DNA from: Hydrurus foetidus
Taxonomy: Eukaryota
DNA length: 64,000 bases
Reading direction: 5' to 3'
NCBI GenBank assembly: GCA_900617105.1
Contig: UYFQ01000574.1
Coordinates: forward strand, 1 to 64,000
Positions 1 to 64,000 of this stretch are shown here, one piece after another (within the stretch, counting starts at the first letter, position 1; each line of letters starts with the position of its first letter). The position numbers and the translations under genes are program-made. The notes below the pieces were generated by a model, which ran no database searches, had not been told where the DNA came from, and saw only the letters and a program-made list of their open reading frames with translations.

Positions 1-83
1 TGACTAAAAACCATAAAAATCCCTTAGAAAAGGGCAAAAATTAGGCTAAAAATCTTCAAAAGATAATACGTTCGAACTCAAAC

Positions 84-2787
84 CTAATCGGTTGATCCCT
101 CAAGATTCTTGGGAATAAAACGTGACATGTTATTATTCCGCAAGTATACATGGAGTGCTTCACAGAGCCGGAGATTCTTCCAAGGCTCCCATGTATTATG
201 TGAGTTATCATAGTTGAGCCATTTAACATGGAACGACATCGTAGTCGGTTTCTTTGAATCACCAGTGTGACTAAGAACTTTCTCAACGAAATACTCCATG
301 TAATCGCGACGTGCTGTATCAGCAGGTATGCCCATTGATGGGTCATAATTGAAAATCTTAAGATTCTTCACATGTACACTATTGTGCTTATGTGTAATTA
401 AGTTCGCGAGAACATACTCGGATCCCTCAAGGGAGACAACACGGAAAGGACCTTTCCACTTTGTGTGTAATCGAGTAGGAGGGTGTTCCTGTTTTACAAG
501 AACATATGACCCTATAGGGAACACTGTCACACCTTGTGTGGACTTTTTGTGTTTGTCATCACATTTCTGAAGAGAACCGATTGCTGCATCGAGGACCTTG
601 TCCTGTATGTCGATGAGATCTGTGATGTAGTTGAATTCGAAGATGTCAACGTTGGTAATAGATGGGTGTCAAAATACCCCGATTCAAATCAAGTTTATTG
701 CCGAATAAAATCGAAGCAGGACTTGCATTTGTTCGTCGATTAACTGAACTGTTAATGATACGTTGAACGAATGGTATGCATTTAGCATAGTGTTCAAGAG
801 ATGGTGTATCAAACACGAGACCGCGTAAGTGTCTATTCACTTCTTTGTTGACCCTTTCTACAATGGCATTCTCTTGTGAGGAGTAAGCCAAAGTGAGATT
901 ATGGGTGTCCCCGTAAGGTCTAAGAACTCTTTAATGAGATCATTAGCGAAGTGGGATCCTCGATCGGATCTAATCATATTTGGCGATCCGAATCGACCAA
1001 AATGAGTCAGTAAGCATTCACATGCAGACTGAGCAGTAGCATCCTTACACCAGAACATTTCTGTCCATCTGGAGAAGGTGTCGATTATGACAAGGATATA
1101 CCCTTTATCAGGGAATGGGCCAATATAATCGATATTTAATGTATCGAAAATAGCATGTGTTGAAGTTGAAAAATGAGCAGCGCTGATTTTTGTATCAACT
1201 GCGCTCAATTTCTGACAGCATGGGCAGTTTCGTATGAACGAGCGTACGTGCTGTTTCATATTTTTCCACACGTGGTTAAGACTAAAGAGTCGAGTGAGGG
1301 TACGGTCGACACCGTTGTGACCAACAATTGCATTGTGGCACATTTGAATGTAAACATTCTGTTCATCTGTCGGTGGTTCAATAACCGTCAAAGCGGAAAC
1401 TGTGTAAGATGACGATGAAGAAGATGATGATGACGTATCACCATCGGACCTTATTGTCTTAGGCAGAGCAATTTCAGTAAGGTTCGGACATAGCCGTGAC
1501 AGAGCATCAGCTAGTTCATTATCTGACCCCTTGACAAAGTGTACGGTGAAATCAAGTTCTTGCATTGCAATGAACCACCGTGTTACCATTGAGGTAGGGT
1601 TTTGTTTCATATAAGTCAAATTCATATGGTCAGTATGAATAGTGAACTTTCGGTCTCGAATGAGATAATCGAGTTGTTGGCAACAGAAAAAGATAGCATA
1701 AGCTTCTTTCTGTATTGTCGACCAATTAATTTGTGTTGCCGATAGAGATTTGCTGATAAAGGCAATTGGTCTCCACACGGTGTCGACAATTTGGAAGAGT
1801 ACACCACCGATACCATAGTCGGATGCATCAGTATATAATCTGATGGGTGAATCATCATTGATGAAGTACATTAAAGGACAACGCGATACCGCGATTTTAG
1901 TCTCATTAAATGCTAAAGTCCCCTCGGGGGTCCAATATATTGGGGAACGTTTAAGTGCCTTTGGGTCCACCATCATTTGAAGTGGTTTGACAATGTCCGA
2001 ATGAAACGGTACAAATTGACGAAAGTAGTTGGCTAAGCCAAGAAATCCACGAAGGGATGTTACTTCTTTAGGAAGTGGGAAGTTGAGTACTGTCTCAATC
2101 TTCTTTAGACATGGATAATCCATCTTTGTCTATGACTCGTCCCACGTATTCGATACGTTTGAGACCGAATCTGCATTTCTTTGCTTTGAGCTTAAGATTC
2201 TTAAGTCGAAATCTTTCAAAACGCTGCGCAGATTCTCGAGAAACTCTGCTTCGCCCCGGCCATATACAATACAGTCATCGAGATACATCTCGCAACAGCT
2301 GTATATGAGACCGTAAAGGACCATTGTCACCATCTGCTCCTGAAAGAAAGAGGGATCGACAAGGGCCAAAAGGCAATCTCGTGAACTGAAACACCCCCAT
2401 GAAACATATAAATGCGGTATAGATTCGGTGGGGTGTGTACAGAGGTGCTTGGTGGTAACCCGCGGTTAAATCCATCACTCCGTAAATATCCGGTTTTTTA
2501 TTACCGATCCTCTCAAAGAGGTGTTTGATATTGAGTAGGGGAAAGGAGGCCGACTCAATGCATTCATTGAGTGCACGATAGTCGATGCAGGTTCGATACG
2601 TATCGGCTGTCTTATTTACCATCACCGGATGATTGTGGTATGCAGCGTTCGACCTCTCGATCACACCATCCTCCAGCATTTCTTCGATTGAAGTGCGGAG
2701 GTAATGTTCCTTTTTAAGAGGATTGGGGTCGCATTGGTGCGTGGTTCGATGGAACCTCCCATTTCTGCCGTGGCAGTTTGAACTCAA
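84..2787 (-). pseudogene. pol: Frameshifted Gypsy pol (RT-RNaseH-integrase-chromodomain)
   Basis: ORFs 2275-2787, 2130-2369, 858-2123, 646-891 and 84-530 are consecutive pol pieces in shifting frames. Chromodomain: YFVEKVLSH...FHVKWLNYDNSHNTWEP. Confidence 0.92.
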
Positions 2788-4939
2788 ACGGCTTGAGGTG
2801 TGCAGCTTGCGGGGCTAGCTAATCACTGAAAATATCTGAGTGATGAGAACAGAGAGTACAGAGTTCATTTTTGAAGGCTTTCATCTCCCTAAAAATGAAT
2901 CTAAGACAAAATCATCCGGCCCATTGGGCGGTACATTTCGGCACGTCTTGTCACGCAAGAAAGGTGCGAAGGTATCAGTGTTGTCATCGTCAATCTCGTC
3001 AACGGAGAGTGCGACACCGCTTGGCCATACGGCTTCCACGTCATAGTCTGATGTAACAGAGTCCCCAGAGGTATGTGTGAGGGTGGGAATCGAGTCACCA
3101 CCTAGGTGCGGGGTATCACCCGTACGTTTTGCGAGTCTAGTCGTGACACTAGCCAGTCGCTCACAACCCACATCACCACATGGACTTTGGGTCGCGACTC
3201 CCTCGGAACCAACCTGGGTAACGCTACACGTGAACGTTGTATGACAACCTGACCTCACGACTTCCTTGGTTAAAGGTGCGTGCAAAATGGCCTTCTTAGG
3301 TTTTGGCTTTGGGCATAAACCGTATGGCTCTCTTTAACGAGCGAGTTCAGTCTGTGTGATACAGTTCAACAAATCATAGGTTGGGGTTATCGACTATAAC
3401 TCAGGTTCCTCGGGTTCGAAACCCTCGGATATCATACGCCTGGTGTATTTGCTCCAATGAAGTGGGTCAAACTTGGCTATCGTTTCCCTTTCTTCAAAAC
3501 TCGCGCCAACGAGTGTCACATTTCCTTTTGTACTCAGCACGGAGCTCGTGAGAGATTCCAAAAGCAAAAAGTGTCAATGACATAAAATCATAATTATTTA
3601 CAGTTATACGACTTAAGAAAAGTTCGATATCCGTGTTCCTAGTAACTCGCAAGGTTAACGGGATAGTATGACATTCACTCTCATAAGAATGAAGTTTGGC
3701 CTTGGCCAAATTTAGGGATATGTTGAAGTCAAAGGCAGGATCGAACGAACGAGAGCCTGATGTATATATATGAACAAATATATGTATGCATATGTATCAT
3801 TTTCTTAGAATATCACATTGGTTTGTTCGAGAGTCGAGACAATCAACGGTGGAAGGCAATAGATATGGCGTACTAGAGCCTATATTTCTTCTTGAATATT
3901 GCATAGCAATTTTCTAGCATGAAGCTGCGTAAGATTCCTAGGATCGAACTTTTTTTTTTTTTAAATTTGTATTTTTGAATCATATAAACAGGATCGAACG
4001 TACGAGAGCCCATGAATTCAATGTATTCCCGCGGAATAATGTTTTGTTTCGCTTCAGCCCTAAGCTTTAAGAAACACTAAAACGAAGGTTGTGAGGCAAA
4101 GCCTTTTCCCCTTTTGAATATTGCCTAGCAATTTGTTCCCAGCAGTATCCTCTGAGAAATATCTTTTCCATTTTTTTTTTTTCATTAAAAAAATGTTTGT
4201 GTGCAATCGTCAACTCTGACGTTGATTTGTTTAAATTACAATCTGAAGAAGAATCTTAAAATCTGCAAAATAACATCTTATTTTGCAAATATACTAAACG
4301 ATGACCCACCCCTATCGGGAGTCGAACCCCGAATATTCTGTGGGTGTAGAATCTGTTAAGATATTATTTTTATTCATCAAGATATCACTAACGCGCGCGA
4401 TTCAAGTGTTCTGAATGGGCGATTCATGTTACCATGACTAGGGTGCATCTAGCGAGAGGTTTTGACCTTATTTAGGTGAAAAACTGATGAAAATCAGTCG
4501 CAAACTATGATGTCGCGCTGAGTCCATAACTCTGCATGATGATATCGCTTTAATCGAGTAATCGTTGCAAACGATTCTCTAGGATATGAGAGACAATTAT
4601 GCAGAGGGGCGATCGTGTCCGCCTCCGAATTCTCTGTGTATCTTCTGTCAAAAGACATGCAGAAATCACCTGCTGACACAATGATATATCTCCTCGGAGA
4701 AATATGATTGTAACTCATCGAAGACAGAAGCCCCTCGTCAAAAAAATTTGCGAGGGCTTCGCCTCGTTGGTTAAAAGGGTCCTTTACGTTAGGAACAACG
4801 AATAAGTTGGTTTCAACCAACTCTTGTTGAGAAAATCTCTTAGGCGTGGAAGCCAAATTTTGAGTGGTGAAAAATTTTGGTGTCCGTAAAGGATGAAGGA
4901 AGTAATTCCCACCGACCAAAAGAAGTCCTTAGACTAATT

Positions 4940-5459
4940 TGGTGTCGCTAGCAATGAATCTAATGTTCAAATTGCAAACCGACGAGTTTGAAAGTGTCGA
5001 GTGGTGAAGGCTTTCGCGAATTCAACCAACTACGAACTTTGGAGACACCAATAATGGGTTCCAAGAGGAAAGAGGCTAAGCCCAACTTTCGCTAACTTAA
5101 ACTAAGTTCTTGGAGCGTAGCTCAGCAAGAATTTCGACTCCGAAGATGTCGTGAGTAATAATACTCAGGTGTTGGAAGTCTTAGCTAAAGTTTGGACAAG
5201 GTAGAGGGGAATTAGGGGCAGCAGAAATTTTCCCGAGGATAATAGATCTATTGTGGTCGGGCAAATGGAGAAAGGGGGCGAGAGGAGGTAGGCTTAGTTA
5301 CAGGGTGTCTAGGCTAGAAGCTAGTTAACTTCTAAGTGGACGCTGTAGATGGCTACGACGATACGACAGCCTAACTGTAGTGTACAGTAGTAGTACCCGG
5401 TAGGATCCGGTAGAGTCGGTACCCGGTAGGATCGGGACCCTGGACCCGGTACTATCACA
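4940..5459 (-). repeat. 5' LTR of Gypsy copy 1 (inner boundary uncertain)
   Basis: The reverse complement of about 5270-5459 aligns with 6659-6848, which follows a PPT. The inner end is placed tentatively at ...GACACCA (4940). Confidence 0.6.
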
Positions 5460-6848
5460 CGGGTACGCCCCATAACCTCACTCTAGCTTACTCCTCTCAA
5501 GAGAATGCGATTGTTGAACGAGTCAATAAAGAGACAAATAGACATCTGAAAGGACTGGTGTTCGATACACCGTCTCTTGTCCATTATGCAAAATGCATTC
5601 CGTTGGTACAACGAATTATAAATAGTTCGGTTAATAAACGTACGGGTGCAAGTCCAGCATCTATCCTATTCGCGGATAAACTTGATTTGAATCGAGGAAT
5701 TTAACACCTCATTTGTTACCGATGGTATCATCATCAAATTCAACATATATTGCTGATTTAATCGAGATACAGGACAAAGTCCTCGATGCAGCAATCGGCT
5801 CACTTCAGAAATGTGATGAAAAACACAAAAAGTCGACATCCGGTTTGACAGTGTTCCCTATAGGGTCGTATGTCTTGGTAAAACAAGAACACCCTCCAAC
5901 TCGATTACACACTAAATGGAAAGGCCCTTTCCGTGTTGTATCCTTTGAAGGATCCGAGTATGTTCTCGCGAACTTAATTACACATAAACACAATAGTGTA
6001 CATGTAACGAATCTTAAAATATTCAATTATGACCCTTCGATGGGCTTACCTGCTGATACAGCACGTCGCGATTACATGGAGTATTTCGTTGAGAAAGTTC
6101 TTAATCACTCGGGTGATACAAAGAAACCGACTACGATGTCGTTCCATGTGAAATGGCTCAACTATGATGACTCACATAATACATGGGAGCCTTGGAAGAA
6201 TCTCCGGCTCTGTGATGCACTCCATGTATACCTGAGGAACAATAACATGTCGCGTTTTGTTCCCAGGAATATTGAGGGATCAACCACCGAGGTTTGAGCT
6301 CAAACGTAATATCTTTTGAAGATTTTTTGGCCTAATTTTTGCCCTCACGAGGGATTTTTATGGTTTTTTAGTCAGTAAAAATCTGACATAATTACGTTTG
6401 ACCCTCGTACAACAGAACGATTCTGTTTTGTACATACTCCCTTATCCTTAACTTTCTCACCATTTCCGAAACCCCTTTGTAATTTCGTTTGTATATAATT
6501 TCGCATTTTTTCTAAAAAATATTGTATATATTTTTTGGTTATCGTTTTCCGTTATCATTTATGTCAAATATTGTTATTTTCAAACATAGAAACGGGGGTT
6601 TCGCCATAGTTTAGTGTAGTTTAGATTTTCTTTGAGAAAGAAGGATAAGTGGGGGTAGTGTGGTAGTTCCGGGTCCAAGGTCCCGATCCTACCGGATAGT
6701 ACTACGGTACACTACCCACCGTACACTACAGTCTGTTGTATCATCGTAGCCACTTACAGCCTCCACGTCGAAGTTCACCCTAGCTTCTAGCCTTTTAGCT
6801 GTAACTAACTACCGCCTCTAGACATCCTCCTCTTCTCTTCCCATCCGA
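5460..6848 (+). mobile_element. Gypsy chromovirus copy 2: 3' part (integrase C-terminus, chromodomain, PPT, truncated 3' LTR)
   Basis: Begins mid-integrase (GTPHNLTLAYSSQENAIVERVNKE). ORF 5713-6297 is nearly identical to 84-530. PPT GAGAAAGAAGGATAAGTGGGGGTAG ends at 6658 and is followed by LTR TGTGGTAG at 6659. Confidence 0.92.
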
Positions 6849-8730
6849 GTCATAGTTGTAGGTTTTGGAAATTTATAAGGAGGAGGTTGGTGGTAGAGAG
6901 GGCAGCGTCAGTTAATGTTGGCCCAGATGTAGAGCATTTGATAATGATATGTGTTAGTGAGCGAAGGGGGTCTGGTTGGTAGGTAGCGCCGCACCGTTGC
7001 ATGTATCCCAAACTGAAAAGATTGGCAGGGATGTTTGCGGAGTAATAGACATGGTTCATGTTGGCGGTGATGGGTAGGTGTTTGAGGAATCCTTCGTGTG
7101 TGATGACACAGTGACCACCAACACCAGACAGTGAGAAGGGCTTCCGAAGAGGTGTGAGATTGTATAAGAGAGTAATGTTGTTGACGGTGTGGAATGAGCA
7201 CGCGTTGTCCCAGTATGATGGTTTATGGGGGTGTGGAGAGGGCACGTGTGTTGGTTGAGTTGACGGCCGTTGTAGTGTGACAGGAGCAAGAAGACCTGTT
7301 GCGTCGGCCATTGCGGTGGGTCAGAGTAGCGTATCCGGGAAATCGGCAGCTGCAATGGCGGCTTCGGCAATGAGCATCATTGCATTGTTGGTGTCGTTGG
7401 GCGATTCAGTTGACTCCAGTTGGCTGAGTAGTGCTCGAAGGTGCGATGTTGTAGAAGGTGCTTTGTTGTTGTTAAGGGATGGAGTGGTGGTGCGATTTGG
7501 ATTTTTGGAACAGTTACTTGCTAGATGACCGAAACGCTGAACTTTATCGGCGGCTAGGCACCAAGAGCAAGGCAGTGGGTGGAGGTGTGGCGTTTTGGGG
7601 GATCCGGATGTTGTCTTTTTGTTTGATTTGTCGGATGTTGGCGTCTGTTTGAGATGTTGTGGTGGTGTGTTTGCTATTAAGGCAGATCCTTGCGTTGATA
7701 TGGCATCGTGAGGGATTGATAGTGCATGAGCTATTTTCCAATTTTGAAGTTCTGTCATTAAGAGACTTGTATTTGGGAATCGTCCTGATGATGTTGCGTG
7801 GAGTAAGTCATCGAGTGGTCGGCGAAAGTGAGTGCTGAGGCCTTGTAGGTATATGGCACTGGTGAATTTGCTAATGGAGACGTAGCCGGGGTGTTCAGCA
7901 AATTTGAAGTCTAGTCGGAATATGTCTGCTTGGTTTGTGATCTGCTCCATGTACGATTCATGCGACATGCTGTCTTGGGTTGCCGTAAGGAATCGTCGAG
8001 TGCGGTGTTTTGTAGAAGCATTGCCCGTGGAATGATTATCTCTAACCATCTTGTAATACTCGAAGCTACGAGCTCCAATTGGTAATAGTTGGTATGCGGC
8101 GAAGTTGGCGTGGGCGCGGATGGATGTATGTGATGCGAGGGATATATGACTGCAGATGTAGTCGAGTAGGGCTGTGTCGAAGTCTGAAAACTTATTGGCT
8201 GCGTCGTGATAAATTTTGAGGTCAGCTCTGAGTTCAGTGCTTCCTCGGTCGCTGAGAGGTAGGGGGGATGGGTTAAAATTTTCGGTGGCGACTTCGGCAG
8301 CTGTGAGTTGCCTTCGAGGATACACGAATTGATTTGGTAGTGGAATGCCGGCTGCGTTCTTTTCCAAGTCGAATTTTGTTTGTGGTAGCGGGAAGGGAGT
8401 GAGAGGGATGATCTTGTCGGTAATGATTTGTTGTCCAGCTGCACCAAATTTGGTAGTGCATTGGAGTTTAAATGCCTGGAGAAAGGCTGTCAAATTGTCC
8501 TGAAGGAGGTCGAGGACAATGGCAGGTAATGCGGTTGCTAACGGAGTGTGGCTATTAAGCATACTTTATAACCAAATGTCGGAATTGGCTGTGAAAGCGA
8601 AGAGCTTAACGGATGAAACAGATTTGGTTATAAGCTTACTGCTTACTGAAGCTAATGATATGTGGATTGTGATCGAGAGACGATGTTGTGGTGTATGTGA
8701 CATGTGCGTATTGGACGACAGTTTAATGAC
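6849..8730 (-). mobile_element. Truncated Ty1/Copia element (copy B), a divergent relative of the 24458-30106 element
   Basis: gag ORF 7321-8562 and protease ORF 6850-7311 (SYWDNACSFH) are homologous to 28561-29800 and the region downstream of it. LTR edge TGTCGG at 8577; outer LTR boundary approximate. Confidence 0.85.
7321..8562 (-). CDS. gag: Copia Gag with zinc knuckle (CSWC...GHLASNC)
   Basis: 413-aa ORF homologous to the gag of copy A. It ends in TGA, followed in frame by the protease. Confidence 0.8.
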   Translation of the reverse strand: MLNSHTPLATALPAIVLDLLQDNLTAFLQAFKLQCTTKFGAAGQQIITDKIIPLTPFPLPQTKFDLEKNAAGIPLPNQFVYPRRQLTAAEVATENFNPSPLPLSDRGSTELRADLKIYHDAANKFSDFDTALLDYICSHISLASHTSIRAHANFAAYQLLPIGARSFEYYKMVRDNHSTGNASTKHRTRRFLTATQDSMSHESYMEQITNQADIFRLDFKFAEHPGYVSISKFTSAIYLQGLSTHFRRPLDDLLHATSSGRFPNTSLLMTELQNWKIAHALSIPHDAISTQGSALIANTPPQHLKQTPTSDKSNKKTTSGSPKTPHLHPLPCSWCLAADKVQRFGHLASNCSKNPNRTTTPSLNNNKAPSTTSHLRALLSQLESTESPNDTNNAMMLIAEAAIAAADFPDTLL

Positions 8731-10310
8731 TTTCAAGGCATGAAAAGTTAGTGTAACGGTGTAGCGTATTAACGGTAGAATATACGAACAGTCTTTGATG
8801 AGGCCATGATTGATAAGTCGCTGAATCTTGCATCATGCTCCAGCTTTTCTTGTAGATGATAAAGCTTTTGATCATAAGTGACGGGCACGCCACTTGCGAC
8901 TTTGAGGACCCTGAAGGCCTCTTCGATGGTTGCCACATTCTCCTGAATGGTTTGTGTGGACTTGAGCTTCAGGGAGTGGAGCTGATCCGTTGCCTTCCTG
9001 ATGTCGCTGTTCTTTGTGCCGTTGATGTGATCGTAGATAGTCTTGAACCATAAGACCGCATCGTTGTCGGCAATTACACGCTTGATCAAATAATCTAAAT
9101 CTTTCCCAGTAACCATGTTGAGAATAACCAATAAGCGATCCAAATCGTATAATCGTTTGTAGATGTCATCAGCTGGGATGACATCATACGATCCCTCTTC
9201 TGCTAATACCAGTGACCTAGGTGAATACCCTCCAGGGTTCCGAGCAGTAATGACTGGTAACTCACGATCTCCTTTGGCTAATGTAAGAAGTTTACATTCA
9301 CCTAGAGCGACCATGAACGTTTCCATGTTGTCGCGGTTGTCCTTCCTAGAGTTGGAAAACTTGGGCATCGAAAAGAAGAATTTCGGTTGCGCAGAGGTGG
9401 TATCCAAATATTCCGAAATGGGCACCGATAGAGTAGAAGATTCCTTGGGCGTTGAAGCACTTGGAATAGAGGCAGATCCAACTTTTGATTTCGGTTGGGA
9501 GACCAACCGTGGAGGCTGTTGGATCTTAGAAGACATAATGTCGATGAGCCTTGCCATATCGGCGAAGGAAAATCTTGTCTCTGCATCCTGAGCCTCCAAA
9601 TTGTCCGAAAATAAAGTTGGCGCTGTGGCTCCGAGATTCCGCGCCCGAGGTGCTAGAGGTGGTGTCGGAACAGCATCCTGATTTTGAAGGGCTAATTCCA
9701 CCTCGTCTAGAAAATCACTATTTGGATTTTCTAAAGGAAGAATTGCTCCTGTCCTAGATCTTGTAACTCGACCAGTGAAGATGGGTTGAGCTGCTTCGAT
9801 CAGAGTTCTGAACGGATGTGTAAGAAGGTCGGCAAGAGCCGGCGGTGAGTCTGTGTTGAACAGCTCGAACTCGTCTTCAGATCCATTATCACTCATGATT
9901 GCAGGGTTCTGAAAGTTGAAGAAGGAAATTCAGAATCCTGGAATCTACGGCAATCGTTTAATCACTATAAACAATCGCTACCATGTAAGACTAAATACAA
10001 GATGTCACCTTCTAGCGTTCGCAGCGAAGGTGGAGAAGCAGCTGCAGGCTACTTTCTCAATTCAGTGAGCTATCGAGTAGACGAAGCTGTGAAGTACAAC
10101 GTATTAAATTCTGATTAGAGTTTACAGATAGCCACGCAAAAGAGCTATCAGAACAATTCATGACAGTGAAACTACCTTGAGACAAAGTTCACAGCGAGAT
10201 GTATTGTTCATAGCATGTGCTTGAGGAACGTTGCATGAATGCTTATAGTAACGAAGTGTTTTGGCGATACTGAATAATCATGAAAAGCGAACGTTCATTT
10301 GCGTGAGGTC
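8731..10310 (-). mobile_element. 5' remnant of a second Copia-like element (LTR, PBS, gag-like ORF 8769-9896)
   Basis: On the minus strand, ...TTACA is followed by TGGTAGCGA (PBS-like, 9975-9983, resembling the iMet-type TGGTAGCG). The 375-aa ORF has a UBN2/gag-like helical C-terminus. Outer LTR edge approximate. Confidence 0.6.
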
Positions 10311-10319
10311 AGAGGGTTC

Positions 10320-10830
10320 GTACTAACTGATACATGGCGATAGTACAGGGGTACGTATGCATGTATATGTATATGAACGTACATGCGTGAGTACTAACTG
10401 CTATATGGCGATATTATAGGAGTACGTATGCATGTGTATGTGTAAGAACGTACATGCGTAAGTACAGTGGTACTTACGTATGTACGCCTATACATCTATG
10501 TACTACGCTATTGGCGATCGTACATACGTACATATTATATATGTACATACATGTGTAAGTATATGTGTGTACGTATGCATATAATAATTTGTACTAACAT
10601 GTGCACGTACGTATGTATGTGTGTGCGTGACCATACAAGTGTACGCTATGCTACATGCGTGCGTACGTACGTACGTACATATTGACTATGTACGTACATG
10701 TGTAAGTACATATGTGTACGTATGCGTAAATGACTATGCACTAACATGTGTAAGTACGTGTGTACGTGTGCATGTTATCATATCTGCATGTGTACTTACG
10801 TACGTACGTGCCGCATAACGTACATGTATA
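10320..10830. repeat. Low-complexity (TACG/TATG)n region with short tandem duplications
   Basis: Dense tacgta/tatgta units; about 10320-10395 is repeated at 10391-10465. Confidence 0.8.
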
Positions 10831-10864
10831 TATTTGTAACTATATTTGCAACTATATTACTACA

Positions 10865-11459
10865 GACATATCTTGATAGAATCAAGTGGTCTGACAGAGT
10901 TGGTCAAACAGGGCGACAGCATACGTGACTTCGTTGTTTATGGTGGAGACTTCTTCGTCAAATATCTTAAGTGGGTCGTCTCGACATACCAACCAATTAA
11001 CACGTGTGAGAGTAAATCTTTTCGGGACATGTGCTTCTGCCTCAACAACAAAGTGAAACAGCCGTCGCAAAAATCAGTGAGATTGCATCACGAGTCAAAG
11101 CAACTTTGGAAGTTGAGATGGAAGACCAACACTTTGCACTTACCTGCGATCACTGGACGTCAATTGCAGGGACATTCAATCTAGTCGTGACGATTCACTA
11201 CATAGATGACGACTGGAATTTAGTGTCCTTCACGCTGAGTTGCAATGAAGATACTGGGAGCTCTAAGGCAGATGATATTTTACGTGTTCTCCGAGAAGCT
11301 TGGGTAGCGTACAATCTGGATACAAAGAATCTCGTTGGTGTTGTGACTGATACTGCACCTGTAATGGGAGCCTTTGAGCGAAAGTTACCTGACGGTGTTC
11401 CTCATTTGTACTGCGTTGATCACGTACTCACCGTTAACAACGGTGAGTCAGTCGAATAG
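10865..11459 (+). pseudogene. hAT transposase fragment
   Basis: Motifs LTCDHWTS, VVTIHYIDDDW, VVTDTAPVM and CVDHVL (CxxH); frameshift near 11070-11090. Confidence 0.85.
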
Positions 11460-11569
11460 TATTTTTAGACTCTTCGTTCAATTCTTAATGAGATACTCAT
11501 CTTTTAATGAGATATTCTGATGGTGATATTTCGAGTGCTGGCCGACGCTGCTGGCCGCCTCCTAAGACG

Positions 11570-11640
11570 TCTTGATGGCCGACTTTGGATGGCCGACTTT
11601 GGATGGCCGACTTTGGATGGCCGCCTTAGGATGGCCGGCC
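11570..11640 (+). repeat. 15-bp tandem repeat (TGGATGGCCGACTT core)
   Basis: Three to four copies, with further GGCCGAC units on both sides. Confidence 0.75.
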
Positions 11641-11719
11641 AGCCGATGACTCCATTGGCCGACCAGCAGGCCGGAATCAAATATAGAGTCGGCCACCAGC
11701 CCTAAAAATTACCATATCC

Positions 11720-13000
11720 CATTGATGGACCAAATCTTTCTATACAAGACTGTCCTACTGTAGAGCAAAAAGCAGAATGTTCCAAGTACCCATTCCGAAA
11801 AGTTGTTGGTCAATTAATGTACGGTATGGTACATACTATGGTAACAATTATGTACGCACTCAATGTTTTATCAAGATCTTGAATCAATCCAGGTCCAAGA
11901 CACGTTGTCTTTCTCAAACACCCACTACGTTATGTGAAACATTCCAAAGATGATCGACTCAAATTCAGCACTCACAACAGACCCACAGACATAAACACCA
12001 TGACAGAGTTTATGCAGCTATCGTTCGAGTGCGATGCAGATCTTGGAGGAAATCTCGATAATGGCCATTCACAAACAAGTTACTTAGGATATTTAGCCGG
12101 ATCACTTATATGTTGGTGTAGTACAGACCAAAGAAGCGTATCAACTTCGACTGCTGAATCAGAAATCAAGGCAGTTAATCACACACTAAAATGCGAAGTA
12201 ATCGCCAACCGTGGAATACTTAACCAAATGGGTTGGAACCAAAATTCAAGTGTAATTGAAGAAGACAACAGTGCATGTGTCACTTCCTTAAAAGTCGCTC
12301 ACATAACACGCAGTCTAAGGCATCTGAATTTAGCTCGATTTTGGATCAAGGAGTAAGTTGCTGGTGGAACTAGTACTATTATTAAGGTAGCTTCAAAGGA
12401 CAATAATGCTGAAATAGGTACAAAGCGTTTACTTTTACCACTATTCAATGCAGTGTCTTATAAGTTAATTGATAAAACACTTAATTATATTAATACATAA
12501 TTAATTAATATATCAAATATGATAATGCATATTAATAATAACATGATGGCATTTGAAAATGTGCGCATAGAAAAATACTAGAGTCAAATGATTTTTGTTA
12601 TAAAAATTATTAAACATCAAAAATATTTATTCACCATCTAATTTATTATTTAGCATCTAATTCATGGACATGTCAAAACTATCGCATTTAATCCTATTTT
12701 CCGAATGTTTACTGTAGCATATACTATATCCTTACTATGGGGAGTGCTGTAGTCGCGGCCGGATTCGAGTACGAAGAATCCGGGTAAAGACGGTATGCTG
12801 AGTAAACTGTTAGGTTAGTTACAGTTTGTGAAAGAAGCGAGCAAACAAATAACGACAAACACAAACGATAGGCTGCAAGGGTGCTGATGCTGATGAGCGT
12901 CCGTTACCGGTGGACAGGTGATGTGGATGAAAATAGACTATGGGTACGTGAATTATATACAAATGTGTATGAAGTGTACGGCGAACGTACGCGCTAGGCT
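11720..13000 (+). mobile_element. Copia 3' remnant: RT C-terminus/RNase H, short PPT and start of an LTR
   Basis: YPFRKVVGQLMY, CDADLGG, SVSTSTAESE and EEDNSAC, with stops. GGGGAG is followed by TG at 12745. Right boundary approximate. Confidence 0.8.
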
Positions 13001-13329
13001 ACTCTACTCCTTCCTCCTTGAAATTTAAGTTAAGTGAGAGAAAATGAATATGAGTGAAAATACATGTGGTAACGTATAGCTCATTTGAAAAAGGTGCCAC
13101 CTCAAATTATTCAGGGATCCCATACGCCTATCCATCGTCAAAGATTTGGTAGTATGTGTGGATATGAAAATCAAAATGTTGTCGACACGATTTTCATCGG
13201 CGGCACTCCTTAGAGTCGGGGTATAATATCTAAACAATTATGTCAGACTCTTACTGACTAAAAACTCCCAAAAAAATGTTGACCGACAACAAACAAAAAA
13301 TAGGGTTGAAATCCATCATGGATATTGTT

Positions 13330-15000
13330 TAGTATTATGTATTGATATCTACAACGTTTGTAAACTTTCTAGGTAATAAACGTTGAAGATTGTTAGATGT
13401 CAAATATTCGTGTAATTTTTCGGTATCACGAAGATTGGCATAGGATGTTCATGAATTGTGTTCATCGGCATAACCTAACCATTTGACGAGGAATTCTAAC
13501 GAAGTTTTGCGTTGTAAGTCACCACGATGTTCAAGGATATTTTCAAAATAAAATTCCATATCATCATGACGAGCAACTTCTAATGATTCAAGACGTAGTG
13601 GATCAAAAATAAAAGTTTCATATCTGAAACATGATATTCTTTTTCGACATGAGAGATAAGATCATAAAGGGTAAACCTTGAATTTGATCCGGAAATAACT
13701 CTCATAGGACCACGCCAGAACGTATGAAGACGTGTAGGCGGGTGACCTGTACGGTAATGTACCAATAGAGTGTTTTTGCAAAAAAAGTTCGCAGCACCCT
13801 CCCCACTCAAAAAAACCAAAAAACTGAAAACGGTGCTGCGAACATTTTCAAGACCCTCCGAACTTCTGGCTTCTCCCGCTCAACAGTGCGAAGGAAAAAA
13901 AAGGCTTCGCAGCACCCCTTTTAACCGTAAAACTGTCTATTTAGCCGGCAGATTCGGGAGAATTCATCAGCGGGTTCTAAATTTTGTGTTCGCACATTGG
14001 GAGGACTCTGCACAATTGACCACGAATATCCTCCAGCTAAAACATATTAACCACATCGACCAAAAAAAATTTCAAATGGCGGAAAACTAAATACAGAGAA
14101 TTGAAGCCACTCTCTGTGCTGTCATTAACATGTAACTTTCGATGTGGTGAGGTCAATGCGGCATCTTCAAAATCCGATTCCTAATTAATTACGCACGCCA
14201 ACTCCGTCGAGTCGCTGAAACAAAATTAGCTATTCATCTAAACCATCCACAAAATTACAACTGCAGGATTCAAGATGTATGAGAGAAGTTGGCCGCGGCT
14301 GGCAGGCGACATCGACGGAAGAGTCTTCGAGCGCAGGATGCCAAAATCTCGCGAGAGACAACGTCCTATGCCGTCGCCGCCGCGAGCGCCGCCGCCGCAA
14401 ATGGAGCTTGAAAAAGTGTGGACGCCCTTATTTGCGGTGATAATTTGCCATCGCCACCGTTGCCACCGCCGCCGCGGCCCGCCGTAATCATATTTGGTCA
14501 CCCTGTAACTGTGGTGTATAGCTAGCTCTTGCTGCAGTATTTGGCGTGCAGCTTTTACATTTGTTTCGGCTTGTAACATATTAATGATACATCTATAGTC
14601 AAAACTCTCTGTTATGACCTTCCTTTGGAGACTACCGAGCCTAGAAAGGTCTCAACCACTCCCACAGTACCGTGGAGTGGCTTAAAAAACAGCTTAAATT
14701 TGACGATAAAAGTCACTGTTCTTGTCAATTGCTGCTGCCAAATGATGATTGAGAAGACAGACAAATTTGTTTTGACGACACAGAAGTTGCTGGAAGCCTA
14801 GCTACTTCGTGAGAAGTCATCAGGCTTAGCATATACTTAGGCCGATACTGTCCGGTACAAAAGATGGTGCAGCGAACTGTACGCTATGCAAAAACACAAA
14901 ATGCAAAAAAAGTTCGCAGCACTGCCCACTGCTGCGAACTTTTTTTTGCAAAAACACTCTAATACATACGTTTCGGGTTGGTAATCCGTGAGACCGTGTA
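13330..15000 (-). pseudogene. Third Gypsy chromovirus remnant (GPY/F plus chromodomain), split by a TIR element
   Basis: GLTDYQPETYV (about 14964-14995) joins in frame to LVHYRTGHPPTRLHTFWRGP (ending 13766) once 13767-14960 is removed. Chromodomain-like FLVKWLGY lies near 13470-13495. Confidence 0.85.
13767..14960. mobile_element. Non-autonomous TIR DNA transposon with 3-bp TSD AAT (PIF/Harbinger-like)
   Basis: About 30-bp TIRs (AGAGTGTTTTTGCAAAAAAAGTTCGCAGCA), AAT on both sides, and subterminal TTCGCAGCA repeats. Confidence 0.85.
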
Positions 15001-15286
15001 TTACGACCGCGGAATAAAAGTAGCACTTTCGCGCTGAAAAAAACGCCTGATGAGGGGGGGGTGCACAACCAAAAGCGTGGAGGGGGGGGGTGCGCAACCA
15101 ATATGTTATCGCGCTATTGTAGACTATATAGACTATGTAGCAATCTCCCTATCGCCCACCCTCTCTGGCCCATCAATTTCAATTGACAGTAGTTGAGCGA
15201 TCGTCTAAGTTGTGCCTTTCGGATCGATTTTGCGGAGAACTTTTTATCATCTCAAGATTTTTGCTGTCATTATTGTGAAACTGAAA

Positions 15287-16060
15287 ATGAAGATGCAAAG
15301 GAAGAACGGCGTTGCAAAGAAGGCGGTCAGGAGAACAAAGGCAGTTTTGATTCCCACAATCAAGTGGTTGATGGCTGACAACTTGTGTCTCTTGTATGCT
15401 ATTTGGGAGATGTGTACTCCTCTTCAGAAGCTGATCTTGACGGTAACCAAATGATTAACTTTCATTCAAGGCTGAACCCTCCTGCAAATGGCATCTCTTC
15501 TCATAAGCTACTATCAACTTCAGATGAACGGAAATTTATCCTTCGTTGACTCCTTCAAAAAGACAATGAACTTGCTGCCGAGTCAAAAGGTTATCAAAGG
15601 CATTTCTTCAGCGGATGTAAATTATTATCTTAGGTGGCTAAAATCATACTTGTTTGATCTAAACATTGAGGTAGATTATGTTTGGAGAAGAGTGAAAAAA
15701 GTAGATAAGAATACTTCTCGACACTTCAATGGTGACAGTGTCTATAAACTAATGAATGGTCGTATCGGTCAATACATTCTTTTTGGGAAAGCGAAGTGGA
15801 ATAATGACGCTCATCGAAAGCAAATAAAAAGATTGCGAGCTGCTGGGAACGAAAGGATGAGATTCAAAATCTACGGTATCATTGCTAATGGGACAAAGCA
15901 ATCTGATCATGCTGTTGGTGTATTCATTCGTGTTGATGATGATCATGTACTTTACGACAACTCCATGCGTAACATATCTTTGAAACTTACTGCGGACAGT
16001 CTAGCAAACAAAATGTCTGATGTGAGCTGCTGTTACATATTTGATTTGAAACATTTGTAA
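15287..16060 (+). CDS. Putative papain/C39-like cysteine peptidase, 2 exons (15287-15442, 15524-16060), about 230 aa
   Basis: A phase-0 GT-AG intron joins NLCLLYAI to DHAVGV and VLYDN. Homologous along its length to 20939-21559. Confidence 0.65.
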
Positions 16061-16650
16061 TATCAATTGATAATTTTATTCGGGTAGAACCCAACTTTGA
16101 AGTCGGGGCAAGAACGAATCAAGGAGGAACAACAGTTCTTCGTGCTCTGACCCTTCTGATAAAGTCTTGCCTGAACCAAAAGTCTGTAGCATCACTTAAT
16201 ATATCACTTACGGATTGTGATCATACAGGTAGATTATTATTTATAAATCAGTAGCCCTATCAAATTTAAAGTCACCGTGATTTATCATTTTATTCTTTAT
16301 TTTGAAAGTCACCGTGATTTATCCTTTGTGTGAACCATGTTGAAATTACCACAACCTATTCTCATAGTATTCACCATGATTCATAAACCAGATTGAATCT
16401 TATCATGTTTTTAGGGTATTCACTGTCGATTTACTTTTACAAAAGTCACCGTGATTTTACTGTTAAAAGTCACCGTGATTTCTGGACGGTGACTTCAATC
16501 ACGGTGACTCTCCATCAAAATGTGGCGCTCCAAAAGGTAACGCATAAGTTATGATGGATATGTCTGAGTAACTTCTGATGACTTTTATTCTTGTGGCTGA
16601 TTCGGCTCTTTCTTTAAAGTTTCTTTTACTGCGAATGTAACGAGTATTAT

Positions 16651-17109
16651 TTACGAGTGAATCATAACATCTTCGGTTGCGGGATACTTAATGGATGAAA
16701 TCGAAATGAACAGTCTATAATTTTCATGCTTGTAATCTGAACCTGCATGTATCATATCACCTCTGAAGAAAAGCATGCTTGATTTGGGAATGTGTATCTT
16801 AGTATCTAGTGATCCACAATAGAAGAATGTGTTTTCCATTATAGCAATTAAGGCAGAGTAGTGAAATCCTTTGAGCCATCTATTGCTGATAACCATTTGC
16901 AATATTTCTTGGTGTTCTAGGGACATCACACCAGGGATAGATCTTCGATGTCGCAAAGGTTTGCAGTTTCCTGTACGATTAAGCATCCTAAGCCACTTCC
17001 TTCCAGTGTTATATGAAATCTTGCAGTGAATAGCTGCATCTTTGACGGAAAAATGATCAATCAAAACTTTTGAAACGAACAATTGACGATGAGATTTGTC
17101 CTTTGTCAT
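16651..17109 (-). pseudogene. Chimeric ORF: transposase-like HTH fused to a 2OG-Fe(II)/cupin-like C-terminus
   Basis: N-terminus SVKDAAIHCKISYNTGRKWL (HTH-like). C-terminus SMLFFRGDMIHAGSDY...NYRLF (distal His plus Arg, as in 2OG oxygenases). No DDE domain. Confidence 0.5.
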
Positions 17110-17748
17110 CGAGAATCGAAATCAACCGTGATAAAATCAGAATGGAAGTGACATTGGGCAGCAATATGACGTTCTGTGATGTAATGAGAATGGTTGCGCA
17201 CCTTCCCCCCCTCCACACTTCGAAGTGGTTGTGCACCCCCCCCTGTGCAGGATTTCCGTTTCGAAGTGCTACTTTTATTCTGCGGTCGTAAGAGAGAAAG
17301 AGAATCGGCACCCATTTGCGGCCATACTAAATCAATAGAAAATCTACCAAAAGAATAGAAAAAAAACTATATCGTGGATTAAAATACTGAAAATATGTAA
17401 TGCTCTACTATAACATTTGTCTGACTAAATATGTGTAATTCAAACTATTCTAATAGAAATTGTACTGAAAACTACAAGACAGTACTATTTAAATGTAATT
17501 TTGTACTAATATCTGGGCATCCGTTACACACGTATCAAATCAAATGAATTCCAACTAATTGCGTATACTGAACAGCAAATTACGGGAAATGTGCTTAAAT
17601 TGAGGCACCGATAGCTAAAATCTGTAATTGAAAGTCCAAAGAAATGAGCGGCTACTAGAACATGTAATAGCGACTGTCGATTCATGCCTGTCTTTCGGTT
17701 CAGCGAGTTGCAACTTTTGCGCCGTTGCCACTATTCTACAATTGAGCG

Positions 17749-19894
17749 ATGGAGGATCTAGGGAATCGATTCAGAGGCAATGGTTTTCAATGGACATTTC
17801 TACGATCCTTCAGCGAAGGTGATCATAGTGGCGATATTGCTTGTCGCTTTTCGTGGAACTAAACTATCGCATTTTTTACTCTAGAGCCTGAAGTAGCAGC
17901 TTTACTCCTTGAATTGGGAGTCAAAGTTGGTAGAGTCAACTACAACGCAACTTGCACGACCTCTTACTATATCTGTAATACGGGAGGTTGCAGGAAGCAA
18001 TACAGAGTCGTCAAATTATTAGATGACACTGACGACGACGACGTTGACAATCTATTCATTGAGGAAATCGCAAATGAAGTTCATGATCATACTGCGGCAG
18101 ATGTTATTCTCAGGGGATTGTCACCGCGGCAAAAGGAAATCGTCCTTCAATGCTTAATGAGGAAGCAAGGCATGCCCAAACGTGTCATCGACGAGTTTGT
18201 TCGTCAGGCCGCAATTCAACTGGCAGCAAACTTACCAGTTGTTCCAACTCCAACGACGGACATGATATCAAGCTTCACATCTCATTATCGTAAACGTGAG
18301 AGGGGTGGGATCGCTGTTGGCAAGACATCTCTTCAGGACTTGGAAACTTTTGCACGAGAGAACAGAATAGGTAAGCAGATTTACTCAATAAACAAAAGAA
18401 GCTTAACGAGCTAATACAGCGTAATCTGATATCAGTTTTAGATCAAGGTCTCGATGTAGCTGCAGTATTGGACTACGAGCACGATGACCAAGTTAGGGAT
18501 CCCTACTTCTCTATATTATTTTCTACTCCCCGCTTGATCGATGGCACGCATCTGACCCGTCCAATTGAAATGGACGATACCTACAAGCTTATTCATGAAG
18601 GATTCACAGTAACTGTGTTAGGTCAGACAGATGCGGATCGCGTATTTCACACGAGAGCAATTGGAATCTCGTCAAATAGTACAGAGAGGGTTGGTGCATT
18701 TTACCTCCGTGCCTGGAGAGACAGAGTTCCACTATTCACCCCTCGTGCATACTTGGGAGATGCAGCAGAAGCCTACGCCAACGCTGCACGGCAGACATTT
18801 CCGTCCATTGCTGTCCGATTGATGTGCTTCGCGCACGTGTACAAAGTAAGTCTGGCAAGTAAAGTGAAGTAAATAGTTGAATTCAATCTAAGAAATTTTC
18901 TTTATCTAATACAACTCCAACTTCGCAGAATGTGGAGAAGCAGACGAAAAGGATCCACGATCAGGCCGTCAGAGCAATGTTTCTCCAAGACATTAATGCG
19001 TTATCTCTGTCGTTCACCGCAGAGCAAGCCCTACAGGCGGTTGCATTATTTCTCGTCAAATGGGAGGCCAGTGAAAACGCAGTAGTGCTGAATGTCACCT
19101 CCCATTTCAGGACTCAGTGGACAAACAATCTTGTAAGTAACTGGACAAGAGGGCACTGTCCTAATTGCGTCATCAATAATAACGGACTCGAGGCAACCAA
19201 TGGAGTTATAAAGAACGAGGTAACCCAGAGAAGGCTGTTGCCTGTACTGAATTTCTTCGTAGAAATATCGAGGTGGCTTGGTGCCCAGTCTATAAGGAGG
19301 GATCCAGCAAATCCTAATCCAATCCCATTTACCAGCGTCCATACGATCATGACAAGCGACTGGACTGAGGCTTACAGATGGTCTAGAGACACTGCCCGAC
19401 AAGTTCGTATCACGAATGATGGGAGCTACGTAGCCGTCAATAGCGATGTAAGGGGTGATTTGACAGATGATAAAGCAGCCAATTTCGTGGCGAAGTTCAC
19501 AAATTTTTCGTTCGAATCCTTTGATGATTTCACAACGACATCAAATAACGTATGTGTTATCAGACCCGATCTTACTAGGCAAGAAGGGTACAATTGTACT
19601 TGTGCAGTGAATGCAAAGAAGCACAGCTGCAGTCACTCCCTCGGTGTCGCTATCATCCGAGGCACTCTTGTTCCTCCCAGAGATGCTATGGTCACCCTCC
19701 TCGGACGTAAGAGAAAAAGAGGAAGAAAGCCACAAGCTGCACCTGCCTGGGAGCACCAACCCTTCGATATTGTTTCTCCTCAGCACCATCCCCAGCAAAA
19801 TCCTGCTATCCTTGCGGGTGTAGTTGCGCCTCCGAATCCTCAACATGCTATATTAGAAGAGCACATTGAACAACCTGATGCCATTGAACAGTAA
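17749..19894 (+). CDS. MULE transposase with SWIM zinc finger, 4 exons (17749-17818, 17885-18370, 18442-18845, 18929-19894), about 641 aa
   Basis: GT-AG introns give one open frame. Motifs MDDTYK, LGDAAEAY, MCFAHV, NNGLEATN and SWIM CTC...CSH. Confidence 0.9.
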
Positions 19895-20938
19895 TCATTT
19901 GACGTGAGTTCTCATTGAAATTGTCTTAATATTCCCAGTATTTTTAGTATCATACTTCGTATCGACTGCGTGATTTTGCACCGTTTTACTTGCCAGTCAT
20001 GCAAGATCAGTTACATATTGAACCATCACCTGGTAGCTATGCATTCGATGTTGTTGGGTAATGTGTCACCGCCAACTAATCAATCATTAGAGTTCCAGAG
20101 ACTTTTCTTCTTAAGCAGGAACGAAGAGAGTGAGAGATGAGAGGAGGTCATTGTATGAAGGAGGCAGGGGAGCAAAATGGTCAGTGAATGCTTAGTGGAA
20201 CGTCACTGGAGGGCGAAATGTCACTGCATGGAGAAACGTCATCGCATGGCGGAAGCTAATGTGGACGCTTTTGGCGATATGTCACTGCATGGCAAAATGT
20301 CATCGCATGGCGGAAGCTAATGTGGACGCTTTTGCACCTTGTGCTTTGGCAACTTATGCTCTGACTTATTAATAAGCTGTCCAAGAAAAAACTGTTACGA
20401 ATCATGTTGCTTTTGGTAGCATGCATCTCTCCGATCGTCATACCTATACAGTGTTCATGAACTCAACCATTACTTCATATAAGTGCTTTACACAAGAGTC
20501 ATTACTGTCTCAAGCACTCAGATTCAGTCATTGTCGAGTGCATGAAAACGGTATAGGCATGACGAAACGATAGGTGTATGCTACGTCATCAACCTATGTT
20601 ATCTTCGGCGTTACAATGTTTAGTGCAGCAGGAAAACACATACCAGTAACTCAGCAAACAATTTTAAAACTAAATGCATGCACAAACAATGCACTCGAAA
20701 GAAAAGACTTAAGCAGAAAAATGCTCCAGCACTTGAGATGAAGCATGTCCGTAATGCCTGCAAGAAAAGTAGTTTTAATATACCAGACACCTGGAAAGGA
20801 GAAACTTACGAGTGTGTCAAGTTCGTAAGTGAGCCAACCACGCCAATTACTTCGGGGAATTTCTTTTGAATCCGGGACACGTTGTCGCAAGAAATTTCGA
20901 AGAATTGAGGGAAGGCCCTTGGAAATAGAAAAATTATA

Positions 20939-21559
20939 TTACTCCTTGACTTCGTACAGATTAACATAGAAACAATGAGAAACATCACCCATTTTATCAG
21001 CGAGGTGAAGGATGTCAAATTTTACACTGCCTTTGCGGCATGCGGTATCAAAAAGTAAATTGCCGGTATCTGCGATGCGAACACCAACCGAATGGTCGAT
21101 ACATTTACGACCGTTTGCTGTCTTCAAGTACTGAAGAGCTCTCGCCTCCTCTCCTTCGACGGCTCGGATCCTCTTCAGAATCTTAGGGTGCTCATCGTCG
21201 AGCTCTTTGCTAAGACCGATGAGGACGTAGTGGCCTTTCCTATTGACGACCGTCTTCATGATCGACCCCACGTCCCAATTCTTGAGCTTTCCCACCCTGC
21301 CGTTCACTCGCTTAAGTTCGTACTTGAGAATGATTCCTCTCTTACGGTTCTCTTCGACGACGAATTCGAAGAACTTCCTAGCGTCATGTGTGCTGGCGCC
21401 TTCGTGATCAGGGTCAGTAAGATCGATGCCGGTCGCATCCACGAAAACTTTTCCAGCGTCGTCTCCGCCGAGTCTCATCCACTCCTGTTGCTCCGCCGTC
21501 ATTAGCAAAACAATTGCGGCCGCGAAACACAGATTGCGACTCGGTTTGAATTCGTGCAT
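20939..21559 (-). CDS. Putative papain/C39-like cysteine peptidase, MULE cargo
   Basis: 206-aa ORF with NLCFAAAI, GASTHD, DHSVGV and LLFD; homolog of 15287-16060. Confidence 0.65.
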   Translation of the reverse strand: MHEFKPSRNLCFAAAIVLLMTAEQQEWMRLGGDDAGKVFVDATGIDLTDPDHEGASTHDARKFFEFVVEENRKRGIILKYELKRVNGRVGKLKNWDVGSIMKTVVNRKGHYVLIGLSKELDDEHPKILKRIRAVEGEEARALQYLKTANGRKCIDHSVGVRIADTGNLLFDTACRKGSVKFDILHLADKMGDVSHCFYVNLYEVKE

Positions 21560-23104
21560 GATTGATTTCTGATTCCACTTAAGCTATACTGCAGTATATA
21601 TCATACTTGACATCTTCAAATTAAGAGTCACTTTCACGTTCAGTGTCTAACGTATTTTTCAGGTTTTTTCATGCCGTTACTTTTCATGCCGTTACTTTTC
21701 ATGCCGTTACTTTTCATGTCCTGGTTCCATCAAATAGAACTAAATCCGTAAATTAGTACTGTGCAACCATTTCAGTATAACTTCTTAGAAATAGTAGGTT
21801 GATCTCCATTTTAGTCAGGGTTACATTGAATAGTACCAAATCCATGAATTAGTATTGCGCAACTATTTCAGTGTAACTTCTATGAAATAGTAGCCTGGTC
21901 TGCAATTTAAGGTATCAAATCCATATTTCAGTATGGCTATGTTTTGGTCAAGTTTACAAGATTTTAGTAGAGAACGTTAGTTATAGTATTTTTTTCCAGA
22001 TTTTAGTATGTCCATATATTTACCCGAAGAGAATCTGGCAAAGTCTACCGGACTTTTTGAAATATTGGGGGAATTTGCAAATATTCGTTGTGTGACGATG
22101 AAGTCAAATCAAGGTTATCTCCAGGTATGGTCTCGACTTCTCAACTCCTCTCGACCTCGAACTTTTGAAACCCCCCGACAACTCCACAACGTGGAACGTT
22201 GAGTGGATAACCGCTAAAAGCTTCGTAACAGCATGCGTAGCGGAGTTTGAAACAGATGATTGATACATTGCAACAAAAACATATTAGTTCAACATGGGAA
22301 ACGCAAACACAAACGTAAGATCACCCACTCAGCCATCACTCGCGAGAACAGCAATGATCTAATCACTAGTTCATCACGTCAATCGATCCCCTCACATCTT
22401 ATCTGAACATGTCGTGGCATCCTCTTATCATTCGCAGCCAAGTGCCATGTTCGGCAAAGACTCCAAATTTTCAACCGATGGTAAAACCAAAGAATCAGTT
22501 ACAACTCCGATCCAGTACGAACCCCTCGCCGTCCCTCCAAACTATTCGAAGAACTCCCCACCAATGATCGACTACAGCAAACTTAAACATCCAGAGGTTT
22601 TACCTGATGTGAAGACCTTAGTAGCTATGATACCGACAACATATGCCAACGGCACCTTATCATACAACAAGAAGTTCTACGCTAGTTACGTTCCGAACAC
22701 CATAATTGGTGACGTGTAAGCATTCAAAACAATCAATAGCGTCATTTCCAAGGTTGGCAGAACTGACGTCGCTCAGAACAACAAGAAGTGATCGATCTGC
22801 CCTCGCCCCTACGTGTGTTGTAAATTTTTGTATCAGGCAAAGCGATTTGAAATGTTAACAGGCGACTGCCAGCAGGAACTGTAATTAATTAGATTACTGA
22901 CGAGAGACACTTGTCCGGGCAAGAGCCTTGCGGTATACTTTCTACCAGATAGATGAGAGAAGACAAGAATAAATATACCACTGTGAATAAACTTATGAAA
23001 TCTAGAAAAATGCCGGCGATAATGATTGAGCGACCAGAGATCCAGAATTCGACTGAATGTCACTTCGCGAACATTGCTGCGGAACTGCCAAATATCGCAC
23101 CAGT

Positions 23105-24155
23105 TCAGCAACATCCCGAGCTCTTTGGTGCTTTGCTTCCCACACCAGGCTGGAAACCGTGCTGATATAATCGGGGAATCGTTACATAATTAATAAGGAT
23201 CATTGCGTCATGTTACTGCGAAGATACTTACTTGTGTGGCCTTCTTTTTCAGAAATATATCTTGATGCTCTAATATTCTTTCAACAAGAAATCGAGCGGC
23301 CTTATCAATATTCACGTTCAACTTCGCGGAAGTGTCAAACCAACCGACAAATCCTTTGTCTTCACAAAATTTATCTAGCTGAGCCTTATCAATTTCAGCT
23401 TCATCTAGATCACATTTATTGCCTAAAAGCACCACGGGAAGTTTCATGCCATTTGGCAAAAACGCCTTCGAATCGATTTCCTCCTTCCACTGTGACAACA
23501 TAGATATTGATAAAGTGTACTAAGATTGCATTTTTCTTGTTCTACGGTGTAATTGAGATCTGCTCCTGCAAAATTAACAGAAATTCGGAGTATGGTTTTG
23601 TTTCAAAGTACTCACTTTCGTAACTGTTTCGAATGTTACTGGCCTGCTCACGTCATACACTAGCATAGCACCAAAAGCATCTTTATAATAGACTCTAGCA
23701 ATGGCACCAAATCTATCTTGTCCTAGGATATGTTATCACCGGTTGACATGAAGGCGTCAAGTTAGCGATCACATCGATAAATTAAGAGGAATTTAATCAT
23801 ATACTTGGTACCTGCGATATCCCACAGCTGGATTCTGACGGTAGTATCTCCGATCATCAAGTTCTTCAAATGAAAGTCGACCCCGACGGTTGTCTTGTGA
23901 TGTCCAGTGAAGAAATTGTGGACATATCTAAATTGGTGTACGCAGATGTCGTCAAAGAATCAAAATATGCACCGTATATTATCCTCATTGCAGAACCCAT
24001 GTGCGCTTACCTTTTGATGATAGATGTTTTACCTGTCGCTGGATCACCCAAGACTAGGACCTTCGTATCAAAAATTTACGTTACAAAGCCGATCGTGTCA
24101 TTGAAGAGCCGTTCTTGTAGAATCAGTTTACCTTGAGCACGTGGGAGTCATCCAT
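23105..24155 (-). CDS. Rab32/38-like small GTPase (6 exons)
   Basis: Spliced product [21 protein letters not shown]...WDIAGQDRF...GNKCD...DTSAK..., ending SGCC* (prenylation motif). The WDIAGQ variant is typical of Rab32/38/29. Confidence 0.92.
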
Positions 24156-24457
24156 GATTATGAATGACACTACCCACTATAGTGATGGTCGATTATAATG
24201 ATGGTCGTATATAATTAGCGATGTGTAGGCTCGCGTTAAAAGGCTCGTGTTAATAAACGTCTCGAGCGCTGAATCTTTGCAATCAGTAAATTATTTTGTT
24301 GCCGATAGCCGATCAAAAGAGCTGCTTCAGTTTTGAGCTCCGATTACCAACAATTGTTTCAGACCTGATCAAAATTTGGCGGTGTCATCAATCCCCAATA
24401 TGGATTGCAAAGGAGACCAAAGTCCATGTCTGTTTCCGATTTTGAAACAGCCAACAG

Positions 24458-24721
24458 TGTCAGGAATCGGGACCAAAACCGGAAAGGAATCGGTAGAAAC
24501 AGAATTGCTTAAAGGTTTACTGGTTAAAAGATTGTGTGAGATGTGAATGAATGAACGATTGTAATTATGTGAATTGTGAATCATGCGATGTCGAATGCTA
24601 TGCACTTCAATGTTGAAATGTTAGAACTTCAATGTTGAAATGTTGGGACTTCAATGTCGAGATGGTGGAACTTCAACGTGTTGGATGGTTGTACAGTGTA
24701 TGTGTATACAAAACAATGACA
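24458..24721 (-). repeat. 3' LTR of Copia A
   Basis: Identical to 29843-30106; contains internal ACTTCAATGT repeats. Confidence 0.95.
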
Positions 24722-24807
24722 TGCGCCGGTAAGCTATATGCTAAAGAGTGTGTAGCTTAAATGAAAATAGGAATACAGGTAAGGATTAGGTGGAAGAGTT
24801 AGTGGTA

Positions 24808-27800
24808 CTATGTTTTACGAGTTGACGGAATATTTAACAGTTGGCTCCGAAACCATAGGAATTTAGAAGGGGATAGAGTTTTAGTGAGCCCATCCGCTAT
24901 CATATCATGAGTGCTTATGTGGCGGGGTGCAATTTGGTTTGTTTTAAATAGCCAGCGGACGTAATGTGATTTAAGGGCTATGTGGCGCGATTTGCGTGTA
25001 ATTTGGTTGGCTGTGGTCAGGTTAATGGCGGGTTGATTGTCTTCAAGTATGGTAGTGGGTTGGTGTTGTGGGAATCCTATGTCAGCAGCGAACTGTCGAA
25101 AGAAAACGACATCTTTGGCGCAGCGACCGAGTGCAAGGTATTCTGCTTCACAGGGGCTGAGGGCGATACCTGATGTTTCCGCTGAGGAGTGGACAACGAA
25201 GGGTGCATTAACTGTGCCTATTTGGATGGTGTAAGCAGAGTGGGAGTGACCATCTGGATGGCATGCGTGTGAGGAGTCTGCAGCCGCGAAGATGGTGACG
25301 CCGGATGTGAAAGCAAGTGGGTCGGTGGAGTAGGTTGGGCCGAGGTTAGGGCAGCCTTTTAGGTAGCGAAGGAGATGGATTTGTTTGGAGAGGTCTGATT
25401 GAGTTGGTGCAGAGTTGCGGGTACAAAGATGGACGACTTCTTTGCGGATATCGTGGCGAATAGGAAGAAGGAATACGAGGGTTCCATTGATTCGTAGAAA
25501 GCGTGTGCGGTCAACGGGGGTTAGGTCAGTTGGAGCATCGAAAAAATTGGAGGTGGAGGGAGTGAGAGCGGGTGGGACAAGGTCCATTCCTGATTGGTGG
25601 AGGAACTTGATTATGTGTGCGCCTTGATCTAGAGTGCAGGAGTGGTCAGAATGTCGGGTAAGGCGGACACCACAGACGCCTGTGGAGGCATCGTTGAATG
25701 CAATTGTGCCGTAGCGAGTCTGTAGGATGTGTTTTAGTTCATTTTGTAGAGTAGTGGATGTTGTTACATACCAGCCGTCGTCAACGTGCATATTAAGAGT
25801 GAGTGAGTCGTCAGTATTGACGGGACATCGCTTGTGAAAACTATGGTGATCTGATGCAGTGGGGATGAATCCAGCTTCTGTGAGGGTATGTATTAGATCT
25901 TTATCGTATTCGTGGTTAGCTTGCTTTATGCCGTAGCAGCAGCCAGTTATCTCTGCAAGCTTGCCTGCAAGGGGGCTTGGAAGGTCTGGTGGAAGGATGG
26001 CAATGAGTTGATGCCCGTTGGTCATATCACGTGTAAGCTTGTTGTGGAGAAAGGCTCCAGGGAAGTCGAAGTCGCCTAGGAGGAGGCGGTCAAGACAACT
26101 GCGATGGGAGGCATCTGCTAAGTAGGCACTTAGTATGAAAGCACGGTTGGTGGTGTCGGAAGTGCCTGCGTAGGTGTTGTTGTAGGATTCTGGCGGCTGG
26201 CGACTGCCGTCGATGGCTAGGCGGGCGGTAACAAGGCCGTTGGACTTTTTCTTAATGAGCATTTGGCTGCGAAGAAAGATTGCCTTTGTTTCGACACTCG
26301 ACTGAGGAATGAGAGTTAGGGACTGGTATGTGTCGAAATGTTTTCCTAGTTCTTTTGAAATTCCTGTGGCAACATCGGCCGTGGGAAGGAGTAATGAGGC
26401 TTTGCGAATGGACATTTCTGCACGTGAGCTGGGTAGGGGTTGCGGTTGGAAGTCAGTATGCCTATTGTTCAGGGGAGTGTTGGAGGGGTTGTTGAGTCTG
26501 TGTTGCTTGTTTCTAGCCGCTGCCAGTTTAGCATTATCAAGCTTGCGTTGAATTGCATTGATGTAGGCAGAGATAGATGGGTTCGACTTTATCAAAGGAG
26601 TGCTAAAGCAGCCCTTCCAAAAGTTAGTTGGGTGTGAGGCCCTAGGTGACCTACGTAGTGCGGCTGGTGTCTCGGGTGGTAGGTTGGGTAGTAGTGTCCC
26701 GAGAGGTATTGGTGTTGGTGTTGGTGTTGGTGTTGGTGTTGGTGTTGGTGTTGGTGTTGGTGTTGGTGTTGGTGTTGGTGTTGGTGTTGGTGTTGGTGTT
26801 GGTGTTGGTGTTGGTAGTGCAAAAGTTGGAGCTGAAGCACGGGGTATGTAGTCTTGGTGTAGTTGAGGTTGGGGCATCAAGAGGGAGGAGTGGAGGTCAG
26901 CGGGTAGCGGAGATGGAATGTAACCGGTGACTGTAGCTATGGCTTCAGTGTGAGCGATGCCTGGTAGTTGGATGACCTCATTTGGAGTGCTAGCAACTGG
27001 TGGGAGTTCGTAGTCTGGAATTGTTGATTGGATAACGTATGGCTTGGAGGTCCAATCGAAAGGTACAAAGTGTTGTGGGAAAGGGGTGGTAGGTCTTCTG
27101 GGAACAATGGAGCCGTTAGCAAGGAGGAAAAGCGTACGGCCTGTGAGGGTATCTGGGCCCATGCAAACTCCAAGTTCAGCTTTGGGTTCGGCATTGGCTG
27201 CGGTGTGGTTGTTGCGAGCAAGGGCATGGCGTTTGTCGGGATGTTGAGTTACCATGCAACAGCGGCCGAAAGGAAAGGGGCGTCGGGTGGGTTTATAGCC
27301 TCGGAGGAGCTCATCTGGAGTTGATGGGGCGCTGCGGGTGTTCATTAGAGTATTGCGGACAGCAGCGATGGCTTTGTGTAGGTGAAGGGTGTACTTTAGT
27401 GGGAGGTGGTACGGTAGTGCTGATAGTGTGGCAGTGGTGATTTGCCGGATGGTAAGAATTGAGCGTTCAACACGGGCAGCGTGCTCACCAGGAGGTGATG
27501 TCTGAAGTGTTATCCCTAGCGAACCGAGTGGGCTTGCGAGTGATGTATTCACTTTCTCGCAGTCGCCGTGTAGTGTTTGGACTCGGTGGCGATTTGAGTT
27601 GTATGTGACGGATATGATGTGCTGTAGGGCTTTGAACATGGCGGGAGTTGATTTCGAGGAGGAGCCAATCACGGAAATATGTCCTGTGAATTCGTCGACT
27701 AGTATGATCTCGTGTGTATGCATGCCCGGGGATGGTTCGGGGAGTAGCTGTGGATCAAAGCTGATAACAGCACCGACGGAGGTTGCGGGAGCGCTTGTTG

Positions 27801-28560
27801 AAGGAGGATGAGAGGGGTTGCGGTGTTTACCCGCTGTACAATGGGGGCAGGGGCCTCGAAGTTGGCGGTTGAGGGTGACATCGGTGCATGTGAGGGTACT
27901 GAAGGGGAGCTTGCCCGTGGAGAGGTTGGCGCAGAGGCTGCGGTCAGATGGGTGGCAGAGATCATTGTGGAGTTCTTCTGCTGCATCAGCGCGTGCCCTT
28001 TGTTCGGCGTTAGCATGAAGGGTGGGGAAGGTGGTGGACATAGCGAGGGGTTGGTAGTATGCTGCGGGAGACAACGTAGAGGCGTGGTGGAGTGCGGCGA
28101 AGTCGACTGGTAGTAGGTTGTGTGCGGTTAGAGTTGCATGCGCTAGGAGGGGACCGGATGGTGAAGAGAGGATGGAAATGTGAGTGTGGGGACGGAGAGG
28201 ATCAGGGCTGTATGAGGCTCCACATCTTTGAAGTTGGCCGAGACTGAGGAGATTGACGGGTATGGTGGGGGAGAAGTATGCTGAGTTCATGGACTTTGTA
28301 GTGGGGAGGCAGAGGAGACGGCCGCTATGTGTGACTGGACATGATCCACCTACTACTCCGATGGAGAAGGGCGTGGCGAGTGGGATCATATTGTAGAGGA
28401 GCGAGGCGTCGTTGACTGTATGAAAAGAGCATGCGTTGTCCCAATACGAGGCGTTGGGTGTTGAAGGGATTGCTGTAGGGGAGGCGAGAGCGAGAGGACT
28501 GGAGAACAGGGCGGAGGGATTTGATGCGTGACAGAGGTTGATGGCAGGGTTGGATCCTAG
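24808..28560 (-). CDS. pol: Copia Pol (protease, integrase, RT, RNase H), in frame after the gag TGA
   Basis: SYWDNACSFH; LHNDLCH..CPHC; D,D,E; DFPGAFLH; YGIKQA; HVDD; ADSSHA; EAEY; EDNQ; ADGLTK. Open from 28560 to 24808. Confidence 0.93.
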   Translation of the reverse strand, partial: LGSNPAINLCHASNPSALFSSPLALASPTAIPSTPNASYWDNACSFHTVNDASLLYNMIPLATPFSIGVVGGSCPVTHSGRLLCLPTTKSMNSAYFSPTIPVNLLSLGQLQRCGASYSPDPLRPHTHISILSSPSGPLLAHATLTAHNLLPVDFAALHHASTLSPAAYYQPLAMSTTFPTLHANAEQRARADAAEELHNDLCHPSDRSLCANLSTGKLPFSTLTCTDVTLNRQLRGPCPHCTAGKHRNPSHPPSTSAPATSVGAVISFDPQLLPEPSPGMHTHEIILVDEFTGHISVIGSSSKSTPAMFKALQHIISVTYNSNRHRVQTLHGDCEKVNTSLASPLGSLGITLQTSPPGEHAARVERSILTIRQITTATLSALPYHLPLKYTLHLHKAIAAVRNTLMNTRSAPSTPDELLRGYKPTRRPFPFGRCCMVTQHPDKRHALARNNHTAANAEPKAELGVCMGPDTLTGRTLFLLANGSIVPRRPTTPFPQHFVPFDWTSKPYVIQSTIPDYELPPVASTPNEVIQLPGIAHTEAIATVTGYIPSPLPADLHSSLLMPQPQLHQDYIPRASAPTFALPTPTPTPTPTPTPTPTPTPTPTPTPTPTPTPTPTPIPLGTLLPNLPPETPAALRRSPRASHPTNFWKGCFSTPLIKSNPSISAYINAIQRKLDNAKLAAARNKQHRLNNPSNTPLNNRHTDFQPQPLPSSRAEMSIRKASLLLPTADVATGISKELGKHFDTYQSLTLIPQSSVETKAIFLRSQMLIKKKSNGLVTARLAIDGSRQPPESYNNTYAGTSDTTNRAFILSAYLADASHRSCLDRLLLGDFDFPGAFLHNKLTRDMTNGHQLIAILPPDLPSPLAGKLAEITGCCYGIKQANHEYDKDLIHTLTEAGFIPTASDHHSFHKRCPVNTDDSLTLNMHVDDGWYVTTSTTLQNELKHILQTRYGTIAFNDASTGVCGVRLTRHSDHSCTLDQGAHIIKFLHQSGMDLVPPALTPSTSNFFDAPTDLTPVDRTRFLRINGTLVFLLPIRHDIRKEVVHLCTRNSAPTQSDLSKQIHLLRYLKGCPNLGPTYSTDPLAFTSGVTIFAAADSSHACHPDGHSHSAYTIQIGTVNAPFVVHSSAETSGIALSPCEAEYLALGRCAKDVVFFRQFAADIGFPQHQPTTILEDNQPAINLTTANQITRKSRHIALKSHYVRWLFKTNQIAPRHISTHDMIADGLTKTLSPSKFLWFRSQLLNIPSTRKT
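26711..26815. repeat. (GGTGTT)n hexamer encoding a (PT)n linker between integrase and RT
   Basis: About 17 perfect units, in frame within pol. Confidence 0.95.
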
Positions 28561-29800
28561 TCAGGCGGTGTCTACGTATTCTGAAGCCTCGATGGCGGCC
28601 TCGGCGATGAGGAGCATGGCCGCGTTGGATGCATCTGGGGTGGCTGCGAGATCAAGTTGGGTAAGGAGTGCTCGAAGACGCTGCGATGTGCTGGAGGGGT
28701 AGTGGGACGATGGTTGCGGAGGAGAGGTTGAGTTTGGGTTTGGTACGCGGTTGGGGTTCTTAGAGCAATGTGCGGAGAGGTGACCGAAGCGTTGGATCTT
28801 ATCTTTAGCTAGACACCAGGTGCATGGAGTTGGGTGAAGATGGGGCTTAGGGGCGTTGGGGATGTTGCCTGCAGTCTTGGCAGCTGGAGATTTGGTGCGA
28901 GTGGTGATGGGTTGGGACGCAAGAAGGGCAGAGCCTTGAGTGGACACGTCGTCGCGGGTGAAGGAGAGTGAGTTGGCGATTTTCCAGGCCTGGAGTTGTG
29001 ACATTAGGGCTGTAGGATCAGGAAAGCGGCCAGTTGGGTGGTTGTGGAGGAGTTCATCTAGTGCGCGGCGGAACTCAGTACGGTTGAGGCCAGCGAGATA
29101 TAGGAAGCTGGTGAGCTCTGGGATGGATACAAAGCCAGGATGGACGGTGGATTCGAAATCCAATTTGAATGTCTCTGTCATTGAGTTGACAAGGTCGATG
29201 TAGGCTTCGTGGGGTAGGTCAGATTGTGTAATGTTCATGTAGTTGCGTGTGCGATGAAGCTTGGTTGCTGCGTTGCCGATGGAGTGGATGCCCCGGATCA
29301 TGACGTAAAAGGCGTAGCTGCGCGCTCCGATTGCCAGCAGTTGGTATGCAGGGTAATTAGCATGTGTTTTGATGGCGATGTGGGAGGCAAGAGATATGTG
29401 TCTGTAGAGATGATCGAGGCAATCGGTGTCTTGGTCTGAAAAGCGCCGTTGGGCATCATTGAAGATCTTCTTGTCGTCGCGGTAGTTGGTGTTGCCTTGG
29501 GTGCTGAGTTGGAGGTGGAGTGCGTTGCCGGCTGGTTCGCCTTCGGGTGGAGTGCGGCGTTGGTAAATGTATTCTCCTGGGATTGGTGTGCCAGCAGGAT
29601 CGAGGTCGAGATCGTTCATGGTTGGTTCGTTTGCGAATGGATGTAGAGGGATGAGTCGTGATCGGTGAGGAAATTTGGTTGCCTGCGACGCCAAATTTGG
29701 TGAAGCATAATAGTTTCAGAGACTGGTTCCATGTGGACCAGTTGTCTTGATGGAGGTCGAGAAGTGGCGCTGGTGCCAATGAGGTTGCCTTGGATAGCAT
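28561..29800 (-). CDS. gag: Copia Gag with a frameshift near 29655-29670
   Basis: The N-terminus (ORF 29456-29800) and the body (ORF 28561-29694) each align to the single gag ORF 7321-8562. Zinc knuckle CTWC...GHLSAHC. Confidence 0.8.
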
Positions 29801-29842
29801 ATTGCTGCAGAGGATCGGATGATGCTTTGAACCTTAAGCAAT

Positions 29843-30106
29843 TGTCAGGAATCGGGACCAAAACCGGAAAGGAATCGGTAGAAACAGAATTGCTTAAAGG
29901 TTTACTGGTTAAAAGATTGTGTGAGATGTGAATGAATGAACGATTGTAATTATGTGAATTGTGAATCATGCGATGTCGAATGCTATGCACTTCAATGTTG
30001 AAATGTTAGAACTTCAATGTTGAAATGTTGGGACTTCAATGTCGAGATGGTGGAACTTCAACGTGTTGGATGGTTGTACAGTGTATGTGTATACAAAACA
30101 ATGACA
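29843..30106 (-). repeat. 5' LTR of Copia A
   Basis: Identical to 24458-24721. Confidence 0.95.
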
Positions 30107-31342
30107 AACAGCCAACTCCAACACTCGAACTCAACTCAACTGAAATTTTGAATTTTGAGTCTGTGAAAATGTGAAATTATTTTCACCAATCTGTCATGAT
30201 ATCCGTAAGATACGGAACAATTTACAGTTTACAGTCAGTTTAACCTCATCAGTCTTTTTTAATTTTGTTGTCACGACTGTTGATGGATTTAGGGTTCATA
30301 CCGAAATGCTTTCACAGAAATTCGTAACCTGAGAAGTCTTCAATTTTGACACAGACCGTCCCCTGGATCCTTTAGTACTGCTGCTCTACCGGATATCATG
30401 GAACAAATTGGCTTACTCCTCGGCTTCTAGGGATGTCCAAACAAACCATTATCAGTACCGCAGAAATGGATAGTACGAAATGTCTACTGATAAGTAAAAG
30501 CATTGCACGTACTTGATCACAATGGATAGTTAAAATTGCAGAACGAAAAATAAGAATCGCTTGTTCAGTACATTATTCATTATTCGCTTACAGAATCTGC
30601 GTAATTTACACAACCCAGAGAGTTTCTAGGTAGAGACAATCAATGAAAGCACAGCATATCATGAGAGATATTCAATTTGATGGCTGCTCAGTATCAAGGA
30701 GGAAAGGGAATGAACAGCTCGGATGCCTTGTGTTTCATGCTATATTCTAGCGGTGTTGTGGCAGCGGACTCGGATAATACTATAATACTATATCATCAGT
30801 TGAAGATGAAAACGGAATCAAGATTAAAATGTCTCCATAAATCGCTAATTATCAAGATATCTTGAATTTAGAATCTGAAAATTTCGCCGCATTTGATGAA
30901 AGAAAGGAGGATAGTGACAAATGATGAGCCTGTGTCGGTGTCTCTGATAAAAACAGATTAATAGCGCATTTAACAACGAATTGAAACTTGTCCGCGAAAT
31001 AGCACCGGTTACTCTCTTTGCCCCTATTACCACCCTTGCAGATTTGACCCAGAAACTGCAGTTCGATGGCATGACTTACTCAGAAAATGCGTAGACTGGA
31101 GAGAGCAGCGGTGCATACTTGACACGCAACTCTACGGTGCGAAGAGAATGATCTCGTGATAAGCTAACAACGAGCAATTCAAACACCCAACTCTACTTGA
31201 TACCCTACCTACCCACCTACCTACCTGCATACAGCAGATTAAAACAGTTCAAGGCACACGTTACAGTCTTCCGTGACCTGGCCGGCAGAGACAGTTAGTT
31301 CTCTACCATCGATCGAGACCTCAAAACGAAGAATCTGTAAAA

Positions 31343-34136
31343 TCATCTCAACCTCCTGATCTCGTCGAGTATGCTGTATGACCACATGTTGTCCCACTTC
31401 GGTCTACCCCCTTTGTCCTTTATCATCTGGAATCCATGGGTCCCGATACCTTCACACCAAGTACAGAATAAAAAAAGACATTAAACAAATTAATCTGACG
31501 ATCAAAATGTCAGGAGTGTAACATTAACAACTGTTCCTCACCATGGCCTATTGGGGCTCCTATCACAGTTCTTTCTGTTGTCCCCGATACCCTCTGTGCG
31601 GAGTGCACAAAAGTGCTCACGTGCCCTGTGAACCCTTTCCTCCAGGCTATTACAGTGTTTGCTAGTGAGAGAGAGTACCAGTCAAACACGATGTCTAGCA
31701 GCCCTGTCATTTGAAAGTAGTGCAGAATGGTAGTGAGATGATCTTGTAGGCTACACTGCAGTGCTTGATGGCAATAGATAGATTGAGGAGCATGTTTAGT
31801 AGGCGAGTACGTCACAGTAACATCACGTCTGACAGACTTACGCTCGCTGAAGTTATCAAGAATAGGTAGAAGAGGGTTGATGTCGAGAACAGAAAGTCGT
31901 GTGCACTGATACTGTAGCTTTTACATGAGACTGTATAGTAGAGGGTGAGAAACAGAACGTCAAATCACAAATGATTTGCACAAAAATCAAGGCACCTTCA
32001 TCATTCGTGGCCTGCTTCATATTTGCAAGATTCTTGATATGATGGACGAACTTGGTCTCGACCCTCATTATGTTGATCGTGAAATTTGAACTTCCGTGTT
32101 TTTCATTGGGTAGAATTGTAGAGGCAAACGCTTCTTTGACTTGCTCATTGTCTGCTGCAAGGTAGACGTATACGTCATCGTCTTGGGATGCTTGGAGGGA
32201 TGGCCTGTTTCCCTCTATCACGCTGACAAGTTGCGCTTTCATTTTCTCAAATACTACCGCGCACTCTGTTGAGTTAAGCCAATCTTCGACTTCTTTCTTG
32301 TACCCTCGAGTATCACAGTAAAAATGTTAGATAAGATGCATAATGGACGAGACTGAAAGAGACTTTGTGGGCTATCGTACGGGATGATACACCGATAAAA
32401 TAGACAAGCAGAGGTAAGGAATCAATGAATGTATGTATGAATGAATGAATGAGGGAGGGAGGGAGGGAGTGGAGGCAGTCACGAGGATACGATGGAGAAG
32501 CAGCCGTCATACCTGCATCGGATATGTTTGCTTGTTTTTCAAAGTGATTGAAGGAGTTGCGTATGTGTACAGCCGCATCGAGTCTGGGGGCGAAGGAGTG
32601 GGGAAGCGACAATATCTGCGGTGATACAGTGGATGTGTTGGATGGACAGTTATCAAACGATGGACAAGCAATACATTGTAGGAGCAATCCGAAAGGAGTG
32701 TAGAGTGGACTGAGTGGCAGCATCAGTGGGGTGGGGAAAAAAGGCAGAGTATTGTTTGTCTGTGTTATGCAGGCAAGAGAAGGTATGAGTAACGATAACA
32801 GTGACCGATAAATGCTCTCCAGCCTCTCTTTCACCAGCGTTCCTATTCCGGTCTACACCATTTACTGCTTATCCCAGGGCACTTACAACTTACCGCATGT
32901 TTCACATGATCAGGCACACCCTTTATCCTTTTCTCTTCCTCTATTGTGAGGCTTGACCTGAAGGGTCCTCGGACCAGCCTCTGGTATGCGTGCCTGTCTG
33001 AGCACGCTATGTCGCCGAAATCGCAACCTATCGAGTATCATTCAGAGGAAGAGACACTAATCAGCTGCGAATAGGAGAGGCACATCCTCTGAAACACAAA
33101 CATTAGCTCTTATCATACGTTGCTCGTCATATTCATTTCGGATGAATGCGTTGAGACTGCAGTAGTTACTGTTAAGAAGCTGTTGTGGTTCAACTTTGAG
33201 TCTCAAGTAATGTACTATCGAATGAATGATTTTTTTGCTTTTGCTAGAAAAAAAAATCAGACATTATGAAGGCTTTTTCACTGCACGACAATATCACCTT
33301 TTTCAGTAAGATTGATAACACACTCACCTGTTAATTTTTGTACGCAGTGCTGTGTGTTGTTGTACCATGCCCACCACTGACTCTCTGCCTTATACCCTGA
33401 TGCTTCTACAACATTTTCAGTAATATTCCTTTTGCCTAAATGAAGCGTTTCAGAGAAAGTGGGAACTTTTAGGAATACTGGTGCTGAATGCAGAAGAGTG
33501 ATGGAAATTGTTCTGGTGTTCTCAAGGGCAAGTTGATAGCATCACCTTCGATGTACTTCATGAAGTCAACGATATGAAGCTGTTCCACCTTTTTCAGGTG
33601 GAGGTCAGCGAGGACTGCTGGATACGCGTGGGCCATTTCTGATGCAAATGGAAATCCACACGTAATGATTTTGCACATCTCACCTGGGAGATGTTCATGC
33701 GATGTACATTATTTTCTAGTTCTTCAAGGTCTAAGCAGTAGCATGACTACCAATATTTAGCAAAATTATCTTTGTGGTTTATATTTTGATATCACAATGC
33801 TTCAAGACAATAAACACTCAAGAATGACAGCCTTCCTATGAACAGGCGGGTCATATAATTTGCTGTAAGAATCTTACCGACAATCGAATTATCGCCCAGA
33901 ATAATGTCTCTTCCACTAAAAGCAGCAAGATAGTATACTGATGGGAAAAAGATCAATAAATTGCCGATTCCGGCACCTTGGCCGCCATCAGAGCCAAACA
34001 AAATAAATTTTCTTAACTTATTCTGAGTTGTTCCGCCAACGTCTGGATCATGACACTGAATGTCTCGCACAGAGTTAGATAATCCGCAACAAAGTAGAAA
34101 TACGTTTAAAATTCTGCTTATTTTAATAAGGACCAT
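31343..34136 (-). CDS. Fucosyltransferase-like (GT-B; GT23/GT37/NodZ-type motifs), multi-exon
   Basis: N-terminal signal/anchor, then GAGIGN, AVHIR, VYLAAD, DWYSLS and STF..SA in the expected order across exons; last exon ends ...EIRRLR*. Confidence 0.75.
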
Positions 34137-35454
34137 TTTGGGGCTGCTTGTGCCGACTGAGTCCTAGAGAACCAACGATAGCTGAACTGTCGATGGATGA
34201 ATTTCAGTTATTTCAAGTCATGGAGGCTGCTGCCCATCACTGTCAATCATATGCACATGGACTCAGGGATACCATTTCGAAGAATACAAAGGACTTTGAC
34301 CGAAGAACACAAAGTACTTTAATTGACAGATGGTTGAAACAGGCTACTACTCCTGTTACTCCTGAGGGCTGTGGGAGTCTCAAACTAGACTCCAACACTC
34401 CGACTCAACTGCGGCGGGTTTCAGGTTTCAAGTTTCAGCTGAACTCCGTACCCTTTAGGGATGGTTAGTTAGTGTAACCGTCTTATCAAGTCTCAACTTT
34501 CATCTTAATTCTTAATTTCAATACTCGTCTCTTTCTCGTTTCATATTTGTTTTGCATCTCATTATCGATATGAGTTTCGTCGATAAATGATTTTATCACA
34601 TATTCAAAACAATCACATATTTGCATATCTGCATGATCCCGTTCCTCCATCATGAATATCTTATAGTTTCCATCATGCTCCCAAAGAGATCTACTCCCCT
34701 GAGGCTCTGTTGCATTTTTTGCTCAGGTAATTCAGCAAAGTCAAAATGCTTCGTTCCATCTCACAGTGCATCTTTTGCTTTTTGAACTCCGTCTTTTTCG
34801 TCTACAGATGTTAGGCACTGCTTGGTCTGTCAGGATACGGAGTCAAGCAATACAGGTCAGAATTATCAAATCAATCCCAAAATTCAATACTTCAGGAAAT
34901 AGTAGGCTACACTTTTGGCATAATCACTTCCGATGAGGAGGTTCCTCCCCCATGATCATTCATCTAACGCGATCACTGACTGAAAAGCACCGATGAAAAC
35001 GTAAAACGAAATAGTCGGGTATTACTCCAACTGAGTGCGCCCTGTAATCCTATCTCTTCTCTTTTTTTTTCTTCTTCTCTCTTGTCTTGTCTTCTCTTGT
35101 CTTCTCTTGTCTCTTTTCGTTTCCTGAAATTAAGTCTCAATTAACGGAGGAAATAGCCAGGTAAAATCCATCAAACGTCATGCTCTGCTGTAATCTATTT
35201 TAATTTCATTTATGTAATCGGGTGTGAACCATGGACGGAAGTCATTTATAATGACATGGGGTGGAGGCAAACGAATTCAAGACAAAGTGATTATAGCCGG
35301 TCTGTTTGTCAGGTCAAAGTTACGATGATCATCGTGACGTATGCGATGTAGTTGTTCAGACATACTCATCCTACTTGTCACGAATCTGTCAGCCGCATAG
35401 CTATGCGGGTATGATGTTGTACGAGATAAAATGAGATGCGATGAGATGGGGTAT

Positions 35455-35555
35455 TATTGTATCATATTGTATTGTATTGTATCGTATTGTATTGTATTGT
35501 CTTGTATTGTATTGTATTGTATTGTTTGTATTGTGTTGTATTGTGTTGTATGGTA
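35455..35555. repeat. (TATTG)n microsatellite
   Basis: Direct reading. Confidence 0.9.
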
Positions 35556-35682
35556 TGGGATAAGATGGGAAATGTCTTAAGGGGCATACAGTAGGCAGTC
35601 AGTACGTCCCACTAGGGAGTGCATCATCGGAAGGAATACAGAAGATCCCTATAGGTCATGCACTCCTCGAGGAGGATGACAG

Positions 35683-45812
<10,130 letters not shown>

Positions 45813-46903
45813 ATTAAAAGCAGCCGAATATTATGGTGGCGTTATCGTTGAGGGACCTCTTTCACCTGAGAGCTGTGTCGTAGTAAAACGATGGAGAATG
45901 TTCTATTTAGCTCTCAGCAGTCTCAGCATTGGGTATCATCAAATTTTATTGCCAATTATTTGCAGCGAGTATGTCATATGTTTTGTTACCGTGTGTTTTA
46001 AAAGTACTAATTATAATCACTTTTTTCGTATCTGCTGCTGCGCGGCTGTATTTTTTTGCAGGTTGGAAAGCTGATTCCACATTCTCGCTACCGAATGTTT
46101 CTCAATTTCAAGTTGGACCAAACGGTTGGTAATGGCAACAGTATGCAGACCATCGAGGCCTCAAGTAAGGTATGAGCATATCATAGTAATTAGACAGCAA
46201 TAAGCATGAAATCCTGAAATCCTGGTAACGATACGAAGCAAGATGTATCTACGTTGTACTGCAAGAAGTCCGTAAGAAGATTCATTAAGAGAGCGCATCT
46301 ACGAAAGTTCGTACATATTGCTGAAAATGTATTGAAGTTCAAACCATTTTCTGGAACACAAATTTTGATGCTAATTATTGGATAAATGGGTGGTTGTATG
46401 TACCCCAACAAGGATATGCAGCATTTTTTGCAGCACGACTTGAACTGTTGCTGTCCGTCATGTTTTTAATCGTTTTGATGGTAATCGTGAGTAATTAATT
46501 GATGGTATCGTTTTGAAATCGACATCGACGCGTGGTTTTGATAAAAAGCCGTATGATTCTGAATCAGGGGGGATGAATCTCGTTTTGGTCAGCAAAAATT
46601 TCAAAACTACCGCACACTACACTGACGTTATACGTCATACGTTATACCGTTGTAACGTACTTCACTGACGTAGAAAGTACGTACTTTATGACCCGGATCT
46701 TGAACCGTACATTTTGGGGTCGAGAACATTCTTCCATAATCGTACTCCATTCGTCGGCACGTCGGGTACCGTTTATGTTCAACTCTTCAACTCTTCAACG
46801 CTTCAACGCTGCAACTCTCCAAATCATCGATGCCTGCGTAGCGAATCTCCGATGAATTTCCTCTGAAGATGGCACATCTCAACAATACCGCGAAATAAAC
46901 AAT

Positions 46904-47387
46904 ATGTCCCCTTCAATGATGTTTTTGATGGTCGTGAGTGTCCTGCTCCTGACGCTCAACGTCGAGGCCTTTTCTCCACTCGGCAGACCTGCGCTTAAAG
47001 TCAGTAACTCCGCTTTAAATGCTAAGGCATCGGGAGGGTTGTTCCAGAAGAAAAACATTCCTGTCTTCGGCATCACCGTCGGAACAATGGCTCTGTGCGT
47101 ACAATTGTTCATTCTATTCCCTTGGCATCCTCTCCTAAAACAAGAGTTCGCAGTGTTAGAGGTGAGACATGACAGACTTATAGTGATATGAAATATCCTA
47201 AATCCCTCCTCAGCGCGCCCAGCTCAACTGTATACTGTCGAATCACTAAGACACATCACCCATTCCACGACCCTAACAGCAAGTTACCAAAGAAGAAGTA
47301 GAGGAAGATCAGAAACTCGAATCGAAACTGGATAACCTCATCAAAGTCGACATGGAGATTCTCAGAAAGCTCTCTCTCAAGAAATAA
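46904..47387 (+). CDS. Small plastid-targeted single-TM/coiled-coil protein, paralog 1 (exons 46904-47161, 47280-47387)
   Basis: Signal peptide ending VEA-F, transit-like segment, hydrophobic helix with QLFILFPWH, and a charged tail. Confidence 0.8.
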
Positions 47388-49410
47388 ATGACCTTTGGAA
47401 TATTACAACAACCAAGCGTCTCCTTTCTCATAAGTTCCGCACGCTGCTCAGTGCAGAACACACAACAGTAGAGGGAATAACTCTGATCCTACAATCTCCG
47501 TACATCAATTAGTAGGGTCATGAGTCGCTTCAAAGGTTACATGTAAGAGTATAAATAGCTTTTGGGGAGAGACTTAACTGATCAATTAATGGAGGAATTT
47601 ATTTGTCAAACTCTATCTTTCTTTTTTCTGTCGACCGTACTTGCACCACAACATTCAGTATGTAGTGTCGTGTGAATCTACATTCTCATCGAATATGAAG
47701 TGGCAGTAACTACAGACAAGGCGCGTCGCGGCTAGTGCCACCACTCGAATGAGTCACTGTTACTTCTTCGGCAATATTCGGCAATAAATTCATAGGCAAG
47801 ACCACCACTTTCTGCAATGCCGAACACCCAAAGGAATTCATAACATGGGCTCGCAACGGCTCTTCGGACATTTTGCGAAGGCAACATCGTGGTGTTTACT
47901 GAAGAACAACGCATATTTCTGAAGAACATCAACAAACAGACGAAAAAGGGACTTTGAAACGCGATAATGAAACTGCAGACTCAGAAAAATTATTATCGTG
48001 TAGTGCGCTCACGCGATGTTGGTCAATCATACTGTGTAGGTGCCAAAGCGAAAAAAATGACTCAAACTAGTCCAGAGTGTTTCGAACCATTGCTTTAAAG
48101 AGTGCTGTTCCATATAAAGGAGACGCTTTCATTCATGACAGCTGTACATAATGAGGTTGTGAACATTTCTTGCCCCGAACTGTAGCATCACCGCTGATAA
48201 TTCTCGCACTGAGCTTGCATAAGATTATACAGCTGTCATCTCCGCATGTAGAATATATCAATGGATTAAAAAATATAATTCAAGTCAATTATAGTACTGC
48301 GGGAGAAATAACATTTCCTCAATTGAGTTATGCTTCTTTGTTACACTGTGTGTAGCTTGTAAATGGTTCGAAAATACTAAACCTTGCATCCGAGACCTTG
48401 AGATACTGTTGTATTATCGGAAACAATTGTATAACAATTGAGCCTCTGAAAGAAACCTGCCTGTCTACTGTGAAAGAATCCCTCCCACCTTAGGGCAGTA
48501 TTGATCAAAGGAAAAAATCTTAAAACGTTTTACGACATCGAGAAGATGATGATTCGCCAGCCAGTGCCCCGTGAATCAAGCCCATTATTGTGACCCAACT
48601 ATTTCTTTCATGCGTTTTCTTATAATATCAAAAGGTATCGGAACGGTATGAAGATTCCGTGTTCGGTTCTGGTTCGAGCTACCCGGAGATACGGGCTGGT
48701 GACGTCAAGAAACGTGAAATACGGTTTTGGAAAAAAACATCTTAAAAACCCCGTTTTTTGGAAAAAAAACATCTTAAAAATTGAAATCCTCGATTTGGGC
48801 ACTCAAACAATCGAATGGAAGCACTGGGCAAGCATCACATCTGTTTGCTCGATCCCAACACGATGGCTGTGCCTCTGACGAATCTGAATTTATGACATGA
48901 ATCAGTATGATGTGATCTAAAGTGTGACCTCGATGCTTTTTTGAGTTCCGTACTTCCGCAAATTTTATTGCGATGACAAGATATCCGCCAAATTTTAGTT
49001 GACCAAAAAAATTTGAAAAAACGAAAAACGAAAAAAGCATCGAGATAGTGGTGTGTGGATTTTCATTTCGGTTCTTTTGAGCCATCAGTTACAAAAAATG
49101 ATTCAGTGGCTGAATTGGGAAACGAAAATATATACTTTTGCCCGGTACAGGCGTCATCAGCCTGTAACACACACGTACTTAGCGGTTGGACCCTGGATCA
49201 GAAATTCTCCTACGTGGTGAGAAAATCATACCCTCGTACACAATATCAATATTTCGTGCGATGTGTATGAATATGAAGAATTTTAATATGTTCAACTCTT
49301 CAACTCTGCAACTCTGCAACTCTGCAACTCTTCAACGCACTTTAGTTTCACCTCTGGTTCGACAGCTACGACGTTTACCATTCGTTGTCAACACAACAAA
49401 AGAGAAGAAC

Positions 49411-49898
49411 ATGTCCTCATCAATGATGCTCCTGATTGTCGTGGCTGTGATGATGATCGCCAACGTGGAAGCTTTCTCTTCCTCGATGGGCAGACGTGCC
49501 ATTCAAGTCAGCAAAAACAGGGAGAGTTTCTCAGTCTTAAACGCACAGGCTGAGAAAGCTCAGAGCCCATTCCAAAGAAAGAATCTCCCAATCTTGGGTG
49601 CAGCCATCGGACTCACAGCGCTTACCTTCCAATTGTTTATCCTTGCTCCTTACCACGAGGTGTTGACCAAGCAATTCGAGACATTGGAGGTGAGAGACAA
49701 TTAAAGCAAGCACTGCTCGTCTGTAGACTGCCAGAAGTAGAAGTTAATTTACCATTCCCTATCATGATGTGTCATCCACTGCCATTTCAGTCAGTTACAA
49801 AGAGTGAAGTTGCTGAGGATCAGAAGCTAGAGGACCAATTGGATAAACTCCTTAAAGTCGATATGGATATTCTTAAAAAGCTTGATGTAAAGAAGTAA
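49411..49898 (+). CDS. Small plastid-targeted single-TM/coiled-coil protein, paralog 2 (exons 49411-49689, 49791-49898)
   Basis: VEA-F, FQLFILAPYH, same intron position, and a tail EDQKLE...KVDM shared with paralog 1. Confidence 0.8.
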
Positions 49899-50238
49899 AC
49901 GAATTTTAGGAGACATTAAAATTTACGTCGTCACACTTTTGGATTTCCGGAACTCTCGTACTTCAGCAACCGCACGCCGCTCAGTGCAGAACACACAACA
50001 GTAGAGGGAATAACTCTGATCCTACAATCTCCGTACATCAATTAGTAGGGTCATGAGTCGCTTCAAAGGTTACATGTAAGAGTATAAATAGCTTTTGGGG
50101 AGAGACTTAACTGATCAATTAATGGAGGAATTTATTTGTCAAACTCTATCTTTCTTTTTTCTGTCCGCCGTACTTGCACCACAACATTCACCATGTGGTG
50201 TCACCACAACATTCACCATGTGGTGTCACCACAACATT

Positions 50239-50371
50239 GGGTGACCCCGGAAAAGAAAAAATCTAGGATTCTATCGAAAATCTAGACGACCCCCCCCCCC
50301 TAGTCTAAATTCCAGCTGAAAGTCTATTTTTTCGAATAGAATCCTAGATTTTTTCTTTACAGGGGTCACCC
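50239..50371. mobile_element. 133-bp MITE with 3-bp TSD ATT (Harbinger/Tourist-like)
   Basis: TIR GGGTGACCCC..AAAGAAAAAATCTAGGATTCTAT; ATT on both sides; a matching empty site is visible near 47650. Confidence 0.85.
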
Positions 50372-51093
50372 ATTCACTATGTAGTAAAAGACACGGTCGT
50401 TGCTGTAACGGTCATGGCGCAAAATATTCTGTGCGGAGCAACGAACAAATATCAAGGAGCAGAAAGCGACACCACCACTTCTGCACGGAGTCGACGGAGA
50501 GTTGTTATCTCATTTCAGAATTATTGAGGGATTTGCATCCCATCAGTGACCTTTCTGGACAGTTTTTTTTTCGAAAAATAAGATTCCGGCGGCGCATGCC
50601 ACAAGAGGAACTGCTGAACATATCTTAAATGACAGATTTTGGGATAGCAAGTATGCAGGTACAACACCATCATGACGGGAGCACAGCACGGAGCTTTACA
50701 TGTTGAGGTGTTCGGTTCTCATATTGATGGCGATAATCAGAGTGATGATAAACGAGAAGCGGAATGATGAAGAGTGTGAAGCGAAGTCTTAAGTTGTCTG
50801 GATGCAAAATAGACTACACACGGCAGGGTTTCTTCGTGACTTACGTAGAGAATAGTATGTGCGTATCTGGCGACTTGGACCTTGGACCTGTGATGACATC
50901 GCCGCAGAAGATGGCAATAATTTGCAATTAGCACCTAGTGATGTCGTTTGTGATTCCTGTTGAAGGTGCTGATATTTTTAAATGTCCGAAATAAGATATG
51001 ACTGTTACGCGTTCTTATTGAGGTCATTCTCAATTATTTACCAACTCCCTCATGTAGCTACGAATGGGCTGAAGACGGGATATTATAATCAGT

Positions 51094-54000
51094 TCATACC
51101 GCCGTAGAAGCAATCAAGATGAGTGACTGCAACTCCTCCTCCGTGTTAGGGATGATAGATACTGGGAGTGCAATAGGCGACTTTAGAGTGGTGGTAGACA
51201 GGAGGGATATTTTATGCTGAAGCATAGCCAATAGGATGGTGGTCTGGTCCCATCCACCCGACTCCGCTTCCCGTCTCACATCTTCTGTCTGCACTATCGG
51301 CTCTGTCAATCCACCGGCATTTAGTGAGATGGACACATCCGATTCACTTGGTGCGTCAGAGGAGTCCACTGGCAGTGCCGTAGGAGAGAAGAAATACGTC
51401 GACAGATCCAAACCTTCGTCATTCTCATCAGCACTTGCATCTGCTACCTTCATTGACTTCACACATGCAGTGTTGTTCAGTAAAAGAATGTAATCGCGCG
51501 CCTGGTTGCAGACGCTATCATCACGTAATGAGTTGTACAACAGGTCGATAAGGAGTCCACCAATGGCTTCGAAGTGAAGGCCATCTAGGCCACCTGTGAC
51601 AGATGCGTACGCAAGAACCTTCGCAGCGACATCCTTGTGTATTAATGGATCGTCATGTCCCTGTGACTTCTTATTGCAACGTATTCCGGTGGATTCACTA
51701 GTTACTTCCGATTCAATCAAACCCTCAATTTTAAGGAAGAGCGTTTTAAGAGATACCCACGCATGAATACACAGACTAAGTACGCTATCTGAGCAGGCAG
51801 ACCCAGACTGTGCCAGTTTGGTCAGTAGTGAGAAGAAGGAAGAGACAGAAGAATCGCTAATTAGCCCATCTGAGGTGATGCCACACCCGCTGTATTCTGC
51901 GAAGAAAGGGGAGGTTTCTGTTCTAAGCAGTATGAGTCTTATCGCCTCTAAGTTGTTCGGATGGAGCAGCTGCTGCAAGACTACATCACGTAGACCTTCA
52001 CAATCGCTCAGTAAGGCGCTAAGGAGGGGGTGTAGATCGTAGAAAGTGTAGACTGAAAAGGCGCATTCGCTCAGTGATGACGTCACATCAGAACAGTTCC
52101 TTTCATGGTCATTTCCACACGATGTGCCTTCAGGAGATATGCTGTCGATTACCCCAGGTATCTGCTTGACAAGAGAGGAGAAGAGGAGGGATCGTGTTAT
52201 AACGTACACCATGTCGTCCACGCAGCCGTTCTGAGCGAGAGTATCCATCAGGTTGGAGTGACCACAGAAGTTGCGCGTATTCTTCCCATCATGGGAAGTT
52301 AAGATCACCAGACATAACCGGATGAAACTGTGCTGTAACTCATCAGTTTCTAAATAATCTGATGACGTTATGATGGGTCGATTACTTCGATCCGTTTTCC
52401 TCATTTCACTGCAACTGCTAGAGTTATCACCTTCGCTGTCGTCATTTCTGATAACGTCATATTTCGCTCCAAGGGAACTTTTGGGATTCATCAATAATGA
52501 GGAGGTATAGGAAGAAGAAGTAGGGGCTGTAGCAGTCTTTGAAAGGTGAGAACTTCTTGGCAATTGATATGTGCGAATTTCTTTGGAACCATCAACGCGA
52601 TCTCTCTCACCGATGCATCCTATGCGACCCTTCGAAACATTAACAAGGGCCACAATAGCCTGTTCAATAGAGGTCACACAGTCGCGCAGGTGCTCTGCCC
52701 CCCCCTCACAGTCAAGTCCGAAAGTGTGGCTGCATTCCACCATTGTGGTGAGCACTGCGCTATACGTACTCATCATAGCACTTAGAGCCTTGGAGGGACA
52801 GTGATCGCACCCCAGCATAATCGATGACAAACGGGAGAGGCAGGAGATCACAAGTTTCAGGACGGACATTCTGGACTGATCAGTAGAGCATGTCTGACTT
52901 GATGCCGATATCAATGATGCCTCTAAATGGGATAGGAAAGAGATGAGGTAGGAATGGTCGACTGCATTCTTATTGCCCTGAAGACAGAAGAGGGAACACT
53001 CTGAGAGGATTGATTCATTGTAAGAACCATTGGAAGGTGCATGAGAGACCGTATCATGTGGGGTAGTGTGTGCAATAGGAGCAAAAGACGTAGAGTCTGA
53101 ACTCTTTTCATGCGGGTGTATGGGAGAACGCAAGGCGTATTCTGTCAGTTGAAGCACGAGGTCCATATGTGACTCTACTACTCTATTGCGGATAGCAGTC
53201 GGACTGGCGGTGTGTGCGCATGTCTGGTCCAGGTTTAGGTCTAGAGATTGTTCTTCAACGCTCTGGCTGTGAATAGTGACGTCAGCGAGGAGTCCGTGAT
53301 GATGGTTCGCGTGCTTTGAGAGCTGCACCAATATCCGATCAAGGGGACAATTCTTAGTACTGCCTGCTCCAGCAAAAAAATAGAAGAGGAGTATATGAAT
53401 TGTTTTACCGAAATGCAATACTGACGGTTCGGAGATCTCAGGTTCAAGATTTTTCAGGATTATAGTGTCTCACATGACAGAAAAAGTGTGTGACTTTACC
53501 TGCCATTGACTTCAAGGTTGAGGCAGTGATTAAGTCCGTCAACGATTTAGCACCGGATAGCTGACTGATTAACTTATTGAGTTGCGGACTCCCTACCAGT
53601 GAAGGTGCCCTGTTACCTACAGACTGCAACTTCTCTGTACTCCAAGACTCCTTAAATCTACCGTCCTCTCTGGATACGTAAACGCCATCCCACAGACAGC
53701 TAGAGGCGTCTAAGACCTCATTCTCATCTCCGTATAGATTCCTCGTACTCGTATTATTGATATATGGTGTACCGGGAGGGCGCTGTCGCGCGATATAGTC
53801 CAATAGCGGTCTGTTAGATATATGCGGAAGAAGCAGTCCTAACAGCATTTTGCCGTAGTACACCATTTTCAGGGATAGCTTTTGAGATGACAATCGCATT
53901 GCCGAGTCGTGGATGTTCTCATTAGAATCCCTCGCAGCAATTTGAGTTCTTTCGAATATACCGAGAGCTACCTCAAGCTGGTAATTAAGCACACCTATTA

Positions 54001-55156
54001 GTCCGCTGTGTACTGCGTGCATTATCACAGCTGTAGGATTTCTGCGTCTCATAACATTGGGCAAGAAGTCTCCGTTTTCAACGGTGAATAATGCCACGGC
54101 ATCTAGTAGAGGAATACGCTCATCTTTACTCAATTTTGCTCCGACTGCGGTTACGCACTCTGAGGAACAAGGAAGTGCTGCTTGAGATAGAAGTAGAAAA
54201 ACCGAAGCAATTACTCTGTCTCCTTCAACTTCCATGCTGGGCAGAACAACACGCTCAGACAATGTGTACAGCACTGATGTGAACACTGATAATTGAAATT
54301 GCATGAAATCGCTCAGTTGCACTTCATTGCGCTGATGGCGACAGTGAGAGCGAGACGATGTACTCTCATCATTAGGCATTGTGTCAATATCCCGAGGTGT
54401 TGTTTCAATCCAAGAATCAATAAAATAGTTCAGGAGATTTACGACAGCATCAATCGCCTGATAATCTGGAAGATAATTTGCCAATTTTAGGTGAATTTTC
54501 AGAGATATGGCCCTCCCAGCCTCAGCACCGTTGTACAGTGAATATCGCAGAAGAAGTATCAACTCCTTCCACTGGGGATGCTCCGCAAGTTCATCAGCAT
54601 CAAGCTCAAATATTTTCCGCAAAGACTTTTCACAACAATGATCTCCTCTCAATGTTTTTAATGTTAGCTCTAATGGTTCATAGTCCGGTAGATCGTCGAA
54701 GTTGATGGATGTGAAGTATCCGTCATTCCTCTTTTTTTTATTTGGCTTTAATCCAGGGTGGTTCGTACGCAAAAGGGCCTCGTTGTCGCATTTAAGGACC
54801 TTGATTTCTTCTCCAATAGATAGAAAAGTTTCTTTCCTGATCTTATCAAACAAAAACTTCCTTGCATTGTCGTCAATTGAGATATTGCCAACAGAGTTAT
54901 CATCAGAGCTAGAACTTCGAGCGTCCGAGCGCATTAAGTCAGAGAGTGTCTCCTTCAGCTGCTTGATAAGCCCAAGATTCTCAAAGTCATCAAAGTGCGA
55001 TTCCAGTGTCAGTAGTGAGCTTATAATTTTCGCAATGTCGTCTTCTTCTGTACGATTCTCTCTGTCGCTGCTAATGGCTGACACATCTGCCGCGCGGATA
55101 CAGTGGATCGCCGCCACGACGTCCGCCAGGCTAAAGTTTCCCTGAATAGTCGCCAT
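51094..55156 (-). CDS. Large helical protein, N-terminus BROMI/TBC1D32-like; 3' exons probably continue to about 50.6 kb
   Basis: 570-aa and 774-aa ORFs separated by a probable intron (about 53365-53500). LTLESHFDDFENLGLIKQLK and ADELAEHPQWKELILLLRYSL resemble the BROMI N-terminus from memory; the family call is tentative. Confidence 0.55.
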
Positions 55157-55388
55157 CAGCCGTTTGATTCGCCACTAAGGTCTACCCATGCACGATCTAC
55201 CCGCACTTCTCTTGCTACGAGAAACCCTGTCGATAGATAGCAGATAGAACTTACAGAATACAGACTAATAGAGCTTAGAGCACTCAGCAACTTCTTGCAA
55301 CACTTACAATAGTATATGTTCACTGAATATGGAACACAAAACACGGAACACAGAACACAGAACACAGAATATAGTATCTGGTAGTTAT

Positions 55389-55592
55389 CCGGTATTACGA
55401 TTCCGGAATAAAATGAACCCTTCCGAAAAGCCAAATATTTTAGAATCCGCTGGGGCGCCACTCCCCACACCATACTAATTTCCTGTTTTTGATGATTTAG
55501 TATGGTGTGGGGAGTGGGGAGTGGCGCCCCAGCGAATTCTAAAATATTTGGCTTTTCGGAAGGGTTCATTTTATTCCGGAATCGTGATACAG
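55389..55592. mobile_element. About 200-bp foldback MITE (pogo/Tc1-like ends)
   Basis: Near-perfect inverted repeat of about 90 bp (GTATTACGATTCCGGAATAAAATGAACCCTTCCG...) with a short spacer. Confidence 0.8.
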
Positions 55593-56404
55593 TACTATAT
55601 CGGAGCTACAATGAATAAATATTACCGGGACAGAATAAAATGTCCAGTAGATATGAACGAATCCGAGGTGGAAATGGTGATTTCAACAGCGCTCAAACCT
55701 GTTTTCCTTCTCTGTTTTGGACATTTTATTCTGTCCTGGTAATATACTGTAACTTTTCGGATTGGAATGTATTGACTTTTTCCGTCAACATGAGCAGACA
55801 GCAGACCGTGCTGATAAATCGTTGTACACGCAGTAGTGCCGTATGTTAGCAGTGACGACTGTGCGATAAAGGAGCATAAAGTGCTTGCGACATTGATTTA
55901 TTGACGTCACTGGAAACGTGGCATTGATTCCAGCTGCTGATACCATGGATTGAATTGGTTAGGACCCACTAGATCTTTTTTCAGTAAATAAATCCCACCT
56001 TACAACTTTCGGCACCCAACTCTCACCTTCCAACTCAACTCACTTTACAACTTTCACCTTACAACTCAACTCACCTTACAACTTTCACCTTACAACTCTA
56101 CTCACCTTACAACTCCCACCTTACAACTCTCACCTTACAACCCTCACCTCACGACTTATTCACCTTGCAACTCCGACTCATAGGTGGCGGAAATTTAAAA
56201 AAAGTTTATCGAAGTGTATTTTTTAATCTCAGTATAATATCTGTTATTTCTTTACTTTCGCTTTTTCAATTTTTTCTAGTGAACAGCCAATTATTCTCCG
56301 AGGCATTCAATCGAAAGGCACTTTACGATTTTCTTTAGATAAAGTGGGCCTTGATCATGAGCGACAAACTTTCTGAAGCCAACCGCACCAAAATGCAAAA
56401 TCTT

Positions 56405-56480
56405 CGCGTCCTTGGAAAAATCGAACCCTCGGTCCTGATGGTGTGAGCCCCACGCCGTACCACTTAGCTACACAGAAACC
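56405..56480 (-). other. tRNA-like (Val-CAC-like) degenerate sequence with A and B boxes
   Basis: Minus strand GGTTTCTGTGTAGCTAAGTGGTA..CTCACAC..GAGGGTTCGATT. Stems pair poorly, so probably not a functional tRNA. Confidence 0.45.
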
Positions 56481-56690
56481 GCGTACACAACGGCAAAAAT
56501 ACACAAACAAATAGTACGTTCATACTTAGGCTTATCGTCACCTCGGGTCAACACTTCACAGAACACTGTTAGATTCATCTTTTTGACGTTATGAAAATTG
56601 AAATGCAAAAATCTAAAAGGTTATAATTGATATTATGTCATCTCTATTCCTGATAGAAAATCTCGTCAACTTGCTAAATTTCTTTGTACG

Positions 56691-58312
56691 ATGCTTCATT
56701 TTAGCAGGAAGTCCGCGAAAGGAAATAATCTGTTGCAGATGAACAACAAGTTATTTTCTAAAACCAAATTTGCTCATGATGTTAATGGAGAAATAACAAA
56801 ATGCTATTGGGTTTGCGTAAACATTCGCAAAGGCTGTAAGGCGAAGGTTCATTATGAGGTGGACCTTGATGTAGCGGGTCCAGGTTACGATGGAATGACA
56901 GATGGAATCATCAACGTCGTAGCGACTGATCATGACGATGAGTATTGCGTTACAGATGAGATGGACATTGCCGTTAGAAATGCAAGGAACAATGTGCTTA
57001 GAGAATCAACCTCTGGTAAGTTCAATACCGTATTTCACTATAAAAAAGTTGTTTTTCTGATTTGTATCATTTTCAGGTGTGGACCTATACGTTGCATATG
57101 CAAATGTAATGAATCCTATTCAGCTGGATAATCCAGTAGCTGCAGGACAGATGTTTACTGCGGACAGTCTGCATAGCGCCTATAGTCGACGAAGGCTCTC
57201 TGTCTTACCAAGATTACCTATTGGCTACAACGACGTTATTATACCAGAAGAATACAGAAGAGCTGAGAATGGGCATCAATTTCTACTTTTCCAAGATTCC
57301 TTTCCAAATATTCCTGGCGGACCTCTCGAGAACCATATTCTATGTTTTGGTACAAGGAAATTCTTAAAGAAAATGTGCAATGCAACAGTAGTTCACATGG
57401 AGGGGACTTTTCAAGTTTGTCCAGCACCTTATCAGCAACTTTTTACCATTTGCTCATTTCATCACGATGACAACAGATTGCTTCCGAGAATGTATTGCTT
57501 ACTAAGCGGAAAATCTCATATCGTTTACGAAAGGTTCTTCCAACTCGTCATCGAGAAAGCCGCTCATTGAAACTACGATATCAACTGGCAGAAGTCGATG
57601 AACATTCCATTTTTGCCGCTTTGACAGTGAAGTTTCCAGATGTTGATAAAAAGGGATGTCACATTCATTATTGTCAAGCGCTATTCAGGAGAATTCAGCG
57701 CAATATGAAAGTAAGTTTCAAATTTATAGTGTTCCTTCCTTTACCTGAGATTTGATTTTTTTCAATTATCATGATCATTAGGTAGCATACGATCGGGAAG
57801 AGACTGGTCTAAGAGTGGTGATGAGAAAAAAATTTGCATTAGCGTTTCTCCGACACGAAAAAACTCCCACACAGATCGCTGATCTTCGCCAAGTTCTCAA
57901 CATTCTCACCAACGATCTAATGGCATTAGTCGGAGACGACATTAGTGCTGCTCATGTAAATGACTTCCTTCAGTACTTCAACCATACTTGGATGGGGCGT
58001 TTACGGTCTTGGAACGTCTATGGATTGAACAAGAACAGAACAAACAATCACATGGAAGGTTGGCATTCTCATCTCATCCAAATGATTAACAGCAATCCTA
58101 ACCTCTGGAAGTTCATCACAAAAATCAAATCAGAGCAGACTGCCAAAGAACTGGAGCAAAATCAGATGAATAACGAGGCAATCATTGTCCCACTCACACA
58201 CAAACTGAAGGAAAAAGAACGAAGGCTAGCAAGAAGCAAACAACGGTATAACAATAATGAGTTAACCCCACTCGAGTATGTTTCAACGATTTCTAATCTT
58301 ATGCATTACTAA
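56691..58312 (+). pseudogene. FLYWCH-MULE transposase, disrupted
   Basis: YWVC..CKAKV; HMEGTF (usually DGTF); GCHIHYCQA; RTNNHMEGWH. Stop and deletion at about 57570-57600. Confidence 0.85.
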
Positions 58313-59276
58313 ATCATATACGAAATCTAACTTGAATCGTCGATACGACTTTAGGGAACCATCCACCATACCATCATCGATTGCAAATTTCGTCACTAAA
58401 TCCCGACATAATCATCAATTAATCGAAGGCACTTTACTGTCGTACGTAACTCTAAGCCTCGCTCTACGTGGTCGAATTCTGACTTCTGATAAAACAGTAT
58501 CGAATTAATCATATATATATTTTGATTACACATTTCAATAAATAATAAGAACGATTTCAATTCATTTTAATAATTCAAGTCATCAGCACATAAAAGATTT
58601 TGCCACTAGAATTCGCTGTTCAGTTGAAAATGATTTGAAAATATGATTCGAGGGTTCGATTTTTCCAAGGACGCGAAGATTTTGCATTTTGGTGCGGTTG
58701 GCTTCAGAAAGTTTGTCGCTCATGATCAAGGCCCACTTTATCTAAAGAAAATCGTAAAGTGCCTTTCGATTGAATGCCTCAGAGAATAATTGGCTGTTCA
58801 CTAGAAGAAAATTGAAAAAGCGAAAGTAAAGAAATAACAGATATTATACTGAGATTAAAAAATACACTTCGATAAACTTTTTTTTAAATTTCCGCCACCT
58901 ATGAGTCGGAGTTGCAAGGTGAATAAGTCGTGAGGTGAGGGTTGTAAGGTGAGAGTTGTAAGGTGGGAGTTGTAAGGTGAGTAGAGTTGTAAGGTGAAAG
59001 TTGTAAGGTGAGTTGAGTTGTAAGGTGAAAGTTGTAAAGTGAGTTGAGTTGGAAGGTGAGAGTTGGGTGCCGAAAGTTGTAAGGTGGGATTTATTTACTG
59101 AAAAAAGATCTAGTGAGCGATGACCACTGAATTGCATACCAAATGTGACACGAAATGTGACACGAAATGTGACGTGTTTCGCTAATGCGGAAATTAAAAA
59201 ATGAATGATGTCTGCATGGATTATGTGCATAATACAGCAAACAGTGTTACCTTGCGGTGTGAACTATCTATTGTAC

Positions 59277-59448
59277 TACCGTCGCCGACCCGGATTTCCC
59301 GTGACATAGGGACTCTTTTCTGTCCGTAATTCATCTTGTTTTGCATTCTTAGCACAACAGCAAAATCAATTTAGCATTCAGCGTGTCCCTAGTCCCTATG
59401 TCCAGAATGTACACTCAAATCCCCACAAAAAGAGGGTCGGCAACGGTA
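59277..59448. mobile_element. 172-bp MITE with 8-bp TSD TATTGTAC (hAT-like)
   Basis: TIR TACCGTCGCCGACCC / GGGTCGGCAACGGTA; TSD at 59269-59276 and 59449-59456. Confidence 0.88.
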
Positions 59449-59620
59449 TATTGTACGGAACGGACACTACATGTGTTGTACGTGCGCTAATCAACAGTCA
59501 CTTTGTCACTTGCACTACCAGGTTAGATGTTGATGTTATTCCTTCTAATAAGTTGCCAATATTTCCAAAGCATCGTCAGACATCTTCTCAACAGCACTCA
59601 CCTTAGAAAGCGATTCCGAA

Positions 59621-60365
59621 ATGATAGCAACACGCATCCTTCTCGTCGCGGTAATAGTGTGCTCTCTCGCTGTATCAAATGCATTCTTCGCTGGCAGACA
59701 TAAATCCATGGCCATAAAAGACAGACAAACTCATGACCTGAAGATGATCGTAACAGAGGTAACGTCCACCGCCGGCTTAGATCAAATTGTGAGTTCAGCT
59801 GGCAATAAACTGGTCGTTGTAGATTACTCGACGACGTGGTGCGGACCGTGCAAGCTCGTCTTACCGAAGTACATGGAACTTAGTGATAAATTTGCAAATG
59901 TCATTTTTCTCAAATGCATTGGAGATGCATCAACCGAAGCCAGTGCGCTTATGAAAAGAGAGGGAGTTAGATCGGTGCCAACATTCCACATTTGGAAAGC
60001 TGGAAGTAGAGTTGAGGTTGTTAATGGTGCGAGGATCGAGGAGGTATGTTACCCTAAGATGTCATTATTCTATGTGAGCCTTTCCCCACGCAAGATGACT
60101 TTACGTTCAGTTGAACTCAATTTGAAGTCACATTTTACGTGCATCCGAGCCCACTGCATTTTTATTTCCATGAAGCACATCACTTTAAGATCGACTTTGT
60201 GTTCTGCCGACCAGTGTGTCGCCTTTACCTCTTGTCAAAGAACCTACGTCATCAACTATTCAAGAACTTTTTTAATGCCTCGCGATCATGGAAAACTTGA
60301 ATTAATGGAGTCGTGTTCTGTTTTTCCAGGTCGAAACCGCCGTCGTGACTCACAGTGCGGCTTGA
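59621..60365 (+). CDS. trxF: Plastid thioredoxin (f-type), exons 59621-60043 and 60330-60365
   Basis: Signal peptide ending SNA-F, WCGPC active site, FLKCIGD and VPTF; GT-AG intron. Confidence 0.88.
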
Positions 60366-61937
60366 TTAATATCGTGACCACTTATGAAAGATTACGGAAG
60401 ATATTCAACCAGGAATGTAACGGCCTTCATTCTTTCAGATAGCCACATTTTGGAGTTGCATCTCGCAATATGTTTTTTTTACGTTCTTGTAGACAGTCGG
60501 ACTTTGTAGAATAATTTATTATAATCGTTTTCTTTGACATGGGAAGTTTTCTCGCTCTTTCTTTTGCTGTTTTTTCCGAAGACTGGGGCTAATAAAGTCT
60601 AATTCGCGCGAGAAGTAGATTCTTGTTATCTCTTAGTCATCTTTGAGGTGACAATTACGGATTTCAGCCAGGAAAATGTTGCGTCCTTGAAGAGCACCGT
60701 ATAATCTCATGCCTCGTTCCTAGCAAAGTGAAATGCATGGCTCAAACTCAATTGAGGAATCACCATCTGTCACGAAGTACCGCGCGGCGTATACAGTATG
60801 TACACAGATCGATCTACCGATTCCGTTCCAGTTTTAAGTCTGTGTCCGAATCTCAACACAGGCTGTAGAACTGAATTCGAAAAGACTTGTAGATATTCCA
60901 ATAGAGTTGCAGACTTTCACCTCCCTAGGATCATCCGCTGTGAGCACCAATAACAGGCATCATACAGCAGCACCTACCTTGATAACAGATTCCACGATTT
61001 CGAAGCCCTCAACAACAGTCTTCTTATCGAATGTTCAATGAATTTCCTAAACAATGCTACGACAGCATCCTAACCACCAAATATGAGAATCGTTAGATAT
61101 CTGCCAGGTATGAGACAAGCAGCGATTGCGATATTCTCGATAGAAAACTCCTATCCTTTGAAGTTCTGATACACCTTCGTGCAGTTCTCCTTCTTTCATG
61201 CCGTACCACGCCTTACCGTACCCCTCTTATTTCTGAGATCGTGCAAGGTTTTCTAAAATTTAATGATAAATTGTTTTTGTACCCGTCATAATCTAAACAG
61301 CGTAGTAAATAATTCAAGATAATTTAGCACCACATGTGCAGTGAACTTTCCTCGTGTTATTATGACATATTATCGGATAAATCGAGAGATCGAAACTAAT
61401 GATCATTTGAACTTGTTCTGGATTAGTTCAATGAAATGATAGGGGTTTGTAGACCAATTTGATGAGGATCACAGTCCTCAGTCGTGTGTTCCCAAGCAAA
61501 AGTTCTTCCCAAAAGATTCCGATAAGGGAAGGCTGCTGCATTGATAATGCTTCATTGATAATGCTTCCAATTTTAATAGCTGATAGTGTAGCCGTATGCC
61601 ATGTTGTAGCAATCGCCACTAATATTGGCCTTGCCTTTTAGCTTTGGGCTTTGGCCTGGTTGTCCTATCCCATGCCAAGGTGCCAAGGAGTAATAGGCTG
61701 TCTCTAGTCTCTACCGTTGTGTACAGGACACTTGAACTAAGAATCCCGGTATAAATCGTTAAAAATCTAGTTATGGAAGTGCTAAGCTTTTTCGAAGTGC
61801 CTCATATTATCTAACCCTTATTCCGGGTCTCTCACTGCAGTTGAAAGGTTCAAGAGAGGTTGGGAAATCTCAGTCCAACCATGACGAAGTTTTGATTCTT
61901 TCGCTACTCAATTCCCTTCTGGCAACATCCTCGGGAA

Positions 61938-64000
61938 ATGGACAATTACTCAGCCGCCAGGTCGCACGGATGGTGCATTATTTTGCTAACTATCTGGATT
62001 GGATGTGTTGATAGTTTTGTTCCGCGGTTCGCTGCGAAGTTAAAATACGATCATGGCGTTTATGCAGCGACTTCTATCAATGATGAAAAAACGGTGAAAT
62101 TTCTTGCATGGGCTGAAAGTGAAGGTATCTGATTCAATAGTCTATCATCAAGCAGAAGAGAAATCAATTGAAAAGACAAACATCTGTGCTTTTTACTATG
62201 AGAGTGTGTGGCACAGTTTTGATGCGTAATCTCGGCTTTTCATAGGGATTAAAGCGCCTAAGTGCAGTGTATCCAAATTTCCTGGGGGACTTCGAGGTGC
62301 ACAATTAAATGCAGAAACATAACTCTAGACTCCAATTTGATGTAAATTAAATGTATATCTTCTCAATTTCTGGTTATTGCTGCAGGCATAGGAGCAGTCG
62401 ACGACATTCCGGACAATTTTTTCTCCGTGTCTGTCCCCGCAGAATTGGTTCTTGAGACAAATAATAACAGACCACCGTCACCTTTCCTGACTTTCTGCTC
62501 TGAAGAATTCTGGTCTCAGCAATGTAAATGGGACCATCGCTTGGCCTTGAAATTACTGTACGAAGTGAAAGGATTCGCTGCCAAATCTACGAGGAAACCA
62601 TGGCTTGATAAATTGCCGAAATCTTTCAGTACTCCATGGCACTGGTCTAAGAACGAAATTTCCAAAACGCAATATACAGCATTGGAGACTAAAGTAGAAA
62701 AACAGAAAGTCGACTGGCGCGTCTTTTATGATAAGTGGTTTTCTCATATCTCTAAGTCACCTGAGATTTTGCAAGTTACTTTCGAAGACTTTGTCTGGTC
62801 AATGGAATGTGTCAACTCTCGCGCATTCTCAGGCATCTACGAAGGATCCTCTGCACAAGAGAGAAGAGGCCTCTACCTGTTCACTGGAGCGCTTACTCTC
62901 ATATGGCCTCTCGCTGGATTGGGAACAGCAGAACAGTCCTTGGGTGCGGCAGTATTGGTAGCCATTTCAATTATCAGCAAGGATTTTTTTTTCTCGAGAG
63001 CAGCAGGACTTAAAAGATATGTCATTTGCCCATACATAGACATGTTCAACCACAAGTCAACTTGCACATCGGATGTATCTTACGGCTATTTCTCCGACAC
63101 TTTTGAGTTGACCACCCAAGGGTACAAAGCTGGAGAACAGGTTCGATCATTATCCATATAAAAGCGAATGAGTTGAAGTGTTGCACTATGATTGTTTTCC
63201 TACTGTCCCACTAACTCTGAATTCATTTGATATCATCTAAGATGTACATCAGCTACGGCAAGCAGTCCAACGATCGGCTTTTGCAGTACTACGGTTTCAC
63301 GGATTCAGACAATCCAAATGACCTCTACGATTTTGGGATGCCTTTTTTAGAACTCATTTTAAAACGTGCGGATGCAGTTAACGAAGCTGTATCTTTCCCC
63401 ACTGAACCCTCTCCGCCTGAAAGGTTACAGCAAATAGCTGGTGCAATGCAGAACACTGTTCTGGAGAGTTCAAAGGACTCCCTCCTGCAGAAGAATACTC
63501 TAACTCTCTCGAGTGGGGATGAGAAGACTACTCGATACTTCAAGACAGTGACATCCCCCACCGGTACTTTACTGTGCTGGAGAGATATTTCACACTTTAC
63601 TATAGATCAATTATGATGAGTTTGTCTGATCACGAATACTGCATTCCCTCCTATCACTCTCGCAGGCTTAGCTTCTCATTTTGACGACATAACTGTGCGT
63701 AGTATGAGGGCACTGTACTGCTCTACCACTGAGTGGAACGATCTAGTGAAGCTGTCTGGAGGATCAAGCAGTCTCAAGTCCCTCAACAATGCCGGCGCAA
63801 AACTATCTGCTGAAACAGAAATGACGGTTAATAAAGCTCTCCAATCACTGATTCGAATCGAATTGGCGGAGAAGGTGACCACTTTAGAGGAAGACAACTC
63901 AGAACTATCCGAGCTGGAGAGCTCTAGAATGTCTGCAGCATCTGCTAAGAGAGGCAAATATGATACCACGAAGGAGAGAAAGGAAAAAGACGCTACGAAG
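61938..64000 (+). CDS. Plastid SET-domain lysine methyltransferase (Rubisco LSMT-like), multi-exon; runs off the window
   Basis: Signal ending VDS-F; FLAWA; VNSRAF; PYIDMFNH; ISYGKQSNDRLLQYYGF. Confidence 0.88.

Follow-up and report, generated by a model that had tools for sequence, protein, structure and literature searches.

Two neighbouring DNA transposons in the genome of Hydrurus foetidus, a Tc1/IS630-like element (element 1) and a MULE (element 2), each carry an intact gene of one and the same family, for which structure modelling predicts a papain-like (clan CA) fold with the catalytic residues in the order Cys-His-Asp. Cysteine peptidases common to several transposon superfamilies are already known (ULP1, OTU, VTD), and the present family is none of those. 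The analysed stretch of DNA, hereafter the window, comprises 64,000 nucleotides of contig UYFQ01000574.1, and its features are collected in Table 1.

The two elements and their peptidase genes

Table 1. Positions of the two elements, their ends and their genes in the window
Feature	Position	Strand	Remark
Element 1: non-autonomous Tc1/IS630-like DNA transposon, internal deletion derivative	15004..17288	.	28-nt arms 96% complementary, TIR likeness ~100 bp
TA flanking element 1	15002-15003 and 17289-17290
Left TIR of element 1, with two G-run subterminal repeats	15004..15100	+
Right TIR of element 1	17191..17288	-
Peptidase gene 1 exon 1: basic N-terminal tail, N32-x-C34 (predicted nucleophile)	15287..15442	+	P0052/P0026 join same exons
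Gene 1 intron (predicted), 81 bp, phase-0, GT-AG	15443..15523	+
Peptidase gene 1 exon 2: H181 and D197 of 230-aa product	15524..16060	+
26-nt direct repeats x4, element 1 spacer between convergent genes (repeat family D2)	16265..16488	.
Last ~75 codons of 274-aa likely 2-oxoglutarate/Fe(II) dioxygenase	16651..16881	-	C-terminus of P0244, near-identical
First 76 codons (HTH) of 340-aa DD34E Tc1/IS630-type transposase, catalytic domain deleted	16882..17109	-	98.7% identity over 76 aa to P0275
Left copy of MULE 9-bp target duplication	17298..17306	+	AAGAGAATC
Element 2: MULE, degenerate terminal inverted repeats	17307..22026	.
MULE transposase, 641 aa, four predicted exons	17749..19894: 17749-17818, 17885-18370, 18442-18845, 18929-19894	+
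Peptidase gene 2, intron-free, 206 aa, N9-x-C11, H156, D171	20939..21559	-
Right copy of MULE 9-bp target duplication	22027..22035	+	AAGAGAATC

The span given for element 1 in the preliminary description was borne out, with TIRs of about 100 bp bounded by TA dinucleotides. Its membership in the Tc1/IS630 superfamily is indicated by the TA duplication, the TIRs and an HTH fragment matching a full DD34E transposase. The copy is not autonomous, as only transposase residues 1-76 are left, fused in one ORF with the C-terminal part of a likely 2-oxoglutarate dioxygenase. The full transposase (P0275) is a member of the P0245 cluster, and P0245 matches DDE_3 (E 2e-20) and the IS630 model (108 bits) with D-34-E spacing. 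The dioxygenase remnant retains its His and Arg ligands while HxD was lost to deletion; the HxD...H...R motif is present in all four full-length relatives. Profile leads for the dioxygenase were weak (a PhyH-containing cluster, score 0.79; a PDB 2OG-Fe(II) oxygenase, E 0.25), and a Pfam search gave no match. Judging from the motifs, the deleted passenger was likely a 2-oxoglutarate/Fe(II) dioxygenase. Since the ORF fuses a transposase piece to a dioxygenase tail, element 1 derives by deletion from a parent that had three or more genes; that the Tc1-like element once also carried a likely dioxygenase is a point absent from the preliminary description.

The MULE was upheld. It is flanked by a perfect direct repeat of 9 bp, its 641-aa transposase is uninterrupted and its terminal repeats are weak. 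Chance alone produced a direct repeat such as AAGAGAATC in 20% of trials with a wide search space and in 0.7% within 40 bp. The 60-bp ends were equalled or bettered by 85 of 1000 shuffles, the 250-bp ends by none of 1000 shuffles and by 1 of 1000 random window segments, all judged on this one copy. In the transposase model the reading frame is unbroken across three GT-AG introns; it matches PF10551 within a single exon (E 1.8e-5; 25.5 bits, slightly below the cut-off of 27.6) and contains motifs which we take to be D-D-CxxH-E plus a C-terminal SWIM-like finger. A second MULE, at about 55.9-59.1 kb of the window, is without the peptidase gene, so the gene is dispensable for MULEs here.

Both peptidase genes have zero internal stops and are convergent to the transposase-side ORF of their own element, as first described; the ORF of element 1, taken earlier for a transposase ORF, is instead the above chimera and has no DDE domain. 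It also held that only one gene has an intron, a predicted GT-AG intron of 81 bp in gene 1. Relatives P0026 and P0110 have an in-frame insert at its position, and the exon junction is matched in the intron-free relative P0052 and the read-through relative P0026. End-to-end alignment confirmed the homology of the two genes, collinear throughout with 64 of 200 positions identical; its score of 176 ruled out chance similarity, as none of 500 shuffles scored higher than 46. BLASTP gave E 6e-20 for exon 2 of gene 1, and dS between the genes is saturated. They fall in separate deep clades and are not sisters, so that any exchange between superfamilies is old. A tree holding both gene lineages together was rejected (p-AU 9e-5, with the group constraint chosen after the first tree had been inspected), and with it recent direct transfer between elements 1 and 2. 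Of the earlier proposal that the gene was exchanged between superfamilies, its presence as cargo of two superfamilies stands, while direct exchange between these two elements is weakened.

Extent of the family and its predicted fold

A search of 1.84 billion representatives clustered at 50% identity gave 128 family matches at E<=0.001; P0158 among them is likely due to chance. In the 108-row alignment A6, counting rows with the residue present, the predicted active-site positions were occupied by N in 51/51, C in 54/54, H in 103/105 and D/N in 103/104; the less redundant alignment A5 gave H in 38/38 and D/N in 37/37. The Cys stands 137-169 residues before the His in 51 rows, in agreement with the earlier statement that these are not ULP1 proteins, and His-to-Asp spacing is 14-25 residues. 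The pI is above 9 in 28 of 36 members, and the gene 2 product is mildly basic (pI 8.3). Residue conservation and a dN/dS of about 0.16 against the relative at locus L001, over 65 codons, support purifying selection at the sequence level, as had been suggested. The family was rightly called uncharacterised with regard to Pfam and NCBIfam: 38 members had no Pfam family match, the NCBIfam and PHROGs profile libraries gave no credible family, and PDB sequence searches gave nothing credible. A SUZ12 match in the PDB search (E 0.0095) was treated as chance, because it covers 60 positions only and presumably pairs a helical SUZ12 region with a strand in the peptidase model.

The structure model (pLDDT 89.2, pTM 0.86) superseded an earlier one with pLDDT 75 and thin alignment depth at the Cys. 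In the model C11 opens helix 11-17, H156 opens strand 156-163 and D171 follows strand 166-170, the two strands making up a hairpin, and there is a helical insert upstream of the His strand. The Asn two residues before the Cys is predicted to be the oxyanion residue. Among the best 50 rows of a wide fold search 47 were papain-fold enzymes (by title or known fold) and three were unassignable. The top rows were tied, with VTD at Z 8.6 (rmsd 4.4, 151 aligned), which is a middling fold score, C39 at 8.0 and Josephin-2 at 7.9. Foldseek, proposed earlier as a check, found nothing at E<=0.001 against the PDB and viral libraries; the best row was AvrPphB (E 3.6e-3, TM-score 0.32). Language-model neighbours, a lead only, include C39 and IpaJ clusters. 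The papain-fold layout with Cys-His-Asp order, as originally proposed, thus agrees with the model at pLDDT 89, with 47 of the 50 listed fold matches and with the conserved residues.

Papain folds of Cys-His-Asp type include non-proteolytic enzymes, e.g., OspI, and viral Foldseek rows included entries annotated as papain-fold glutamine deamidase (E 0.2). A deamidase, acyltransferase or transglutaminase altering a host chromatin or ubiquitin-pathway protein is nevertheless improbable, as the nearest solved structures are nearly all peptidases and no feature is specific to deamidation.

Comparison with known cargo and peptidases

According to the available portions of PMC2528002 and PMC2836005, DNA transposons of several superfamilies keep cysteine-peptidase genes. 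ULP1 (C48) occurs there in plant MULEs and CACTA, lying opposite to mudrA in KI-MULEs (KAONASHI), and Ulp1/OTU domains in Ginger1 and Helitrons. The present family is similar in being retained by DNA transposons of more than one superfamily, but differs by its Cys-His-Asp order, by having no aromatic gatekeeper and no Pfam match, by being a stand-alone gene of ~205 aa and by residing also in a Tc1/IS630-type element. Membership in ULP1/C48 (clan CE) was rejected, since Cys precedes His (not His-Asp-Cys) and no Peptidase_C48 profile matched.

Canonical DUBs and Gly-Gly Ubl proteases show a 477-fold enrichment for an aromatic residue immediately C-terminal to the catalytic His (PMC7391069). This mark of USP, UCH, OTU, Josephin, MINDY and SENP enzymes was found in none of 103 rows, the residue being A in 84, G in 15, S in 2, P in 1 and C in 1, and none had Asp at His-2 (Asp-x-His). 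Both absences argue against a canonical ubiquitin/SUMO deconjugase; of the earlier "peptidase or deconjugase" the papain-like fold is retained, while the usual deconjugase is weakened. VTD deubiquitinases, in the text available from PMC9741609, are transposon-borne papain folds with an invariant Asp-x-His and, like ZUFSP, have no gatekeeper, so that its absence is compatible with a DUB. The family resembles VTD in fold (Helitron DrT1-VTD2, Z 8.6; herpesvirus M48, 7.8), and differs in having His then Asp without D-x-H and no fusion to RepHel. Membership in VTD, UFSP or ATG4 was rejected on the Asp-x-His site (0/103). An atypical deconjugase, removing ubiquitin without the gatekeeper or acting on ATG8/UFM1-type modifiers, and shielding the transposase or loosening ubiquitin-based silencing, is conceivable but doubtful: a VTD encoded by a Helitron heads the fold search, several Josephins following closely, and transposon-borne cysteine peptidases in the available parts of PMC2836005, PMC2528002 and PMC9741609 are deconjugase families, whereas the enriched aromatic mark (PMC7391069) and D-x-H are both missing and no fused ubiquitin-binding domain was found in the full-length members examined.

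C39 peptidases and Josephins have an aromatic residue after the His (PMC7391069). The family shares with them a compact Cys-His-Asp papain fold (Z 7.4-8.0), but has no such residue and has the helical insert before the His strand; C39 or Josephin membership was rejected, the His-aromatic motif being missing and no Peptidase_C39/Pfam match being obtained with 38 members. In C58 proteases a small residue follows the His, as it does here, and the family is also like YopT/AvrPphB (C58) in its Cys-His-Asp order and in having AvrPphB as best Foldseek row. It is unlike them in that there is no sequence match and the TM-score is 0.32, and C58 proteases are bacterial effectors, not transposon cargo. 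YopT/AvrPphB have, in the part of PMC9741609 available, a conventional Cys-His-Asp triad and non-DUB substrates.

PMC12730594 describes, in its available part, TET/JBP dioxygenase cargo of fungal DNA transposons, and SET and VANC cargo, with passive transfer among superfamilies. Here, too, one accessory family is common to more than one superfamily, and the parent of element 1 carried a likely dioxygenase; the peptidase is however a different enzyme, and the element 1 dioxygenase has no Pfam match.

Genomic context and possible role

Both window copies of the gene lie within mobile elements. For relatives, a genome-contig scan gave one locus, L001 (1334 bp, 34% GC, no element ends), on a contig filed in a bacterial MAG and read as contamination. 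No further loci were found among 19 genomes of the MAG's genus and 401 of its family, and no flanking DNA of relatives in metagenome contigs, viral contigs, plasmids or phages. At L001 the peptidase relative faces an ORF with motifs which we take to be USP-like; profile searches of this ORF gave no match. Such a neighbour counts in favour of an atypical deconjugase.

In the cluster closest to gene 1, the longest contig of two of the six members equals in bp that of a full dioxygenase (9380) and that of a full transposase (2869), the latter transposase being 98.7% like that of the window; other clusters gave no such equality (0/138). These equal sizes indirectly suggest that the peptidase is co-located with transposase and dioxygenase in other assemblies. 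A length of 2869 bp is scarcely enough for transposase, dioxygenase and peptidase combined. A suggestive excess of 5.8-8.3 kb contigs (19/138) was also seen.

It is quite improbable that the gene belongs to an ordinary host family, from an algal lineage not yet sequenced, that the elements picked up on two occasions as passive Pack-type cargo without gaining from it. The known genomic context does comprise just the two window copies and one 1.3-kb contig, and genes that are not sisters fit independent captures; yet both copies are whole, one with its intron retained, equal contig sizes point to repeated co-location with transposase and dioxygenase, and clusters hold dozens of near-identical variants from separate assemblies. 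Moreover, for all the great diversity of the family, no functional name is attached to any of the 25 peptidase clusters looked up, and only one listed member is NCBI-sourced.

We lean, just short of calling it probable, towards a papain-type Cys-His-Asp accessory protease that cuts a host nuclear protein restraining the elements. Both elements hold an intact gene belonging to a single ancient family, for which this enzyme type is predicted. Ala or Gly after the His may leave the S2 pocket open, and a Gly-Gly end would then not be required of the substrate, which is also the situation in YopT/AvrPphB-type proteases. The product may be a basic protein working in the nucleus and in trans, and action in trans would account for survival of the gene in a copy without transposase. 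Its putative target is a host nuclear protein otherwise holding the elements in check. By analogy with ULP1 and TET/JBP, the superfamilies may long ago have drawn the gene from a shared stock of element cargo.

Retention in a copy without transposase speaks against an enzyme that matures or destroys the element's own transposase, and Tc1 and MULE transposases are unrelated, which makes a shared cleavage site unlikely; we regard such self-regulation as very unlikely, even with the gene convergent to the transposase side in both elements and C39 leader peptidases near the top of the fold search. Possible, though rather unlikely, is a counter-defence kit common to several superfamilies of algal DNA transposons and made up of this protease, a zinc-finger 2-oxoglutarate dioxygenase and a USP-like peptidase. 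The present family would then be a transposon-encoded effector protease which, in the manner of bacterial effectors, cleaves a host protein of silencing or chromatin outright and does not deubiquitinate or deSUMOylate it.

The transposon-borne cysteine peptidases found in the literature (ULP1, OTU, VTD, C19) are, in the available parts of the sources, ubiquitin- or SUMO-removing families. New here is a large nameless family, in two superfamilies, without the sequence marks of those enzymes. The deleted Tc1 copy shows that several enzyme genes are carried by Tc1/IS630-type elements here. Gene 2, with 206 residues, no intron and a confident model, is directly assayable, and its substrate would reveal which host protein has to be disabled by transposons in a lineage that has been little studied.

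Predicted peptidase genes and their elements

Gene 1, carried by a Tc1/IS630-like transposon (element 1), has a single 81-bp intron and encodes a product of 230 aa with a basic tail, and gene 2, carried by the adjoining MULE (element 2), is intron-free and encodes 206 aa. Both are free of internal stops. The end-to-end alignment of their products has 64 identities over 200 positions and a score of 176, where 500 shuffles reached no more than 46, which upholds the preliminary description in placing them in one protein family. The predicted intron is supported, because the relative P0052 lacks it and the relatives P0026 and P0110 carry extra in-frame sequence at the corresponding position. No third copy was found in the window, its second MULE included.

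The minus-strand ORF of element 1, previously described as a transposase, was rejected as such. Its first 76 residues are those of 340-aa transposases (98.7% to P0275), whose cluster representative has DDE_3, an IS630 model match and D-34-E spacing, and its final ~75 residues correspond to the C-terminal end of the 274-aa protein P0244. Element 1 is accordingly an internal deletion derivative, the parent of which had at least three genes. The peptidase gene is the one gene left whole.

The element 2 transposase has 641 residues with no stop across three GT-AG introns, and matches the Pfam MULE model on one exon (E 1.8e-5). The ends show weak inverted similarity; that of the 250-bp ends was beaten by 0/1000 shuffles and 1/1000 window segments, and that of the 60-bp ends by 85/1000 and 10/1000, respectively. 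The direct repeat (chance 0.20 in the searched space, 0.007 within 40 bp) is by itself weak evidence for the ends, which are probably at 17307 and 22026.

The window is eukaryotic and transposon-rich, with LTR retrotransposons, a Ras-family gene and a thioredoxin, the leader of which we take to resemble an algal plastid-targeting peptide. Three DNA transposons, the last two being elements 1 and 2, occupy 8 kb end to end.

Features in the window and on contigs L001 and L003 of the genome collection
Feature	Position	Strand	Remarks
Copia-like remnant	7321-8565		related to the remnant at 24808-29715
Low-complexity tract	10448-10811		palindromic TACG/TACA repeats, upstream of the hAT-like fragment
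hAT-like transposase fragment	11016-11459		DUF659 match, E 1.6e-4
TA-flanked element	13766-14961		short TIRs; separated from the left end of element 1 by 40 bp; no recognisable coding remnant
Element 1	15004-17288		TA dinucleotides on both sides; TIRs about 100 bp
Putative dioxygenase remnant	16651-16881	-	match to P0244 C-terminus
Element 2 (MULE)	17307-22026		transposase; flanking perfect 9-bp direct repeat
Tandem repeats	20212-20333		two 61-bp units, lying between gene 2 and the convergent transposase gene
Tandem repeats	21666-21909		three 15-bp units and two 96-bp units, upstream of gene 2
Copia-like remnant	24808-29715	-	pol frame open over 1250 aa; long Thr-Pro run; one single stop between gag and pol frame
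Second MULE-like element	about 55945-59137		inverted repeats about 500 bp, 96-98%, packed with short tandem units; FLYWCH transposase gene
ORF facing peptidase relative	L001:249-1241	-	uninterrupted for 330 aa or more
Putative dioxygenase family member	L003:403-1008

Family, fold and kind of enzyme

Word-based searches gave 13 and 28 clusters of relatives at 90% identity. Among 1.84 billion representatives, a 10-row profile matched 128 proteins at E<=0.001, one of them a 2154-aa repeat protein and probably a chance match, and 75 at 1e-10. No credible match was found in Pfam, NCBIfam, PHROG or PDB sequences. For 25 peptidase clusters looked up, the listed members came from ENA, JGI/IMG and Logan assemblies, with one from NCBI, and carried no functional name beyond "hypothetical protein".

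Alignment A6 comprises 108 near-full-length rows chosen from about 240 family proteins; short fragments were excluded, and many rows are near-copies of each other. The Cys region is missing from half of the rows, in most cases owing to a gene call that starts only at exon 2. Among rows having the residue, N is conserved in 51/51, C in 54/54, H in 103/105 and D or N in 103/104. A second alignment (A5, 38 rows) gave H 38/38, D/N 37/37 and C 17/17, two of the C rows being perhaps misaligned. Compared with the single relative with DNA over 65 codons, pN was 0.27, pS 0.70 and dN/dS about 0.16 with dS near saturation, in agreement with the earlier view that the genes are kept under selection.

The gene 2 model built from A6 (pLDDT 89.2, pTM 0.86) places C11 at a helix start and H156 and D171 on a strand hairpin. 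Of 50 matches listed in a wide structural search, 47 were papain-fold enzymes by title or known fold and three were unassigned. The best was a VTD deubiquitinase (Z 8.6, rmsd 4.4, 151 aligned), followed by C39 (8.0), Josephin-2 (7.9), M48 (7.8) and staphopain (7.7), the top rows being tied. With Foldseek nothing reached E<=0.001; AvrPphB came closest (E 3.6e-3). The papain-like Cys-His-Asp fold is predicted from many middling matches that concur with the conserved residues.

An aromatic residue directly after the catalytic His marks canonical DUBs and Gly-Gly Ubl proteases (Hermanns et al., PMC7391069). In the family this position is A, G, S, P or C in 103/103 rows, never aromatic. Nor does any of the 103 rows have the Asp-x-His site, unlike VTD, UFSP and ATG4 as described in PMC9741609. 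The suggested deconjugase activity is weakened, and a DUB appears less likely from these residues, but only weakened, because ZUFSP and VTD are DUBs despite the missing gatekeeper. An atypical deconjugase is a less likely alternative. Read most simply, the protein would be a selective protease whose predicted triad is conventional, as in YopT and AvrPphB; that it is a protease directed at the host, and no deconjugase, is the leading though tentative prediction. The pI exceeds 9 in 28/36 members, which together with the basic tail of gene 1 would fit nuclear work. That the family is an active transposon accessory enzyme is predicted with good confidence.

Relatives and their neighbours

In a 45-row tree, with many deep branches unresolved, genes 1 and 2 fall in different deep clades, and a tree keeping five rows of their lineages together was rejected (24 rows, p-AU 9e-5). 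The exchange between superfamilies once proposed is therefore not a recent swap between the two elements; old transfer and independent capture are alike compatible with the tree.

No family locus was found in the metagenome and viral contigs scanned. A third neighbourhood is seen on L001, a 1334-bp contig of a bacterial MAG, where a gene-1-type relative faces an ORF with Cys-box and His-box motifs which we take to resemble USP peptidases; this ORF had no profile match. A second short contig of the MAG, L003, holds a dioxygenase family member. Both contigs are short and low-GC and look like eukaryotic transposon fragments; they are probably binning contamination.

That unnamed family of 274-279 aa includes P0244, P0246, P0250, P0251, the L003 member and the element 1 remnant. 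It has no Pfam match, and profile matches bearing on dioxygenase identity are weak. Four full-length relatives share HxD...H...R, presumably the layout of 2-oxoglutarate/Fe(II) dioxygenases, and an N-terminal Cys/His cluster. The family probably represents a zinc-finger 2-oxoglutarate dioxygenase that travels on Tc1-type elements. In the cluster nearest gene 1, the longest contig of 2/6 members has the same size as that of a full dioxygenase (9380 bp) and a full transposase (2869 bp), against 0/138 members of other clusters; of the 31 transposase members, 15 were listed for this comparison. This indirect evidence fits co-carriage in other copies.

Plant MULEs and CACTAs carry ULP1 domains (PMC2528002), Ginger1, Helitrons and a Trichomonas transposase carry Ulp1, OTU and C19 domains (PMC2836005), Helitrons carry VTDs (PMC9741609), TET/JBP genes pass between fungal transposon superfamilies (PMC12730594), and most of the accessory genes that Ectocarpus transposons carry have no known function (PMC12477816). 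The peptidase family is not named in the accessible parts of PMC6446971, PMC6431247 and PMC13547354, and we found no description of it in the literature, where Repbase, most subscription journals and supplements could hold one. The observation is real; the family is new, and transposon cargo of its kind is already known. The likely dioxygenase of the P0244 type could be a second counter-silencing cargo.

Follow-up and report, generated by a model that had tools for sequence, protein, structure and literature searches.

How does a retrotransposon make Pol when a stop codon closes gag and pol continues in the same frame? The question is raised by a Ty1/Copia element (copy A) on the minus strand of a 64,000-nucleotide stretch of DNA from Hydrurus foetidus (contig UYFQ01000574.1; the whole stretch is hereafter the window) and by a divergent second copy (copy B) in the same stretch. 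The original prediction, read from these letters, held that Pol is made by programmed readthrough of the stop.

The element and its gag-pol junction

The two LTRs of copy A are identical and a 5-bp target duplication, CTGTT, stands on both sides of it; hence its insertion is recent, and it is a young Ty1/Copia retrotransposon. It has the PR-IN-RT-RH domain order of this superfamily, along with TG...CA LTRs and the 5-bp duplication, whereas the usual, though not universal, tRNA primer site and polypurine tract are not recognizable. Its features, in the direction of transcription, are:

29843..30106, minus strand: 5' LTR, TG...CA, 264 nt, 100% identical to the 3' LTR
28564..29800, minus strand: gag, family length about 411 aa, with a CX2CX10HX4C knuckle; frameshifted near 29659-29672
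28561..28563, minus strand: in-frame TGA closing gag, ...GCC TGA CTA GGA as read on this strand
28557..28560, minus strand: CTAG, the 3' context of the stop and likely readthrough signal of copy A
28450..28560, minus strand: spacer from the stop to the protease motif; in frame, stop-free, unstructured
28438..28440, minus strand: predicted catalytic Asp of the protease, in a YWDNACS motif, codon 41 after the stop
28387..28389, minus strand: earliest in-frame ATG of pol, codon 58, giving 1193 aa
24808..28560, minus strand: pol frame, PR-IN-RT-RH, open for 1250 codons and ending in TAG
24458..24721, minus strand: 3' LTR, 264 nt, same sequence as the 5' LTR

The stop-to-stop frames 29715-28561 and 28560-24808 are one and the same reading frame. 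Gag had been predicted to end TGA CTA G with the frame open into pol, and the first in-frame ATG, 28389, to lie after the catalytic Asp and to open a 1193-aa pol; both statements hold, with the stop at 28563-28561 followed by 1250 open codons, and the ATG at codon 58 against codon 41 for the Asp. A frameshift in gag had gone unseen: the family gag start is ATG 29800, the 411-aa homolog P0026 maps to copy A in two frames, and near 29659-29672 the window has 2+2 extra bases relative to the contigs of all four sequencing runs compared, either through a mutation or through an assembly error. Copy A also differs from the run contigs at 29789-29816, 29618 and 28355 (several substitutions), and its ATG 29619 is peculiar to the window relative to the contigs of the four runs. 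By their labels, the runs containing the element are metagenomes of sediment, freshwater or air and, in one case, a coded organism.

In the pol translation the Pfam profiles Pol_BBD (39-114) and RVT_2 (825-1001) match, both below their curated cut-offs, and RVT_2 also matches 10 of 16 relatives; we further recognize in it what we take to be the HHCC, DDE and RNase H motifs. The protease Asp is invariant in 10/10 aligned sequences, nine of which match the start of Pol_BBD below cut-off, and it is by this match together with the invariance that the Asp is assigned. The protease motif (28438-28449 and its counterparts in relatives) reads D-N-A/C-C-S and is kept also in fused outgroups; the usual protease motif is D-S/T-G. 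A protease fold predicted from the ten sequences was unusable (mean pLDDT 44.4), and two matches from a PDB sequence search (E 0.29 and 0.76) were taken as chance.

Copy B comprises:

7324..8562, minus strand: gag, about 50% identical to the copy A family
7321..7323, minus strand: in-frame TGA, CTC TGA CCC, with C at +4
6850..7320, minus strand: protease frame, in frame with gag; the element is truncated after the protease

Here the original prediction was right that gag ends TGA CCC (7323-7321) with the protease following in frame, but it passed over the truncation and an in-frame ATG (7311) at codon 4 after the stop, ahead of the Asp at codon 38. This ATG could be a start of copy B's own Pol. 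Copy B has no integrase and is absent from the trees discussed below.

Conservation of the stop

Alignment of pol retrieved 14 loci, of which eight include the junction region. In seven of these, which represent six separate families, a long gag frame is closed by one stop and pol goes on without a change of frame; the gag of L003 is interrupted by a further stop. The Pol proteins of the stop-bearing loci are 39-48% identical to that of copy A. At L004 (529-850), which lies inside the lineage with a conserved hairpin, the end of gag runs into the protease with no stop, spacer or hairpin between them, and the upstream gag looks decayed. Two loci, L013 and L014, are Copia pieces in bacterial metagenome bins and are probably stray eukaryotic contigs that contaminate those bins.

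With the two copies of the window there are eight distinct junctions (A, B, L003, L005, L006/L007, L008, L009 and L014), and at all eight gag and pol share a frame across a single stop. The stop is TGA at seven and TAG at one (L014), while none of six pol frames ends in TGA. The distance from the stop to the Asp is 38, 40, 41, 42, 42, 44, 46 or 49 codons, that is, there are seven spacer lengths, and every spacer is free of stops in the shared frame and has a stop in another frame. By our own estimate, if spacer indels were under no frame constraint, six independent ones would all have a length divisible by three in about one case of 700. Except in copy B, no in-frame ATG precedes the Asp (7/8 junctions).

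At the protein level, a search for gag homologs limited to 193-616 aa gave 80 clusters of 45-97% identity. A C-terminal motif, called by regular expression, is present in 55 of them: 52 end four residues past the motif, two end five past it and one runs on for 22, so that gag ends at the same place in 54/55. The 25 clusters with no motif match are mostly fragments or frameshifted, and two of them end at the same place by eye. The search for longer homologs, weak by the tool's own note, returned no longer, fused form of gag. With the gag end fixed in these homologs and all eight junctions in frame, the sense codon in other intact copies that the original prediction had named as a refutation did not turn up.

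Among sequencing runs, all four compared (from three studies, some possibly the source of the window itself) contain a contig identical to copy A over all 111 bases of 28530-28640, which argues that its stop is not a sequencing error. Sixteen divergent contig pieces were found by their likeness to copy A, one of which looks unrelated. Twelve cross the stop, the TGA being deduced from alignment end points: nine of the twelve alignments end at 28558/28559 and none at 28560-28564. Three divergent pieces with an earlier alignment end display TGA-CT directly in their loose ends. The loose ends of copy A relatives are C-rich and diverge right after the CT. Scans of metagenome and viral contigs with a gag pattern, and of viral contigs with a pol pattern, found no relative; hence, for the copy A lineage, the window and these short loose ends are the only sources of junction DNA. 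Judged from the sequences compared, the stop is a trait of the whole family and clade.

Phylogenetic setting

In a 31-row Pol tree from a quick search, the loci with the stop fall into three branches that belong to a single clade, and four fused Gag-Pol proteins lie apart from it. For an integrase tree, a profile search of 1.84 billion representatives was reduced to 138 rows by dropping those with fewer than 230 profile positions; it recovers a 65-row clade (support 88), with an inner group of 56 rows (support 99), which holds all the junctions that have an integrase. Fused Gag-Pol proteins make up 0/57 of the database proteins inside the clade versus 38/73 of the rows outside it, in trees that are quick and midpoint-rooted and where database proteins scored as split may include contig-edge fragments. 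The stop is therefore likely to be derived, and the same distribution suggests that it was likely gained once from a single-ORF ancestor.

Stop context and RNA structure

C follows the stop at +4 at six of the eight junctions. The two that lack it, L005 (TGA-T) and L014 (UAG-G), have predicted hairpins, with z -2.46 for the former and only -0.61 for the latter. The post-stop triplet is CUA in copy A and CGG in L003; the others (CCC, CAG, CCG and CCG) keep just the C. The description of UGA-CUAG as a leaky context agrees with the literature, where UGA-CUA/CGG is a known readthrough signal (PMC3159437).

The folding of the 3' flank, proposed as a check along with the original prediction, gives a divided picture: a conserved hairpin is predicted in five sister families, whereas copy A is unstructured. 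Its post-stop RNA folds worse than shuffled sequences (z +1.09 over 100 nt and +2.00 over 150 nt), and the extended 3' stem-loop of the readthrough class is absent from it; copy B has slight structure (z -0.49). In the five families (L003, L006/L007, L008, L009 and L014), GGGG at +7..+10 and TAG at +14..+16 are invariant and pair, in 5/5, with CCCC and CTA 57-75 nt further on. Higher up the stem, neighbouring pairs have A-U/G-C and U-A/A-U exchanges, which are compensatory. The arms were anchored by motif search and the pairs counted by script, MAFFT having left the 3' arms out of register. The z scores of these few, related families are -2.59, -3.16, -1.92, -1.49 and -0.61. The Gly codon at the hairpin is GGG in 5/5, as against 51/466 of Gly codons generally. 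The post-stop segment is the most structured of 11 segments in L003, L005, L006 and L008, third in L009, and unremarkable in L014 and copy A; L005, with its TGA-T, has a hairpin of its own. In this small sample, the modelled signals of the clade fit the class of UGA-CUA/CGG plus stem-loop.

Proposed readthrough and other possible routes to Pol

The best reading of these data, and one that we regard as highly probable, is that Pol would be made as a Gag-Pol fusion by ribosomal readthrough of the conserved in-frame stop. The proposal of the original prediction is thus supported as an inference by the in-frame conservation, the open spacer and the want of an ATG at 7/8 junctions. Most ribosomes would terminate at the stop and release Gag; in a few percent of cases a near-cognate tRNA would decode it, and readthrough by this minority would leave the excess of Gag that particles need, with the protease cleaving the fusion afterwards. 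As copy A lacks structure and its relatives diverge right after the CT, its lineage would rely on primary context, UGA-CUN alone; the sister lineage would combine UGA-C (in one case UAG-G) with a long stem-loop starting 5-6 nt past the stop.

An intron that takes the stop out of a minority of transcripts, with Y-TGA-C as its branch point and a nearby AG as acceptor, is improbable. The branch-point consensus is YURAY, and its DNA form YTRAY is matched around the stop of A, B and the majority of loci; moreover, a phase-1 YAG lies within 25 nt past the stop at 8/8 junctions, and is invariant at +16 in the five hairpin families. It is because of this fit that splicing deserves weight, and in copy A there are in addition pyrimidine-rich stretches resembling acceptors, whose ends are at +62 and +88. 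However, no GT occupies the same aligned position in the same phase in more than five of the eight gags, and a strong donor is missing from A, B and L009. The TAG of L014 breaks the branch motif, and the near AG of copy A, at +4, leaves too little distance to the presumed branch point. With an intron there would be no need for spacers of seven lengths all to remain open and in frame, and the run contigs, which are not recorded as RNA, contain no canonical splice joint.

Separate production of Pol, be it from a promoter at the junction, by ribosomes that reinitiate once gag has ended or at a non-AUG codon of the spacer, is unlikely to much the same degree. It draws on the ATG at codon 4 of copy B, on the weak promoter activity reported for the Tca2 junction (PMC2194720), and on the 17 of 48 inner-clade database Pol proteins that are called with a start ahead of the Asp. 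The called starts vary, however, and include GTG: P0106, which equals L005 over the integrase, starts at the GTG of L005. An ATG ahead of the Asp fits copy B alone, the other seven junctions having none, and L006/L007, L009 and L014 also lack CTG, GTG, TTG and ACG before it. Independent starts would not hold gag and pol in one frame, and a free Pol would have to enter particles in some other way.

Readthrough is to be preferred, too, over other forms of recoding, namely RNA editing of the stop to Trp, selenocysteine insertion or ribosome hopping, whose chance we put as very small. A hairpin beside a stop can also serve such routes, and could do so here. Against them, copy A has no hairpin, L014, which has UAG beside the hairpin anchors of the other families, speaks against selenocysteine, and an Rfam scan of 24300-30300 (E up to 1) gave no matches, SECIS included.

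Finally, a chance mutation or assembly error, or a host that reads UGA as an amino acid, has a negligible probability and is rejected: although the copy A of the window differs elsewhere from the run contigs, the junction is identical in 4/4 runs and the gag end is fixed across 45-97% identity, and UGA reassignment is excluded because TGG serves as the Trp codon at eight places in copy A and at 41 in eight other long frames of the window, one relative moreover having TAG.

Priming and genomic surroundings

Three further sites of copy A bear on its replication:

29834..29843, minus strand: primer-binding site position; not of tRNA type, pairs with the element's own LTR
29888..29897, minus strand: site in the 5' LTR complementary to the primer site, the predicted self-primer; 10-bp perfect, shuffle P 0.0004
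24722..24735, minus strand: conserved mixed, non-purine motif of 14 nt at the expected place of the polypurine tract, common to L003, L008 and L009

In 6/6 testable elements (copy A, the 8577 region, L003, L006, L008 and L009), 9-12 bp of pairing are predicted between the primer position and a stretch that lies 32-57 nt inside the element's 5' LTR; the paired sequences come in three co-varying variants. This suggests that the clade likely self-primes in the manner of Tf1, for which self-priming has been shown (PMC7175516); self-priming has also been predicted for the plant Copia element TAR. No polypurine tract precedes the 3' LTR in copy A, L003, L008 or L009. The idea of a tRNA anticodon-loop match at the primer site was dropped, as the motif occurs in copy A and in 0/14 loci.

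Other repeats populate the window. Chromodomain Gypsy remains at 84-2814 and 5469-6374 are two opposed copies that form long inverted repeats. Fragments of an unrelated Copia-like element (gag-like and RNase H-like) lie at 8769-9929 and 11883-12356, one of them abutting the copy B LTR, and a Mutator-like element at 55945-59137 has a FLYWCH domain and long inverted repeats at its ends. At 15476-16060 and 20939-21583 lie two related ORFs of no recognized family; a scan of one ORF per place gave no match in Pfam. A 233-nt direct repeat (47437-47669 and 49970-50202; 97% identical, 2.5 kb apart) surrounds a likely host gene fragment. The proteins at 59552 and 49183 start with what are presumably bipartite plastid-targeting signals; together with the labels of the runs, they point to an ochrophyte alga as the host.

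Comparison with known systems

A gag-stop-pol layout is rare but already known. Our literature search, whose coverage left out most subscription papers, found none on this clade or on readthrough in ochrophyte Copia elements. Plant elements are described as mostly single-ORF, with Arabidopsis Copia elements using splicing; the CoDi elements of diatoms may have one stop or frameshift, and the passages on them contain no signal analysis (PMC2806351).

The original prediction named Tca2 of Candida albicans, a Ty1/Copia element, as a known exception with a stop. This is correct as to its gag-UGA-pol organization, but VdLTRE5 is a further Copia precedent (PMC3441728). For Tca2 it is reported that Pol follows the LTR promoter, and that a 300-nt segment spanning the stop produced no readthrough in yeast and had weak promoter activity (PMC2194720). 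Likeness to Tca2 is by layout: Copia order, a single in-frame UGA between gag and pol and, in part of our clade, predicted 3' structure. In contrast, copy A has UGA-CUAG with no predicted structure and a likely algal host, and the trait here marks a whole clade rather than one family. In VdLTRE5 of Verticillium dahliae a UGA likewise separates gag from pol, readthrough was proposed and the layout was called very rare (PMC3441728). That element is fungal and is described from two copies with no signal identified, whereas in our clade families share a conserved context and hairpin.

Of the Copia elements with a gag stop, Tca2 alone has been put to the test, and its junction gave no readthrough in yeast (PMC2194720). 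The present clade offers many natural junctions, including a textbook leaky context, a hairpin conserved within one of its branches, a junction with UAG instead of UGA, and outgroups with a single ORF; hence Copia readthrough becomes testable by signal swaps in reporters. If the reading is true, it would mean programmed readthrough in a likely stramenopile host, and natural variants for dissecting the readthrough signals of Copia.

Among viral signals, alphaviruses and tobraviruses use UGA-CUA/CGG with an extended 3' stem-loop, and MuLV uses UAG with a pseudoknot (PMC3159437). The former resemble the UGA-CUA of copy A, the UGA-CGG of L003 and the long stem-loop that the sister lineage is predicted to have a few nucleotides past the stop; the differences are a stem that starts 5-6 nt past the stop as against about 8, and the missing stem of copy A.

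A parallel in design is offered by the Ty3/Gypsy elements Tj1, Tosmo1-3 and Tcry1 of fission yeasts, which have an in-frame TGA followed by CT(A/G), derived relative to single-ORF kin, the stop of Tj1 being reported as essential (PMC10085805). Tf1, a relative of Tj1 and Tosmo, self-primes (PMC7175516). The in-frame TGA-CT of copy A and the probably derived stop of its clade have their counterparts there. Theirs, however, is another superfamily, with PR-RT-RH-IN order and a chromodomain, and with a conserved GAA before the stop where the codon varies here; the likeness is one of convergence, not kinship. On balance, we lean towards the view that a large, undescribed clade of protist Copia elements converged on the Tj1 design of self-priming combined with stop readthrough, which it would have gained once from single-ORF ancestors and would operate through two interchangeable signals: a bare UGA-CUN, or UGA/UAG with a long conserved stem-loop.

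Follow-up and report, generated by a model that had tools for sequence, protein, structure and literature searches.

A Copia Clade in Which an Eight-Nucleotide LTR Segment Covaries with the Primer Binding Site: Probable Self-Priming of Reverse Transcription

Two LTR retrotransposons of the window (the whole stretch of 64,000 nucleotides analyzed here), designated elements A and B, belong to a divergent clade of Copia elements in which the 8 nt at the position of the primer binding site (PBS) are the reverse complement of a segment inside the element's own LTR (hereafter, the arm). The geometry of the arm and the PBS, its conservation and the compensatory changes in it are established by the comparison of 16 elements. 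Judging by the sequences, we consider it likely that the elements of this clade start reverse transcription from the 5' end of their own RNA in a Tf1-like manner; self-priming is the best reading of the data because the covariation is strong and a primer formed by the 3' end of a tRNA is excluded in 15 of the 16 elements.

Elements A and B

Element A (24458-30106, minus strand) is a complete LTR retrotransposon. Its 5' LTR (29843..30106, minus, 264 nt) has the TG..CA ends of Ty1/Copia elements and is 100% identical to the 3' LTR (24458..24721, minus), which holds a copy of the arm at 24504-24511; as in Ty1/Copia, the element is flanked by a TSD, here of 5 bp (24453-24457 and 30107-30111). Since the LTRs are identical, end in TG..CA and are bordered by the TSD, the LTR edge (29843) is known without any use of the arm/PBS repeat. 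The gag gene (28561..29800, minus) ends in an in-frame TGA (28561-28563) and, in the window copy, contains a frame change near 29660-29715, which was not seen in short-read contigs from three runs and is therefore either specific to this copy or an assembly error. The very divergent pol (24808..28560, minus; 1250 aa) has the domain order PR-IN-RT-RH, which is that of Ty1/Copia, with motifs at positions 40 (PR), 269-365 (IN), 832-925 (RT), and 1094-1222 (RH) of the protein. Its domain matches, to Pol_BBD and RVT_2 (E=2e-4), were both under the curated cut-off; the acidic motifs of IN, RT, and RNase H are present and invariant across an alignment of 38 sequences. A PDB search returned a low-complexity repeat as the sole match, and a Pro-Thr hexamer repeat was noted between the integrase and the RT (26705-26818). 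The depth of family A in the short-read contigs is about 7x that of its flank, which, depth being no copy number, suggests that several copies of the family exist.

Element B is represented by its 5' part only (LTR, gag, and protease); a chromovirus LTR interrupts it at about 6852. Its 5' LTR occupies 8577..8720 (minus), with the 3' edge (8577) defined by the terminal motif and the 5' edge uncertain (8720 or 8702); the window contains no 3' LTR of this element, and the edge was set by the motif and by alignment to relatives. The gag and protease region (6853..8562, minus) includes an in-frame TGA at 7321-7323 and is truncated at about 6852. The preliminary description of this DNA had treated A and B as copies within a single family, which is not the case: their Gag proteins are 49% and their proteases 59% identical, and their LTRs give no blastn match. 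Given this low protein identity and the lack of LTR similarity, A and B are two families of one clade. Directly upstream of the LTR of element B and ending near it, there is an ORF of 386 aa without a Pfam match (8769-9929, minus); this ORF is perhaps the gag of a different element that B inserted into. On the other side lies a pair of Gypsy elements with chromodomains (84-5459, minus, and 5459-6852, plus; about 86% alike), apparently nested within each other and in element B; the first of them has, after the putative end of its 5' LTR (about 5252, a provisional edge), a 10-nt self-palindrome and no tRNA site.

Elsewhere in the window, a MULE-like element with terminal inverted repeats of about 470 nt (99% alike) and an ORF with a FLYWCH domain lies at 55945-59137, and a second MULE fragment at 18375-18872. 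Two direct repeats of 233 nt, 97% alike and 2.5 kb apart (47437-47669 and 49970-50202), are each located about 650 nt downstream of an 8-nt tandem array.

Relatives of Elements A and B

About 84 of the 120 homologues listed form a close set in which none has an informative name, and no named member of the clade occurred among the homologues found by our sequence searches. In the FastTree phylogeny of RT-RH (137 rows), 101 sequences, including A, make up one branch with support of 100, apart from other Copia proteins; row P0083, initially grouped with the clade, was placed outside this branch. In total, 266 clusters (50% identity) match at E<=1e-30. Samples containing element A are mostly freshwater and sediment ones. 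As to the thioredoxin encoded in the window, its best named relatives are brown-algal (E about 1e-31). Together, these two observations make an ochrophyte host likely, perhaps a chrysophyte.

Twenty metagenome loci were collected, 15 of which contain the junction of the 5' LTR with the PBS. After removal of L011 as a duplicate of L010, 14 loci together with A and B gave the set of 16 elements, for most of which the identity to A or between subclades is 37-50%; the loci left out have the 3' LTR only (L004, L008, and L019), no LTR (L006), or a deleted junction (L020). The LTR ends of the loci were placed by terminal motifs. For L010 and L012 there were several candidate ends, and a previous scan for repeats guided the choice; the LTR has collapsed in eight contigs, which are circular assemblies. 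The protein search of a viral collection revealed no loci of the clade. Three contigs of the clade were found in prokaryotic genomes (L021, L022, and L023), lying, although the clade is eukaryotic, within two bacterial metagenome-assembled genomes, most likely as a result of mis-binning; L023 has a PBS typical of the clade, and its contig begins downstream of the arm.

Pairing of the LTR Arm with the PBS

In element A, the 8-nt PBS (29835..29842, minus) lies immediately 3' of the terminal CA of the LTR and pairs with the 8-nt arm (29889..29896, minus), the predicted self-primer; outside this core, 29888 pairs with the terminal A of the LTR, and 29897 takes part in a ninth pair. In element B, the PBS (8569..8576, minus; pairing reaches 8566) is matched by the arm at 8623..8630 (minus; pairing spans 8622-8633). 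The reverse complementarity of the PBS-position sequence to an LTR segment was already noticed in the preliminary description, and all four strings were found in place in A and B. Both of the duplexes quoted there count the terminal A of the LTR, which leaves 9 paired nt for the PBS proper in A and 11 in B; nor is a pairing of 10-12 bp the conserved unit, the core being 8 bp across the 16 elements. The arm does start 45 nt from the LTR edge in A and B, whereas in relatives this distance varies from 18 to 46 nt. Likewise, GAAACAGA stands beside the arm in both elements, overlapping it by one base, but does not extend to the whole lineage, a similar motif being present in L016 and L008 only. Since the distance in relatives is 18-46 nt, the 45-nt spacing and GAAACAGA are to be regarded as traits of these two elements rather than of the clade.

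When the final 120 nt of the LTR were dinucleotide-shuffled 2000 times, a pairing run of at least 8 appeared in about 0.15% of the shuffles for A and 0.6% for B. Among 43 contigs of family A from four runs, 11 of the 12 indel rows listed fall in the spacer, and no difference is listed in the arm (29888-29897), with the reservation that mapping favors conserved parts; one low-depth contig has a changed PBS and stops before the arm. Loose contig ends at 29897 were considered to mark the arm as a limit of homology, and this was rejected, as most of these contigs continue homologous after a one-base insertion; an end unlike the window occurs in one run only. A register that has a 2-nt bulge and pairs the end of the LTR, seen in A and B, was also discarded, for it fails across the relatives.

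Covariation across the Clade

In 15 of the 16 elements the arm and the 8 nt 3' of the terminal CA of the same LTR are exact reverse complements, the exception being L014 (a frameshifted sister of L018), where the first pair is G-U and the shuffle p is 0.93; for the others, p ranges from 0.0015 to 0.016. The PBS adjoins the CA in all 16. Eight distinct 8-mers are involved, and no arm matches the PBS of an element with a different one (0/204 cross pairs). The core comprises 127 Watson-Crick pairs and one G-U of 128 (pair +1, 15 Watson-Crick and one G-U; pairs +2 to +8, Watson-Crick in 16/16), and the limit of pairing is sharp: pair +9 is Watson-Crick in five elements, G-U in three, and absent in eight, so that a PBS run of at least 10 occurs in 2/16. 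On the other side of the core, the terminal A of the LTR is paired in all elements except L017.

At least 13 substitutions in the PBS can be placed on the RT-RH tree, at six of the eight positions (1, 3, 4, 5, 7, and 8); this count was made on 16 rows, with L011 included and B left out. The covariation score is 0.402, compared with 0.151 +/- 0.026 in shuffled data (0/500 shuffles reach 0.402), and slid controls do not exceed 0.083; the score was obtained on a MAFFT alignment in which L007 is out of register, and the shuffle ignores relatedness. The covariation over relatives, proposed earlier as a check of the pairing, is thus strongly confirmed, with 15 of 16 elements perfect and compensatory changes at 6/8 pairs. 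The geometry of Tf1-type self-priming, i.e., a PBS that is located at the LTR, is complementary to the element's own LTR and covaries with it, is present in the clade.

Could the arms be mere chance matches in AT-rich sequence? They are, indeed, short and AT-rich, and in L009 and in L010 two overlapping matches are seen. Such an origin is nevertheless scarcely credible in view of the low shuffle p in 15/16 elements, the compensatory changes, the controls taken further downstream (0/832 8-mers match) and the viral collection, where none of 62 pattern matches, all lacking Pol similarity, has the geometry. In L009:131-143 and L010:2282-2294 the two overlapping copies of the arm lie five bases apart, and two registers would be possible there.

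Absence of a tRNA Site and Folding of the Leader

A PBS for a whole tRNA must start with TGG. The same start serves as a criterion in the accessible part of the survey of plant Copia elements (PMC6317226). Within 5 nt of the LTR edge, TGG occurs in one element of 16, namely B, where it occupies PBS positions +3..+5. The statement that no recognizable tRNA PBS is present therefore holds, as far as the 3' end of a tRNA is concerned, for 15 of the 16 elements, with B as the reservation. As to half-tRNAs, the pattern test revealed no fit to an anticodon loop in 11/16 elements, and the other five fit without an intact stem. By these tests, which concern sequence patterns only, the whole- or half-tRNA PBS of Ty1/Copia was not found in the 16 elements; no tRNA genes were found in the 64-kb window.

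The arm/PBS core is weak (-4.2 to -6.7 kcal/mol), the z-scores of whole-leader folding lie between -0.1 and -2.0, and the arm/PBS helix is missing from the minimum-energy fold in two of eight leaders (B and L017). The duplexes flanking the core in the three-duplex "pretzel" of Tf1 have no counterpart distinguishable from shuffles by a crude duplex test in the 16 elements (mean z -0.17 and +0.18).

These data bear on the possibility that the arm and the PBS form a regulatory or structural hairpin, comparable to the U5-PBS pairings of retroviruses, the primer itself being a fragment of a host tRNA or some other small RNA. Half-tRNA priming is well known among Copia lineages, and the TGG of B and the five loose anticodon-loop fits could be taken as its traces. 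We find this improbable, however: eight different PBS sequences call for many primers, not one of these sequences has TGG at the edge, and the half-tRNA fits all lack an intact stem. Besides, a hairpin kept for its stability should be stable and tolerate G-U pairs, whereas the observed one is weak and, in its core, almost strictly Watson-Crick.

Predicted Start of the RNA

The arm is located near the 3' end of the LTR, behind a conserved AT-rich upstream motif, where a start site would be expected. Just 5' of the arm, conservation is seen at individual bases (A at -7 in 13/14, C at -4 in 12/14). A single contig from one presumed-RNA run spans the 3' LTR and its flank and carries no information on the start. 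The first base of the predicted RNA is U in 14/16 elements. RNA polymerase II rarely initiates with U and would be better served by a purine located a few bases upstream, which speaks for a start further upstream and an internal arm, the longer primer pairing only by its last 8 nt or being trimmed by RNase H on both sides. The conserved motif just 5' of the arm, moreover, loosely resembles the one preceding the plus-strand primer site, and an A|U junction forms the predicted 3' end of either primer in most cases. Still, an internal arm seems rather unlikely to us. A longer primer, once copied, should pair past +8, in conflict with the state of pair +9 described above. Searches against Rfam gave no matches in A and 12 loci, and hence no ribozyme was found, nor any other Rfam family able to define an end.

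The upstream motif could alternatively be a polyadenylation signal, the arm being followed by U/GU-rich sequence; the 3' end of the RNA, i.e., the copy of the arm in the 3' LTR, would then prime at the PBS. We regard such 3'-end self-priming as very unlikely, since a poly(A) tail would block it, the arm of A has no AA end, and a long primer attached at the 3' end offers no cause for the sharp 8-nt limit of the pairing.

Polypurine Tract and the gag/pol Stop Codon

The preliminary description was silent on the polypurine tract, which proved to be absent before the 3' LTR in 15/15 elements, the longest purine run being 2-3 nt in the last 20 nt. This place is taken by a motif in fixed register, with T at -11 in 15/15 and T at -10 and G at -3 in 14/15; L023, inspected by eye, has the same motif and the same lack of a polypurine tract. 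In element A, the boundary of the plus-strand primer position is certain, and 24722..24735 (minus) displays the fixed-register motif of the lineage and no polypurine tract. A purine tract of the ordinary kind (6634-6658) is present in a chromovirus of the window. The lack of a polypurine tract is possibly as unusual as the PBS.

One in-frame stop codon separates gag and pol in each of the 16 elements compared in this respect (A, B, and 14 loci, L023 among them), as TGA in 15 and as TAG in L023. In element A, the TGA at the end of gag is followed by CTAG, and this context favors readthrough, according to the accessible text of bioRxiv 10.1101/2022.12.06.519325. In many relatives, a G-rich run occurs about 6-10 nt past the stop, and it is a possible readthrough signal.

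Proposed Mechanism

Self-priming from the 5' end, which we favor, could proceed as follows. Transcription would begin at the arm or within 1-2 bases of it, and the 5' end of the RNA would fold back onto the PBS over a loop of 18-46 nt. The preliminary description had fixed R-U5 at 55-60 nt, and the clade-wide prediction replaces this value with 26-54 nt. The element's RNase H, which retains its acidic residues, would cleave after base 8, usually at A|U, and RT would extend the primer from the terminal CA. Plus-strand strong-stop synthesis would then write the primer into the next PBS, and this copying would explain both the strict Watson-Crick pairing and the sharp 8-nt end. The plus strand may be primed by a non-purine RNA of 9-11 nt cut at the fixed-register motif, and Pol is presumably produced through readthrough of the stop codon.

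A broader proposal, which we hold as possible rather than probable, is that the clade has swapped both canonical primers, for an 8-nt self-primer, shorter than any whose description we found and lacking a pretzel, and for a non-purine, sequence-defined plus-strand RNA, with a divergent RNase H releasing both by cutting at A|U. If this is true, self-priming would have originated independently in Copia, and an LTR element would exist that has no polypurine tract. The clade offers clean comparative evidence, consisting of eight primer sequences that are strictly compensated and a pairing that breaks off sharply at 8 nt, together with a precise prediction of the start site. Should the prediction be true, tRNA independence would have arisen more than once in Copia, 8 nt would suffice for a primer, and the purine tract would be dispensable for the plus strand. 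Annotation tools that require a tRNA PBS, a polypurine tract or self-pairing of at least 10 bp would overlook such elements.

Comparison with Known Systems

In the literature search, which covered few subscription papers, neither this clade nor a self-primer of 8 nt nor a Copia element lacking a polypurine tract was found described; in the accessible text of the paper on diatom CoDi elements (PMC2806351), no discussion of priming was found. Hairpin priming is treated as a mere hypothesis for ancestors and chromoviruses in the accessible part of PMC3601003.

In the sources accessible to us, self-priming has been demonstrated experimentally in Gypsy only, the Copia cases being predictions. Among these is the plant Copia lineage TAR (which includes Houba and Osr-1), for which self-priming was predicted in 89% of 203 elements, as reported in the accessible part of PMC6317226, where Houba and Osr-1 are mentioned as earlier proposals. 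The claim of a self-priming Copia lineage is partly supported, by the covariation in 16 elements and the exclusion of a tRNA 3' end in 15/16; its novelty was overstated in view of the TAR precedent. TAR resembles our clade in being Copia, lacking a tRNA PBS, having a PBS complementary to its own 5' LTR and producing a 5-bp TSD. It differs, by the same accessible text, in mostly having a single ORF (79%), in contrast to the in-frame stop in 16/16 elements of the clade, and in being called at complementarity of at least 10 bp, which 14 of the 16 elements would miss. In a tree that contains no TAR sequence, the clade branches apart from two named plant Copia proteins without lineage assignment (24-27% identity); it departs from the description of TAR and is probably not a member of it. 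The fungal Copia elements GalEa likewise lack a tRNA PBS and possess a Conserved Hairpin Site, whose partner, according to the accessible part of PMC5445492, which reports no partner found in the LTR, lies downstream; in our clade the partner of the PBS is within the LTR.

The experimentally studied self-primers are Tf1/Tf2 of Schizosaccharomyces pombe and other members of Tf1/sushi, which belong to Ty3/Gypsy, i.e., to another superfamily than the clade. Element A has neither the Gypsy domain order, its own being PR-IN-RT-RH, nor a chromodomain match. In Tf1, the RNA's initial 11 bases pair with the PBS, and RNase H cleaves between bases 11 and 12 (PMC7175516, accessible text); the three-duplex structure is required (bioRxiv 10.1101/2022.12.06.519325, accessible text). 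The start site and cleavage of the clade are predictions. According to the accessible part of the same preprint, gag and pol of the Tf1 relatives Tosmo1-3, Tcry1, and Tj1 are also separated by an in-frame TGA, and TCTT is conserved just before their polypurine tract; the clade is similar to Tf1/sushi in its in-frame gag/pol stop and in CTT located 10-12 nt before the 3' LTR. It differs from Tf1 in that its duplex is 8 nt instead of 11 nt and is accompanied neither by a detected pretzel nor by a polypurine tract. What is distinctive in the clade is the shorter duplex, the absence of a detectable pretzel and of a polypurine tract, and the in-frame stop between gag and pol; in its priming, as read here, it is a clade that operates like Tf1 yet lies outside Tf1/sushi.
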